Source of the DNA: Monocercomonoides exilis PA203 | Lineage: Eukaryota; Protista; Preaxostyla | Direction: 5' to 3' | Assembly (NCBI GenBank): GCA_001643675.2 | Contig: LSRY02000071.1 | Coordinates: forward strand, 1 to 64,000 | DNA length: 64,000 nucleotides | Part shown: positions 1-64,000 of the stretch, piece by piece | Position numbering within the stretch: position 1 is the stretch's first letter | Layout: each line of letters opens with the position of its first letter | Translations under genes and position numbers: made by a program | The notes under the pieces: generated by a model | Seen by the model: the letters and a program-made list of their open reading frames with translations, nothing else | Told to the model about the DNA's origin: nothing | Databases searched by the model: none

Positions 1-282
1 GATTTTAAACCAAAAGCCATAACAATTTCATATTTCCATTCCTGATTTTTTGAAACACTCAAATATATACATTGTTTCATCATTGTTAAAGTTTGTATTT
101 TTTCCTTTTCTTTTTCTTTTTAGCTTCATTGAATACTTTTAAAGTATTACATAAGCAAACTATTTCGATTTTTTAATCAAAATACTATTCTATTTCACTT
201 TTCTAATACAAAAGACAAAAGCTCACAACAGGCAAAAAACTTTGTACCAACAATGAAAAGTGCTCAAACAATAAACATAATC

Positions 283-1845
283 TCAATGATGTTTACATTG
301 TGAGTCCGATATTTCCAAAGATGATGAATTCTCTCCTGTTCCAATAACTGAAATCTTCTTTGATCCAATCTCAATAGTTGTTGCTTCGCTTTGATGCTTC
401 CCTTCCATTAATGTGATTGCCAAACTAATCTGCACCTCACACATCTCAAACGCCTTCTTCACTGTCAGACACGGATATGTTTCATTTGCCCCACACAACT
501 CAAAACTATCATTTCCATTCACCGAAACATATAACGTCTTGTCCTTCAGCCAATCCTTTTTGATGTTTGATCAAATGTCCAGGCACCTGCATTTGCATAA
601 TTGTGTGCATAGCACATTCTCTTGTCATCTGTGTTTGTGGTGTAGCATTCATAGAATGGATTTCCAGAATCCAAGTACAAATTGTTATTATCGTAATATA
701 TTGCATCGTGCCCATATGGTGTGGATGCAGATCTACACTTGCAATCGTGAAAAATAAGAAGAAGCAATATAGTTTATTATCCGGTGCCGTTTCTCGATTT
801 GGATGCAAACATAATCCACCTCCATTGGATAATGCAAAACATGAAATAAACTGAATGGTACTCATTTTGAATTGTGTCGCAGGAACGGTAACGCAATACA
901 TCCCTCCACCAATCGTATTTGTGACTGAGCATGAAGTGAAACTGCAGTCAAACACACACGCACTCTCCCCTTCCCCATTTTCTGTTGGAATGCATCCTGA
1001 CCCTGAAACACTAAAACTGTACAATCGTAAACCACCACCTTCGCTGTTAGCTTTGCAATTCTTAAATTCGCACCCACCGATCCGAACACATTCCAAAATC
1101 GAATAAGCATACATTCCTCCTCCGTAATGGTTTTGTGCTGTGCAAGCATTGAACACATTATTTTCGATATATACAGATTTGATTGTATGACATATAATCC
1201 CACCACCACGGCTGTACGCAAAACAATTATTAAACAGACAATGCGAAACTGAAAGTTCTCCAGAATTGAGATTGTACATGAAAATGGCCCCTCCACTCGA
1301 TTTTCCATCCGTCCATGAATCACTTTCTCCTGTTGTCCTCGATCCACTCCATTCGCACCAAGTGAATGTATTCGTTCCATTTTCTGTTTCGTTTTGTCTC
1401 CCTGGAGTCAACTTTCTGTCTGAAGTTCCTTCACAAACAACATTTCTTGTCCTTCAGCATTTAATAAAAGAGGTGTTTGAAGCAGTCAGAGAAGCCAAGG
1501 GATTGTTGAGGGAAGTGACAATCCCGCCATCATACGTATCACAAACTGATGAGAATGAGCAACTATTCATCAAATATGTGGTTTGGGATGAGGAAGTGGT
1601 AGAAGGCGAACATGCGTCATTTGCTGTTGAGATGTTGAAAAACGTGAGTTGTGAGAAGGAAACAAGGGGAATGAAGACTCATGAGAATAATTGGCAAAAA
1701 GAGGAGAAGTGCAACTCACACACAAAAATACTATCTTCGACGCTGTCTTCTCTTCCTCTGCCTCTTGGAGCAATCTGGCAAAATATTTAATAAATTCAAA
1801 ATCCTTCTTCCCGCCTCTTCCGCTGCTTCTCAAAGGGATATCCAT
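283..1845 (-). pseudogene. Cys-rich beta-helix (GG-repeat) surface protein family, copy A, disrupted
   Basis: Family motifs (FTWCEWSGSRTTG, GGAIFMY, ESACVFDCSFTSC, PFYECYTTNT, CGANETYPCLTVKKAFEMCEV) are split over ORFs 1570-1845, 509-1411, 546-767 and 283-522. There are frameshifts and an in-frame TGA at the GCCRTR motif (~1458). Confidence 0.85.
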
Positions 1846-3329
1846 AAGAGAAAAGCATCTTTTTCTTCAGTGCCACCAAATGGATACGGAACTCCAATGT
1901 TATTTGTCAACTGTTTTCCACAGAATCTCTTTTTCTTCTGTTGTCATTTCCTGTCTTCTTTCCAAATTCAATTTTCTCGCATATATTTTGAACACATGCA
2001 AGGGCTCCGGTATCAATAAAAAAACAGAAAAAATAAAGAAAAATTACAGACAACGAAAATAAATATATTTCAATATAAAAAAGATGAAATTAAAAAACAA
2101 AGTATTTTTATAAAAATAAAAATTAATAAATAAACTGTTCCTCTTTCTTTTTGCAATCTTCCTCTTCTCCTTCCTCTTCTTTTCCTGCCAGCCCCAGCCT
2201 ATTCAGCATTGCTTTCCTCCGTTCTTCACCTCGCAAACAGACCTCCCAGCCCTGTCACTTCTCAATGCTTCCAATGCTATTTCGTGCTATCCTCTCATTG
2301 CGCCAGATCAATCTTCACTTTTGTCAATCATTTTCACAAAAAAGCACATATCTCTTTGAAAATAAAACCATAAACAAACAAACAAATAAACAAATAAACA
2401 AATAAATATCGAATTCACAAACGCAACATGTGTCAACATCCAGAAATGATAACTGCCCCCTTCCGCTTCCCTTCCCCTCCTCTTCCCTGTCCTTTCCGCT
2501 CAACTCTCCCTCCCCCAGCAAAGCACACGACCCACACCCTGACCATTTGCTTCATCGCAGCAACACCAAAACCCCAAGATGTCACCTCTCTCAGCCATCA
2601 TTCACCCCATTTTTCTGCCATCTTCCTTTGCTCTTTCCTTCTCATCCCATCTGCTCCCCTCTCCTGCTGCCAATTTCCAACACTTCCACAGCCTTCATCT
2701 TTCTGTTGCCTCTTCGCCTTTTTCCCTCCTCCCTTTCATTCCTCTATTGATTTATTTCATTTTTTCATATGTAATTTTCCATTTTTCTCTCTTTCTCTCT
2801 CTAAAACATCACAATTCCCCAACCAACACTCTTCTGCTAGCATCCATTTCATTTGCAGTGTGCAACACTGCCCCCACCGTTACTGCCCGCAATACACATT
2901 ATCCACAACAAATCACAAGAATCAAAAAAACATAGCAAACACATCCTAACAACCTGCTGAAAACAAAAGGCAAAACATCCTCATCTTCTAAAATTTTCTT
3001 TCCTCTTGTCCTCCCTTCATCTCCACAATTCTCCCCAAAAAAACACACAAAACAATCCCAATTATCGAATTTGCCAACAACCCAGACATCAAATCCCTTT
3101 CAAATTCAAAACACCCACAACCACCTCGCCGTAATGCAAATAACAGCCGTCATTGCACATCCACCGGCCTTTGCCTCAGTGCTCGGAGTGTACCGAGAAA
3201 AATACAATTTGTCTATTCCAGTCTTCAATTATGCATACGATCGTCACAATTTTGAAAAAAAAGAAAAAACTGAAAACTACCTTTGTAAATGGGAGGGCAT
3301 CAGACAATAATATTTTATGGTGGATTTGC

Positions 3330-4180
3330 TGAATTATTGTTTTTGAAGGCGTCTTGTGCGACTGGGACTGGTGTTGAATTTGGAAAGACTTGAAGCGATT
3401 TTTGTACAAGAAAGGGGATGGAGCACCGATGCTTTGAAAATATTATATATATCACGGGATATATGTATTTCTGATAATTCTATATAATGTGAAGATATTT
3501 TCATCCGTATCCTTCCCAAGTCATGATTCGGACAATTTTATATTAAAAGTCAATTTATTTTTTTGAAGAGGACAATAGCAGGGAATCACACCAATATTAC
3601 CTACAAACAGCAAATATTAAAACATGAGGATTTTTTAACGAAAAATTTCACAGTTATTTTTGATGCAATATGCAATGGGTCGAAATGCAACGAAAAACGA
3701 GTTTTAATGGAGCAGAAATTCATGGAGTCGGAAAATGCCAAATACAAAAAGGAAGTGTGACCAATTTTTCTGAAAAGGCTGCCTTTTTTAAAAGAGGAAG
3801 AGGACATTTTCAGAAAATTTGTTGGAGGGATTGGAGTGGATGCATTGAATGGAAAATGGAGACAAGTGGCTGAAACAAGAGATTGGCGGTTGTTGCTGGA
3901 CGAATGGATTTTCTTGGGTTGATAAGGACAAGACAATATTTTTATGGACTGAGAAGAGTAGTGGAACTAAATTTGATTGCTTGGTTTGAGAGCGATAATG
4001 CAAGAAAAACAGGCAGTTCGGCGTAATACAAGCAGCTGGAGGCAAATGACAGGCAAAATGGATTTGAATCATTTTGCAATCGCCTTTGGCATTGTATCAT
4101 CGAAGGGTTATCCATTGAAGCAGAGAACGAGGTTTTTTTTGAAGCAATCTTCGACAGAAAATATCCGACATTAAAGATCT
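3330..4180 (+). pseudogene. Decayed ORF module of unknown function lying upstream of beta-helix genes
   Basis: Homologous by eye to 33967-34660(-) and 57330-57900(-). Shared relics include KEEEDIFRK, ELNLIAW and NRQFG(V/I)IQ(A/T)AGGK; many stops and frameshifts. Confidence 0.55.
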
Positions 4181-5015
4181 TTAAATCCTCTTCTACACTT
4201 TCAGTCTCATCGTTTTCTTCATCTTCATCCCCTTCATCTACTTCATTTCCTTCATCGAATTCTTCTCTGTCATTATTTTCAAATGCATCTCCTCAACAAA
4301 GAAATTATATATTTTTTCACCCCTTCTTGGTCATTATCTTCTTCTTCTTCACCAAATCGTTTTGAAGGATATTTGTTGAAAGAGTTATTTGAGAAGAAGC
4401 AGAACAGGAGAATGGAAATAGGATGTTTTTTTGGAGAAGCAGAAGAGAAGCAAAGCTGTTGAATGAATGATGGAAGATGGAGATGAGGGAAATGGGTGCT
4501 TTTGCAGAAAGAAAAAAATGATCTAGAGAAGAAGAAAGAAGAAAGAAGAAGAACAGAAGCAATGAAGAATAGAGATTGTCAAAGGCATGAACACATAATT
4601 TTTTTGAATAAAAGAAATAACATTTTATCAAACTTTTCTAATATATATTTTTATTTGAAATTAGGATCTTTTTGGAAGAATATCTTCGTTGGTTAAAAGC
4701 GCGAGGGATGAGGAAAGATGGATTTTGAGGCGATCCCGGGAAGATGGCAGAAGGCAGGAAATGGAATGGGCATAGATGAGTGAGCAAAGGGAAACATATG
4801 AAATGTGTGGAAAAGATGGGATTTGCGAAATGGAAAAGGTATTTTGAAAAGGGGGAGGGGAAGCGATAAAAGATAGAGAGAAGAGAAATTGATGATAAGG
4901 CAGAAGGAGAAATTTGAGAAATAATTGAGAAGAAGAAGGCATTAATAAGAAAACAGATTGAAAACGGATGAAAGGCGAGGAAATGGAGGAAAAAGGAATT
5001 TGAAGATAGAATGTT

Positions 5016-6710
5016 TTGAGGAGCATTTGCAGAAGAGTGGGAAAAAGGGAAGAGGATGAAAAGTTTGTTGTGGGGATGGGGAAGGATATTGAGGCAGGGG
5101 CATTTGATGTGAGTGGGAGCATTGGGGCGTTGACAAACATCACATTGAAAGGATGGAGAAGAGGGGGAGAGATATACTCGGGAAGGCTGTTTGGAGGGAA
5201 GGGATATGGAGGGGAGAAGGGTGGAGATGAAGAGAAAGGAGGAGAAAGAGGAGAAGGAGGCAGAGGAAGAGGAAGAAAAGGAGATGGATATGGAGAAGGT
5301 ATTGAAGGGAGTATTTCGGTGAGTGAATCACGATTCTCTTCTTTTTGTGTCTCATCAGCCCCATTCCTGTCATCCCCTTCAATACCCCTTGTATCCCTCT
5401 CCAAACTCACATTTTTCAACATCTCAACAGCAAATGATGCATGTTCACCTCCAACCACTGCATCAATCCAAACCTCTTGTTTTATGAACAGTTGTTCATT
5501 TTCGTCTGTTTGTGATGCATATGATGGCGGGATTGTTCCTTCTCTGAACAGCCCCTTGACTTCCTTATCTGTTTCGAACACATCATTCGTTGGATGTTGT
5601 CGGACAAGAAATGTTGTTTGTGAAGGAACTTCAGACAGAAAGTTGACTCCAGGGAGACAAAACGAAACAGAAAATGGAACGAATACATTCACTTGGTGCG
5701 AATGGAGTGGATCGAAAACAACAGGAGAAAGCGACTCGTATGCTGATGGAATATCGAGCGGAGGGGCCATCTGCATGTACAGTCAATCATCTGCCTCTGT
5801 GTCTGTTTCTCATTGTTCATTTAATGACTGCATGGCATATTATAATGGCGGGGGGATATTGTGCACAAATATAAGATCAGTGAACTTCGATAATAATTCA
5901 TTTAATGCTTGCAACGCACAGTACCACGAAGGTGGAGGCGTATTCATTTATGCGATTTCATTGTGTGCTCGAATCAGCAGATGCAAGTTCCAGGATTGCA
6001 AAGCAGTTAATTATGGAGGAGGGCTTTATCTTAATAATTTTAATATTTCAGGAACCGGATGCATTGAAGCAGAAAATGAAGGAGGGGAGAGTGCGTGTGT
6101 GTTTGACTGCAGTTTCACTTCATGTTCGGTTACAAATTATTATGGTGGAGGCATGCGTTGTTACAATGTTCCTAATCAATTCAAAATGAGGAGCATTCAA
6201 TTTATTTCATGTTCAGCATTAAGAGAGGGAGGAGGATTATTATTACAGCCAAATCGAGAAACAATACCAAATGATGGAATTCATTGTTATTTTTTGTTCT
6301 TCCATGAATGCAGCTGCAGGGATGCAAATAATCCACGTGGGCATGACGTTGAATATGTTGATTATTACAATCTGTATTTGGAATCAGGAAATCCATTTTA
6401 TGAATGTTACACCACAAACACAGATGAGAAGAGGATCTGCTTTGCATACAATTATGCAATTGCAAATGTTTGGACATATGACGAAATATCAAAAAAGGAT
6501 TGGCTGAAGAGAGGGATTCTCAATCGATTTGTGGCAGTGAGTGGAGGAAACGCAGAAGAGTTGTGTGGATTGGATGAGTCAAGTGCATGCAGAACCATTG
6601 GTGTTGCAGTTGAAAAGAGCGTGATTCAAGTGAGCCTGTCAGTCACGCTGATGGGAGGGGATCACACAAGCGAGACAACAACTATTGAGATTGGAACAAA
6701 AAAGATTTAA
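5016..6710 (+). CDS. Cys-rich right-handed beta-helix surface protein-like, copy B (probably truncated)
   Basis: 564-aa ORF with repeated F.xC.A..xGGG/GGA(I) rungs typical of Pmp/pectin-lyase-like beta-helices. It ends at KKI-TAA where paralogs read KKISVIG (TCA>TAA). The start is uncertain. Confidence 0.75.
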   Translation: MRSICRRVGKREEDEKFVVGMGKDIEAGAFDVSGSIGALTNITLKGWRRGGEIYSGRLFGGKGYGGEKGGDEEKGGERGEGGRGRGRKGDGYGEGIEGSISVSESRFSSFCVSSAPFLSSPSIPLVSLSKLTFFNISTANDACSPPTTASIQTSCFMNSCSFSSVCDAYDGGIVPSLNSPLTSLSVSNTSFVGCCRTRNVVCEGTSDRKLTPGRQNETENGTNTFTWCEWSGSKTTGESDSYADGISSGGAICMYSQSSASVSVSHCSFNDCMAYYNGGGILCTNIRSVNFDNNSFNACNAQYHEGGGVFIYAISLCARISRCKFQDCKAVNYGGGLYLNNFNISGTGCIEAENEGGESACVFDCSFTSCSVTNYYGGGMRCYNVPNQFKMRSIQFISCSALREGGGLLLQPNRETIPNDGIHCYFLFFHECSCRDANNPRGHDVEYVDYYNLYLESGNPFYECYTTNTDEKRICFAYNYAIANVWTYDEISKKDWLKRGILNRFVAVSGGNAEELCGLDESSACRTIGVAVEKSVIQVSLSVTLMGGDHTSETTTIEIGTKKI

Positions 6711-9700
6711 GTCATTGGGAAAAGAAGAGGATTCATCATCTTTGGAAATATCGGACTCACAATGGAAACATCATTGAGATGATGTTTATTGTTTGAGCAC
6801 TTTTAATTGCCAGCACAAGATTTTGAACAAAACATTTCAAGGCAATGGCCATGTGGATCTGCATTCTGTGCTTTGGAAGATGTTGAGCACCTGAGCCAGG
6901 AAAGCACAGAATGAATGATCGTTTTTGTTTCTTGAAGTGCTGAATGGCGATGGGAAGAGGAGTGCTTTCCACTTAGATCTGAGCAATTGGTTGTCATGTT
7001 AATGCTGCTGAAACGTATTGACAGGCAAAAGGGGTTTGAAGCATATGAAGCGGAAGATGGCAGGTTAAAGGTGCCTTTGAGGAATTTACTTGAACGGTGA
7101 TAAACAAATGAAGTGAGCCTTGGGGTTTGTTTGTTATTGGATGGAGAAAAGTATTGTTGGAAGAGAATAAGAGTGAAGCAGCGTTTGATTTGTTCATTAA
7201 TTTTAGAAGAGTTTTCTTTTTTTTTTTTTTTTTTCAATTTTTGCAAAAATCAAATGTATTGCCATTTTTGAGATATTTTGTGCTTATTATTCTTTTTCTT
7301 GAGTAGTTCTGATGATAAATAAGTGTGCAAAAATTAAAATTGACGAGATAAAATGTTTTAGGGATAATATGAATTGGGTATTGGATATGGACAAGGAAAT
7401 GGGGCATTTCAAACATTTTCATTGAAAAAAGTATCTGTGAAAAAGAATGAGAAAGAATTATTGCAATGAGCCCAAAATGGAGCCAAGAACAGAAAATATC
7501 GAGACACATCCAAACAGTTGTTTTAGAAAAATTCTTTATTCCAACTGTTCAGAGAGGATCAAGTCAAATGTGAAATTGAATTTTGTGTAAAACTCGAGAA
7601 ACATTTTCAAATCATCAAAAAGAGTCAGTTCTGATATGTGAGGATTTTGAAACACAAAAAAAAGGTGACTTTATTTTTTCTCTATTATTATTTTTAAAAC
7701 GACGATTTTCATTTTCATTTCCTTAATTTTTTGATTGTTTCTGAGGATTGTCAAAATGGTTCGAAGAGATGATGAAAAGAGAAAAAAAATGAAGATTTGG
7801 ACAAGCGATGCAATCAATTCAGATTAAAAATACAACAGGAATTAAATAATTTAAAACAGAGGTTTTCAACCTTGTTGGCTGTATCATGATTCAATTATCA
7901 TCCAAATCACTTTCTTTTGGAAAACACAAAATTTTTCAAATTTTTTTAGAAAATGAAACTGAGTGATTTGTTTTCACATCATTCTTTTTCTTTCAAGAAA
8001 TTTTAATTAAAGTATTGTTTTTATTTTTAACAAACGGATATGAAAAATAATGAAACAGCCTATTCTCAAGTTAATTATGTTCCGTTACATGTTTGTGGTG
8101 AATGCTTTATAATGAAAAACATGTTATTCTTTTTGAAACATCGCAAATGTTTGATTGACAAGTGGGAACACAAAACATCATTTGATCTATTTTGAAACAA
8201 ACTCTTCAAACTGTTCAAAGACACAATAAAAATGAAGTGGTCTTGTCTGCATATTGAAACTCGTATTTTTATTTATTTTGATTGGACGGTTTAAAGAATT
8301 CAGTCTAAAATATCAAGTTTTGTTTAACTTGAAAGCAAAACATTTGTGACTTTCCAAAAAGAATAACATATTATTTTTATTTTTCGAGAAATATGGGTAT
8401 TGTAATAGAGAGTGACAAAATATTGGAAAATTCTCGTTTTCTTCCAATAAAAAATTAACAAATTCGTATTTCTTCAAGAAAATACAAGATGCACATTTAT
8501 GTGATAATCACAACAAAGTCAAACTTGATTCTCATTAATATTCTTTCTTCAATATTTATTTGTACAGATAAAGAATTGAAGAGAGACAAAAGTGAATTTT
8601 CATATCAAATTTCATTTTTTTTTCCACAATTGTATAAAAATTGGTTTTTAACATGAAATAAATGGTTTTTTTCTTAAAAAAACTTCTTCATATTGCATCA
8701 TCCAAAACGTTATTTTTATTTCATCAAAACATTATTTCAACTGGATGAGCCAATTGACTTCAACTTAACTTGAAAATACAAGACAGTGAAATTAATCATT
8801 ATAAGAAAAATCAAAGTCAATGATTTTCATTGGTATAAATGAAAACATTATCATTTGGGTGATTTTTTTCATATCAAATTTTTCAACCAAAAAATTCGAT
8901 TTAAAAATTTATTTTTCATTATTTTTACGTGAACGCTGAATAGAAACAGAACGAATATCAGACTTATCTGTGTTACTAAAATAACAAACATCAATTTTTG
9001 TGACAATAGTTTCACGGTTAATTATTATATGAAAAACTTATTTTTAACAACAAAAATTGTGGATGATTATTTTCAAAGTCACAGATTTTTTATCAAACTT
9101 TTCGTTTAAAAAGTCTCTAAGAATATATGCATCTGAATTCTGAAAGTTAAAAACACAATTTTCAAATAGTTTTGTTGTGCACTCATTTCAAGCATAGGTT
9201 TTTGAAACAATTATTATTCATTTTTTATTAGAATTGAATACTTCTTGATAAAGACCAAAACCATCTGAAAAATTTGGACCCCCCAAAAAAGTTGTGATTT
9301 CAAAAATATTCACATTTATTCAGCGAATAATGAAAAATTATTATTCTTTTCCAAAAAACAACAATTTCGGAAATTAAAAAGTCAACAGGAAAAATTCAAA
9401 ACATTTGGATATTACACGTTTTTTGAATAAAAAAAATTAATAAAACAAGATCTTCGTATGTTGGTGTTATCCTTTCAAAAAATGGGCACAAATGTTAAAT
9501 TTTCTAATTAATTAAAATTTCCATGTTTTGATCAAATACTTGTTCATACTCACGAAACTACACAAAAATGAAAGTTATCACTTGATTAAATTATAACATT
9601 CATTATTAAGAAGATTTGCGAGCAGGAACAGAAATTTGATTAGGATATGAAAAATTTTTTTATATTATTAAGAATTAAACATCTGGGACAAAATTCTTGC

Positions 9701-10943
9701 ATTTGTGAAAAAACATAGATTTGAACAAAACTTTTTCTGCAATAACAGCAAAAAAAATCTTTTATTCACTGTTAAAAAGTATGCAAAATTAAAATATTGA
9801 GAAGAATAAAAGAAAATATTGAGTGGAACAAAATTCAAAAAATAATAAAAATTTGTCCCATATGTGATTTTTCAAAAAAAAAAGACACACATATTTTTCA
9901 GGAAACAAAGCTCAAATAGAACCAACAAAAACCAAAAAATGTCTAAAAAGAACACTTTATTGGTTCCTAAATAAATTGAAAACAAGCAAAAATTGTTTTT
10001 CAAAATAAATACATTTGAAGATATTTGAGTGACTCGCAAAGTTTTGATGAAAATTTTAATCAAAAATTGATCATTATGCAGTTTGCAATACCACCAATAA
10101 AAACAGAAATTGTGATTTTTCTGGATGTGACATATGTTGAAGACTTCACTTGTTCATCTTTCTCGATGCATAAGTGATGCATTCCATTTTATCATCACCT
10201 TTGCGCGCACATTTTCTGGTTATGTTTGTTTATTGTATGAGATTTATCGAAATGTTTGCTTGCCTTTTTTCATTTCTTGGAATGGCAATTCTAGATTTTT
10301 TCGTGAACTGCCTTTGATGTGTGCTTTTATAAATATCTGTTATTTTGTCCATCCTCAGCGCATTCAGGGTTGGAGAATTATTGTTTAGCCAAATTGTTGA
10401 GTTCTGCACCTGACAGCCTGGAGTATTGTTTATGCAGCAACCAAAGTGCATTTACTGAATTGCATAAGGCGAGTGGGCGGGGTTGCAATAAGCACTTGCT
10501 TGCATTATGTGGGAGAAGGAGGAGGAAGAGAAATATTGGGGGATCTTGTGGGCAAAAGTGTCCGAGAAGGGAGAAGAGAGGAAAATAGGTGTATTTGAAG
10601 TTGGATTGCGAAAAGCGAATGTCGAAAGGTAAGAAAGTGGTGAAAGAGAGTCATTCAGCTAAGATGCATGGTCAGTTATTGGAACGTTTCAGCGGAATTT
10701 GCTGTCTGATTGAGTCCAGTGTATGGAGAATAGAAGAGGAATGAAATGGTATTTCTTTATTGTGGGGAAGTTAATGGAGCGAGTGAAAGATGAGATGCGT
10801 TATGAATTCGAGGGGAGAAAAGAGGCTAAAAAGGCGATTGGAGCACGCTCGCATTATGGACTGGCCTTTTTGTTTCCCGCTCATTTGGTTCAAATGACAT
10901 CAAGATGAATGTGCACTTCGATTATTTTCAATAACATTATAAA

Positions 10944-11191
10944 GAGATATGGTATATCAGCTATTTATCCATCTCGATTAGGTCAATCAATATTATCGAC
11001 TTATGAATATCTAGTGGTTGTTATCATCTTGTATAATAAGTTGAATAGGCAATGATAATAAGATAAAGATCGATGATTATTGCTGATATACTTAGGGGCT
11101 TCTAATGATTAGATATTCAGTGATGTTCTATAAAGATGGAGTAATTGATAGGTGTAATCGAGATATATCCATAGCTGATATACCATATCTC
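10944..11191. other. Terminal imperfect fold-back hairpin (~248 nt) of the left TIR
   Basis: Stems: 10944-10964/11171-11191 (21 bp), 10971-10980/11155-11164 (10 bp), 10986-10991/11144-11149 (6 bp), 11004-11013/11110-11119 (10 bp), separated by internal loops. Confidence 0.88.
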
Positions 11192-11335
11192 CAAGGAGAA
11201 GAATTAGCAAAAACATTAACTGGAAGATTAACAAAAGTTATGTTCAAGTTGGTAAATTAGTGGTGAAATTGTGTGTTATCGTTAGTGAATAACATGAGTT
11301 CGCAACGAAGTTGTTTAGGAGACTTCGTCTCCGTT

Positions 11336-11400
11336 GAACATGTGTCGAACATGTGTCGAACATGAGTTGAACATGAGTTGAGCATGTGTTGAACCTGTTT
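11336..11400 (+). repeat. Six tandem 11-bp repeats, consensus GAACATG(T/A)GT(C/T); iteron/operator-like
   Basis: gaacatgtgtc x2, gaacatgagtt x2, gagcatgtgtt, gaacctgttt, about 60 bp upstream of the 76-aa ORF. Mirrored at 15675-15739. Confidence 0.85.
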
Positions 11401-11461
11401 GTGTTATCGTTGATGAAATCGTAAATAAAAATAATTGATTTTGTTTTTTGTTTTATAGTAA

Positions 11462-11692
11462 ATGGGTCGGAAGAAGATATACGCAACTGTGGAAGAAGCG
11501 AAAGAGGCTCAACAGAAACAAATTAAACAGTTTCAGGAAAAACGTAAGGAAGAAACTAAGTATTACAACGAACATGTAACTGAGAAACAGAAGAAATTGA
11601 TTAAGATATTGAGGAGAAAGCTTATCGAAAGTGATGAGTTGTTGGATGAGTTGATGGAAAAAGTTAATAGTTGTTTGCCCGCACCGGGTTGA
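11462..11692 (+). CDS. Small basic helical protein encoded in the TIR (76 aa), possible DNA-binding or terminus protein
   Basis: Intact ATG-to-TGA ORF, MGRKKIYATVEEAKEAQQKQ..., charged and coiled-coil-like, preceded by an AT-rich leader. Confidence 0.7.
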   Translation: MGRKKIYATVEEAKEAQQKQIKQFQEKRKEETKYYNEHVTEKQKKLIKILRRKLIESDELLDELMEKVNSCLPAPG

Positions 11693-12458
11693 TTGGGAAG
11701 TTAATGTGCAAATTGGTGGTATATAACAAGTGGCACACGTTCGTTGTACCGTTGATTGAATCAGACAGTAGTCACGATGACGTTATAGTTGATTGCCAAC
11801 ATCTATATTTTTGCTTGGAAAATGTGTCAATCGGTAGACCGGATACAGAATTGTAGCAATATCGAGATGCTGGGGGAAGGGAAATATTGGGTTAAATCTC
11901 CGTGCTGGAAGCGTAAACCGGTAAACCGGTAAACCGGATCTTTTAATTTCATCTGATAAGAGCTGCCAACATGCCATTTCTGCCAACATGAGCAATTTAC
12001 CCCTAATTTACCATGATTTTGAGGGTTTTTATTTATTTTCGACTGAATCAACATTTTGCCACATTGCCACATGATATCGTTGATGGCACACGCCAGTTAT
12101 ATCGTTGGTGATACACATCAGTTATATTGTCAGTTGTTCCAAACAGATGTTTTGCCTGCACCAGGTCGATGGGGCAGGTCATGTGGGTGATGCTGTGGCT
12201 GGGAAATATTGAGTAAAATCTCCGAGCTTTTCACCTGCACTGGATGCACCGGGTGCACCGGGTCAAATATATTCTCCAAAATATGTGGGCAAATAGGCAA
12301 ACTGGGCAAATAGGCAAAATATATTTAATGTAAAAATTAACTGTTATCGTTAATTTTCGAAATTAACTTCAACACCATCTTTCTCCGAAATGTTCATTTC
12401 AAAAATTATTCTGTTTCAAAAAAATTTTGTTTTTTTAATTTCTGTGAAATTGGCAACC

Positions 12459-14723
12459 ATGAGCAACAGCATAACGGAAACAATCGGTAACAACAGCCAA
12501 ACGGTTCAACTCCTAATTAGCATGGAAGAAAAATCATTGAATGAAAGAATTGTTTCAAACGTTGTTGATTTATTCAATTTTCAAAAGCATGATGGAGGCA
12601 GTGGCTCTGTTGTTACTGGAAGAGCAGTATTGGTAAACAAAGTGTCAAATTTAACTGTTATCGACATTGACATTAACAAATCTTTTGACGACGATTCCAA
12701 ACAATCTATAAGATCAAACATATTAAACAAACTTGACGAAGACGATGTTGTTGTTCAAACAGCTTCTGGGGGATTACACATTTATGCAAATACCGATGAC
12801 TTTTACGCCAACTCCAACAGAATGATTAAATGTTACACTTGCGATGAATTTGATGGAGATATCATGACATCGTTGGACAAGAGCAAACGATCATTAATTG
12901 TATTACCAAACAGAAAAGTGCGTAAGGATCATCGATCAAAGACAAATGTTTATCAGCTTGTTAGAGGTTCGTTTGACTCAGCAATTACACGAAATGTTAA
13001 TGATATATTGAACGATCTCTCATTGATACTGTATATAAAAACATCCGACGAAATAGATAATATTGTTAAATTAGACAACGACAATGACAATATCAGTGAC
13101 GAATTAGCTAATGTTTTTGTCAACGTGTTGGAGTGTTTTGTCATACATAACGATGGGGGAAATATGCCAGTCAACAGAGAAGTCACGTTTTTCACACTGT
13201 TTCAAGCAATTAATTCATTATCGAATAAGCATATCGAATTAGCTCACGACAGAGCACAAATCAGTTTCAATTTGACAGTTTAGGCTCGTGAAAACTATTA
13301 CACTGCAAAACAACGATACAGATGTTTGAGATCATCGCCATTTGTGTTTGTTAAGATGAATAATATTAGGAATAATAACTATTACACAAACGAGATATTG
13401 CCGTAACTGACAAACGATATCCATGTCGTTAAACTGTTAGATTTGTCAGATTCGTTTTCCATGACAGACATTCGACGAAAAGCTGAGACAAAACAATATA
13501 AAAACGCTGATGATGTTATCAGTGATTTGTCGAGAGTTATTCGATTTATTGAAACAGGGGCGATGTATATACAAAAAGATTTCAATATATTCGATAAACG
13601 TTGGGGGATAACATTTGTTACAGACACAAATATGACACGTAACTTAAAGATGATTAAACTGTGGAAAACTGAACATCAAACAACAACAGCATATGACATT
13701 CTACTGTCTTGTTTGTCGAAACTGACATTGCAGGGTGTAATGTTTAACGCAAAAGATACAGCTAATGAATTCTCGATATTTCAAGGTTTCAAGTACAATT
13801 TACGGGAACATGTCGATATGGAAACAATCTCAATGTTTCTGGACTTTGTTCGTGAGGTAATTGCTGATTCTAACAACGATGTATATGAATATGTTATTAA
13901 CTGGATTGCCAACATTGTTCAACATCCTGGAATAAAAAATGAAACAGCATTGATATTGAAAGGTATTCAAGGAATTGGGAAAAACAGATTCACTGATGTT
14001 ATATCTGAACTATTCGCTGGTTATTCCAGTCGAAATGTCACAGAAGTTGGAGAATTGACTGGAAACTTCAACTCTGTTGTTGAAAGCAAAATGTTGATTG
14101 TATTGAATGAACTGAAAAATTGTGGAGACGACAGACTGGCAAATTTCAATGCGTTGAAGTCTGTAATAACAGAAAACATTATTAGAATAAACGAGAAGAA
14201 TCAACCTCGAAGAACCGCTGAGAATGTTGCTAATTTTATATTTGTGACAAACCACTCATTTCCAGTAAAGATTGAAACAGGCGATCGAAGATATGTTGTT
14301 CTTGCATGAAATGGTAAATACAAGAACAATTTCGATTATTTCAAACAGCTATGTTCTTCATTTACGACAGAGTTTTATGATTATTTGCTCACATATTTGA
14401 TGAACAAAGACCTTTCATCATTTAACGTTAGATTAATGCCGATGACAGAGGCTAAAATCGATATTAATGAAGTAAGAAAAAGTCCGTTGGAAATGTGGAT
14501 TTGTAATCATCACGACGAGCTATGTGTTGGAATGAATTGTACAGAAGCTCTCCTCTGCAAACCTGTTGTAATAAAAGAAAGGAACTTCCAAATGCAACTG
14601 AAAGATGAATGTGAACGTAAACAGAACTCAATTATTGGAACACGTTTTTGGTATTAAATATTGAAAGTTGAGTGCAAACTGTCGCACAAACATATTGTAT
14701 CTGACGATGAGGATAATCAATAG
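12459..14723 (+). pseudogene. AEP/Prim-Pol primase-polymerase fused to SF3 (D5/NrS-1/DUF5906-like) helicase; ~754 aa with 4 in-frame stops
   Basis: ORFs 12390-13283, 13443-14309 and 14385-14657 share one frame. AEP motifs VIDIDIN and TASGGLHIY; Walker A GIQGIGKN; Walker B LIVLNE; motif C IFVTN; Arg finger DRRY. Stops at 13281 TAG, 13404 TAA, 14307 TGA and 14655 TAA; final TAG at 14721. Confidence 0.88.
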
Positions 14724-14763
14724 AAACAGAAATGTTACTGTTATATTTTTTCACGTTTTTCCG

Positions 14764-16133
14764 ATTTGCCCAGTTTGCCTATTTGCCCACATATTTTGGA
14801 GAATATATTTGACCCGGTGCACCCGGTGCATCCAGTGCAGGTGAAAAGCTCGGAGATTTTACTCAATATTTCCCAGCCACAGCATCACCCACATGACCTG
14901 CCCCATCGACCTGGTGCAGGCAAAACATCTGTTTGGAACAACTGACAATATAACTGATGTGTATCACCAACGATATAACTGGCGTGTGCCATCAACGATA
15001 TCATGTGGCAATGTGGCAAAATGTTGATTCAGTCGAAAATAAATAAAAACCCTCAAAATCATGGTAAATTAGGGGTAAATTGCTCATGTTGGCAGAAATG
15101 GCATGTTGGCAGCTCTTATCAGATGAAATTAAAAGATCCGGTTTACCGGTTTACCGGTTTACGCTTCCAGCACGGAGATTTAACCCAATATTTCCCTTCC
15201 CCCAGCATCTCGATATTGCTACAATTCTGTATCCGGTCTACCGATTGACACATTTTCCAAGCAAAAATATAGATGTTGGCAATCAACTATAACGTCATCG
15301 TGACTACTGTCTGATTCAATCAACGGTACAACGAACGTGTGCCACTTGTTATATACCACCAATTTGCACATTAACTTCCCAATCAACCCGGTGCGGGCAA
15401 ACAACTATTAACTTTTTCCATCAACTCATCCAACAACTCATCACTTTCGATAAGCTTTCTCCTCAATATCTTAATCAATTTCTTCTGTTTCTCAGTTACA
15501 TGTTCGTTGTAATACTTAGTTTCTTCCTTACGTTTTTCCTGAAACTGTTTAATTTGTTTCTGTTGAGCCTCTTTCGCTTCTTCCACAGTTGCGTATATCT
15601 TCTTCCGACCCATTTACTATAAAACAAAAAACAAAATCAATTATTTTTATTTACGATTTCATCAACGATAACACAAACAGGTTCAACACATGCTCAACTC
15701 ATGTTCAACTCATGTTCGACACATGTTCGACACATGTTCAACGGAGACGAAGTCTCCTAAACAACTTCGTTGCGAACTCATGTTATTCACTAACGATAAC
15801 ACACAATTTCACCACTAATTTACCAACTTGAACATAACTTTTGTTAATCTTCCAGTTAATGTTTTTGCTAATTCTTCTCCTTGGAGATATGGTATATCAG
15901 CTATGGATATATCTCGATTACACCTATCAATTACTCCATCTTTATAGAACATCACTGAATATCTAATCATTAGAAGCCCCTAAGTATATCAGCAATAATC
16001 ATCGATCTTTATCTTATTATCATTGCCTATTCAACTTATTATACAAGATGATAACAACCACTAGATATTCATAAGTCGATAATATTGATTGACCTAATCG
16101 AGATGGATAAATAGCTGATATACCATATCTCTT
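14764..16133 (-). repeat. Right terminal inverted repeat (1370 bp), including terminal hairpin 15884-16131
   Basis: Reverse complement of 10942-12311; ends ...TACCATATCTCTT followed by CATTAT. Confidence 0.95.
15383..15613 (-). CDS. Second identical copy of the 76-aa TIR protein
   Basis: Translation identical to 11462-11692. Confidence 0.7.
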   Translation of the reverse strand: MGRKKIYATVEEAKEAQQKQIKQFQEKRKEETKYYNEHVTEKQKKLIKILRRKLIESDELLDELMEKVNSCLPAPG

Positions 16134-16929
16134 CATTATTATCTTCTCCAACTTCATCTTTATCAGCAGCACAAAGAAAAAAATTAAAAAGATGAGATCA
16201 AACGAAAATTCGAAAAAATTGCAATTCTGTTTAATCGTTTTCATGTTTGTGTGTTTTCCATGTTTTTATTTTTTTTAAAAAAATGACTTTGTTAAACAAT
16301 TTGAATTGATTTATTTACCAATTTCTTTCAGTTTTCTTTGTTTGGAAAAGCATTTTTTATATGATTTGATTTTTTTATTTTTTATTAAATATATTTATTT
16401 TTATTTTTTTATTTTTGCTTCACTTCATTTTGATGGCTTTTTGAATTTTCTCGAAACACTCCATTTTTGTGTAAAAAAGAAAATCTTTTGCATTTCTTTC
16501 TCTTTGTTTCATCCTTTCTTCCTCGCTTGATTGTCTGCCCTTTTTCTTTTTTCACTTTTCCTATTGCTCGTTCCTTTATTTGTTGTTTGTTCATTGGAAT
16601 CAATACTGCAATTGCCCCTGCGAAAACCGTTTCTGTCTCTTTTTGCATGGAAGCGAGATGGGATTTGTCCAACACAGAGTGCTTCTCAACGGATGCAGTT
16701 TGCCTTTGAGCAAGGCAGTCAACTCCAAGCACGATTAACAAGAAAATTAATTGAAAAAAATGGAAAATAACAAAGATGAATGAAATCTACAAAAAGGAGC
16801 AATTGTGATTGCGCTTTTGCTTGTTTTGCCGAAAAAGAGAAATGCTGCAAAGCCTTCAAAAACGATGAAAGTGAAGTGCATAAAGCTTCATTTGATCAGC
16901 AATTTTGTCAATAATAGATGCATTGATAA

Positions 16930-18204
16930 TTACTGCATTATAAGAGAAGAAAGCGCCAAATCATGATGAATGAGACACAGAGCAGACTCTTCATTCCCTT
17001 CTTCCGCCTTCTGCTCTGCCACCCTTCTCTCTTTATCTCTTATTCCTTTTTTGCCTTTTCGCTTTCTTTTCCCTTCCCTTCTTGTTCTCCAGTCTGCTGG
17101 CAAAGTTCTCTGAAAAAACGATAAACAAACCTCAATCTGAGCGCATCCAACTTCTGATCGAGCGATCTCTTCCAAAATGCCATCGATGGCTCTGTCTTTC
17201 ATTAACCCTTCAATTTCTATCAATCTGCCATCTGTTGCTCCATAGAACAAAACAAATCCATTCCTTCCCCATTCCTCTCTTGTTATCCTTCGCTGCTCCA
17301 ATTGCCCCAGCAACCCTGATGATATACTCTGAATATTCCTTGCTCCACAATGCGCATGAGCACAAGAAAGACTCCAATGCTCGCAGCCATCTCTTCAAAA
17401 GAATCTCTTTTTCTCATTATCTTCTTTCTTCTTCTTCTCTCTCTCTCCCTCTCATCCAATTCCTTTGTTGCCTCCTTCCCAAAATCAGGCTCATTCAAGG
17501 TGACTGTTTCCAATGATCCATCGCAGATAAACATGGCTAATCAAAAACTCCCAAGCTGATCGAAACTCACAAGCCCAGCCAGATTGTTGTGCTCTGGAAG
17601 ATACTCCATGATTCCCTCCAGCTCCTTCAGGGATCCTTCTCTTTCTGTCGTCTATTCCATATTTTCTCTATTTTCTGAAAAATAACAAAAATAACAATCA
17701 AAAAAATGTTTCAAACCCAATGTCATTGACACACCTCAAACTCAGCAAAGCCATATCCACTTCTGTTTGTATCTCCTCATAGTGCTCTCTCTTCAGCAAA
17801 GCTTTCGCAAGGCAAGGCACACAAATCGAAAGCAATCCAGGCGGGTAGTTTTGACTCAGAGAATCATGGCATTCGCAAAGATCAGTCACCTGCTTTTCCT
17901 TCTTTCTCTTCTTTCTCCTCAGTTTCATCAGCAATCATTCCTATCAACTTTTCTGTTCAACTCAGAAAAAATGAAAGCGACGATTAAGGATCCTCTTCAT
18001 TATTTTATTACATCCACCAACCTTCAATATCACGACTGAATTTTCTGGTGAATATTTTCTTTTTCTCCATCTTTTTCTGCATTCTGTTGAGCAGCTCTGT
18101 CGCAAAAACGGATTGAAATTCATCAATATACATCCACTCCATAACATCCAAGGGGTTTTCTGTTTCTGCCCATCCTCCGCGAAATCTTCAAGCCCACAAA
18201 ACAA
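16930..18204 (-). pseudogene. Fragmented member of an expanded alpha-helical (ARM-like) host protein family
   Basis: Pieces such as VTDLCEC..SL....LLSICVPCL.KAL.K.E..EE.Q.EV.MALL.L and FGKEATKELDE resemble a very large family I recall from Monocercomonoides; the frames are broken. Confidence 0.5.
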
Positions 18205-19844
18205 TTATTCATCAAAAATTCAATCAAAGAAAAATAATAATAAAAAAAAAAGAAATGAAATTGACAAAAAGTCCATTAAAATAATGTCTGCAGACCATAA
18301 ACATCTATTTGTGCAATGTGCAGCCTGCATTTTTGGAAATGCACTGCAGCCAGAAAGAAATGCCATTTCGCCATTCACATTGAACGAGCCCACGCCTGAA
18401 CAGAAGAAACAGGCAAATAAATACAATGTTATGCAATCACAAAAATAGCTGCGCTCGCGCCATCCTATTTACTGTTGGTATTTTTTGACTTGCATCCAGG
18501 AAGAAAAACAACGGTTTGTAACTTGAGTCTTTTTTGTAATGGATTCAATGATCATCAGATTTGAAAAAACGGAATATTCCATCACAGAATGAGAAATCCG
18601 TGAGGGAGCATGACCTGTAGAACTAGAAATATTATTTCCTGTGGAGGCAACAAGAAACGAGGCAATGCAATATTTTTGGAATTCTGACCTTTGATTGTTG
18701 GTAATTGGATGGCCAAGGGGAATACACCAATTTCATCAATAACACAAAAAGATATAATGTATGCAATTTATATTGTTCTATATGTTGTGAAGATATTTCC
18801 ATCTGTATCCTCTCCAAAGTGCAGGAATCCGAATTATTGTTGAAATGGCCAATCTCAGCTTTGGAGAGCAATATGATGAGAATGGAGCAGATTATTATAT
18901 AGGCATTGGGAAATAAATGAAGTTACGGAAGATATATGATTTTTATTTGGAACAAGAGGTGAAAACAAATTCAACTGATGTTTTATTGAATGAAGATTTA
19001 TGGATGGAATTCTGTGAAGGACAAAATCTGCACAAAATTATATAGAATTTGAGAGCATAAGGCAAAGGAGAAGCTTTTTTGGCAAGGAAAGTGGGTGGAA
19101 ATATCGAGGGAAGGATATTTTTCAAATGAAAGGAATGAAAATATTGCAAAGCAATCAGAATGGAGCTCGATATTACGACATAAAATATCGTCAACTTCTT
19201 TTCTGCAATTAGAAGAAAAGAATGATGCTGTGTGGAGGTTTTATCGACCATCAAAGAAGACAACTCAGTTTTCCTCAACACAGAATATGAAGGATGTCTT
19301 TTGGTTTTGGCTCAGTAGTTTGTCTGACTGATTTTTTAGATAAAATTGCATGGAGGAACACAGGGCAATGTTGTTTTCTCATCATCTGTGTTTGGGGCAT
19401 ATTGAACAGGAAGTAACAAGGGCATTGTCATTTTGTTTTGATCTGCTTCAACTTCATCAGGACCTGCAGAATGCTTTGCAATCGCATTCATCTTCTTCTT
19501 CTATTGGTATATTTTTTGCCTTCTCGCAGCAGCACAGCCAGAGTTGGGATCAGCTGTTTCCCAAATGTTGAAGTCTGAGGCAAGGCCGGAAATCCAATGT
19601 TTGTCCTTCTTGATATTTTTTCAATAATTATTTATTATTTTTTTAAATTTTTGGAATCTTTTATCTTCTGCTCTTTTTGCGATGCTTGGAAAGAAGGGAG
19701 GTTATTTTATTTTTTGTTTATCTTGTCTTTTCACTTGAGGCACACGCCTTGCTGCTCGGTGTTTGAGAGGCAGAGAATTGAGCAGAAACAGCAGAATGAG
19801 AAGAACAGAGGAAATTCTCTCTGAATCTGAATCTGAATATGAGA

Positions 19845-19894
19845 ATGGGGATGGGGATGGGGATGGGGATGGGGATGGGGATGGGGATGGGGAT
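19845..19894 (+). repeat. (ATGGGG)n microsatellite, about 8 units
   Basis: Directly visible. Confidence 0.9.
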
Positions 19895-20837
19895 GAGGAT
19901 GAGGATGAGAGAGGCAGCAGACTTCATTTGCATCATGAAATGCATGGGTTTTTATTCGCCTTTTTGGGGAGCAGTTTAATGGAAATGCTGTGCTTGTTTT
20001 TTTGTTTCAGCTGTTCTGGCAAGGGAAGAAGCATAGAAGGAAAGATTGGACAGAAAGAAAGGACTGGCAGATGGACGGATGGTCAAGAAGAATTTTTTTG
20101 AAGATCTGATTCCAAATGCATGGAACGGGGAAATACAGTCACAGAGCATGTTTTCAATTCTGGGATGTGCTTCGATTAATGGCAAGGCTAAGGCAAGAGA
20201 AAAAGAACGTTTGAACTTGTTTGATTTATCAATCAACGCTCATGAGTTTTGAAGACAGAAGTGTGTTTTCAAAAAATTTCAATCAGATGAATGTTTGGCA
20301 GAAGAAGAATATGGAGGAGAAGAAAAAATTGGAACATGGAAAAGGATATTGCCATAATAAAGGTTTTTTTTTTTTTCTTATTTTTCAAATAAGAATTATT
20401 ATTTTTTTCTTCAGGAATAATGATGTTTGCTGTTGTGTTCAATGCCTTTGGACGAGCATGGAATGAAGAAAGACTGGCTTTTGAGCACTTTTGTCAATAA
20501 TAGCAGGGCGCTTCGATTGAAAAGCTTTTGAGCAGGCTATACGGGGCGTTTGTTGTTTTTGTATGTTTCTGCAGAAGCATACAGAATGGAAAAAGGAATT
20601 TCACCTGATGGTTTTGCAAAGCCTTTTTACTGGAGCAGCTGAAGAAGAGACAAGCGAAGACAAAAAACGGAATTCAATCCTATTGGGATATTTTGCGGGA
20701 TTGAGCCAAGAGGAAAAGCAAGCCATTTGGAGGGAATTCTGAAGCGAGACTCATGAGAGCAGAAAAATGAAGAATTTCTGTGAGCGAATTGCATTTCTCA
20801 TCTTCAACAGCATTTCTTTCATCATCTTCAATCCCTC

Positions 20838-22925
20838 TTGCTCTCCAAACTCACATTTTTCAACATCTCAACAGCAAATGATATATGCTCACCTTCAACC
20901 ACGATGTCAACCCAAACATCATGTTTTATGAACAGTTGCTCCTTTTCATCAGTCTGCAATGGGTATGATGGCGGGATTATTCCTTCTCTGAACAACCCCT
21001 TTGCCTCTTTGACCACCTCGAACACCTCGTTTGTTGGATGTTATCGGACAAGGAATGTGAAATGTGAAGGAACTGCAGAGGTACCATTGAAACCAGACAG
21101 ACAGAACGAAACATTCAATGGAGCGAATGAGTTCATTTGGTGTGAATGGAATGGATCGAAAACAACAGGAGAAGTTGACGATAAAACTGATCGTACTTCA
21201 AATGGCGGAGCAATCAACATGAACAATTTGGCATCTGCCTCAATTTCTATTCAGCATTGCACGTTCGACAACTGTTATGCGCATTATGGAGGCGGGGGAG
21301 TCATATGCCGGCAAATCAAAGCATTTATTGCTGAAGACAATACATTCAATGCATGCACAGCTCTAAATTTCTATGGAGGAGGGTTGTATGTTTATTATAT
21401 AACTTCGTGTGTTCGGATCAGCGGATGTGAATTTCAGAATTGCAAAGCAAATTATTATGGAGGAGGGCTTTATCTTGAAAATTTTCAGGTTTCAGGAGCA
21501 GGATGCATCCCAACAGAAAATGGAGAAGGGGAGAGTGCATGTGTGTTCGACTGCAGTTTCACTTCATGCTTTGTTGAAAATGCTAATGGTGGAGGCATGC
21601 GTTGTTATAATATTCCTGTTCAAGTCAAGATAAGGAGCATTCAGTTTATTTCATGCAATGCATCATCAAATGGGGGAGGATTGAGTGCGGATCCACGTAT
21701 GACAACAGCGCCAAAAGATGGATATTATTTTTATTTCTTATTTTTTCATGAATGCAAATGCAGAAATGCAGCCAATCCATATGGGCACGATATGGTATAT
21801 TTTGATTATTACAATGTCTTTTTGTCTTCTGAAAATCCATTTCATGAATGTTACACCACAAATACAGATGAAAAGAGAGTGTGCTATGGATATAATGCAT
21901 CGAATTCTGGGAGTTGGGCATATCAGCACACGGAAAAGAAGGATTGGCTGAAAGACAAGACGATCTATGTTTCTGTGAATGGAAATGATGCATCTCCACT
22001 TTGCGGGTCAAATGAATCAAATCCGTGCAAAACGGTGAAGAAGGCGTTTGAGATGTGTGAGGTGCAGATAAGCTTGGCAATCACATTAATGGATGGGAAT
22101 CACACAAGCGAGGCAACAACAATTGAGATTGGAGAAAAGAAGATTTCAGTCATTGGGAAAGGCAAAGATAAGAGTTCGATTGGAACAGGAGCCCTTTCAT
22201 TATCATCAGCAGCTGGAGCGCTGTTCAGTGTGACAACAGGTCACATTGGTTTATTGCACATGAAGGTTGATTGTAACTCAAATTTAAGTCCTTCTTCGCC
22301 GAGTGTGGTTGTGGTGTCTGATGGGAGTGGGTCACTCTCATTGGAGGATGTGATCACCACGAGTGTTTCTTCAGGAGACTATGTGATGTCTTCGTCAGTG
22401 TTTGTGGTGCCGCTGTCACAGCTGTCGATGGTTGATGTGGAGATCAAAGATATGAATGTTGCAAAACCATTGTTCTCTGAGCTGGATCTCTCTTCTCCTT
22501 CTTCTTCTTCATTGTCGTCATTGTCGTCATCTGCACTGTATCTGACAGCCACAGCATCAGGAGATAGTGTGCTGGCGAATGTGAAGGTGACGAATGTGAA
22601 GTTGACTGAAGGAGATGGGGTGGTTGTGGCAAAGAGTGTGAAGGCAGGAGAGACGTTCGGGATGATGAGCACGAGAACAGAAGGGGAGCAGAGTGGTTGT
22701 ATATTTGGGAAGGGAGATTCTGAGATGTATTTTTGGTCACATGTGAAATTGGAGGGAGGAATAAAAAATCATAGGTGCGTTGCGATTTTGTTTCTGTTTT
22801 GTTACAACTCGTGCAACCCACATAAAATAAGCACCATCACTGCTGTAAAACACGAAATCTCCTGTTTTATCAAAGAAAGGAAAATCGGTTTTATTTGTGA
22901 AAAGGAAAGGAAGAAAGGTGAGTAA
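20838..22925 (+). CDS. Cys-rich beta-helix surface protein-like, copy C
   Basis: 695-aa ORF with family motifs. Homology continues upstream through a frameshift and a TGA at 20768. The tail after ..AGETF looks unrelated to the family. Confidence 0.75.
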   Translation: MLSKLTFFNISTANDICSPSTTMSTQTSCFMNSCSFSSVCNGYDGGIIPSLNNPFASLTTSNTSFVGCYRTRNVKCEGTAEVPLKPDRQNETFNGANEFIWCEWNGSKTTGEVDDKTDRTSNGGAINMNNLASASISIQHCTFDNCYAHYGGGGVICRQIKAFIAEDNTFNACTALNFYGGGLYVYYITSCVRISGCEFQNCKANYYGGGLYLENFQVSGAGCIPTENGEGESACVFDCSFTSCFVENANGGGMRCYNIPVQVKIRSIQFISCNASSNGGGLSADPRMTTAPKDGYYFYFLFFHECKCRNAANPYGHDMVYFDYYNVFLSSENPFHECYTTNTDEKRVCYGYNASNSGSWAYQHTEKKDWLKDKTIYVSVNGNDASPLCGSNESNPCKTVKKAFEMCEVQISLAITLMDGNHTSEATTIEIGEKKISVIGKGKDKSSIGTGALSLSSAAGALFSVTTGHIGLLHMKVDCNSNLSPSSPSVVVVSDGSGSLSLEDVITTSVSSGDYVMSSSVFVVPLSQLSMVDVEIKDMNVAKPLFSELDLSSPSSSSLSSLSSSALYLTATASGDSVLANVKVTNVKLTEGDGVVVAKSVKAGETFGMMSTRTEGEQSGCIFGKGDSEMYFWSHVKLEGGIKNHRCVAILFLFCYNSCNPHKISTITAVKHEISCFIKERKIGFICEKERKKGE

Positions 22926-23997
22926 TTTGATGGAACATCAACGATTTATTCTTTCTTTGAAAAAATAGAGTATTTGGGTTAATTCATAATTTTCGATGTT
23001 TTGCAGAAACAAAAAAAAGTGGACAAGTTTCTTTGTTGAATCCTTCTATTTTTTCAATGTAACAATTCATATGATTTTTATTTTTTTATTCATTAGCCAA
23101 CTGCTTTTGAATGATTTTTCAGACAACAAAGTTTTTCTTTAAAAAAATTTCAGTCCTTTCTTTTTTTTCATTCTTTTTTTTTTTCAAATGTAATTTTCAC
23201 AACAACTTTTTTTTTATTACAAAATGAAAAAATCAAACAGTTTCCTTGTTTGAAAAGAAATATGAAATTTCGGAACAAACTGTTGAAGAATTTCAAAAAT
23301 GATTTGTTGATGAACAAACAAACAAATGGATAAAAATATGGAAAGAATGAACATAAGATGAGAGCATTTTCGCAGCAACAGATGAATGAAAAAGGAAAAC
23401 GATAACTTTTTTTTGTATTTTTGTCAAATAATATCAAATTCTTCTGATTTATCAATCACTCGTTTTCATTTTTACAGGGGGGTGGGGAAATGAAAATAAT
23501 TATTCATTGAGAAATCAGAGGAATTAGAAAATGGGTTTAATCATGATTCAAATGAGAAATATTTATCAAAATGAAAAATAAAAATTAAAAAATAAATCAA
23601 ATCTTTTTTATTAGAAATAATTTTTCTTCGTTAATGTTTTATTTTATTATCTTTATTTTTCAATCTCAACCACAAGGCACTCAATGACATTCAAAGTTAT
23701 GATTTCAAAATTAATCACCCATATTGATTTTTTTTGGAATTGAATGTTTCTTTTAAGCTTATTTTTACTTTCATTTCTTTTTTATCAGTACAAATTATTC
23801 TTTCACAAAGCGATGAAAAAAAAGTTTTTGAAATGCATCAACACTGATTCATTTGTTCTTTTTATGTTTTTATTTTCCAATTTCAATTTTAATAGTTTAT
23901 TTTGATGAGGGAGATTGTTCATCTTATCCCACAAGTTTTCTGTCTAAAATATAGGTTTGAAATTGAGATTGGGATACTTTGAAATGGAAACTTGAAA
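20842..23997 (+). repeat. Left arm of ~3.1-kb inverted duplication
   Basis: Mirrors 29344-32498 (coordinate sum ~53340; e.g. ORF 23168-23455 equals 29885-30172). Confidence 0.92.
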
Positions 23998-24762
23998 GTG
24001 GGTGATTTTTTATGGGATCATTAGAATCGACTCTTCAAATATGATAGATGGAATTGGTAAAAAAAAGTTATTTATTGAAATATAAATATCTTTCGAATAA
24101 CAAATGTGTGTTTTTTTTGAAAAACTCCACAACAAAAATTTTGTCCCACAAAAAATCAAAATTGATCATTTTGTTTCCATCATTCATTTTTGTTAATTCC
24201 ACATTTGTGTTAATTTCACATATCAACGAATTTTAAGTTTCAATAAGATCGATATTACATAAACTATTAACTTTCTTTTCATTTTTGTTTTAAAAAATTA
24301 TCTTTCAGTTGTAATTTGTGTCAAACAATTATTATCATAAATATTGACCTTTTTTGTTTCATTAATTTGAATAGACATTTTGAATTTTTGAATAATTATA
24401 AACATTTCAACATTTCAATGAGTTGAAAATACGAAAAGGTGAAAAATCGTTAATCCTGTATAATTTTTTGAAAGTTAATAGTTATGAAAATATAGAAGCA
24501 ATGATACATATGAATGAAAAACTATTATTAAATATTCGAACAAATTAATTGATTACATATATTTTATTTAAAAACTAATATTATCTGCAATTAAAACATC
24601 AAAAGGTTTGAAATCAAAAACTCAAAATGATAAATATCATTTTTTGAATCAAATCATGAATCGCATCTTTTTGTTGAGGTTATTTTCCTTTTTCTTTTTT
24701 GTTCATCTTTTTCTGATTACGCTCATTTTCTTTCAAAGAATTTTTTAAAAGGAGCAAATGCT

Positions 24763-27470
24763 TCACGAATCTTGATAATGCCCAATCTTTTTTTTGCATA
24801 TTATTATGTAATATGCATGATAGAGAGTAGAAGAAGAAGAGGAAAAGGAGGAAGATGAGGCAGAAGAGGAAGAAGAAGAGGAGGAAGATGAATATGACTG
24901 TGGAGGGATAACAATTTCAGATGTCTGGCTGCTAGTGGTGGTGATGCTTGGAGAGCAGGTGATGGCTGGAGAATGAGAAGAAGAAGCCAGCTGAATAGAA
25001 GCTGTTGCTTCCGCTTCCGCTTCCGCTGCCACTGCAGATGATGCTGATATTGAGACTGACGCTGTATCTGACAGCTGCTTCGCAGACGACATGCTTTCCA
25101 GGCGCAGTGCAGTTTCTGCATCGATTTCGAAGCTTTTCTCGCTGATGGCATCCACCTCATATTCTCTCTCCAGCTCTGGGATCGGCCTCATCGTCGACAT
25201 TCTGTGTCTTTCTGCCATTGGGTTCGCGAATGAGTCACTTTAAAAGGAGCACATGCGGTTGAATGAAGAAGTGACGATAAATGTGAGGGGGTCCGGGTGT
25301 CTTGAGAGTGGGATGTGGTTCTTTCTGATCTCGTGGATAACATTGTCCCTCAAAAACAGCGACTTTATCTGCAAATTGAATCTGTTAGTGAGCACATACA
25401 CACAACATGTGAACATAACATCCCCAAGAACTGTGCGCATCTGATGATTGAGCGAAGACAAGCCAGCAAAAAGGCTCTCAAGAAGCTTGTTCAGAGAATA
25501 AGACAGCTCTTCGGTGCGAATGAGCAGCGTCTTTCCCCTCTGCACTGTCTCTTCTGTCGCATACTTGCTCTTCGTGATGGTTGCGATGTGCCTCCGGATC
25601 TGCGCCCTTTCGTTCTCCATCTGCGCAATCAGATCGGGACACTTCTCCCTCCTGCTCTCTTTGATCACAAGTGTATACGACAGCTGATACTGCCTCCTAT
25701 CCACCTCGTCAAACGTCCCTGATTGGATCACCAAGAAGTACAGGTTCTTCAGCCAGCGGAACAGCAGCCGCACGCGGTTGATGGCAGCACGGGGAGTTCG
25801 TGATAGCACACTTAAGTATCCAGCCGCATGTTCACCTCTTTCACCGTCGCCAGGGAAACAGAGAGAAAATCCACATTCGACGTCATGTGGATCATCTCAA
25901 CTGTTTGAATGTCCCGAAACTGCTCAATGAGGATGCCGTCGCGTATCACAAACAGGATGCACAGGTTGCTCAGCCGCTCCACATACACGTTGAGTGAAAC
26001 CGACGCACGGAAAGTGGTGGTGATGGTGGGGATGACAGGCTGGATGGTGTCCATCGACTGCTTCACAGCGCCTATTAGCAGCTGTTCCTCCATTGACGGC
26101 TGCCCAGGTGACTCTAAATGTAACATCTCCTCGATCCTCTCCAGTTCTGCACTCAGTGCATCCATCTGCCTCTGTGTTGTTTCAATCGTCCTTCTGATCA
26201 ACGAATCTCCCTGTTCAAAGAGATCAATCGCATTCTAGTTCTGAAGTGAAGTCTGCGTCTGGGACATGCGCTGCTGGAGGAGGTTTGTGTGTGTCTGGAG
26301 ATGCTCAATGATCAAAATTGTCGACTCACACGACACAATCTGCTGTTGCATCGCCCGGATGCTGTGCATCAACGCCTTGCAGTGGTAGTCCACAAACTCC
26401 TCAAACTCTGAGTGTGAATAGTTCTCTTTGAAGAATAAGCCAGATATCGTGTCTCTCCCTGTGAACCCCTTCATCATGCTCTACGAACTGTGTGTCTGTC
26501 ACAAGTTCACTGCTTGTCGGTAGATGTTTGTCAGCGTGTTCACAATCGCCTGCCTGATCGTTTTTCGTCTTTGAACATTGAACCTGTGCAGAATCAGGCA
26601 TTGACCCAGAAGAAGAGAGGTGATCAGGAACATTTATCTGCTCAGTCACACTTGAAAACGGAAAAGTTTGCGCAAATGAAGATAGAAGCGGAGAAGAGGC
26701 AGGTAAGACAGTTGTGCCATACCCAACGCCACCATTTCCTCCTCCTCCGCTGCTGCCACTGCAACTTATGCTGCTGCTGCTGCCTTTTTCGCTGTCTGTG
26801 ACATTTGCCTGTGCAGATGCTGAAGTTGCTAGTTGGTGTATCGCATCCTCCTGCACAAGCGTGGGGATGATCATCGAGAAAAACGGGTTGAGCAAGTTTG
26901 ACGAAATCTGCGTTAGAATCTCCTGGTTCGTCTGCTGAGTGTAGACCACATTCGCTTTGCGTCTGAACAGCGACAGCTTGCTGTACATGCGTGCGTAGTC
27001 TTCCTTGTTGATGTTGATGACCAGCCTTGTTGTCTTGTGCATCCGATCAACCAATGTGTCTATTTCTGTCCCATTAACAGTCTCCATCCCCTCCTTCTGC
27101 AAGATCCACGCTATCCTTCCCAAAAGATACATTGTGCAGCCCTAAGAGTCCACTAATTGGTATTCTTTTGCTTGAGTGAAAGAAATCGGCTCAATCTTCA
27201 GGTACAGCAGGCCTCGCTTTGGCTGCTCTTTGCAGAAGAACATGTTCAGCAAAGATATGCAGTGCTGGGTCAGTTCTGACGTGTTGCTGAAGGAAACAAC
27301 CAGAAAGCCTTCTAAATTGGGTTGATAGACAGCTGAGCGTGGGAGATAAGAGATACGGGCACGAGATAGAGTTATTTGTGTTTGTGGGGTGCAGTTGTTG
27401 TTGAGTGCCCTTGGAGATTTCTGTGATTGGGCGAGCTTTCGCTGTGCTGATTGGTCATCTGAAGAAGAAG
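24763..27470 (-). pseudogene. GC-richer host gene of unknown function (coiled-coil, Ser-rich), disrupted
   Basis: One continuous protein-like path across ORFs 26401-27132, 26235-26477, 25812-26201, 25240-25809 and 24763-25218. They are joined by in-frame stops (TAG ~27142, TAG 26235, TAA 25240) and two frameshifts (~26480, ~25812). Confidence 0.6.
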
Positions 27471-27527
27471 AAGCAGAAGCAACAGAAGCAGAAGAAGAAG
27501 TAGTAGTAGAAGAAGAAGAAGAAAGAA

Positions 27528-27605
27528 GGAGAAGGAGAAGGAGAAGGAGAAGGAGAAGGAGAAGGAGAAGGAGAAGGAGAAGGAGAAGGAGAAGGAGAAG
27601 GAGAA
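27528..27605 (+). repeat. (GGAGAA)n microsatellite
   Basis: Directly visible, about 13 units. Confidence 0.9.
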
Positions 27606-28620
27606 GAAATCACATGATTTGAAAAAATTCTGTTTAAAATGGATTGTCCCTGGGAATGGCGCTCTTCGAAATCAAAACTGTCGATTGTAATGGAAATAAA
27701 AATATATAATAAAAAATAATTAGTGTTGCATTGATTATAAAAATTCCTCAAAAGAACGCATACACCCTCCCTATTGCATAAGCAGAAGATTGCCCAATCA
27801 CTGATGCTGCCATTCTCCTTTTCCATTATTTCCCAGCGTTCCTTTCTCCATCTTTCTTTATTCCCTCAAAAATATTCAGCTTTTGATGTTATCATCATCT
27901 TTTTTTCTGAAAAAATATCTCCAAATTTTATTCTTTCCAATAACTGTCCAATTGTTGGCATTCTTCTTCAATTTCCCCTCTCTTCCAAATGCTTTTAAAT
28001 TGAATTTTTTTCATCCCCTCTCCCAATTGAATACAGAAAATCTTCAATTCTCATTTGCTGGTTGTATCTCGGAATCCACCTCTCTTCTGATGTTCTCCTC
28101 AGAAAAGCAAAGGAATGGCCATTTATATAATTTATCAGATTCTTGCACTCTGAAAAGGCCATGGATGGAAACATCTTTAAGATAAACAAGAACAATAAAA
28201 AATACAAACATTGAAATGTTTTTTCCAACAATCAATTTGCTGCATTTCCTTCCTAGATGCTTTTCTTTAAAATCATCTTGCCTAATTCCATCATCAATTC
28301 CCCTCCGTCACTGACCTTGTTACTGAGAAAAAATAATATTTTCTATCCTGCAGAAAATGTTCATTTTCTATTTTCTTATCCGATTCATAAACTTACACGG
28401 AAAAAAGATAATTGAATTATCAAGCATACCACAACATTTTTTCAATCACTTTTTTTTTTTTAAATGTCATCGATAAATTGCATGTTTTCAAGTTTTTCAA
28501 CGATCTTTCTTCAGATTTTCAAATAGATATTTTTAATATGAAAATTTAAAACAACAAAAAAATTACTCATGAAAGATCAACGATGCAACGATTTTATGAT
28601 CTCATAAAAAATCACACAAG

Positions 28621-29342
28621 TGATAACTACATTGTGACAGTTCATTATTTGACTTTTTCTTTCTCAAATAAAAAGTCTTATTAATAATTGAAAAGCCTAT
28701 TTCACTTCAACTGAATATTCACAAGTCAATCTCGAAAAGCCGCGTGATTATCCATTCTCCAATTTTTTTTCTGATCTCAAAAATCATTTTCCATCTTCAT
28801 TTCAATTATTTCTTTTCATTTGGTTCAATCTTTGTTGATTAGGTTTTCTATCTAATTTAATAATAATTCATTTTTGTAAAGTTATGAATATCATTTCAAA
28901 AAATAAGTTGATTGTTTCTTATTTTTTTATGATTTTTATTTTCCAACTTTGAATAATGTTGAAATTTAAAAGTTTTAATAAAATATTGAATTTTTTATAG
29001 CAATTAACTGTAGTGGTTTTATGAGTTTGATTAAAAACAGTTGAAAGCATTCAAGCAACCTTTTGATCACTTCGTTTGCGACTTTTCAAAAATAAATCAT
29101 TATAAAATAAGATTGCAAATCAAATCCATAATCATTGAACCAAATGAAAAGAAATAATCGAGATGAATATGGAGAAAAACTTATGAGATCAGAAAATGAT
29201 TTGGAGAATGGATAATAACACAGCTTTTCGAGATTGACTTGTGAATATTCAATAGAAGTGATATAGAGTTTTCAATTATTAATAAGACTTTTTATTTGAG
29301 AAAGAAAAAGTCAAATAATGAACTGTCACAATGTAGTTATCA
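28621..29342. repeat. Fold-back (MITE-like) structure with ~210-bp inverted arms
   Basis: 28621-28829 is the reverse complement of 29134-29342; the outer ~73 bp is perfect and the inner part diverged. Confidence 0.85.
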
Positions 29343-29343
29343 A

Positions 29344-32300
29344 TTTCAAGTTTCCATTTCAAAGTATCCCAATCTCAATTTCAAACCTATATTTTAGACA
29401 GAAAACTTGTGGGATAAGATGAACAATCTCCCTCATCAAAATAAACTATAAAAATTGAAATTGGAAAATAAAAACATAAAAAGAACAAACGAATCGGTGT
29501 TGATGCATTTCAAAAACTTCTTTTTCATCGTTTTGTGAAAGAATAATTTGTTTTGGTAAAAAAGAAATGAAATCAAAATAATTAGAAAACAAACATTCAA
29601 TTCCAAAAAAAATCAATATGGGTGATTAATTTTGAAATCATAACTTTGAATGTCATTGAGTGCCTTGTGGTTGAGATTGAAAAATAAAGATAATAAAATA
29701 AAACATTAACGAAGAAAAATTATTTCTAATAAAAAAGATTTGATTTATTTTTTAATTTTTATTTTTCATTTTGATAAATATTTCTCATTTGAATCATGAT
29801 AAAACCCATTTTCTAATTCCTCTGATTTCTCAATGAATAATTATTTTCATTTCCCCACCCCCCTGTAAAAATGAAAACGAGTGATTGATAAATCAGAAGA
29901 ATTTGATATTATTTGACAAAAATACAAAAAAAAGTTATCGTTTTCCTTTTTCATTCATCTGTTGCTGCGAAAATGCTCTCATCTTATGTTCATTCTTTCC
30001 ATATTTTTATCCATTTGTTTGTTTGTTCATCAACAAATCATTTTTGAAATTCTTCAACAGTTTGTTCCGAAATTTCATATTTCTTTTCAAACAAGGAAAC
30101 TGTTTGATTTTTTCATTTTGTAATAAAAAAAAAGTTGTTGTGAAAATTACATTTGAAAAAAAAAAAGAATGAAAAAAAAGAAAGGACTGAAATTTTTTTA
30201 AAGAAAAACTTTGTTGTCTGAAAAATCATTCAAAAGCAGTTGGCTAATGAATAAAAAAATAAAAATCATATGAATTGTTACATTGAAAAAATAGAAGGAT
30301 TCAACAAAGAAACTTGTCCACTTTTTTTTGTTTCTGCAAAACATCGAAAATTATGAATTAACCCAAATACTCTATTTTTTCAAAGAAAGAATAAATCGTT
30401 GATGTTCCATCAAATTACTCACCTTTCTTCCTTTCCTTTTCACAAATAAAACCGATTTTCCTTTCTTTGATAAAACAGGAGATTTCGTGTTTTACAGCAG
30501 TGATGGTGCTTATTTTATGTGGGTTGCACGAGTTGTAACAAAACAGAAACAAAATCGCAACGCACCTATGATTTTTTATTCCTCCCTCCAATTTCACATG
30601 TGACCAAAAATACATCTCAGAATCTCCCTTCCCAAATATACAACCACTCTGCTCCCCTTCTGTTCTCGTGCTCATCATCCCGAACGTCTCTCCTGCCTTC
30701 ACACTCTTTGCCACAACCACCCCATCTCCTTCAGTCAACTTCACATTCGTCACCTTCACATTCGCCAGCACACTATCTCCTGATGCTGTGGCTGTCAGAT
30801 ACAGTGCAGATGACGACAATGACGACAATGAAGAAGAAGAAGGAGAAGAGAGATCCAGCTCAGAGAACAATGGTTTTGCAACATTCATATCTTTGATCTC
30901 CACATCAACCATCGACAGCTGTGACAGCGGCACCACAAACACTGACGAAGACATCACATAGTCTCCTGAAGAAACACTCGTGGTGATCACATCCTCCAAT
31001 GAGAGTGACCCACTCCCATCAGACACCACAACCACACTCGGCGAAGAAGGACTTAAATTTGAGTTACAATCAACCTTCATGTGCAATAAACCAATGTGAC
31101 CTGTTGTCACACTGAACAGCGCTCCAGCTGCTGATGATAATGAAAGGGCTCCTGTTCCAATCGAACTCTTATCTTTGCCTTTCCCAATGACTGAAATCTT
31201 CTTTTCTCCAATCTCAATTGTTGTTGCCTCGCTTGTGTGATTCCCATCCATTAATGTGATTGCCAAGCTTATCTGCACCTCACACATCTCAAACGCCTTC
31301 TTCACTGTCAGACAAGGATTTGATTCATTTGCCCCGCAAAGTGGAGATGCATCATTTCCATTCATTGAAACATAGATCGTCTTGTCTTTCAGCCAATCCT
31401 TCTTTTCCGTGTGCTGATATGCCCAACTCCCAGAATTCGATGCATTATATCCATAGCACACTCTCTTTTCATCTGTATTTGTGGTGTAACATTCATGAAA
31501 TGGATTTTCAGAAGACAAAAAGACATTGTAATAATCAAAATATACCATATCGTGCCCATATGGATTGGCTGCATTTCTGCATTTGCATTCATGAAAAAAT
31601 AAGAAATAAAAATAATATCCATCTTTTGGCGCTGTTGTCATACGTGGATCCGCACTCAATCCTCCCCCATTTGATGATGCATTGCATGAAATAAACTGAA
31701 TGCTCCTTATCTTGACTTGAACAGGAATATTATAACAACGCATGCCTCCACCATTAGCATTTTCAACAAAGCATGAAGTGAAACTGCAGTCGAACACACA
31801 TGCACTCTCCCCTTCTCCATTTTCTGTTGGGATGCATCCTGCTCCTGAAACCTGAAAATTTTCAAGATAAAGCCCTCCTCCATAATAATTTGCTTTGCAA
31901 TTCTGAAATTCACATCCGCTGATCCGAACACACGAAGTTATATAATAAACATACAACCCTCCTCCATAGAAATTTAGAGCTGTGCATGCATTGAATGTAT
32001 TGTCTTCAGCAATAAATGCTTTGATTTGCCGGCATATGACTCCCCCGCCTCCATAATGCGCATAACAGTTGTCGAACGTGCAATGCTGAATAGAAATTGA
32101 GGCAGATGCCAAATTGTTCATGTTGATTGCTCCGCCATTTGAAGTACGATCAGTTTTATCGTCAACTTCTCCTGTTGTTTTCGATCCATTCCATTCACAC
32201 CAAATGAACTCATTCGCTCCATTGAATGTTTCGTTCTGTCTGTCTGGTTTCAATGGTACCTCTGCAGTTCCTTCACATTTCACATTCCTTGTCCGATAAC

Positions 32301-32498
32301 ATCCAACAAACGAGGTGTTCGAGGTGGTCAAAGAGGCAAAGGGGTTGTTCAGAGAAGGAATAATCCCGCCATCATACCCATTGCAGACTGATGAAAAGGA
32401 GCAACTGTTCATAAAACATGATGTTTGGGTTGACATCGTGGTTGAAGGCGAGCATTCCGATGTTGCTGTTGATATGTTGAAAAATGTGAGTTTGGAGA
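29344..32498 (-). repeat. Right arm of ~3.1-kb inverted duplication
   Basis: Reverse complement of ~20842-23997 with few differences. Confidence 0.92.
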
Positions 32499-32667
32499 GA
32501 AAAGCAAATGACATCGAGGGAGTTGAGAGGAATGTGGTTGAAGATGAGATAAGAGATTTGCATGTCGAAATACTTCTTTCTTTGCCTCCTTCTCTTCCCC
32601 TTGCCTCTTGGAGCCATCTCGCAAAATGTCTTAATAAGCTCACATTCCATTGTCTTGCCTCTTCCAC
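30415..32667 (-). CDS. Cys-rich beta-helix surface protein-like, copy D (near-identical to C)
   Basis: 750-aa ORF; differs from C in the N-terminus and at SMNGND..CGANESNPCLTV versus SVNGND..CGSNESNPCKTV. Confidence 0.75.
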   Translation of the reverse strand: MEEARQWNVSLLRHFARWLQEARGREGGKERSISTCKSLISSSTTFLSTPSMSFAFLSKLTFFNISTATSECSPSTTMSTQTSCFMNSCSFSSVCNGYDGGIIPSLNNPFASLTTSNTSFVGCYRTRNVKCEGTAEVPLKPDRQNETFNGANEFIWCEWNGSKTTGEVDDKTDRTSNGGAINMNNLASASISIQHCTFDNCYAHYGGGGVICRQIKAFIAEDNTFNACTALNFYGGGLYVYYITSCVRISGCEFQNCKANYYGGGLYLENFQVSGAGCIPTENGEGESACVFDCSFTSCFVENANGGGMRCYNIPVQVKIRSIQFISCNASSNGGGLSADPRMTTAPKDGYYFYFLFFHECKCRNAANPYGHDMVYFDYYNVFLSSENPFHECYTTNTDEKRVCYGYNASNSGSWAYQHTEKKDWLKDKTIYVSMNGNDASPLCGANESNPCLTVKKAFEMCEVQISLAITLMDGNHTSEATTIEIGEKKISVIGKGKDKSSIGTGALSLSSAAGALFSVTTGHIGLLHMKVDCNSNLSPSSPSVVVVSDGSGSLSLEDVITTSVSSGDYVMSSSVFVVPLSQLSMVDVEIKDMNVAKPLFSELDLSSPSSSSLSSLSSSALYLTATASGDSVLANVKVTNVKLTEGDGVVVAKSVKAGETFGMMSTRTEGEQSGCIFGKGDSEMYFWSHVKLEGGIKNHRCVAILFLFCYNSCNPHKISTITAVKHEISCFIKERKIGFICEKERKKGE

Positions 32668-33966
32668 TTCTTCTGATCACATGCTCTCTTAAAACATCCT
32701 TTTCTCCGCTTTTCGTCTCCTGTCTTCTTTCCATATTCCATTCACATTCATCGCTTTTGAATATTCACTCAAAAGTCCCTATTATCAATTAAAAATAAAG
32801 AAAAAAATATTTAAAATGTAATACAAAATATCACAAATCAGTACCATTTTCTTTTTTCAATCTTCTTCCTTTTTTCTTTTCTTCTTCTCGAATTTTTGTC
32901 ACATTTCTTCTTCAGCCATTTCTTCAATTTTCCGATTATTCTTTTCTGTTGCTTCCCCTCCTTCTTTTTCAAAATTCAACATAAATCTTCAAAGGTCTCC
33001 TCTCACATTCATTTCATTTAACACCTCTGGCTCATTCTTCAATATTCTCAAATTTTTGTCATTGCCTGATTTCTCAAAAGCATCCAATATGCTCTTTTTC
33101 CCATGTTCATTCGTTGCCTGAAAATGCCCTTCCGCAAATCTTAATCCCTCAAAAAATAAATAAATATTTGAAAAAATTGGAGGAAAAAAAAATAATACAA
33201 AACACACTCTAAAAATATGTTTATTGCCAATCTTCACACACTTTCTTCTTCTTCTTCGAGTGCCTCTCAAAATATTGTTCTTTTCTGCCAACAACACCCA
33301 GCTGATCTGTCTCCGCTGCCAATCTCAACATCAATGAAAGTGATTCTGTTCTGCTTCCAACAACTTGCTTATTTCCAATCCTCGGCACTGCTTCCGCTCG
33401 AATAACTCTAATAACAAAAATCCTTCAAAAAGATTTGGATGAAGAGGAAGCAGAAAATGAGGGAGGATGAATCAATGGCGCGGGGAAAGCAGATGAAAAA
33501 GATGAAAAAGATGAAAAAGATGAAAAAGATGAAAAAGACAAAGATAAATAAAAATTAGTTGAATTCGATGAAGAAGAAACACTTGCAGAAGGTGATGAAG
33601 GTGATGAAGGCAGAGAAGAAAAGGAAGAAAAGGAAAGAGAAGAAGGCGAAGAAGATAATGATTAAGAATGAAATAAAATTATTTCATATGCTTGGGTCGT
33701 GTAAAGAAAAACATGACGAAAAAGTCGAAGAGAAAAAAGCAGATAAAGAAAGTGAAGGTGATGAAGGTGATGAAGGTGATGAAGGTGATGATCAAAAATG
33801 GGGAGAAAAATACACATTTTCATATCATTTGTAGGTGTATACGAAAACATGATGGCGATGAGACAGATAAGGCTGACAAAAACAATGAGGCTGAAGAAGA
33901 AGGGGGAGAATAGACGAAAAAGTCGAAGAAGACAATGAAGTCGATGAAGTCGATGTTATCGAGATT

Positions 33967-34660
33967 TCAAATAACGGATATTTTCTGGTCGAAGATGGCT
34001 TCAAAAAAACCTTGTTCCCTACTCTTGTGGATATTGCTTCGATGACACAAGGCTAAGGCGAGTATTAAAATATTCAAAGTCCATTTTGCCTGCAATTTTC
34101 CTCCAGCTGTCTGTATAATGCCAAACTGTCTGTTTTTCTTGTATTTTCGCCTCTCAAGCCAAGCAATCAAATTCAGTTCCATCGCTCCCCTTGGTCCGTA
34201 AAAGCAACGTCTTGCCCTTCTCATCTCAAGAAATGCGCCATGTTCTGCTCTAGCTGCCTCCAATGTCCTGTTTCATTCATTTGCCTCAATCGCCCCAACA
34301 ATGCTTTTTCTGAAAATGTCCTCTTCCTCTTTTTAAAAAACGCTCCCTTTTCATAGAGATTGGACATTCTTCCTTTTGAGCTTTGGCATTTTCCAACCCC
34401 GTTGACTTCTGCTCCATCAAAACTCATTTTTCATCGTATTTCTATCCATCGCGCATGTTGAGTCCAAAATAAGTCACATAAATATTTATGATAAAATATA
34501 TTCAGGCTCTAATATATTTGCAAAATAACATTTGTCTCGCTTCCTTGCTGTTCTTATCTGCAAAGAATAAATCGTCCATTTTATATAAATCTTCAGAATC
34601 ACAAATTTGGAGAGGTTACAGGTGATAATACCTTCACAATATATGGAATAGAAATAAGTG
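33967..34660 (-). pseudogene. Decayed upstream ORF module (homolog of 3330-4180)
   Basis: MELNLIAWLERRKYKKNRQFGIIQTAGGK and flanking DNA similar to 3700-4170(+) and 57330-57900(-). Confidence 0.55.
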
Positions 34661-36269
34661 CATACATGTAGTTATTTGAATTCAACAATTAAATTGTTGC
34701 ATTTCCTTGTTCATCCAATTATCACAATTATCAGGCAGAATTCCATCGTTGGCAATATTTTTCCAGTGATTCAGGTAAACATAGGAAAAACTATTTCTAA
34801 TTCTGCAGGTAATGTTCATTTACGGAATTCCCAATCGATGAATAGATGTTCAGGTTCTTTCAAATCTGATGATCTGAACATCCATTACAAAAAAGAAACA
34901 AATTGATGAATCATTTTTTTTTCCTGAAAATGGCTGAGTGAAAAAGGATTCGGCAAAGAGAGTTGTGCAGTGGGCGAGATTTGATGTGTTGTGTGAGGTT
35001 TTTATATTTTTTGAGGCTTTTCATGGTTTTGATGGTTGTGATATTTCTCACAGATTGTGAAGGGGAAATGTGGGTTTTGTGTGGTGTGATATGGGGCTAA
35101 AGAATTTTATCTTTTTAGGGGCAAGTGGGTTTGCGGATGTGGGGTTGGGATTGGGTTTTGGGGGGTGAATGGGGAGATTTTGGGTTGATGTTTGGAGAAA
35201 AGTGTTTTTGTGGAATATGGATTGACAGAGACAGCAGGCAGGAGTGTGTGGAAGAGAATAAAAAGGGAGAAGATGGAAGTATGCATGAGAGAAGGGGGTA
35301 GTGGAGACGGGGGGAGAAGGAGAAAAGGGGAGAAGCAGAGTATTATTATTTGTGTTAAAATATGGAAAATTATGTTTTTGGAAATTGGAAATAGGAGTTT
35401 GTCTTGGAGGAGAATATTTTGGGAAAGGATTCTGGAAAGGAGGGAAGCATGAGGTTTGGAAGGGGAATTTATGGCTGGTGTGTGGGACGTGGGATTGAGT
35501 TTCTATTGAATGCCATTTGCAGAAGAAGAAATGAGTTTGCTTTGGGAGCGTTGGGAGGTGGAAATGTGGTTCTGCAGAAATAGGAAGGGGGAAATGGGGT
35601 TGATGCACGAAGAATATTTAATAAAGTCCATTTTTCCTTTTTTTTGAAGGATAGGGAAAAGAAGGAAGGTAAAAACAGAAGAGCAGAGGGCATGAAATGA
35701 GGCGAAGAGGTGCTACAAGTTGATGGTGGCATTCTGACGAGATGGAATGAAGATTGACGTTTGATGACGGAGTAGTGGGGAAGAAAAGAGATACGATTGG
35801 GAACGGAGTTTATGCAGGGAGTATGGGAGAAGAAGCATGAAAAGAAGAAGTGGGGCAGAGATATTGGGAAAAGATCATGAATGCAGCCAACGAAAAAGAA
35901 GAAGAATTACATCATTCAACTTTGATCTTTGTATCACAAAACATATTTTAATGATAACAGGAACTGTGTATGCTCAAAAGAAATGTGAGGAAATTGAATT
36001 TGGAAAAAACACACAAATTGACAACGCTCAAAAAGAGATTCTAAAGAAAACAGTTGACAAATAACATTGGAGTTCTGTTTCCATTTGGTGGAACTGAAGG
36101 AAAAAGATACTTTTCTTTTGGGAATATACATTTCAGAAGCAGGAGAAGAGGCAGGAAAAGGGAACTAAGCTCATTTTGATCTTGACGGATATCTTGTTGA
36201 GAAGTATGGTAGGCATTTGGAGGGAATTCTGAAGCGTGGCTCACGAAAAAAGAAAAATGAAGAATTTCT

Positions 36270-37964
36270 GTGAGAGAATCGCATTTCTCATCTGTTTCCC
36301 CATTCCACTCATCGCCCTCCATTTCCTTTGTTTCATTTTCCAAATTATCATTTTTCAACATATCAACAGCAAATGAGGCATGTTCACCTTCAACAACTCC
36401 GTCAATCCAAACATCATGTTTTATGAGCAGCTGCTCCTTTTCATCAGTTTGCGACGCGTATGATGGCGGGATTGTCCCTTCTCTGAACAATCCTTTGGCC
36501 TCTTTGACAACCTCAAACACCTCGTTTGTTGGGTGTTGTCGGACAAAAAACGTTGTATGTGAAGGAAATGCAGATAATAAGAAACAGCCAGAGAGACAAA
36601 GCATTACAGAAAATATAGCGAATACGTTCACTTGGTGCGAGTGGAATGGGTCGAAGGCTACAGGAAATGTTCAAGACGGTTCTGACAGCGGTTCGAATGG
36701 AGGTGCAATTTATATGCATAATCTTAAGTCTGGAGAAATGTTCGTTACGCATTGTGCATTCAATGACTGTTACGCAAGTTGGGATGGAGGGGCCATCATG
36801 GCCCATATAATCAAATCGGTAGACATCAGCAACAACTTTTATAATTCTTGTATTGCTCAAAATCAATGTGGCGGAGGAATGTGTGTTTATGCGATTTCAT
36901 CATGTGTTCGGATCAGCGGATGTGAATTTCAGAATTGCAAAGCAAATTATTATGGAGGAGGGCTTTATCTTGAAAATTTTCAGGTTTCAGGAGCAGGATG
37001 CATCCCAACAGAAAATGGAGAAGGGGAGAGTGCATGTGTGTTCGACTGCAGTTTCACTTCATGCTTTGTTGAAAATGCTAATGGTGGAGGCATGCGTTGT
37101 TATAATATTCCTGTTCAAGTCAAGATAAGGAGCATTCAGTTTATTTCATGCAATGCATCATCAAATGGGGGAGGATTGAGTGCGGATCCACGTATGACAA
37201 CAGCGCCAAAAGATGGATATTATTTTTATTTCTTATTTTTTCATGAATGCAAATGCAGAAATGCAGCCAATCCATATGGGCACGATATGGTATATTTTGA
37301 TTATTACAATGTCTTTTTGTCTTCTGAAAATCCATTTCATGAATGTTACACCACAAATACAGATGAAAAGAGAGTGTGCTATGGATATAATGCATCGAAT
37401 TCTGGGAGTTGGGCATATCAGCACACGGAAAAGAAGGATTGGCTGAAAGACAAGACGATCTATGTTTCTGTGAATGGAAATGATGCATCTCCACTTTGCG
37501 GGGCAAATGAATCAAATCCTTGTCTGACAGTGAAGAAGGCGTTTGAGATGTGTGAGGTGCAGATTAGTTTGGCAATCACATTAATGGATGGGAATCACAC
37601 AAGCGAGGCAACAACAATTGAGATTGGAGAAAAGAAGATTTCAGTTATTGGGACAGGCAAAGAGAAGAGTTCGATTGGAACAGGGGCACTTTCTCCACCA
37701 TCAGCAGCAGGACCGCTGTTCAGTGTGACAACAGGTCACCTTGGTTTATTGCACATGAAGGTTGATTGCAACTCAAGTGCAAATCCTTTTTCACCGAGTG
37801 TGGCTGTGGTGTATGATGGGAGTGGGTCACTCTCATTGGAGGATGTTGTGATCACCACGAGTAAAACAGGAAACTATGTGATGTCTTCGTCAGTGTTTGT
37901 GGTGCCGCTGTCGCAGCTGTCGATGGTTGGTGTGGAGATAACAGATATGAATGTCTCAAAATGA
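36270..37964 (+). CDS. Cys-rich beta-helix surface protein-like, copy E (mosaic)
   Basis: 564-aa ORF; ~36903-37645 is nearly identical to C/D while the N-terminal rungs differ. In-frame TGA at 36258 just upstream; ends abruptly at DMNVSK. Confidence 0.75.
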   Translation: MRESHFSSVSPFHSSPSISFVSFSKLSFFNISTANEACSPSTTPSIQTSCFMSSCSFSSVCDAYDGGIVPSLNNPLASLTTSNTSFVGCCRTKNVVCEGNADNKKQPERQSITENIANTFTWCEWNGSKATGNVQDGSDSGSNGGAIYMHNLKSGEMFVTHCAFNDCYASWDGGAIMAHIIKSVDISNNFYNSCIAQNQCGGGMCVYAISSCVRISGCEFQNCKANYYGGGLYLENFQVSGAGCIPTENGEGESACVFDCSFTSCFVENANGGGMRCYNIPVQVKIRSIQFISCNASSNGGGLSADPRMTTAPKDGYYFYFLFFHECKCRNAANPYGHDMVYFDYYNVFLSSENPFHECYTTNTDEKRVCYGYNASNSGSWAYQHTEKKDWLKDKTIYVSVNGNDASPLCGANESNPCLTVKKAFEMCEVQISLAITLMDGNHTSEATTIEIGEKKISVIGTGKEKSSIGTGALSPPSAAGPLFSVTTGHLGLLHMKVDCNSSANPFSPSVAVVYDGSGSLSLEDVVITTSKTGNYVMSSSVFVVPLSQLSMVGVEITDMNVSK

Positions 37965-39916
37965 ATATTCTTTAAAACTTCTATATCATTTTTATCAAAG
38001 TTATCTTCTATTTCTTGTTCGTTTTCTTCTCAGATTGTTTTTCTTGTTTTTTCGATGCCTGCAACGTGCTGTTATTGCTCTGCGAGAAGGATAAGAGAAG
38101 AGCATAAGAGCTCTGAACACTCATGTTTCAACTAATGATATGTTTGATGCTGCAATAAACAAAAGAGGAGAAGAATCGATTGAGATAAAGATGAACTTGA
38201 AAGGGGTTTAAAATGAGAAATGATAATATTATTTCAACATCACTTCGCATTTCAACTTTCATTTCATTCTTTATTTTCTCCTTTGTCTGGAAAGAAACAA
38301 ATTGACTGTTTATTTCACAAAAACAAGCCACTTTCCAGGAAATCCGACGGATTGAAAATAGAAAGGATGTCTGAGCATGCAATTGATGCTTTATTACAAA
38401 AATGCGATGTGAAGCTTTCTGATTTCCATGCAAAAACATTCAACTTCCTCCAAAGAAATAAAAAATGAGAACAGATTATCAATCGAAAAATAGAAAATCA
38501 AAAAGAAAAACCCGAGTGGTCATTCTCAAGCTGATGTGTGTTTCTCAACAAAAAATCTCAAGTGAAAGAAAGAGAAAGAGAAAGAAAAAGAAAAAGAAAG
38601 AGATAATTATTTCAGGAGCACAAACATTGAGAAAGACAAAAAATGAAAGCGAAGGAAGCTGAATAAATGCAAATCGAAACAATACATACAAGGAAAAAAA
38701 AAATAGAAAAATGAGCATTAAGCAATAAAAAAAAAAAAGATAAAAAAGAAAGAAAAAATATTTTTCAAAAAAACGATATTTAACAATTGGAAAAAGAAAA
38801 CAATATATTTCTTTTTGGAATACAACATCGAAATGAAATGACCAATATTTTTGGCACAAGCAATGCAAACAAATTATCTCTGTTTCAATTGAAATTATTC
38901 AACAGAGAGCATTCTTTGGTGATTTCTGAGCACAGATAAAACAGTTTATGAGGGGGGAAAACGAAACAAACAAACAAACAAACAAATAAATAAATAAATA
39001 AATAAAAACTCAAAAGAAGAAGTGAAAAATAAAGAAGGCTGGAAAATCTGAATTTATTTGAGTGAAAAAAGATAAAAGATAAAATTAATACAAAAATAAA
39101 TACATTTTCAGGATTGAAGCAAAACTTTGGAAACACCAAATAAAATAATTAATAATATTCATTTTGTTAAATATAAAAAGAAATAAAATAAATTCTGCAA
39201 AAGAAAAACAAAACAAAAATGAAAGAGCACAATTGTTTCTTTTGAATGAAAAAGGGATCATCATTTTTGCAGAAGAGCAATTGAAAATAGTGAGGAATGA
39301 ATAAAGTTGCCTCAAACTTTCAACAAAAGAAGCAAATAAACACAGATTATCAGCAAGAAAAAGTATTGAAATAAAAATTGAGAGAAAGAAAGAGAAAGAG
39401 AAAGAGAATAAAAAAATAATAATAAAATGAAATAAAATAAAATTTAAATGCAATCCAAAGCAGAATACACAAGAAGATAAGGAAAGAAGAGGATTGCTCA
39501 AAAAGCATTCAACATCGAGTGGGATTCAAACAAATGAAAAGAAAGAAATAAAAAACAATTGAATGATATGAATAGAAAATAGAAAATAGAAAATTGATAT
39601 AGAAAAGTTAGAAGAAGAAAGAAGATAAAGCAAAAGAAAAGAAGAAGAAGAAGAAGATTATCTGAATAAAAAGAAAATGAAAATGAAAAAAGAACAATAA
39701 AATTTTGATTGGAATAAAAAAGATATCATATAACAAGAATATTCTTATCGAATTGGACAAAACAAAGTTGTGAAGAAAGAAAGAAATTGAAAAAATGTTT
39801 GAAAAAAAGAAAGACAATTTCTTTTTTGTTTTTTCTGCTCAGCATTCATTGAGAATGGAATAAACATTGAGTGAATGAAAACATTCTCATTTTTGTTGTT
39901 AATATTTTCTTTTCTT

Positions 39917-42900
39917 TTATTCTTCCTCTTTCTCCTTCTCTTTCTCCTTCTCCTTCTCCTTCTCCTTCTCCTTCTCCTTCTCCTTCTCCTTCTCCTTCTC
40001 CTTCTCCTTCTCCTTCTCCTTCTCCTTCTCCTTCTCCTTCTCCTTCTCCTTCTCCTTGTATCGATATAACTTCATCCAATTGTTCATCTTCTGTCTGCTC
40101 ATTTCAAACACTTTCGATAAAATCTTCTTTTCTTCTTCTTCTTCTTCTTCTTCCTTCAAATTATTTGTCTTTATTTCTTTTCTTCTTTCTCTTCTTCTTC
40201 TTTTTGGATAGAATACTTCTTCTTCTTCTTCTTTCTTTTCCTTTTCTTCTTCTCTTCCTCTTCTTTTCAAATCACAAATATCCTTCAGAATGCTCAAACA
40301 ATCAGAATTTCTCCTTTTTTCATTGAAATTCGATGAAATTGATGAAAATGAAGAAGAAAGAGAAAGAGTTGCAATTTCATTGAATTTTGATGATTTTTGA
40401 GGGAATATTGAAGATAATGATGAAATTAATGAAATTAATGAAGATGATGAAGAAGATGAAGAAGATGAAGAATGAGCAAGATAAGAAGAAATTCCACATA
40501 AATTGATATCAAAATCTTTCTCATTTGTTTTTCTCTTTTCCTTCTTCTCCTTCTTCTTCTTCACAAAATTCATCATATTCATCCTCATCTCCTTCTCTTT
40601 CTTTTTCTTCATTTCTTCCATTTTTATCATCAAATATATCAATTTCTTCATTATTATCATCTTCTTCTTCTCTTCTTCCTCTTCTTCCTCCTCTTTCTCT
40701 TCCCCTTTCTCCTCTACTTCTTCGTTATCTTTTTCATTTTCTTCTTCTTCTTCTTCCTCCTCCTCTTCTTCCCCTTCCTCTTCCTCTTCCTCTTCCTCTT
40801 CCTCTTCCTCTTCCTCTTCCTCTTCCTCCTCATGTTCTTCTTCTTCTTCTATTCTCAATCTCTTTCTTCTCCGTTTCATTAAACGATCAAACAATTCTTC
40901 TTCCTCTTCCTCATCTTCCTCTTCTTCTTCTTGTTGTTGTTGTTCTTCTTCCTCCTCCTCCTCATCATCATCATAATCTTCTTCATCATCCTCTTCTTCT
41001 TCCAATTCATAATCTTCTTCCTCTAAATCTTCTTCTTCCTCCTCTTCTTCCTCTTCTTCTTCTTCTATTGTTTCATAATCATCTTCTCCTTCTCCTTCTT
41101 CTTCTCCTTCTCTGTTATCCAATGAAATAAACATCTTCCAAAATGTTCTATTAAAATTTTGAATGAAAAATGGAATTATTCTTTTTTCTTTCTTCTTCTC
41201 TTCTTTTTTCTCTTCCTTCTCTTTTATTTCTTTATATTCTTCATATTCTTTTATTTCTTCTTTATCTTCTTTCTCCTTCATTCTCTCTCTTCTCTCTCTT
41301 CTTCTTCTTCTTCTTCTCATCAGCATTTCATTCATTCTTCTGAATATTCTGTTTATTTCTCTCAATTTCTTCTTTCTATTCATTTTATTCATTTTATTCA
41401 TTTTATTCATTTTATTCTTATTCTTCTTATTTCTTCTTCTTCTTCTTCTTCTTCTTCCTTTCTTTTTATTTATTTCTTTTTTTATTTCTTTTGTTTCTTT
41501 CATATTCTTCTTATTCTTCTTATTCTTCATCATTTCTTCGATCTCTTTTATTTCTTCTATTTTCTTCTTCTTCCTCAAAATCGAGTGAAAAGAACGAAAG
41601 AGAAATGAATAGAAGAATTGTGGGCGGAAGAATAGAGATTTGAAAAGGGGAATATTCAACGAGGATGAAGAAGAAAGAGAAAGAGAAGAAAGAGAAGAAG
41701 AAGAAAGAGAAGAAGAAGGAGGAGAAGAAAATGAAGAAGAAGAAGGAAAAGAAGAAGAAGAATGAATATTGCATAAAGAAGAGGAAGATGATTGTATAGG
41801 AGATGTTGATGAAGAAGAAAGATGAGAAGAAAGAGAAGAAGAAGAAGAGGGAAAAGAAGAAGATGATGATGAAGATGAAGAAGATTGTACAGATAGTGTT
41901 GATGATGATGAAGGTAATGTTAATGATTGAGAAGAAGAACTAAATGAAGAAGGAGAAAGAAGAGGAGGAAGAGATAAAGAAAGAGAACAAAAAGATGATG
42001 TTAAAGAAGAAGATGAAGAAATAGAAGAGGAAGAGGAGGAAGAAGAAGAAGATGATGATGATGATGTTGATGTTAATATATCTTTGTCTCTATCTATTAT
42101 TCTACTGCTATTATCATCATCATCATTATCAATATTATCATCATAATTGAAATAAATATTATTATTATTCTCTTCTTCTTCTTCTTCTTCTCTTTTATTA
42201 TCTTCTCCTTCATTATCTTCATTATTATTATTATTATTATTTTGAGTATGAATGTATTCATCAGAAGATGAACTGTTCATGTGAGAGAGGAAGTGAGTGA
42301 AGAAAGAATGAAGAAGGAAGGGAGACAGAGGAAGAGAATATGAAGAAGAAGAAGAAGAAGAAGAAGAAAGAGAAGAGGAAGACGAAGAAGAAGAATTTAA
42401 TGGAGAAGGAGAAATAAATGAAGAAGAAGAAGAAGATGATGATGATGGTGATGATGATGAATTGAAAGAAGAAGAATAAGAAGATAAATAAGATAATGTT
42501 ATTGAAGAGCACAAAGAAGGAAGAAAAGAAGAAGAAGGAAACAAATCAGAAGAAGAAGAGGAAGGTGGAGGAGAAAAGGAAGATGATGATGAAAAAGATG
42601 AAGAAGGAGAAGATGATGATAAAGGAAAAATCGAAGAAGATAATGAAGATGACGAAAAAGATGAGGAAGAAGAAGTAGATGGAGAAGAAGAGGAAGAAGA
42701 AGAAGAGGAAGATGATGATGAAAAAGATGAAGAAGGAGAAGATGATGATAAAGGTATTAACGAAGAAGATAATGAAGAAGAAGGAGAAGAAGAGGAAGAA
42801 GAAGAAGGAGAAAGAGAAGAAGAAGAAGATGATGATGATGATGATGATTGAATAGAAGATGTTATATTTTCATCAGAAGAATAAATATTTTGTGTTAATT

Positions 42901-45277
42901 CTGTCGAAAATGATGGAAAATTTATTTCTCTTTCTCTTTCTCTTTCTCTTTCCTCTTCTTCTCTTATATCAAATAATAATCCATATTTCTCAAATAATTC
43001 ATCATAAAATGAAGAAGAAAAAGATGAAGAAGAATTTGTTGTATTTATTCTCCATCCTCTTCTTCTTTCTCTTCTTTCTTCTTTTTCATAAAAACAATAA
43101 TTAGGAGCAATCATAATATCTTCTTCTTCTTCTTCTTCTTCTCTTTCTTTCGTTTCCATTAATTCTTCCTCTTCTTCTTCTTTTAATTCTTCTTCTTCTT
43201 CTATTTCCATTTTATTTTCTTTTATTTCTTCTTCTTCTTCTTCTTCTTCTTCTCTATTATTATCTAAACAATATAATTCTTCATTTGAAGAAGAAGAAAA
43301 TGAAGAGGAAGAGGAAGAAGAAGATGATGATGAGGAGGAGGAGGAGGAGGAGAAGGAAGAAGAAGAATAAAACGGAGGAGGAGAAAAAGAAGAAGGTGAT
43401 GATGATGATGAATTATTTGAAGATGGAAAAGAAGGAGAATTTGAGGAAGAAGTGGTTGGATTATGTGGAGAAAGAGAAAAAGAAGAATTAGAAGAGGAAG
43501 AGGAAGAAGAAGGAGAAGAAATAGAATTAAATGAAGATGAAGAAGAAGATGATGATGATGAAGGATAAGAAGATAAAATAGAAGATGAAGCAAAAATAGA
43601 ATCAGAAGAAAAATTTGAAGTTGAAATAGAAGGAGAAGAGGGAAAAGAAGCAGAAGTTAACAATGAAGAAGATGAAGGAGAAGTTGAATAAGAAGAAGGA
43701 TAAAACGGAGGAGAAGGGAAAGAAGCAATTGTTGTTGAAGATGATAAAGATGATCCAGAAGATGAGGATGATGAAGTTAAAGAGGAGGAAGAAGAAGAGG
43801 AGGAGGAGGAAGAAGAAAACGAAGGAGTAGAAGAAGAAGAGGAAGAAGAAGGCAAAGAAATTGGTGTTGAAGATGGTACAGAAGATGTTGATGAAGAAGA
43901 AGAAGAAAGAAGAGGTTGATGAAATTGATTCAATTCTTGTGACAAATGTTGATGATGATGACGATGATGATATTCACGATTATTCATATTGTTCATATAA
44001 ATTCTTCTTTTTTTCCCTTTTTCTTCTTCCTCTTCCTCTTCTTCTTCCCTTTCTTTTCCTCTTCTTTCCAATAAAATATCATCTTCTTCTTCCATTTTTT
44101 GTTCATTTTCTTCATTTTTTCTTCTCTTTTCAATCAAACATTTCATTCTTTCTTTCAATTTATCATTTTTCTCTTCCATTTTTTTCATCTTCATCTTTTT
44201 CATCTTTTTCATTTTTTCTTCATATTTTTCCTTTTTCTTTATATTTTCTTCTTCCTCTTCTTCCTCTTCCAAATGAAAAATATCATTTTTTCTTTCCATT
44301 TCCTCTTCCCTTTCTAATTCTTCATTTCGTTCATTTTCTGAATCATTCAAACAAAATCCCAAAAAAGACGAACAAAATGGCAAATCATTTTTCTTCATTT
44401 CTTTTTCATTTCCTTCGTTTTCCTTCGTTTTTCCCTCATCTTTTCTTCCTTCTTCACATCTTTCCTCTTCTTCTTCGCTTTCCTCCTCATCCTCTTCTTC
44501 AAATGCAATCATTTCCTTTCCATTCATCTTTCCTTCCCGATCCTTCTTCTTCCTTCCAATATCCCTCTTTCCATTATCCTTCCATAATTCGTCTTTTCTT
44601 TGATCACTTTCGATCTTTTCGCTTTTTCCGTCTTTCCCTTCCCTCCCACCCAGCAGCCACCCATTCCCCTCCTCTTCCTCCTCTCCCTCTTCTTCCCCTT
44701 CTTCTCCCTCATTTCTTCTCCAATTTCTGTCTGCATTCCTTTCTGCTGAATGCTCCATTAAACAATTCTTCCTCTTTCCATCCCTCTTCCCCCACTTCAA
44801 ATATGACTTCTTCCCATCCCCACCAACCATTTTCCTCTCCCCTCCAAATTTATTTCCTTCACCCCCAAACCAGTTGTCTTCACATTCCCCTTGCCTATCC
44901 CCCACCACAGCCGGTTCTTTCCTATTTGAATATTCCTCCCTCCCTCCTTCTTTCCCCAGACACCCCGTGTCCCTCTCACCTGCACCGCTTCTGCCTTCTG
45001 CTGCGTCTGCCTCTGCTGCCGTGCCGTTCCGCTCGGCTGTCCCTGTCTTATGCCCCCTTTCACCCTCATCCACGAAAAGTGCTTGTCCACACCCATCGAG
45101 CCCATCACGATCCGCCGAGCCATCCTCCCTGGAACAATCATTCTGCGTGCTTGCCGCATAAATTGGCCGTGAGCCGCTTGCTTTGCGCGATCGCGATATA
45201 TCGCCATCAGAAATTTCCATTATCGATCTTGAACTGTAATAAGTTGTTGGGGCAATAAAGATATATTTTGTGGACAA
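39917..45277 (-). CDS. Very long low-complexity protein (alternating Glu/Lys/Arg-rich and poly-Ser blocks)
   Basis: Uninterrupted 1786-codon ORF from an ATG with a non-repetitive N-terminus; no recognisable domain. Confidence 0.5.
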   Translation of the reverse strand: MSTKYIFIAPTTYYSSRSIMEISDGDISRSRKASGSRPIYAASTQNDCSREDGSADRDGLDGCGQALFVDEGERGHKTGTAERNGTAAEADAAEGRSGAGERDTGCLGKEGGREEYSNRKEPAVVGDRQGECEDNWFGGEGNKFGGERKMVGGDGKKSYLKWGKRDGKRKNCLMEHSAERNADRNWRRNEGEEGEEEGEEEEEGNGWLLGGREGKDGKSEKIESDQRKDELWKDNGKRDIGRKKKDREGKMNGKEMIAFEEEDEEESEEEEERCEEGRKDEGKTKENEGNEKEMKKNDLPFCSSFLGFCLNDSENERNEELEREEEMERKNDIFHLEEEEEEEENIKKKEKYEEKMKKMKKMKMKKMEEKNDKLKERMKCLIEKRRKNEENEQKMEEEDDILLERRGKEREEEEEEEEEKGKKRRIYMNNMNNREYHHRHHHQHLSQELNQFHQPLLSSSSSSTSSVPSSTPISLPSSSSSSSTPSFSSSSSSSSSSSSLTSSSSSSGSSLSSSTTIASFPSPPFYPSSYSTSPSSSSLLTSASFPSSPSISTSNFSSDSIFASSSILSSYPSSSSSSSSSSFNSISSPSSSSSSSNSSFSLSPHNPTTSSSNSPSFPSSNNSSSSSPSSFSPPPFYSSSSFSSSSSSSSSSSSSSSSSFSSSSNEELYCLDNNREEEEEEEEEIKENKMEIEEEEELKEEEEEELMETKEREEEEEEEDIMIAPNYCFYEKEERRERRRGWRINTTNSSSSFSSSFYDELFEKYGLLFDIREEEEREREREREINFPSFSTELTQNIYSSDENITSSIQSSSSSSSSSSSLSPSSSSSSSPSSSLSSSLIPLSSSSPSSSFSSSSSSSSSSSSSPSTSSSSSFSSSSLSSSIFPLSSSSPSSSFSSSSSFSPPPSSSSSDLFPSSSFLPSLCSSITLSYLSSYSSSFNSSSSPSSSSSSSSSFISPSPLNSSSSSSSSLSSSSSSSSSYSLPLSPFLLHSFFTHFLSHMNSSSSDEYIHTQNNNNNNNEDNEGEDNKREEEEEEENNNNIYFNYDDNIDNDDDDNSSRIIDRDKDILTSTSSSSSSSSSSSSSSISSSSSLTSSFCSLSLSLPPLLSPSSFSSSSQSLTLPSSSSTLSVQSSSSSSSSSSFPSSSSSLSSHLSSSSTSPIQSSSSSLCNIHSSSSFPSSSSFSSPPSSSLSSSSLSSLSLSSSSSLNIPLFKSLFFRPQFFYSFLFRSFHSILRKKKKIEEIKEIEEMMKNKKNKKNMKETKEIKKEINKKKGRRRRRRRRNKKNKNKMNKMNKMNKMNRKKKLREINRIFRRMNEMLMRRRRRRRERRERMKEKEDKEEIKEYEEYKEIKEKEEKKEEKKKEKRIIPFFIQNFNRTFWKMFISLDNREGEEEGEGEDDYETIEEEEEEEEEEEEDLEEEDYELEEEEDDEEDYDDDEEEEEEEQQQQEEEEEDEEEEEELFDRLMKRRRKRLRIEEEEEHEEEEEEEEEEEEEEEEEEEGEEEEEEEEEEENEKDNEEVEEKGEEKEEEEEEEEKKKMIIMKKLIYLMIKMEEMKKKKEKEMRMNMMNFVKKKKEKKEKRKTNEKDFDINLCGISSYLAHSSSSSSSSSSSLISLISSLSSIFPQKSSKFNEIATLSLSSSFSSISSNFNEKRRNSDCLSILKDICDLKRRGREEEKEKKEEEEEVFYPKRRRRERRKEIKTNNLKEEEEEEEEKKILSKVFEMSRQKMNNWMKLYRYKEKEKEKEKEKEKEKEKEKEKEKEKEKEKEKEKEKEKEKEKEKEEE
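39930..40056 (+). repeat. (TCTCCT)n microsatellite
   Basis: Directly visible, about 21 units; encodes the (KE)n tail of the long ORF. Confidence 0.9.
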
Positions 45278-48200
45278 TCAGCTGCGCCGTTGCCCTCCCA
45301 ATGCCAATTTTTTGTTACATGCATCGCAATGCGCGTGGTAATAATTACTAATGCATTCGTATTTTTCAGGTTTTGAACGGTTTGCAAGCCTTTTTGTTAA
45401 GTTTTTTTTAATATCAATTTTATTTATTATATGTTGAAAATATTTCGATTATACATTTATTGCAGATACTAATAACATTTACTATTCGGATTATCGTAAT
45501 ATTATGAATCCCGAACCTTTATCGATGCGGTTCTTCCTCAGTTTTCTTTTTTTGTATTTATATTTTACTTGATCTCTGAAACGCAGCGTTTCCGCCTTTT
45601 GGCACGGCTTTGTGCGGCTTTACGTGGTGTTTCCTGACTTCCTTTTGGATGAGGCCGCCAAAAATGATCCACGTTGGCCAAATTGGAAATTTTGCTTTTT
45701 TCTTGATTTTCTAACGTTTATACCCTGCAAAAGTTGCTCTCATTGGCACTACTTTCAATTTTACTTTTTGCATACCGGTATGTGAGTTATTCTGTCGCTC
45801 CTGCAGCCTGTTTTTCCAATAATAAGAATTTTCAAAGACCGACAATAACGCAATTAAAGTGTGTAAACGATTTTTGCAAGTTGTTTGATAATGCTATGCA
45901 TTTGCCGTGAAGCATTTATTTTGTGTAAATCTTTTGAAAATAGCCGGCAATTGAATAATTTCTGAAATGCAAAAAAATTATTTTTGAAGTTATTCTGCGT
46001 TGTCTCGCGAATCACATTGATTTGAATTGCAGTTAAACCTTGATTTTTTGATCCAAAATATTCAGCGTCATTTGCGTTATCCAGATATTCCGAAAAAACC
46101 AAAAAATAATGCAAAGTAAGGGTTAACATCAAAGATGATGGTTGTGTTTTTGAACAATTTGATGTGGATATCGTGATTGCTCAATGGTATATTCGTGCGC
46201 AACTTGCGATGCTCTTTATGGATACGTGTGAGCTGAACATTGTTTGTTGTTCAGTCGCATTGGGCAGAGATTCTTTTGTTTGCAGAATTATAAATTGCTT
46301 ATTTTTTTTTTTTTCCACATGTATGAAAGAGCAGCTCTGAATCTCGACGCTGCGCACCGGGTTTGAATTCTTTTGTGAGAATTATTATTTTTCATTTTCA
46401 TTCTTTTTGATTCAAGTTGTGGTTTTATTCATCAAGTCGCAATTAGGCGTTTCTAAATTTGTAACTTAGAGATTGGATTTGCCTCAGAGCCTAAGTGTGT
46501 GTTTTTCCAAAGCACGTTCTGCGTTCTGAGGCAAGTGCATCTCTTTGCTGCTCCAAAGTTTTGCATTACAATGTTATCGATTTTTTAAAGTGAAATATCG
46601 GAATCTAACTGGATTGTGAATGGTTCGCGATGTGCTGCAAAAGCATCGTAATGTATATTATTTTCATTTGATGCGGGGTTTTTTGTGCACTTTTTGACAA
46701 TTCTGCAATTTCGATGCAATATTTTTCAACAAAATATGCAATTGACGAGCATTTATTCGTGTGTGTTCCACACCATCTACAGTACAGCAAGACACCCGCT
46801 CTCTGATCTATTTTCGAACAATAATGAGGCAGTTGAATGGCATTGACTGGCGCCAAATAACATTTAGGTATTTTTTATGTGTATTTAATTCCAAGCCATT
46901 GAGCCGATGGCAAATGCAGAATACTATCCTGCGCTCAGCTTTCTTTCAGTCAGCAATTATTCATGGCGTTCGGGCATCTTCAATCTAATCTGTGCAAGGA
47001 AGCATAAACAATGATATTCTATTTTTTTAGCCTGATTTTTTTTTTGTGAGTGATTTCATCTTTTGAAGAAAATGTTGCATTTACGGGAAGCAAGAATATA
47101 TTTGAGACGAATTTCTAAAAGGGCGACGTATTGTCCAAAAGCCATATATTTTATGATGAAATGTTAGATGGGTTCAATGGAATTATTTGTGTTGATTTTC
47201 TTTTGGATTGATAATTTCACGTGTTTATTTTTATTTTTATTTTTATTTTTATTTTTATTTTTGTTTTTGTTTTTGTTTTCCTGGATTCTTTTTGACGATC
47301 TCATAAGTTTTGAGATTTTCATTTCGTCGAAAAATGCAACGAAAAAATGGGGAAATGGTGGTAATGCGATTGGAGAGGAGGAAATTTTTTGACAAATATT
47401 TCATTTATAAAAACATAAGAAAATCTGAGATGTTGAAATGTGTTTATGCAATGTCCAGGTAAATTTTGGTCTTCCCAATTCAGCCTGTCAAAAAAATAAA
47501 AGAAGAAGAAATGTTTATCTGTTCAAAAAAAAAAGAAAGAAAGAAAGAAAGAAATGTCAATAATCCCACTAAACTTATAAACAAAATATTCCTTCAACCA
47601 CTCACTGTTATTTAACCAAAAAACGAGAGAAAGCAATTTCATAACTTGGAGCAAGAACTCCTAACAAAAGGACTTTTCTGAATTGCCAAGTGCCAGATGT
47701 TTCTGAATGGAAAGTTGAATTCTTTTCAACACATTATTCTCATCCATTGGAAGAAATAATTCAACTTCGGAAACAATAATTCAATTTTTTGGAAAATTAT
47801 TTTTTAATCAGAAATTTCAACTTTTCTAACATTCGGATTTCGGGAATTTTCAAGAAATCATTCAACTAGTTTCATATAATGACTCAAATGTGTTATTCTT
47901 TTTGAGAAGTCACTTTTGTCTGATTTTCAGAGATAAAATAAAAATCGAATCTTTTCATTATTTTTCATTCCCAACGAATTAACTTTCACAAGAATGGAAA
48001 TAAATGCTTGCCAATGTTTTCATGTCTTTGTCATTTCAATTTTGGTGAAATTTGATGAATGAAAATGAAAATTTGATCGATATATGTGACTTTCATTTTC
48101 ACAAGAAAATGAAATTGAAAAAACTTTTCAAAAGAAAAAAAAAATTGTCACTAATTTAAACAATTACTAAAAAAGGGTAAATGAATATTTAAATCAAAAA

Positions 48201-49521
48201 TTGGATATAAATGATTATTTTTGAAATCACGATTTTTTTTCTCCCCCTGAGTGTTGTTTCTTCAAAAGTTTTATTTCTCAGGAAAGTTATTTTTCAGTTG
48301 AATGTTCAATGAATAGCAATTGTTAAATAAGACAGTGTTTGAGATCCCATTCATGAAAAAATTATCTTTGATTGAAGTTTTCAACTTTAAATGTTCATTA
48401 TCAAAATTCAAAGTGAATTTTCAAAACAGAAAATTTTTGAATGAAAAAATATGGATTCAAAAATAATCACCAAAATAATTTCGGAAAATGAGAATCTTTG
48501 CTCAAATAAAAAAAATGTTGATATGATTTTCGGAATATCAGTCACTCACCGAAATAAATATTTCCACTTGTGCAGTGGCAAGGAGGCTTTCTTTCGACTT
48601 TGGATTATTATTATCAATTTCGAATGAAAGTTTTTCGATCTTGGATGATTTTCTTGAGTGTTTCCCACACACAAAATAAGATCAATTATATATTAGCTTG
48701 AACATTTCAACAAATTATTTTCAAAGATCATTCAAAAATAAAAAAGTTTTGTCAGATACGCATTTATTGAAGAATGTTTTGTCATCAAATATCACAGAAA
48801 AACACAACTCACTTCGAAATTATTTTTCAGAAGAATGTGTCATTTGTGAAAAATATTAAATTTTCGAATATATGGGTGATTATTTTTGATGTCATATTAT
48901 ATCTAATTAAATTTTCTGTTTGAATAATTCTCCTTTATATAAACAAAAGAACACTTAAAAGAGAAAAGGCTAGAAAAACATAATCATGATTTTGATTTCT
49001 GCTTTAACATTTGTTTTTTTAAACAGTTGTTATAAAATTCTCAAATAGAATACAAAATCTCTTCCAACCGACAAATGAAAATGAAAAATTGACACCCCGA
49101 AAAAAGTTATGATTTCGAAAAGATATTATCTTTTCGAACAGAAACAAATATCAAATGTTTTCTTTGACAGAACACATCATGGTTATTTAAATATGTGACA
49201 TGTTGTTTTGTATTTGTTTATGTTTTATCACGATTATTTAAAAAAAATCAACTAAAATTTTTCTCGAATCAAAAATTCACTCCAAACCCCACTCTCACAA
49301 ACAAATATCTTGAATATGATATTTTTTTAAATTTATTATTTCAAAAAAATTTTTCATAAAATTAATGAAAAAAATAGAATCAAACATATCATTTCATAAA
49401 ATAATTCTTTTTATTTTTATTTTTTTTTTTAAATAAAATAAAGAAACATAACCAGCAAACAAATTTCAAAAGAGATTAAAAACAATATTTGATTGTTGAT
49501 CCCTGAAGAAGAATAGTGATT

Positions 49522-51213
49522 TCAAGATTTCATATCTTTGATCTCCGCACCAACCATCGACAGCTGCGACAGCGCCACCACAAACACTGACGAAGATATC
49601 ACATAGTCTCCTGAAGAAACACTCGTGGTGATCACAACATCCCCCAATGAGAGTGACCCACCCCCATCAGACACCACAGCCACACTCGGTGAAAAAGGAT
49701 TTGCACTTGAGTTGCAATCAACCTTCATGTGCAATAAACCAAGGTGACCTGTTGACACACTGAATAGCGCTCCTACCGATGAAAGTGCTCCTGTTCCAAT
49801 CGAACTCTCCGTCCTCCCTTTCCCAATAACTGAAATCTTCTTTTCTCCAATTGCAATGGTTGCTGTTTCACTTGTGTGATCCCCTCCCATCAGCGTAACA
49901 GACAGGCTCACCTGGATCACGCTCTTTTCAACAGCGACACCAATGGTTCTGCATGCAGTTGATTCATCCAGTCCACATAATTCTTCTGCGTTTCCTCCAC
50001 TCACTGCCACAAATCGATTGAGAATCCCTCTCTTCAGCCAATCCTTTTTTGATATTTCGTCATATGTCCATTTTTGTTCATTTGCATAATTGTATGCAAA
50101 GCAGATCCTCTTCTCATCTGTGTTTGTGGTGTAACATTCATAAAATGGATTTCCTGATTCCAAATACAGATTGTAATAATCAACATATTCAACGTCATGC
50201 CCACGTGGATTGGCTGCATCCCTGCAGCTGCATTCATGGAAGAACAAAAAATAACAATAAATCACATCATTTTGCGATGCTTGTCTGTATGGATATAACT
50301 CCAATCCTCCTCCCTCTTGCCGTGCTGTACATGAAATAAATTGAATGCTCCTCATTTTGAATTGCGTGATTGGAATGTTTGCACAACGCATTCCTCCTCC
50401 AAGTGTATTTGTAACTGAGCATGAAGTGAAACTGCAGTCAAACATGCATGCACCTTCCCCTTCTCCTTTTTCTGCTTCAATACATCCTGTTCCTGCAAGT
50501 TGGAAATTTTCGAGAAAAAGTCCTCCTCCTGAACCATATGCCTTGCAATTCTGAAATTCACATCCGCTGATTCGAGCACAGGTGGAAATCCCATTCACAT
50601 ACATTCCTCCTCCATATTGATTTTGTGCTGTACAGGCATTGAACACATTATTTTCGATATGCACAGAATTAATTGATAGGCACATAATTCCTCCCCCACG
50701 ACTGAATGCAAAGCAATTATTAAACAGACAATGTGAAACAGAGAGCTCTCCATTTCCCTTGTTGTACATCCAAATTGCACCACCACTCGATATCCCATCT
50801 GTGGTGGAATCAGCTTCTCCTGTTGTCCTCGAACCACTCCATTCGCACCAAGTGAATGAATTAGCTCCATTTTCTGTTTCGTTTTGTCTCCCTGGAGTCA
50901 ACTTTCCATCTGCAGTTCCAGTGCATTCAACATTTCTTGTCCTGCAACACCCAATGAATGATGTGTTTGAAGCTGTCAATGAGGCCAAGGGGTTATTGAG
51001 TGAAGGGACAATTCCGCCATCATATACATCACAGACCGATGAAAATGAGCAGCTGCTCATAAAACTAGACGTTTGATAAAAGGAAGTTGTTAAAACCGAA
51101 CATGCCACATTTGCTGTTGAAATGCTGAAAAATGATAATTTGAAGAGGGATTGTAGGGGTATGGAAGGTGATGAGAAAAATTGGCAAAAAGAGGAAAAGT
51201 GAGATTCTCTCAC
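49522..51213 (-). CDS. Cys-rich beta-helix surface protein-like, copy F (mosaic)
   Basis: 563-aa ORF; N-terminal rungs resemble copy A, C-terminal block near-identical to copy B; ends at IKDMKS. Confidence 0.75.
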   Translation of the reverse strand: MRESHFSSFCQFFSSPSIPLQSLFKLSFFSISTANVACSVLTTSFYQTSSFMSSCSFSSVCDVYDGGIVPSLNNPLASLTASNTSFIGCCRTRNVECTGTADGKLTPGRQNETENGANSFTWCEWSGSRTTGEADSTTDGISSGGAIWMYNKGNGELSVSHCLFNNCFAFSRGGGIMCLSINSVHIENNVFNACTAQNQYGGGMYVNGISTCARISGCEFQNCKAYGSGGGLFLENFQLAGTGCIEAEKGEGEGACMFDCSFTSCSVTNTLGGGMRCANIPITQFKMRSIQFISCTARQEGGGLELYPYRQASQNDVIYCYFLFFHECSCRDAANPRGHDVEYVDYYNLYLESGNPFYECYTTNTDEKRICFAYNYANEQKWTYDEISKKDWLKRGILNRFVAVSGGNAEELCGLDESTACRTIGVAVEKSVIQVSLSVTLMGGDHTSETATIAIGEKKISVIGKGRTESSIGTGALSSVGALFSVSTGHLGLLHMKVDCNSSANPFSPSVAVVSDGGGSLSLGDVVITTSVSSGDYVISSSVFVVALSQLSMVGAEIKDMKS

Positions 51214-52136
51214 TGAAATTCTTCCTTTCCCTTCACTTATTTACCACATGCCTCTTGGCGCCACGAAGCAAAATATCAAAATTAGCTCAAATCCCTTTTC
51301 TTGCCTCTTCCTCTGCTTCTCAAAGGGATATCCATAAGAAGAAAATCATCTTTCCCTTTAACTCCTCTAAATCGAAACGAAATTCCAACGTTCTTCATCA
51401 TTCATCTTTCGACAAATCCTCTTTTTATCTTCGCTTCCCATTTCCTTTCTTCTCTCCACATTCCATTCGCATTTATCGCTTTTGAATAACCACACAAATG
51501 CTCCTATAATCATTAAATAACTGGGGAAAAAAATATAAATTTGTAATTAAATACGAAAGATAATTTTTTAAAACAAAACAAAGCAAAATAAAATAAAATA
51601 TAACAAATAATAAGAAAATTTTTCAAATGAATTTTTTTCACACACTTTTTCTAATTCGTCCTTTCTTCTTCATTTCCTTTTTTTTCCCCCAAAATATAGT
51701 TCCTTTCTGTCAGCAAAATTCATTTGTCCCGCCTCCGTTTCTTTTCTTCTTCTCATAAAAATTATAGCCAAAGCCCAATCCTCGGTTCTGCTTCAAGTGG
51801 AATAACTCCAACAGCTCAAATCGTAAAATTAGGCAATGACGATGATGAATAAAAGGAAGATAAGGAAGACGAAGAAGAGGAAGAAGAAGATGGCGATGAT
51901 AAAGAAGAGGAGGAGGAAGAAAATGAAAAAGAGGAGGATGAAGGTATATATTTTTTTGAAAAAAATATTGATAAAAAAGTTGGTGATGATAAATGCGCTT
52001 TTGGAACAACCCACACAATTATCATAGCCACCAAAGACTCAGCCTCTATCTTTCTGCTCCGAGTTCTTCGTTATCTCAGATATCTGCTCGGAAAAAATAA
52101 CAAGAGAAGGGATGTTGAAAATTAGATTTTTGTAGA

Positions 52137-53969
52137 TTAAAAGTGACATGAAATGAACCGAAGCTGTTGAATCACTTTTTCTCGAGGATAAATAATAAAT
52201 AGGGAGAAGAAAGAATGAGCAAATGAAGATGAGAAGGAAGAAGAAGATGATGAAAGGGCTCCTGTTCCAATCGAACTTGCTTCCCTTCCCTTCCCAACAA
52301 CAATAATCTTCTTTGATCCAATCTCAACTGTTGTTGCCTCATTTTGATGATTCCCTTCCATCAGCGTGATTGTCAAACTAATCTGCACCTCACACATCTC
52401 AAACGCTTTCTTCACTGTTTTGCATGGATTTGATTCATTTACCCCGCAAAGTGGAGATGTATCATTCCCACTCACAGAAACATAAATTGTCTTGTCCTTC
52501 AGCCAATCCTTCTTTTCCGTGTGCTGATATGTCCAAGCACTTGCACTTGCATAATTGTATGCATAGCACACTCTCTGGTCATTTGTGTTTGTGGTGTAGC
52601 ATTCATAAAATGGGTTTGAGTGCAAATGTGAACTGTAATAGTCCACGTAATACACATCGTGTCCATATGGTGTTGAAGTTGTTCTGCATTTGCATTCATG
52701 GAAGAAAAGAAAATAACAATAAATCACATCATTCTGCGATGTTTGTCTGTATGGTTCCATATGCAGCCCTCCTCCCCTTGTCATTGCAGAACATGAAATG
52801 AACTGAATGCTCCTCATTTTGAATTGTGTCGCAGGAACAGTTTTACAAAACATTCCCCCACCTCCATTGTTTGTTATTGAGCATGAAGTGAAACTGCAGT
52901 CAAACACACACGCACTCTCCCCTCCTCCTTTTTCAGCTCCAACGCATCCTTGCTCCGAAACCTGAAAATTATCAAGATCAAGACCTCCTCCCCAGCCATA
53001 AGCAGAACATTTTCGAAATTCACATCCGCTGATCCGAACACATGATGAAATTAATACAACATACAATCCCCCTCCGGCATTGTTTTGAGCATTGCAAGCG
53101 TTGAATAAATTGTTTGTTATATCAACTGACTTGGTTGAACGGCACATGATTCCGCCTCCGCCATAATATGCATAGCAGTCGTTGAATGCACAATGAGAAA
53201 CTGTCAGTTCTCCTGAATTGAGGTTAAACATTCGAATTGCTCCACCGTTAGAAGCTTCATCTGCGTAATCATCTTTGCTTCCGTTTGCCTTCGATCCGTT
53301 CCACTCACACCAAGTGAATGAATTTGCTATATTCTCTGTAATGCTCTGTCTCCCTGGAGTCAACTTTCTGTCCGATGTTCCTTCACATACAACGTTTCTT
53401 GTCCGACAACACCCGATGAATGAAGTGTTTGAAGCTGTCAATGAAGCCAAGGGGTTGTTGAGGGAATGAACAATTCCTCCATCATATGCATCATTAACAG
53501 ATGAGAATGAGCAGCTACTCATAAAACATGAGGTTTGGGTTGACGTAGTTGTTGAAGGCGAGCACGCATCATTTGCTGTTGAAATATTGAAAAATGTCAG
53601 GTGAGAGAGGGATACAAGGGGAATTGAAGGGGATGAGAGGAATGGGGCTGATGAGACACAAAAAGAAGAGAAGTGTGATTCACTCACCGAAATACTCCCT
53701 TCAATGCCTTCTCCATCTCCTTCTCTTCCTCTTCCTCTATCTCTTCCTCTTTCTCCTTCTTCTCCTCCTTTTTCTTCACCTCCACCCTTCTCCCTTCCAT
53801 ATCCCTTCCCTCCAAACAGCCTTCCAGAGTAAATCTCCCCCCCTCTTCTCCACCCTTTCAATGTGATGTTTGTCAACGCCCCAATGCTCCCACTCACATC
53901 AAATGCCCCTCCCTCAACATCCTTCTCCATTCCCACAACAAACTTTTCATCCCCTTCCATTTTTCTCAC
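52137..53969 (-). CDS. Cys-rich beta-helix surface protein-like, copy G
   Basis: 610-aa ORF; N-terminus and ~600 bp upstream nearly the same as copy B; C-terminal module of the C/D/E type. Confidence 0.75.
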   Translation of the reverse strand: MRKMEGDEKFVVGMEKDVEGGAFDVSGSIGALTNITLKGWRRGGEIYSGRLFGGKGYGREKGGGEEKGGEEGERGRDRGRGREGDGEGIEGSISVSESHFSSFCVSSAPFLSSPSIPLVSLSHLTFFNISTANDACSPSTTTSTQTSCFMSSCSFSSVNDAYDGGIVHSLNNPLASLTASNTSFIGCCRTRNVVCEGTSDRKLTPGRQSITENIANSFTWCEWNGSKANGSKDDYADEASNGGAIRMFNLNSGELTVSHCAFNDCYAYYGGGGIMCRSTKSVDITNNLFNACNAQNNAGGGLYVVLISSCVRISGCEFRKCSAYGWGGGLDLDNFQVSEQGCVGAEKGGGESACVFDCSFTSCSITNNGGGGMFCKTVPATQFKMRSIQFISCSAMTRGGGLHMEPYRQTSQNDVIYCYFLFFHECKCRTTSTPYGHDVYYVDYYSSHLHSNPFYECYTTNTNDQRVCYAYNYASASAWTYQHTEKKDWLKDKTIYVSVSGNDTSPLCGVNESNPCKTVKKAFEMCEVQISLTITLMEGNHQNEATTVEIGSKKIIVVGKGREASSIGTGALSSSSSSFSSSFAHSFFSLFIIYPREKVIQQLRFISCHF

Positions 53970-54693
53970 TCTTCTTCAAATGCTCCTCAAAACATTCGAT
54001 CTTCAAATTCCTTTTTCCTCTTATTTCCCTCCTTTCATTCCTTTTCAATCTGTTTTCTTATTAATGCCTTCTTCTTCTCAACTATTTCTCAAATTTCTCC
54101 TTCTGCCATTTCTTCAATTTCTCTTCTCTCTATCTTTTATCGCTTCCCCTCCCCCTTTTCAAAATACCTTTTCCATTTCGCAAATCCCTTCTTTTCCATC
54201 CATTTCATATGTTTCCCTTTGCTCACTCATCCATGCCCATTCCATTTCCTGCCTTCTGCCATCTTCCCGGGATTGCCTCAAAATCCATCTTTTCTCATAT
54301 CTTGCGCTTTTATCAGATGAAGATATTCTTCCAAAAAGATCCTAATTTCAAATAAAAATATATATTAGAAAATTTTGATAAAATGTTATTTCTTTTATTA
54401 AAAATAAAAAAATATGAATTCAAACCTTGTATAATCTCCATTCTTCATTGTTTCTGTTCTTCTTCTTTCTTCTTCTCAAAATATCGTCCTTTCTGCAAAA
54501 GCACTCATTTCCCCTCATCTCATTCTTCCATCATTCAATCAACAGCTTTGTATCTCTTCTGCTCCTCCAAAAATAAACATCCCATTTCCATTCTCCTGTT
54601 CTGCTTCCATTCGAATTGCTCCTTCAACTTGTGCTTTCATAAAATAGGCGAGGACGACTCAGAAGATGAAGAAGTGGAAGATGATGATAATTG

Positions 54694-56175
54694 TTAAGAA
54701 GAACAAATAGAATGAAAAAATGAAATTGACAAATTAAGAGGAGTAAATGATGGCGAAGAAGGCGAATATGGAGATAAAGGCGAAGAAGACGAAGAATACG
54801 AATTCGCTTCTGTTCCATTCGAACTTTTCTCAATGCCTGCCCCAACAACAATAATCTTTTTTGTTCCAATTTCAATTGTTGCTGTCTCACTTATGTGATT
54901 CCCGCCCATCAGTGTGACTGACAGACTCACCTGGATCTTGCTCTTATCAACTGCAACACCAATGGTTCTGCATGCACTTGACTCATCCAATCCACACAAC
55001 TCTTCTTCGCCTCCACCACTCACTGCCACAAACCGGTTGAGAATCCCTCTCTTCAGCCAATTCCACTTTTCTGTGTGCTGATGAGACCAGGCACCTGCAT
55101 TCGAGTAGTTGTATGCATAGCACATTCTCTGTTCATTCGTGTTTGTGGTGTAACATTCATAGAACGGATTTCCTGAATTCAAATAGACATTGAAAGAATC
55201 AACGTATTCAACATCATGTCCATACGGAGTAGAGGTTGTTCTGCATTTGCATTCATGAAAGAACAAAAAATAACAATAAATTTTATCATCTGGTGCTGTT
55301 GCTTGATTTGGATAAAAATACAATCCTCCACCTGCTGACGTTGCTGAACATGAAATGAACTGAATGCTCCTCATTTTGAATGCTGTAGGAATATTGTAGC
55401 AATACATACCTCCACCCCAACTGTTCGTAAGTGAACATGAAGTGAAACTGCAGTCAAACACACACGCACTCTCCCCTTCTCCATTTTCTTCTCCAATGCA
55501 TCCTTCTGAAACCTGGAAATTCTCAAGAAAAAGTCCTCCTCCTCGTTCTTTTGCTTTGCAATTTTGAAAGTCACATTTGCTGATCCGAACACATGTTGAA
55601 ATAATATAAACACATATCCCTCCCCCAACATTCACTTGAGCTGAACATGAATTGAAATAGTTGCTTTCAATTTCAACCGATTTTATGTTTGCACACATGA
55701 TTCCCCCTCCATCAAAGAAAGCATTGCAGTTGTTGAAAGAGCAGTGCTTAATTGAAACAGTGGCATTTGATTGACCATACATGCAGATGGCCCCTCCATT
55801 TGAAGCAACATCGGTGTAATCATTGTTTGTTCCTGTTGTCCTCGATCCGTTCCACTCGCACCAAGTGAATGAGTTTGCTCCATTGAATGTTTCATTCTGT
55901 CTCCCTGGAGTCAATTTTCTATCTGCATTTCCTTCACATACAACATTCCTTGTTCGACAACACCCAATAAATGAAGTGTTTGAGGCAGTTAGAGAAGCCA
56001 AGGGGTTGTTCAAAGAATGAACAATCCCGCCATCATATGCATCACAGACTGATGAGAATGAACAGCTGTTCATAAGATATGAGGTTTGGGTTGACATAGT
56101 TGCTGGGGATGGATAATCTGTGGATTCCGTTGACATGTTGAAAAATGTCAAATGAAAGAGGGATATAAGGGGCAT
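54694..56175 (-). CDS. Cys-rich beta-helix surface protein-like, copy H
   Basis: 493-aa ORF with family motifs; upstream ~56395-57120 closely matches ~32735-33430 upstream of copy D. Confidence 0.75.
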   Translation of the reverse strand: MPLISLFHLTFFNMSTESTDYPSPATMSTQTSYLMNSCSFSSVCDAYDGGIVHSLNNPLASLTASNTSFIGCCRTRNVVCEGNADRKLTPGRQNETFNGANSFTWCEWNGSRTTGTNNDYTDVASNGGAICMYGQSNATVSIKHCSFNNCNAFFDGGGIMCANIKSVEIESNYFNSCSAQVNVGGGICVYIISTCVRISKCDFQNCKAKERGGGLFLENFQVSEGCIGEENGEGESACVFDCSFTSCSLTNSWGGGMYCYNIPTAFKMRSIQFISCSATSAGGGLYFYPNQATAPDDKIYCYFLFFHECKCRTTSTPYGHDVEYVDSFNVYLNSGNPFYECYTTNTNEQRMCYAYNYSNAGAWSHQHTEKWNWLKRGILNRFVAVSGGGEEELCGLDESSACRTIGVAVDKSKIQVSLSVTLMGGNHISETATIEIGTKKIIVVGAGIEKSSNGTEANSYSSSSSPLSPYSPSSPSFTPLNLSISFFHSICSS

Positions 56176-57329
56176 GAAAGGCGATGAGAAAAAATTGGCA
56201 AAAAGATGAGAATTGTTATTCGCTTACTGAAATTCTTTCTTCAACGCAACCTTCTCTTCTCAACGCCTTTAGCACAACGTTGCAAAATATCTCAATATGA
56301 TTGTATCATTTTTTCTGCTTCTTCTTCCCCTTCTGATCATCATGGCTTCCCCTCATCTCTTTTTTGCCTTTTGTTTCAATTTTCTTCCTTCTTTCCATAT
56401 TCCATTCGCATTCTTCGCTTTTGAATATTCATGCAAAAGTCCCTATTATCATTAAAAAAAATAAAGAAAAAATATAAAAAAATACATAAAATTGATATTA
56501 AAAATATCACAAATCAGTACCATTTTCTTTTTTCAATCTTCTTCCTTTTCTTCTTCTTCCTTTTTTCTTTTCTTCTTCTCTAATTTTTTTCAAATTTCTT
56601 CTTCAGCCATTTCTTCTATTTTCCGATTATCCTTTTCTGTTGCTTTCTCTCCTTCTTTTTCAAAATTCAACATAAATCTTCAAAGCCCTCAGCTTGCATT
56701 CATTTCATTTAATACCTCTGGCTTATTCATCTATATTCTAAAAAAATTGTCATTGCCTGCTTTCTGAAAAGCATCAAATATGCTCTTTTTCCCATGTTCA
56801 TTCGTTGCCTGAAAATGTCCTTCCGTAAATCTTAATCCCTCAAAATAAATAAATAAATATTTGAAAAAATTGGAGGAAAAAAAAATAATACAAAACAAAC
56901 TCTGAAATATATTTATTGCCAATCTTCACACACTTTCTTCTTCTTCGAGCGCCTCTCAAAATATTGTCCTTTTCTGCCAACAACACCCAGCTGATCTGTC
57001 TCCGCTGCCAATCTCAACATCAATGAAAGTGATTCTGTTCTGCTTCCAACAACTTGCTTTATTTCCAATCCTCGGCACTGATTCCGCTCGAATAACACAC
57101 AAATAATAAAAATCCTTCAATATAATTTTTAATGAAGAAGAAGAAGATAATGACAGCAATGATGGCAATGACAGAGATGAAGATGATGAAGATGGTGAAT
57201 GCGATGTTATTGTCAAGTTTGAATACTATGTGTCTTCTGTCAGAAGATATCTTCAGCATCGCAACCTCGTTCTCTGCTCTTGTGAATAACGTTTCAATGA
57301 TAGAAGGCTGAAGACAAAGGTTAAATGAC

Positions 57330-57900
57330 TCAAATCCATTTTACCTATCATTTGCCTCCAGCTGCTTGTATTACGCCAAATTGTCTGTTTTCCTCTTATT
57401 TTCGCCTCTCAAGCCAAGTAATCTAATCCAGTTCCATCGCTCCCCCCGGTCCATAAAATCAATGTCTTGCCCTTCTCATCCCAAGAAACGCGCCTTGTCC
57501 TGCTCTAGCTGCCTCCAAAGTCCTTTTACACTCATCTGCTCAATCTCCCCAATAAAATTTTTTCTGAAAATGTCCTCTTCCTCTTTTTAAAAAAAAGGCA
57601 GCCTTTTCATAGAGATTGGCTATTCTTCCTTTTTTGTCTTGGACATCTTCCAATCCCGTCGATTTCTGCTCCATCAATATTCATTTTTCATCGAATTTCT
57701 ATCCATCGCGCATGTTGAGTCCATTATAAGTCACATAAACATTTATGATAAAATACATTCAGGCTCTAATAATATATTTGTAAGATAACATTTGTCTCGC
57801 TTCCTCGTTGTTCTCCTCTGCATGGAATAAATCGTCCATTTTAAATAAATTGACTGAATCACGACTTTGGAGAGGATACGGACGATAACATCTTCACAAT
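57330..57900 (-). pseudogene. Decayed upstream ORF module (third copy)
   Basis: DNA similar to 34090-34640 (e.g. tttctatccatcgcgcatgttgagtcca, aagtcacataaa). Confidence 0.55.
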
Positions 57901-60267
57901 CAACAGAACAATATAAAATACATACATCGAAAATTCTTCATTTCCATCGAAAATATTGTTGCTCCACAGCATTCCAACAATCAAAATAAACAATTTCATC
58001 TTCCATCAAGCAGATATTCTTTTGTAATACCCAACCTTTTCACTGGAAATATTTCACTTAGTCAACCTGCCTTTGTTTTAGCTTCGGAATCTGTCCCCGT
58101 TGGCAGTTTCTGAGCATTTGGCAAAACTTGATCATTTTCCATAACGAATTAGAGCCACAAAAGAAAAGAAAGTCCTACTCGATGTGTCGTTGCTGAACGG
58201 GCATATGAAGACAATGCGATAACAAAAGGATGGATTTGTGGTATGGGGTGATGAAGTTGAGTTTTTGGAGGAAGCAGGGTTTTGGAGGGGGAAAGGAACG
58301 ATAAAAGAATATTTTTTGGAGGGAGAAAGAGGCATTTTTGTGAGATTTAAGAGGCAAAATGGATGTGCGGGAGATGGATTGGGATGAGGTTGGGAGGGGT
58401 TGTTGTTGAGATTTTTGCGAGTTGGAATGAGTTGGAGGGATGTTTGTTATTTGAGAAATGGAATTTGTTGTTGAGGAGGTGGGGCGAGGGGGAAGATAAG
58501 AAGGGCGGAAGATGAGTGGAGTGAATGGAATATTTATTGGAGGAGAGGATGAGGGATGGAGAGATATGGGGAGGAGATGTTTTTTTATTTTCAAATGTAG
58601 AGAGAGAGAGGAGGGTTCATATGAGGCGGAACAAGAGGGAGAGTATTTGTGGATGTACAAGTAGAGGGGGAAATGGGGTTGAAGAAGAAGAAAAACGAAA
58701 GAAAAATTTTCTTCATATTTTTATATAATTTATTTTGTGAACCGTTTGGTCGCGCCTCTCATTTGCAGGGCAAGGGATGGAGGCAGAGGTGGAGGAAGAC
58801 GGGAAGAAGGAACATCAGCGCTGGCACTTTGCATTGGAGGTGTGGAGGCAGAGGAAGATGAGGAGCTGACTACGAAAGGGTGTCTTGCAATGGAAAGAGA
58901 CAGAAAAAGGATGGAGGTATTTATTTTTTTATTGGTTGGAAGAAGGGCAATGGGAGCTGGGGAGGACATGGATTGTGATATTTGGTGGAGTGGTATTGTT
59001 GTTGTTTTGAGGGGAAATGGAGAGAAGAAGAAGACAATTGAGTGGAAAGAGATGGGAAGGGGTTCTTTGGATAGAATCTTCTTCATTGCTTGTTTTTTAT
59101 AGAACGGAGTTTGTGAAGGTTATTTGAGTGGAAGCAGAACAGAGGATTGAGCTTTTGTTAATATTTTAAAAAGAAGAAGAAAGAAAAAGTCAGCGAAAGG
59201 CGGTCATTGCGAAAGATATAGGTTTGCATTTTTTTATTAATATTTTTTATCAAATGTTATTTTTTATTAATGAAATTAGGTTTTTTCACAGGACTGCTCG
59301 ATGGCAATGAATGAACGTGGGATGTGGAAAAAGAGGATGTTGGATGCATTAAAAGAAGTCAGGATATGACAATTGCAGAACGTTGAGTGAAATGAGCGGG
59401 CGCAAAATGCAAATGAATGAAATGAAAAGAAGATTAAAAAATTTTAGAAGGTTTTGGAAGACATATAGGACGAATCTTGTTAAAAGCCAAAAATGAGATC
59501 AAGGAATTGATGATACAGCAGAAGAAGAAATTTGATTAAAATTCGAGAAGAAGAAAAAGAAGCTGAAGCTGAAGCAGAAGATAGGGAAAAGAAAAAGAGA
59601 TGAAGAAGGAAAACAAGAGGAATTAGAAGAATGAATTTTTTTTTTTTTTTTTTTTGGAACATCCGAAGAAGAGCTGAAAGAAGGGAATGAATGGGAAATA
59701 TGAATTAAGGGAGGATATGAAGAAGAAAAAAGAGAAAAGAGATTTTGGAGAAAAATAGAGGAAAGTCAGTTCAACAAAGAATTATTCAAAAAAGGAGAAA
59801 GGAATGCTCCTCGGAATATAAACCAAAAGGGATATCTTTATGGATGGAGATTGCAGCATGTTTTGTTTTTGTTGGAGATGATGGAAGGGATGAGGGGACA
59901 AGGAATACGATGATTCTTTGAGAAAAGTGAGCGAGAGAAAAGGAAAACAAAGGTATGACATTTTTATTGGTGATATTATTTGACCTATTTTTAATATGAT
60001 TTATTGTTTTTTCTTTTTATTTGTTTGAACAAAATTGTTTTTGCTGGCGTTTTCGTAAAACTTCAAGGGAGTGAAATTACATCAAACGATAGAAAGTGAA
60101 GGTCAATGGCGGAATTAGCTTGAGAAAAAGCTATATAGGATCATTAATTATAAAAATGCATTGACAGCGAAGGTCTGTTATATATTTTTTATGAGATTCA
60201 TCACATATGCAGCAGAAAGGGACAAGAAAAGGGTTGTAAGATTTTTGGAGTCATAAGAAATATTTTA

Positions 60268-61851
60268 TTGAGAGGTAGAGGAAGAGATGAAGGAGGAGAG
60301 AGCGGAGGAAAGAGAGGTGGAGGAAGAGGAAGTGAAAGAAGAGAAGAAAAAAGAGAAGAAGAAAGCGAAGGAGGAGGGAGTGTTCTGGTGAGTGAGTCTG
60401 GTTTCTCATCTTTTTGTGTGATGTCAGCCCCGTTTCTGGCACCTCCCCTGGCACCCCTTGTATCTCTTTCCAAACTGACCTTCTTCAACGTCTCCACAAA
60501 TCCACAGAAAACAAGACAACTGGGTGAAAGTCTGAGCCAAACATCATTTCTGATGAGTGGATGCACATTTTCATCAGTGTGGGATGTGTATGATGGGGGC
60601 ATTGTCCCCTCGCTGAACAGCCCCTCATCTTCATTGGCTGCCTCAAACACCTCATTTGTCAGATGCTATCGGTCTCAGAATGTTGCAGTCAATGGGAGTG
60701 AAGGGAATCCATCGAAACCAGCGAGACAGCAGATTACAGACAATGGGGCGAATTCATTCACTTGGTGTGTGTGGAATGGGTCAAATACAACTGGAACAGG
60801 AACTTCTTATTCAGATGGAACTTCAAATGGTGGAGCAATTTACATGTATAATAAGGCATCAGGAACACTTTCAGTGAAGTTTTGTTCGTTCAATGACTGC
60901 ACTGCATATTGGGATGGTGGAGGAATTTTTTGCGTTTCAATAAATTCCATCAAGATTGAGAACAACTCATTCAATGCATGCTCTGCTCAAAATTGGGCTG
61001 GAGGAGGGATGCTTGCTGAATCAATTTCGTCGTGTGTCAGGATAAGTGGTTGTGAATTCCAGAAATGTTCTGCAAAATATAATGGAGGAGGACTTTTTCT
61101 AAATTCTTTTAATATTTCTGGATCTTCATGTGTTGGAACGGAAAGTGGCAAAGGAGAGAGTGCTTGTGTGTTTGAGTGTTTCTTCACTTCATGTACACTT
61201 TCGAGCACTGGCGGAGGAGGGATGTTTTGCCAAAATGTTCCAGCTGCATTCAAAATGAGGAGCCTCCAGTTCATTTCGTGCTCAGCTGTATCATATGGCG
61301 GAGGATTGTATTTTTATCCATATCAATCAACAGCTCCAAGCAACAACATTTATTGCTATTTCTTCTTCTTCCATGATTGTAGTTGCAACGCTTCCACTCC
61401 ATATGGCCACGATGTGTATTTTCGAGATGACTACAATCTGTTTTCATCGGCTAACCCGTTCTATGAATCATATACAACGAATAGCAATGATACGAGAGTG
61501 TGCCGTTATTATAAATCTGGAAGTTGGTATTATCAATATACAGAAAAGAAGGATTGGCTGAAGGAAGGGATGAAGGATCGGTTTGTTGGGGTGGGTGGAA
61601 GTGACTCGAGCAATCTGTGTGGGATGAGTGAGGCAGCACCTTGCAAGACAGTGGGGCATGCGGTGGGGTCGAGCATGGCGCAGCTGAGCTCGACAATCAC
61701 AGTGCTGAGTGGGAAGCATGTGAGTGAAGGGGCGACAATCAATGTCTGGGGAAAGAAGATAATAATATTTTGGAAAAATGATAAAAAGAAGGTGGAGAAG
61801 CAAATGAATGGCAAATATTTTCTGGCATTATTTTTTTGGGAAATTTGCTGA
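60268..61851 (+). CDS. Cys-rich beta-helix surface protein-like, copy I (most divergent)
   Basis: 527-aa ORF with the same framework (YDGGIVPSLN, ANSFTWCVWNGS, ESACVFECFFTSC, KKDWLK) and a third type of C-terminal module. Confidence 0.75.
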   Translation: MRGRGRDEGGESGGKRGGGRGSERREEKREEESEGGGSVLVSESGFSSFCVMSAPFLAPPLAPLVSLSKLTFFNVSTNPQKTRQLGESLSQTSFLMSGCTFSSVWDVYDGGIVPSLNSPSSSLAASNTSFVRCYRSQNVAVNGSEGNPSKPARQQITDNGANSFTWCVWNGSNTTGTGTSYSDGTSNGGAIYMYNKASGTLSVKFCSFNDCTAYWDGGGIFCVSINSIKIENNSFNACSAQNWAGGGMLAESISSCVRISGCEFQKCSAKYNGGGLFLNSFNISGSSCVGTESGKGESACVFECFFTSCTLSSTGGGGMFCQNVPAAFKMRSLQFISCSAVSYGGGLYFYPYQSTAPSNNIYCYFFFFHDCSCNASTPYGHDVYFRDDYNLFSSANPFYESYTTNSNDTRVCRYYKSGSWYYQYTEKKDWLKEGMKDRFVGVGGSDSSNLCGMSEAAPCKTVGHAVGSSMAQLSSTITVLSGKHVSEGATINVWGKKIIIFWKNDKKKVEKQMNGKYFLALFFWEIC

Positions 61852-63316
61852 GAAGAGAATAAAGAACAAATCAGTCAACTTTTTTCCTCAACCCAAATTA
61901 GCAGTTCGATTTGTCAACGTCACTTCTTTTTTAAAAAAAAAACAAATGGAATTTTCTCAACTTAAAAAAAGAAAAGAAAAAGATTTTTTTGTATCACTTA
62001 TTTTGCAATTCACGAGACATATTGGAAAAAATAGTTTGACTTCTGGAGAGAAATGAATATTTTTGTTATTTTTTTCTCAAAGAAAATGAAAAATATGTGA
62101 GGAAAAACATGAATTTTCAAGAATTTTATACATAATTCATTAAAACCTCCTTTCTCGATTAATCTAACAGTTGCTTCAAAAAATTAATAAAAAAATAAAT
62201 TTTGGTAAGATGTAACAAATTGGGTCCCAATTTTTGCTGTGAAAAAATTAGAATGCTGTAGCAAATTTGACACACTCGAATGAAAACATTCTTCCAATGA
62301 TATTTTTTGTTCTGAAAAATCATGATTTTTATTGAAAAATCCTATCATAACATTATTTTTAAATCATTATCACTCAAATGGTGGAACAGATCCATTCAAA
62401 AATTTTTTCAGGATAATGAAAAGAAAACTTTAAAGATGATGAAATATCTACAGATTCTGTTAATAAAAACAATTTTATTTGAGGATTTTTTGATTAAAGT
62501 TAAATAAAGAAGGAAATATGTTGGAGAATGAAGAAAAAATCTAATGTTTCTATCAATTTTTGAAAATTCTTGTTCGGTTTTTGGTAGTGAACCAGAATTG
62601 TTCTTTAGATTTGTTAATTCGTTAAAACAAAATTATTCATTTTTTTATCGAATTATCAACAATGGAGTATTTTTAAGATATAATTCAAGATGATTATTAA
62701 AAAAAATTTTTGGACCCAATTCTTTACACTTTACCTAAATATTCATATCTTAAAACCATTTTAAGTGAATTTTTTATTTTCAAAAAATTCTTTCATAGTG
62801 TAAATTTTTTTTCAATGAAAACGCCTTTAGCGGTATATTTTGCCTCATGCATCATCCTGCAGAAGCATCATTCATGAGCATTGCAGCAAATGCACGAGTG
62901 TCAATGATGCTTTGAATTAGAATTTCATTTTTCTTTCTTTTTTTATTGGTTTATTTGCTTAGCTCGTTATTTAATAAATGTGGAAATATCAACGCGTAAA
63001 AAATATAAGTTGAACAAATAAATCTGCACAACAAACTTTTGAAAAAACATCTGATATTGTTATTTTCACTTTTTCGTCTTATTTCTCAGTGTTTCTTGAA
63101 AATTTTCAAAGCGAAATTTTTTGACAGAAAACAAATGATATCAAAAAGGAATTAACTGTCGATTGAAAAATAGGAATTACTTTTCATTTAATAGCTGCTC
63201 ATTTTTTTCAGTGTGCATTTCTCACACAATCATGTTGTGCTTTGTTCAAAATGATATTATTTATTCAGAATTGTTTTATTCTTTATTTTTCCAACATATT
63301 TGTGTTGTTGGATAAA

Positions 63317-64000
63317 GAAGCCATGGGGATATGTTGGTGACTGATTTTTGAACACAACCAGGTTTATCATTTTATTCTGACCGTTATTTATATGAGTAAT
63401 AATTTTTGAAAAATCACAAAACACTTATTTTTTGTATTTCTTTTTGAAATGTTTTTTATTCATTTCAATTCCTTATGTTACTCATGCTTCACAAATGAGT
63501 TTGTCACAATAAATTTTGAATGAACAACAACGAAATGTGTTTGTCAATGTTTTGGGTGATAATCTTTGAAATCATAACTTTTTTAGAAGTGCTAATCAAT
63601 AAAACATTTATGTTTGAAATATAAATTTTTTTTTGTTGTTCCCAAAATACTTTATCAAAATTGATGTTGTGAACTGTTGAATTTGAATTTTCACTTATTT
63701 TCCTATGATGAATATTTTCTAATTAATGTTCGAAAGAAATTGTGATTTCAAAGATGATCACCCAAAACATTGACAAACACATTTCGTTGTTGTTCATTCA
63801 AAATTTATTGTGACAAACTCATTTGTGAAGCATGAGTAACATAAGGAATTGAAATGAATAAAAAACATTTCAAAAAGAAATACAAAAAATAAGTGTTTTG
63901 TGATTTTTCAAAAATTATTACTCATATAAATAACGGTCAGAATAAAATGATAAACCTGGTTGTGTTCAAAAATCAGTCACCAACATATCCCCATGGCTTC
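63317..64000. repeat. Near-perfect inverted repeat running off the window end
   Basis: 63317-63574 is the reverse complement of 63743-64000, with a ~170-bp spacer. Confidence 0.92.

Follow-up and report, generated by a model that had tools for sequence, protein, structure and literature searches.

What kind of mobile DNA is present at 10941..16133 of the window, the 64,000-nucleotide stretch of a Monocercomonoides exilis chromosomal contig analyzed here? The element is ~5.2 kb in length and consists of inverted arms and a one-gene core (Table 1). The arms (10942-12311 and 14764-16133) show 0 mismatches over 1370 bp and occupy 53% of the element, and the core between them is 2452 bp, exceeding the gene by 187 nt. 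The original prediction, that long inverted repeats make up over half of the element around a 2.45-kb core with a single primase-helicase frame, was therefore correct in its layout: the core holds one 754-codon gene. The stop of this gene is only 40 bp from the right arm. One extra complementary base pair (10942/16133) lies outside the ends at 10943/16132. Reading frames and Pfam revealed neither a frame nor room for pPolB, retroviral-type integrase, capsid, or packaging ATPase. No HUH nickase, resolvase, or DDE transposase was found among the open reading frames of this copy, and Rfam gave zero matches over 10500-16600.

Table 1. Positions of the features of the element in the window.
Feature	Position	Strand	Remark
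Left target-site duplication region	10934..10942		6-bp core CATTAT at 10935-10940; flank comparison
Left terminal inverted repeat	10943..12311	+	5'-AG start; 0/1370 mismatches to right arm; 10943 is also the start of other copies, whose flanks are unrelated
Left terminal fold-back, 248 bp	10944..11191		Outer 21 bp perfectly paired; z -6.22
76-aa ORF, left arm	11462..11692	+	Lys/Glu-rich; open reading frame
PrimPol-SF3 helicase pseudogene, 754 codons	12459..14723	+	Premature stops at 13281, 13404, 14307, 14655
AEP PrimPol domain, residues 26-193	12534..13037	+	D69, D71, H107, D134 retained
SF3 helicase core, DUF5906 (PF19263)	13956..14291	+	Pfam E 8e-21
Right terminal inverted repeat	14764..16132	-	Arm alignment
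76-aa ORF copy, right arm	15383..15613	-	Open reading frame
Right terminal fold-back	15884..16131		Mirror copy; sequence of right arm
Right target-site duplication region	16133..16141		6-bp core at 16134-16139; flank comparison

The core gene is a predicted fusion of an AEP PrimPol and an NrS-1-like SF3 helicase, of the pRN1/NrS-1 type, and its activity is likewise a prediction. The assignment to an AEP primase-polymerase with SF3 helicase had been made beforehand and was borne out. A Pfam search returned the DUF5906 SF3 helicase (E 8e-21), and the AEP domain was recognized by structure comparison, with pRN1 ORF904 (3m1m; Z 10.0, rmsd 3.3, 147 aligned) and with NrS-1 (7rr4; Z 8.1). The top match for the predicted structure of a homologue, P0004, was the C-terminal region of NrS-1 (E 1e-20). 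The four catalytic residues are invariant in 30/30 homologues.

The gene copy in the window is dead, as it has four premature stops; this decay was not mentioned in the heading or the reasoning of the original prediction. The window protein is altered at 18 of 182 conserved columns, and 14 of the 20 differences listed against other copies are non-synonymous. A code in which TAA and TAG specify glutamine was rejected because glutamine is absent from the homologues at all four stop columns and because TGA is among the stops.

The terminal fold-backs were also confirmed, at ~250 bp per arm. The fold-back at 10944-11191 has a predicted energy of -39.4 kcal/mol; 0 of 200 shuffles were equally stable, and it ranks as the most stable among 17 windows of 250 nt covering the arm and flank. 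A small ORF duplicated in the repeats, as predicted, is present in each arm. Its sole homologue found was M. exilis MONOS_17995 (91%); no family exceeded the cut-off in Pfam or PHROGs, and there was no Atlas match at >=0.9. The longest ATG frame within an arm is 81 aa, and no other long frame is present among the open reading frames of the arm. The comparison to parvoviruses made in the original prediction thus holds for the architecture but not for the enzymes, for neither an HUH nickase nor a resolvase frame exists.

The ends were compared with the flanks and with other copies. CATTAT is found on both flanks (6/6), only with the asymmetric ends 10941/16133. A perfect 6-mer is expected by chance in any of 6 registers at 0.4%, or at 1.1% at AT-rich positions. 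Other copies begin with 5'-AGAG at 10943, so the ends of the element are AG...CT. From the family end, 10943/16132, the flanks agree at 7 of 9 bp, and an alternative register gives 7/8. The target duplication is real, and its length may be 6, 8, or 9 bp, since 10943 is where other copies from that sample begin. The duplication claimed earlier therefore stands, while its 6-bp length is one of three candidate lengths. AG-type ends and 6-bp duplications are described as traits of Mavericks in the text of PMC8097293, and the end of the element departs from the vertebrate (AG)3 motif given there after four bases. The terminal motif matched nothing in the viral contig collection. In the empty-site search, paralogous left flanks end at 10936, and among the joins listed none leads to the right flank.

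The 7/9 match from the family end also raises the reading of a Mutator/Foldback-type transposon with long inverted repeats, which captured a Polinton primase-helicase as cargo. Long repeats and 8-11-bp duplications are ascribed to Mutator elements in the text of PMC6446971, and deleted and tandem-duplicated arm variants are numerous in the reads. Against this, no transposase is present in the element and none was found linked to its ends, the parabasalid Mutator group has repeats of only 20-38 bp in the same text, and the perfect 6-bp match and AG...CT ends fit a Polinton as well. An intact replicase family over many samples would also be atypical cargo. A Mutator-type origin is thus improbable. 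As a point against the satellite reading discussed below, the 9-bp register fits Mutator better than a Polinton integrase.

Other copies were viewed only through short-read contigs from four runs (X1-X4) of one sample. In the three runs for which loose ends before 10943 were listed, eight contigs in X1, five in X2, and seven in X3 have them, and their agreement there is only 0.51-0.61, which means that the flanks differ between copies. In all four runs, diverged copies with 37-40 differences span 12146-12424, thereby passing from the arm to the 5' side of the gene. Joints of other copies stop at 12311 and 12319, the inner border of the arm. Summed contig depth drops ~3- to 6-fold from 12290-12344 to 12345-12399 in 4/4 runs, a weak indication because contig depth cannot rank parts. 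The joints listed are only deletions and tandem duplications, with no strand-changing joints or fold-back ends. No 3' junction of other copies is among the pieces listed. The element thus belongs to a mobile family that is present in multiple copies, has a defined end, and occupies several insertion sites within the one sample. A second complete copy with the arm-gene-arm layout was not seen among the short-read contigs, which counts against a satellite.

The reads also bear on the soundness of the assembly. The arms are identical despite the decayed core, and the pieces listed include no contig bridging the right flank junction; both speak for an inverted repeat that is an artefact of assembly or polishing. 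The left flank junction, however, is bridged with 0-1 differences in two of the four runs (X2 and X4), with at least 31 letters on each side. In X1, depth is 68.8 for an arm contig of 189 nt without differences, against 25-26 for two exact flank contigs, as expected from two identical arms. The flanks are unlike each other beyond the target duplication. An artefact is hardly credible.

Homologues of the gene are found in Polinton neighborhoods. At L005, a homologue with 57% identity lies 85 bp from a DUF4108 gene, on a contig that also carries pPolB and an A32-like ATPase. The 837-aa pPolB of L005 has no sequence match in Pfam, PHROGs, or PDB; it was called from Atlas (0.91) and from a 98% relative that carries PF03175 (E 2e-9). 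The L005 homologue nests within the clade of the window protein and a Trichomonas vaginalis protein. L001 and L002, like L005, are multigene, Polinton-like loci in which Polinton genes accompany the gene or its helicase part. As a point against a satellite, no inverted repeat adjoins the gene at the eukaryote-type loci with neighbors (L001, L002, L003, and L005). In supplement 1 of PMC12289875, DUF4108 is a marker of class-3 T. vaginalis Mavericks, and a "Poxvirus D5 protein" is present in 8.6% of them; judging by the names, this protein would belong to the family of the window gene. AEP-SF3 replicases are common among Polinton-like viruses. According to the text of PMC11296320, primase-helicases of such viruses are often next to the terminal repeat. 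According to the supplement of PMC10120064, M. exilis has 6 Polinton-type capsid loci, and helpers may therefore exist. No helper that shares the ends of the element was identified.

These neighborhoods, and the position of such genes beside terminal repeats, would also fit the loss of an internal segment, once or rarely, from a full-length Polinton-like virus with its primase-helicase at the left end; either everything from the stop to the right arm would have disappeared, or the left end would have been mirrored onto the right. The decay of the window copy and the many deleted arm variants in the reads point the same way. The right arm, however, begins only 40 bp beyond the stop, the inner arm border is also where joints of other copies terminate, with the weak depth drop there, and homologues have tight contig sizes unlike the pPolB control. 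Among full-length homologues, 50/110 are on contigs whose length exceeds that of the gene by no more than 500 nt, versus 0/10 for pPolB. The 16 contigs known only from Logan are all longer than the gene, by 55-328 nt. A one-off or rare deletion is rather unlikely.

The homologues form 82 clusters at 90% identity, many of them full-length, against only 3 clusters for the L005 pPolB. Most of their contigs are 2.3-3.5 kb, and several are 5-7 kb. Some reach 12-19 kb, which speaks against a satellite. Transcripts could also account for the short contigs, as could a cassette that multicopy Mavericks carry optionally; P0049, which shares 99% identity with the L005 protein, is on a contig of 2786 nt. 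The homologues have intact reading frames and invariant catalytic residues. The plasmid collection contained 15 distant matches to the helicase part only, at <=30% identity. In the viral contig collection, no relative was found with alignment A2 or protein P0051, and alignment A5 found two distant loci, L007 and L008, the latter a tailed phage. Directly upstream of the L008 primase gene is a 200-bp fold-back (z -10; one case).

The number of clusters, the short contigs, the invariant residues, and the single phage fold-back are consistent with a class of free linear plasmids in gut metamonads, which would replicate by its own PrimPol-helicase from fold-back ends and be captured occasionally in chromosomes or Mavericks. 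The copies seen, however, are integrated; their defined end and target duplication point to an integrase. T. vaginalis members are located on chromosomes, the joints listed are not fold-back ends, and a resolvase or nickase gene is absent. A free plasmid class is quite unlikely. A broader picture is also rather unlikely: widespread 5-kb linear replicons of gut metamonads, with one PrimPol-SF3 gene, fold-back-ended repeats, and no terminal protein, that persist as free DNA, ride Polinton integrases, and donate replicases to Mavericks.

The best explanation, with about an even chance of being right, is that the locus is a dead copy, lodged in a chromosome, of an element that exists in many copies and is likely a replicase-only satellite of metamonad Polinton (Maverick) viruses, with the integrase coming from a helper. 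In favor of a stand-alone unit, the family is multicopy with a defined end, the arm-gene junction is kept in diverged copies, and homologue contigs are tight in size. Copying of an intact element would begin at the terminal fold-back, where its SF3 helicase would start to open the duplex, and its PrimPol would do both the priming and the extension, with no terminal protein involved. The arms would pair during strand-displacement copying and thereby stay alike, and integration would be supplied in trans by the integrase of the helper. The window copy would have decayed later, its arms likely held identical by conversion.

Of the proposed integrated minimal self-replicating linear plasmid or satellite, the multicopy mobile unit with a defined end is retained, while the alternative named in the original prediction, a Polinton derivative, has support that is no weaker. 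To call the element a new class was an overstatement: its gene clade is integral to L005, its AG...CT ends are Polinton-like, its replicase is not unique to it, and AEP-only mobile elements have already been proposed. The text of open-access papers and preprints contained no description of the element in Monocercomonoides or Trichomonas.

The window copy is a fossil, but the element is a well-bounded candidate AEP-only unit: its ends are defined, it occupies several insertion sites, and many of its relatives are intact. Its protist host is likely culturable. Two questions become testable: whether one PrimPol-helicase is enough to copy a linear replicon of a eukaryote from end to end, and whether satellites of Polintons exist.

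Among known systems, parvoviruses and densoviruses are ~5 kb with inverted terminal repeats that fold back, and they encode an HUH nickase-SF3 Rep and a capsid. In the element, the N-terminal domain matches AEPs rather than HUH, and a capsid frame is absent. The NrS-1 polymerase and pRN1 ORF904 combine PrimPol (Z 8-10) and SF3 folds in one protein, as the element does, but they are prokaryotic and only 12-19% identical to its predicted PrimPol-helicase. Mutator/Foldback elements (Pack-MULE) share long inverted repeats and possibly a 9-bp duplication, whereas the element has no transposase and its single gene is a viral replicase. Transpovirons are likewise small replicons that lack a capsid and are linked to larger DNA viruses, but they have 6-8 genes with an SF1 helicase and are associated with mimiviruses, in contrast to one large gene with an SF3 helicase here (text of PMC3671162). 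From the "moonlighting" AEP-only mobile elements proposed in section 13 of a preprint (bioRxiv 10.64898/2026.10.13.758929), the element differs, as far as the preprint text goes, in its 1.37-kb arms, fold-backs, target duplication, and several insertion sites. Metamonad Polintons/Mavericks (class-3 T. vaginalis Mavericks and L005) resemble it in their AG...CT ends, their long terminal inverted repeats, their target duplication, and a primase-helicase of the same clade. They are 15-26 kb, whereas the element is 5.2 kb and lacks pPolB, integrase, ATPase, and capsid, and its 1370-bp arms are longer than those of Mavericks, which measure 500-900 bp in classes 1 and 2 and 100-130 bp in class 3, as listed in supplement 1 of PMC12289875.

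The element is real and well bounded, with two arms flanking a 2452-bp core. The inverted repeats of the original prediction hold without a mismatch, and the terminal fold-backs were recovered in the outermost 248 bp of either arm, with perfect pairing over the outermost 21 bp (stability z -6.22; 0/200 shuffles equally stable). The small ORF said to be duplicated in the repeats is a 76-aa ORF, present once per arm. The core does contain one primase-helicase frame as described, but that frame is broken. No frame for integrase, nickase, resolvase or capsid was found in the element, and no second copy of the element within the 64-kb window.

Features of the element and of its surroundings in the window
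Feature	Coordinates	Observation
Left arm	10942-12311	Identical to right arm at 1370/1370 positions
Right arm	14764-16133	Identical to left arm at 1370/1370 positions
Core frame	12459-14723	Single, 754 codons, four premature stops
Arm segment	11734-12311	~625-bp tandem duplication in other copies, ending exactly at inner arm border (4/4 runs)
Inverted duplication	20885-23782, 29558-32455	2898 bp, around 5.8 kb; cysteine-rich surface-protein-like gene
AT-rich inverted repeat	63317-63588, 63729-64000	At least 272 bp, 140-bp spacer; continues past window end
Multigene family	500-7000, 20800-23000, 30400-38000, 49500-62000	At least 8 copies, both strands; GGG-rich, Cys-rich repeats
Open frame	39917-45277 (-)	1786 codons, nearly all Glu, Ser, Lys runs; likely low-complexity repeat DNA
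High-depth region	17800-19000	Summed contig depth very high, many loose ends; another high-copy repeat starts near 18500

The assignment of the protein as an AEP primase with an SF3/DUF5906 helicase was confirmed. DUF5906 (NrS-1-type helicase) was matched in Pfam (E 8e-21), and the best match of the intact homologue P0004 (model mean pLDDT 84.6) was the NrS-1 C-terminal region. The model of residues 1-274 of the window protein matched pRN1 ORF904 (Z 10.0, rmsd 3.3, 147 aligned) and NrS-1 PrimPol (Z 8.1). D69, D71, H107, and D134 are unchanged across 30/30 aligned homologues. The window copy of the gene is decayed. Conserved columns are altered at 18/182. The best-supported 40 of ~1500 differences from other copies include 20 within the gene, 14 of them non-synonymous.

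Conversion best explains why the arms are identical while the core has decayed. A contig matching the arm exactly has ~2x single-copy depth, which disfavors a polishing artefact. It is very improbable that the element is an artefact. Two further inverted duplications in the window are also nearly identical, with mismatches at 23/2898 and 5/272 positions; repeats of this kind seem to be common in this genome. No similarity was found between the inverted repeat at 63317-64000 and the element.

Other copies were represented by short-read contigs from four runs (X1-X4) of one sample, compared with the element region. The left flank junction is spanned by at least 31 letters with 0-1 differences in 2/4 runs; no spanning of the right junction was found among the pieces listed. 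Contigs matching inward from 10943 with unrelated sequence outside numbered 8 (X1), 5 (X2), and 7 (X3). These unrelated letters place the family end at 10943, with the sequence 5'-AGAG, and indicate several insertion sites for the element. In 4/4 runs, diverged copies continue from the arm into the gene at its 5' side. Joints in other copies terminate at 12311 and 12319, the inner border of the arm, and deleted arm variants are many. A one-off deletion of a full Polinton is an unlikely origin.

A target-site duplication is present (chance probability of a 6-mer duplication, 0.4-1.1%). The predicted perfect 6-bp duplication is obtained (6/6) only with asymmetric ends, while the family end gives 7/9 matches, or 7/8 in another register. 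Lengths of 6, 8 or 9 bp are all possible, and the length would indicate the integrating enzyme.

From 7987 candidates, the homologue search retained 82 proteins, mostly 740-790 aa long and with 49-57% identity; named sources were Trichomonas vaginalis, Histomonas meleagridis, and Monocercomonoides exilis. The family is much wider by profile search. T. vaginalis has 198 members, and all listed ones except one are on chromosome-scale contigs. The sole homologue found for the 76-aa ORF is from M. exilis (91% identity), so by sequence the host is likely this oxymonad. In an M. exilis homologue of the replicase (P0077, MONOS_9167), the C-terminal part is near the window protein and the N-terminal primase part far more diverged, possibly through a domain swap within one host.

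A 57% homologue is on a 9.4-kb Polinton-like contig (L005, 1-9384) from a sheep-gut genome bin. It lies 85 bp away from a gene for DUF4108 and is accompanied by pPolB and an A32-like ATPase. No inverted repeat was found in L005. A FastTree phylogeny built from 78 proteins (short fragments excluded; weak support on inner branches) places this homologue inside the clade holding the window and T. vaginalis proteins. The contig, which has both pPolB and PrimPol-SF3, was assigned to a bacterial bin with a Bacilli annotation and is likely contamination from a eukaryotic virus. Motif C of this pPolB looks degenerate by eye. According to the available text of PMC12289875, DUF4108 is the marker of class-3 Mavericks, and 8.6% of 1705 class-3 elements carry a "Poxvirus D5 protein"; judging from the names of the homologues P0060 and P0077, this would be the replicase family of the element. 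On two other Polinton-like contigs, L001 and L002, the helicase part (48% identity) is flanked by an A32 ATPase and an HNH gene. The contig of a 37% homologue (L003) has a single divergent neighbor, and no repeat was found in it. In a tailed phage (L008), a 200-bp fold-back at 4217-4419 (z -10) directly precedes a primase-helicase gene with 24% identity; the fold-back is possibly an origin of the same design. Six capsid loci are reported for M. exilis (PMC10120064, in part).

The favored reading, with about an even chance, is that the element is a replicase-only satellite of metamonad Polintons. The helicase would be loaded at the terminal fold-back, and PrimPol would prime and extend without a terminal protein. 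The arms of the displaced strand would pair to re-form the end, and the duplex would be inserted by the integrase of a helper.

Contig sizes of homologues are suggestive of a stand-alone unit elsewhere. The set was drawn from 13 clusters and took in their listed full-length members, with no more than 15 listed for any cluster; partial members were excluded, as were the clusters of P0004, P0007, P0057, P0060, P0068, P0071, P0077, and P0078. For 50/110 homologues the contig exceeds the gene by no more than 500 nt, versus 0/10 pPolB controls (median excess, 552 versus 2855 nt). Members of a cluster are non-independent, and a single small family served as the control. Logan-only contigs (n=16) extend 55-328 nt beyond the gene, and the window core 187 nt. 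P0049, which shares 99% identity with the L005 protein, is on a 2786-nt contig; some contigs of homologues are as long as 12-19 kb. Gene-sized contigs fit assembly breaks at inverted repeats beside the gene, but only suggestively, and are also expected from transcripts or from an optional cassette in multicopy Mavericks. The free-replicon reading is unlikely, and a class of free linear plasmids somewhat less likely.

The M. exilis assembly contains 35% unclassified repeats (PMC8767320, in part). No mention of such an element was found in the available portions of PMC8767320, PMC7845603, and PMC6431247, and no description of this one in the literature searched. AEP-SF3 replicases are common in Polinton-like viruses and are often swapped (bioRxiv 10.64898/2026.06.19.733378; PMC11296320; both in part). 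The accessible part of bioRxiv 10.64898/2026.10.13.758929 proposes independent movement of such replicases and names one AEP-only element.

A Mutator/Foldback transposon with cargo is a little less probable than the plasmid class (Mutator traits from PMC6446971, in part). The element is distinct from autonomous Polintons, from transpovirons (traits from the available text of PMC3671162), and from parvoviruses. Maverick ends and 6-bp duplications were taken from PMC8097293, in part. Rather than founding the new class of mobile replicon first proposed, the element is tied to the Polinton world by its ends and gene.

Follow-up and report, generated by a model that had tools for sequence, protein, structure and literature searches.

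A 5,190-bp element bounded by long terminal inverted repeats

The window, a 64,000-nt stretch of the Monocercomonoides exilis PA203 genome (contig LSRY02000071.1, positions 1 to 64,000, forward strand), contains a mobile element in which two long terminal inverted repeats (TIRs) enclose a decayed replication gene. Its features, in window coordinates, are the following:

10943..16132, no strand assigned: whole element, 5,190 bp, with 5′-AG...CT-3′ ends, delimited by the TIR limits and by the loose ends of other copies
10943..12319, plus strand: left TIR, 1,377 bp, 99.86% identical to the right TIR
14756..16132, minus strand: right TIR, 1,377 bp
10935..10940, plus strand: CATTAT, left copy of a possible 6-bp target-site duplication (TSD), 2 nt outside the element end
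16134..16139, plus strand: CATTAT, right copy of the possible 6-bp TSD, 1 nt outside the element end
10944..10991, plus strand: outer arm (48 nt) of the left terminal fold-back, with 40 of 48 positions in Watson-Crick pairs and 2 in G-T pairs
10992..11143, plus strand: interior or loop of the fold-back, 152 nt, weakly structured (z −1.3) and variable from copy to copy (at least 20 of 152 positions variant)
11144..11191, plus strand: inner arm of the left fold-back, with pair-forming variants at 11150 and 11165
15884..16131, plus strand: mirror fold-back at the right end; the 3′ end would fold flush, and the terminal T16132 faces G15883
11333..11398, plus strand: tandem repeat of six 11-bp units inside the TIR (mirror 15677–15742)
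11462..11692, plus strand: intact ORF inside the TIR for a 76-aa basic coiled-coil protein (mirror 15383–15613, minus strand)
11913–12321: further short tandem repeats with 8–25-bp units
12459..14723, plus strand: decayed prim-pol (AEP) and SF3 helicase gene of the NrS-1 polymerase type, with four in-frame stops and no frameshift

The left and right TIRs differ at two positions, both at the inner edge. The unique core of 2,436 bp contains only the primase frame, and no other ORF longer than 110 aa is present in the element. Considering that a match at the offset of the two CATTAT copies (2 and 1 nt) is expected by chance at about 1.8% at AT-rich sites, the pair is likely to be a 6-bp TSD, although not a clean one. 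Short open host frames at 10931–10942 and 16133–16195 are in register across both CATTAT copies, which weakly supports a TSD. A search for an empty site gave no host homologue of the left-flank ORF and no paralogue within the window; paralogous host contigs for the flank exist among the run contigs.

Data on sister copies consisted of contigs from four runs (X1 to X4) of one sample. Loose ends of other copies were found before positions 10941–10943 in all four runs, most often at 10943, with at least 13, 9, 10 and 6 such contigs listed in X1, X2, X3 and X4, respectively, and a consensus agreement of 0.51–0.82. Because the flanks at these loose ends are heterogeneous, the family has inserted at many AT-rich sites, with an AG start and a CT end. 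Together with the TIR limits, the loose ends identify the two termini as the genuine boundaries of a mobile element that carries a primase-helicase gene; a sequence-only reading of the window was right in taking them for replication-type ends. Summed contig depth, which is not equivalent to copy number, was far higher over the hairpin and the small ORF than over the core, and many deletion joints crossed the TIR. Such a pattern is what a family rich in short derivatives would show. The sister cores differ by about 10–13%, and most do not have the stop found in the window copy at 13404–13406.

In several sister contigs the sequence that precedes 11734 is a different one, and positions 11734 and 14764 are connected by an opposite-strand joint; the 1.4-kb TIR of the window copy may have grown recently from a shorter one. 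The TGTTATCG motif recurs at 11271–11284, 11397–11413, 12339–12352 and 12654–12663, that is, from the TIR into the start of the primase gene, and is a possible candidate for an iteron or protein-binding site. Elsewhere, the window is filled by many paralogues from a single family of cysteine- and glycine-rich repeat proteins (509–6710, 20784–22925, 30415–32676, 36261–37964, 49522–56223 and 60154–61851), two of which (20784–22925 on the plus strand and 30415–32676 on the minus strand) are near-identical and inverted. A 1,786-codon low-complexity ORF with poly-S, poly-E and EK repeats and a strong strand skew is found at 39917–45277.

The prim-pol/helicase gene and its relatives

The frame of the replication gene comprises 753 codons including its four stops, and its DUF5906 match has an E value of 8e-21. 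The DxD and SGGLH primase motifs (sGGxH) and the Walker motifs are intact. A recoded genetic code was rejected as an explanation for the stops, because three types of codon occur among them and they fall opposite four different residue columns of the alignment. We modelled the structure of an intact homologue (P0002; mean pLDDT 83). The model aligned with the NrS-1 helicase CTR (Z 25.9, rmsd 4.1, 363 aligned), and its residues 18–186 aligned with the pRN1 prim-pol (Z 9.8, rmsd 3.5, 149 aligned) and the NrS-1 prim-pol (Z 8.0). Judged from this model, the predicted product of the element gene matches an AEP prim-pol joined to an SF3 helicase, with no HUH domain. Pfam found the prim-pol family in 0 of 25 alignment members, whereas the fold comparison did find it. 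NrS-1 polymerase and pRN1 prim-pol, which are phage or plasmid enzymes (PMC7102993), have the same architecture.

The 76-aa ORF is 91% identical to M. exilis MONOS_17995 and has 10 further relatives at 35–40% identity. This family of 11 relatives has a GR..Y...E motif and a coiled coil, and the ORF is the deepest-covered part of the element. The product is possibly a DNA-binding or end-binding protein. The named match and the host genes of the window indicate Monocercomonoides or a close oxymonad as host.

We found 115 homologues of the prim-pol/helicase; foremost among them were metagenome proteins of gut type and, at 57% identity, a Trichomonas vaginalis cluster with 198 members. Of the four loci retrieved, L004 has the homologue next to DUF4108, an A32-like ATPase and an ORF that looks PolB-like. 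This last name was given by eye from motifs, because the ORF had no Pfam or PDB match and its model reached a pLDDT of 31. Positions 1–9384 of L004 resemble a protist class-3 Maverick within a contig of a bacterial MAG, which is likely misbinned. At L002 a truncated homologue lies beside an A32 ATPase, and L003 overlaps L002. The protein scan of viral_contigs gave one distant virophage-like locus and later scans none; the metagenome scan gave two short loci and the genome scan one locus, none of which reaches the element ends. L001, a distant virophage-like contig of 15 kb with a prim-pol/SF3 gene, also contains a perfect palindrome with 40-bp arms between two convergent genes (10685–10764) and longer internal inverted repeats (12287–13183). 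A quick tree built from 37 proteins placed the window protein with the Histomonas, Trichomonas and L004 sequences (support 86–94) and apart from the annotated M. exilis and Streblomastix D5 proteins (support 97), a grouping that hints at horizontal arrival of the gene.

Maverick/Polinton elements have 5′-AG...CT-3′ termini and a 6-bp TSD. Long TIRs (1,377 bp, 99.86% identity) and AG...CT termini are present in the window element, and its ORFs include no rve integrase, pPolB, capsid, packaging ATPase or protease. It is therefore likely to be a non-autonomous derivative and not a full member, and we are fairly confident of its identity as a Maverick/Polinton derivative.

In the available sections of PMC12289875, a DNA primase gene is reported in 91.8% of 1,705 T. 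vaginalis class-3 Mavericks, which also carry DUF4108 and an A32 ATPase, in the usual gene order, and an integrase; an AG start is seen in 8 of the 12 canonical T. vaginalis Mavericks listed, one of which is only 5,856 bp long. The gene id of the T. vaginalis cluster was not found in the supplements available, and we infer that this cluster is the annotated Maverick primase. Like class-3 Mavericks, the window element has a primase gene, possibly of the same clade; AG starts and short deleted copies also occur among the canonical T. vaginalis elements, and the L004 homologue likewise lies with DUF4108 and an A32-like ATPase. By contrast, class-3 Mavericks are described there as 15–26 kb long, with 100–130-bp TIRs, an integrase, pPolB and capsid-like genes (PMC12289875), whereas the window element has 1,377-bp TIRs, none of these genes and an oxymonad-like host. 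By eye, the canonical T. vaginalis Maverick tips given in the same paper seem to form roughly 25-bp imperfect hairpins about 9 nt in, whose arms differ in concert between copies (PMC12289875); hairpins at the ends may be a general feature of metamonad Mavericks.

Pairing in the terminal fold-back and its variation among copies

Each terminus had been read as an imperfect hairpin of nested stems. These stems lie where the earlier reading placed them: a perfect 21-bp stem (10944–10964/11171–11191), a 10-bp stem (10971–10980/11155–11164) and a 6-bp stem (10986–10991/11144–11149) share the diagonal i+j=22135, and a 10-bp stem with one G-T (11005–11014/11109–11118) and an 8-bp apex stem (11049–11056/11076–11083) are both present in the minimum free energy (MFE) structure. 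The mirror copy at 15884–16131 is exact. Folded as DNA, 10944–11191 has an MFE of −38.6 kcal/mol (z −5.9), which none of 200 shuffles equalled, and for its minus strand (z −6.2) none of 100 shuffles was as good, so that the hairpin surpassed every shuffled control, the comparison by which the reading had proposed to judge it. The interior (10992–11143) folds about as expected by chance (z −1.3, with 14 of 100 shuffles as good; minus strand z −0.6, 27 of 100), and the apex stem is no better than shuffles (6 of 100). The fold signal is carried only by the outer 48-bp stem. The folding energy alone is not unique, because 2 of 515 fixed 248-nt tiles covering the whole window, which were not aligned to the hairpin, reach −38.6 kcal/mol or lower; what sets the hairpin apart is that it lies flush with the terminus and has a perfect 21-bp stem. 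Rfam gave no matches, and the terminal 21-mer gave none in viral_contigs.

The element starts at 10943, one base outside the hairpin, and at either end only 1 nt precedes the stem, so that a 3′ end, once folded, is positioned to prime. On each strand, 21–23 perfect pairs flush to the tip can form when the 3′ end folds back, with the final base facing a G; this geometry is that of a primer or of an origin for helicase loading. The bubbles, described as symmetric and unpaired, contain mismatches but are not fully open: bubble 1 consists of two mismatches, two pairs and two mismatches, and bubble 2 of a G-G, two G-T wobbles, one C-G pair and an A-A.

Variation among copies was examined with 40 listed variants of 111, which are unphased and come from one sample. 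Among those listed, at least 4 of 80 Watson-Crick positions varied, with minor alleles at 7–22% of depth in X1 and X2; three of these variants break the pair (10979, 11162 and 11179) and one gives a G-T. Variants were found, again among those listed, at no fewer than 5 of 16 mismatch or G-T positions (p = 0.006 against the paired positions) and at least 29 of 201 loop and downstream positions (p = 0.025), and 4 of the 5 mismatch-site variants yield a Watson-Crick pair (p = 0.045). None of the 40 falls within 10944–10964. The inner arm is conserved, and the 49 nt just beyond it contain at least 9 variant positions. Position 10966 is G in 92–95% of depth (X1 and X2), pairs with the C at 11169 and closes half of bubble 1; the pair 10965/11170 occurs as G-C and, in loose-end consensuses, as A-T; and the majority letter at 11143 adds one pair to the stem. 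Variants in the inner 10-bp and apex stems were mixed, and one loose-end consensus has no apex arm.

These results show that the stem is kept across copies while the mismatch positions vary. Since sister copies repair the mismatches of the window copy in four of five cases, the left-arm TATCC is not conserved. This word, supposedly displayed on both arms, is absent on the left from 92–95% of depth, and on the right arm 11170 varies in about 44%; the symmetric display is not supported. The GGT words have no majority variant among those listed, but are largely G-T paired and not displayed unpaired as had been claimed. The bubble words are mostly mutations of the window copy. Selection and arm-to-arm conversion, which the variation cannot separate, both imply that the arms pair in vivo.

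The left-junction contigs of X1 and X2 stop at 10971, the merge point, if k=31, of a second end sharing 10942 onward together with the private letters of the window copy. Both TIRs therefore probably carry the same private mutations, a pattern suggesting that one end was copied from the other while a defective copy replicated, or that conversion followed later.

Models for the element ends

In the accessible text of a 2026 preprint, terminal palindromes located in TIRs next to TSDs are reported for four virophage subtypes and one PLV subtype of Halocafeteria seosinensis, are tied to non-pPolB replicases and are given hairpin priming as a proposed model (bioRxiv 10.64898/2026.07.28.741278). The window element likewise has a palindrome in its TIR at the element end, next to a TSD (here possible), and a non-pPolB replication gene. 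Unlike the window element, which is 5.2 kb long with a replicase only, the H. seosinensis elements are described as virus-sized, with structural genes and an integrase; no capsid or morphogenesis genes, a feature of palindrome-tipped virophages and PLVs, are found among the ORFs of the window element. Their palindromes are about 52 nt (gap limit 10 nt), whereas here a 48-bp stem encloses 152 nt. Beyond what the preprint's available text reports, variation across copies of the window element favours pairing. Transpovirons are also small, with few genes, and probably helper-dependent, but according to the accessible part of PMC3671162 they have an SF1 helicase and 6–8 genes and are tied to mimiviruses, in contrast to the SF3/DUF5906 protein of the window element. 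Bellas 2023 placed metamonad elements among Maverick-Polintons and PLVs, and the available passages mention neither Monocercomonoides nor hairpins. The literature search, which lay outside Repbase and subscription papers, gave no description of the window element, of primase-only hairpin-tipped elements or of such elements in M. exilis; 35% of the published M. exilis assembly consists of unclassified repeats.

Taken as a whole, the reading that we favour, with somewhat better than even confidence, is that the element is a likely non-autonomous Maverick/Polinton derivative in which the 48-bp stem, and not the bubbles, is probably a cis-acting replication origin or primer. That the terminal stem is functional seems likely to us; strict self-priming by the hairpin is put forward only tentatively. 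A full-size helper would supply the integrase and an intact replicase, moving the element in trans. After excision, the helicase would unwind the duplex, and the freed 3′ end would fold back with its 21–23 perfect pairs flush to the tip and be extended by, or load, the prim-pol. One end could then be copied onto the other through a 1.4-kb panhandle, which would keep the TIRs identical even with a dead gene, and the product would be integrated at AT-rich sites in one fixed orientation. Simple hairpin priming followed by terminal resolution would invert the hairpin, and the fact that no flop form is listed is in tension with this model; asymmetric resolution, or end repair through the TIR panhandle, might account for it. 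NrS-1-type prim-pol primes de novo, at an internal 8-nt site and not at a terminal hairpin, according to the available text of PMC7102993. The prim-pol therefore need not use the hairpin, and an origin role is as plausible as self-priming.

The sequence-only reading had instead seen a telomere of the parvovirus or poxvirus type, with flip/flop isomers and bubbles serving as nickase or primase sites. Homotelomeric parvoviruses resemble the element in size (about 5 kb), in their identical long ITRs and in their imperfect AT-rich terminal hairpins; the hairpin fold is significant and the helicase is of the SF3 superfamily, as in parvoviruses, and imperfect AT-rich terminal fold-backs are common to parvovirus ITRs and poxvirus and ASFV telomeres. 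Unlike these, the window element has no HUH Rep and no capsid, and it has many host insertion sites and AG...CT ends. For a flop copy one would expect joints between opposite strands and changes at 16 specific letters. No such joint is listed among 1,045 contigs, the two joints listed both being deletions, and 12 of the 16 flop letters are absent among the 40 listed variants of 111; because contigs drop rare variants, this speaks only against common flop isomers among integrated copies. No HUH nickase or endonuclease is encoded, the N-terminal domain being a prim-pol, and the left TATCC is missing in 92–95% of depth. With neither a flip/flop joint nor an HUH nickase, a viral telomere of this type is not supported; we consider it very improbable, and the analogy fits less well than that with the TIR palindromes of Mavericks and virophages.

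A stem without function is unlikely, but deserves more weight. A single fold-back template switch could have duplicated the tip inward, with arm-to-arm conversion or mismatch repair keeping the arms alike. The pair-forming variants are exactly the letters expected from copying one arm onto the other, the interior is unstructured, the family is full of deletion joints, and the available text of the H. seosinensis preprint itself names accidental annealing as an alternative (bioRxiv 10.64898/2026.07.28.741278). Against this, the inner arm is conserved, yet the next 49 nt vary at 9 positions or more, both G-C and A-T states occur at the single pair 10965/11170, and terminal palindromes recur in unrelated primase-type elements (same preprint) and, by eye, at the T. 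vaginalis Maverick tips shown in PMC12289875. An assembly or polishing artefact behind the perfect mirror symmetry would explain 1,368 bp without mismatch around a gene with four stops, and direct contig crossing concerns the left host junction, not the right. However, zero-difference contigs span the left host junction in all four runs and, in X2 and X3, also cross the border between left TIR and core (with one gap in X3), the X1/X2 junction contig ends at 10971, where, if k=31, an identical second end would be expected to merge, and hundreds of contigs cover the hairpin; an artefact is hardly credible.

Finally, the element could be a self-replicating, primase-only linear satellite with a transpoviron-like lifestyle, whose hairpin ends solve end replication and whose integrase and capsid are borrowed from Mavericks or a giant virus. 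The core carries the replicase gene alone, the sister cores are about 10–13% different and mostly free of the stop at 13404–13406, and the stem is flush with the element end. In addition, 37 of 57 near-full-length homologues (the top rows of the list of 115, minus the T. vaginalis row) are on contigs with at most 600 nt of flank, but such short contigs may be transcripts. Two of the readable loci, L002 and L004, put the primase clade inside Maverick-like gene sets, and termini far exceed cores in summed depth, as in decaying derivative families. We therefore regard the satellite as improbable, and give equally little credence to its wider form, a minimal eukaryotic replicon class of 5-kb linear DNA with parvovirus-like hairpin ends, no nickase, fold-back priming by a prim-pol/helicase and hitchhiking on Maverick integrases. 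If true, such elements would be Maverick satellites that may be widespread in gut protists and may have passed between parabasalids and oxymonads.

Under the favoured reading of a Maverick/Polinton derivative, the element bears on end replication in Polinton-like elements that have no protein-primed polymerase, for which, in the accessible literature, hairpin priming has so far only been proposed. Terminal palindromes had already been reported on virophages and PLVs; what is new here is the long loop and the evidence of repair across copies, and the length of the loop suggests that ends of this kind escape palindrome screens run with short gap limits. With this family, a group of virus-like repeats in an oxymonad-type genome receives a name, and the problem of end replication comes down to a single enzyme and a single 248-nt cis element. 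Since the variation points to the stem and not to the bubbles, the model is directly testable.
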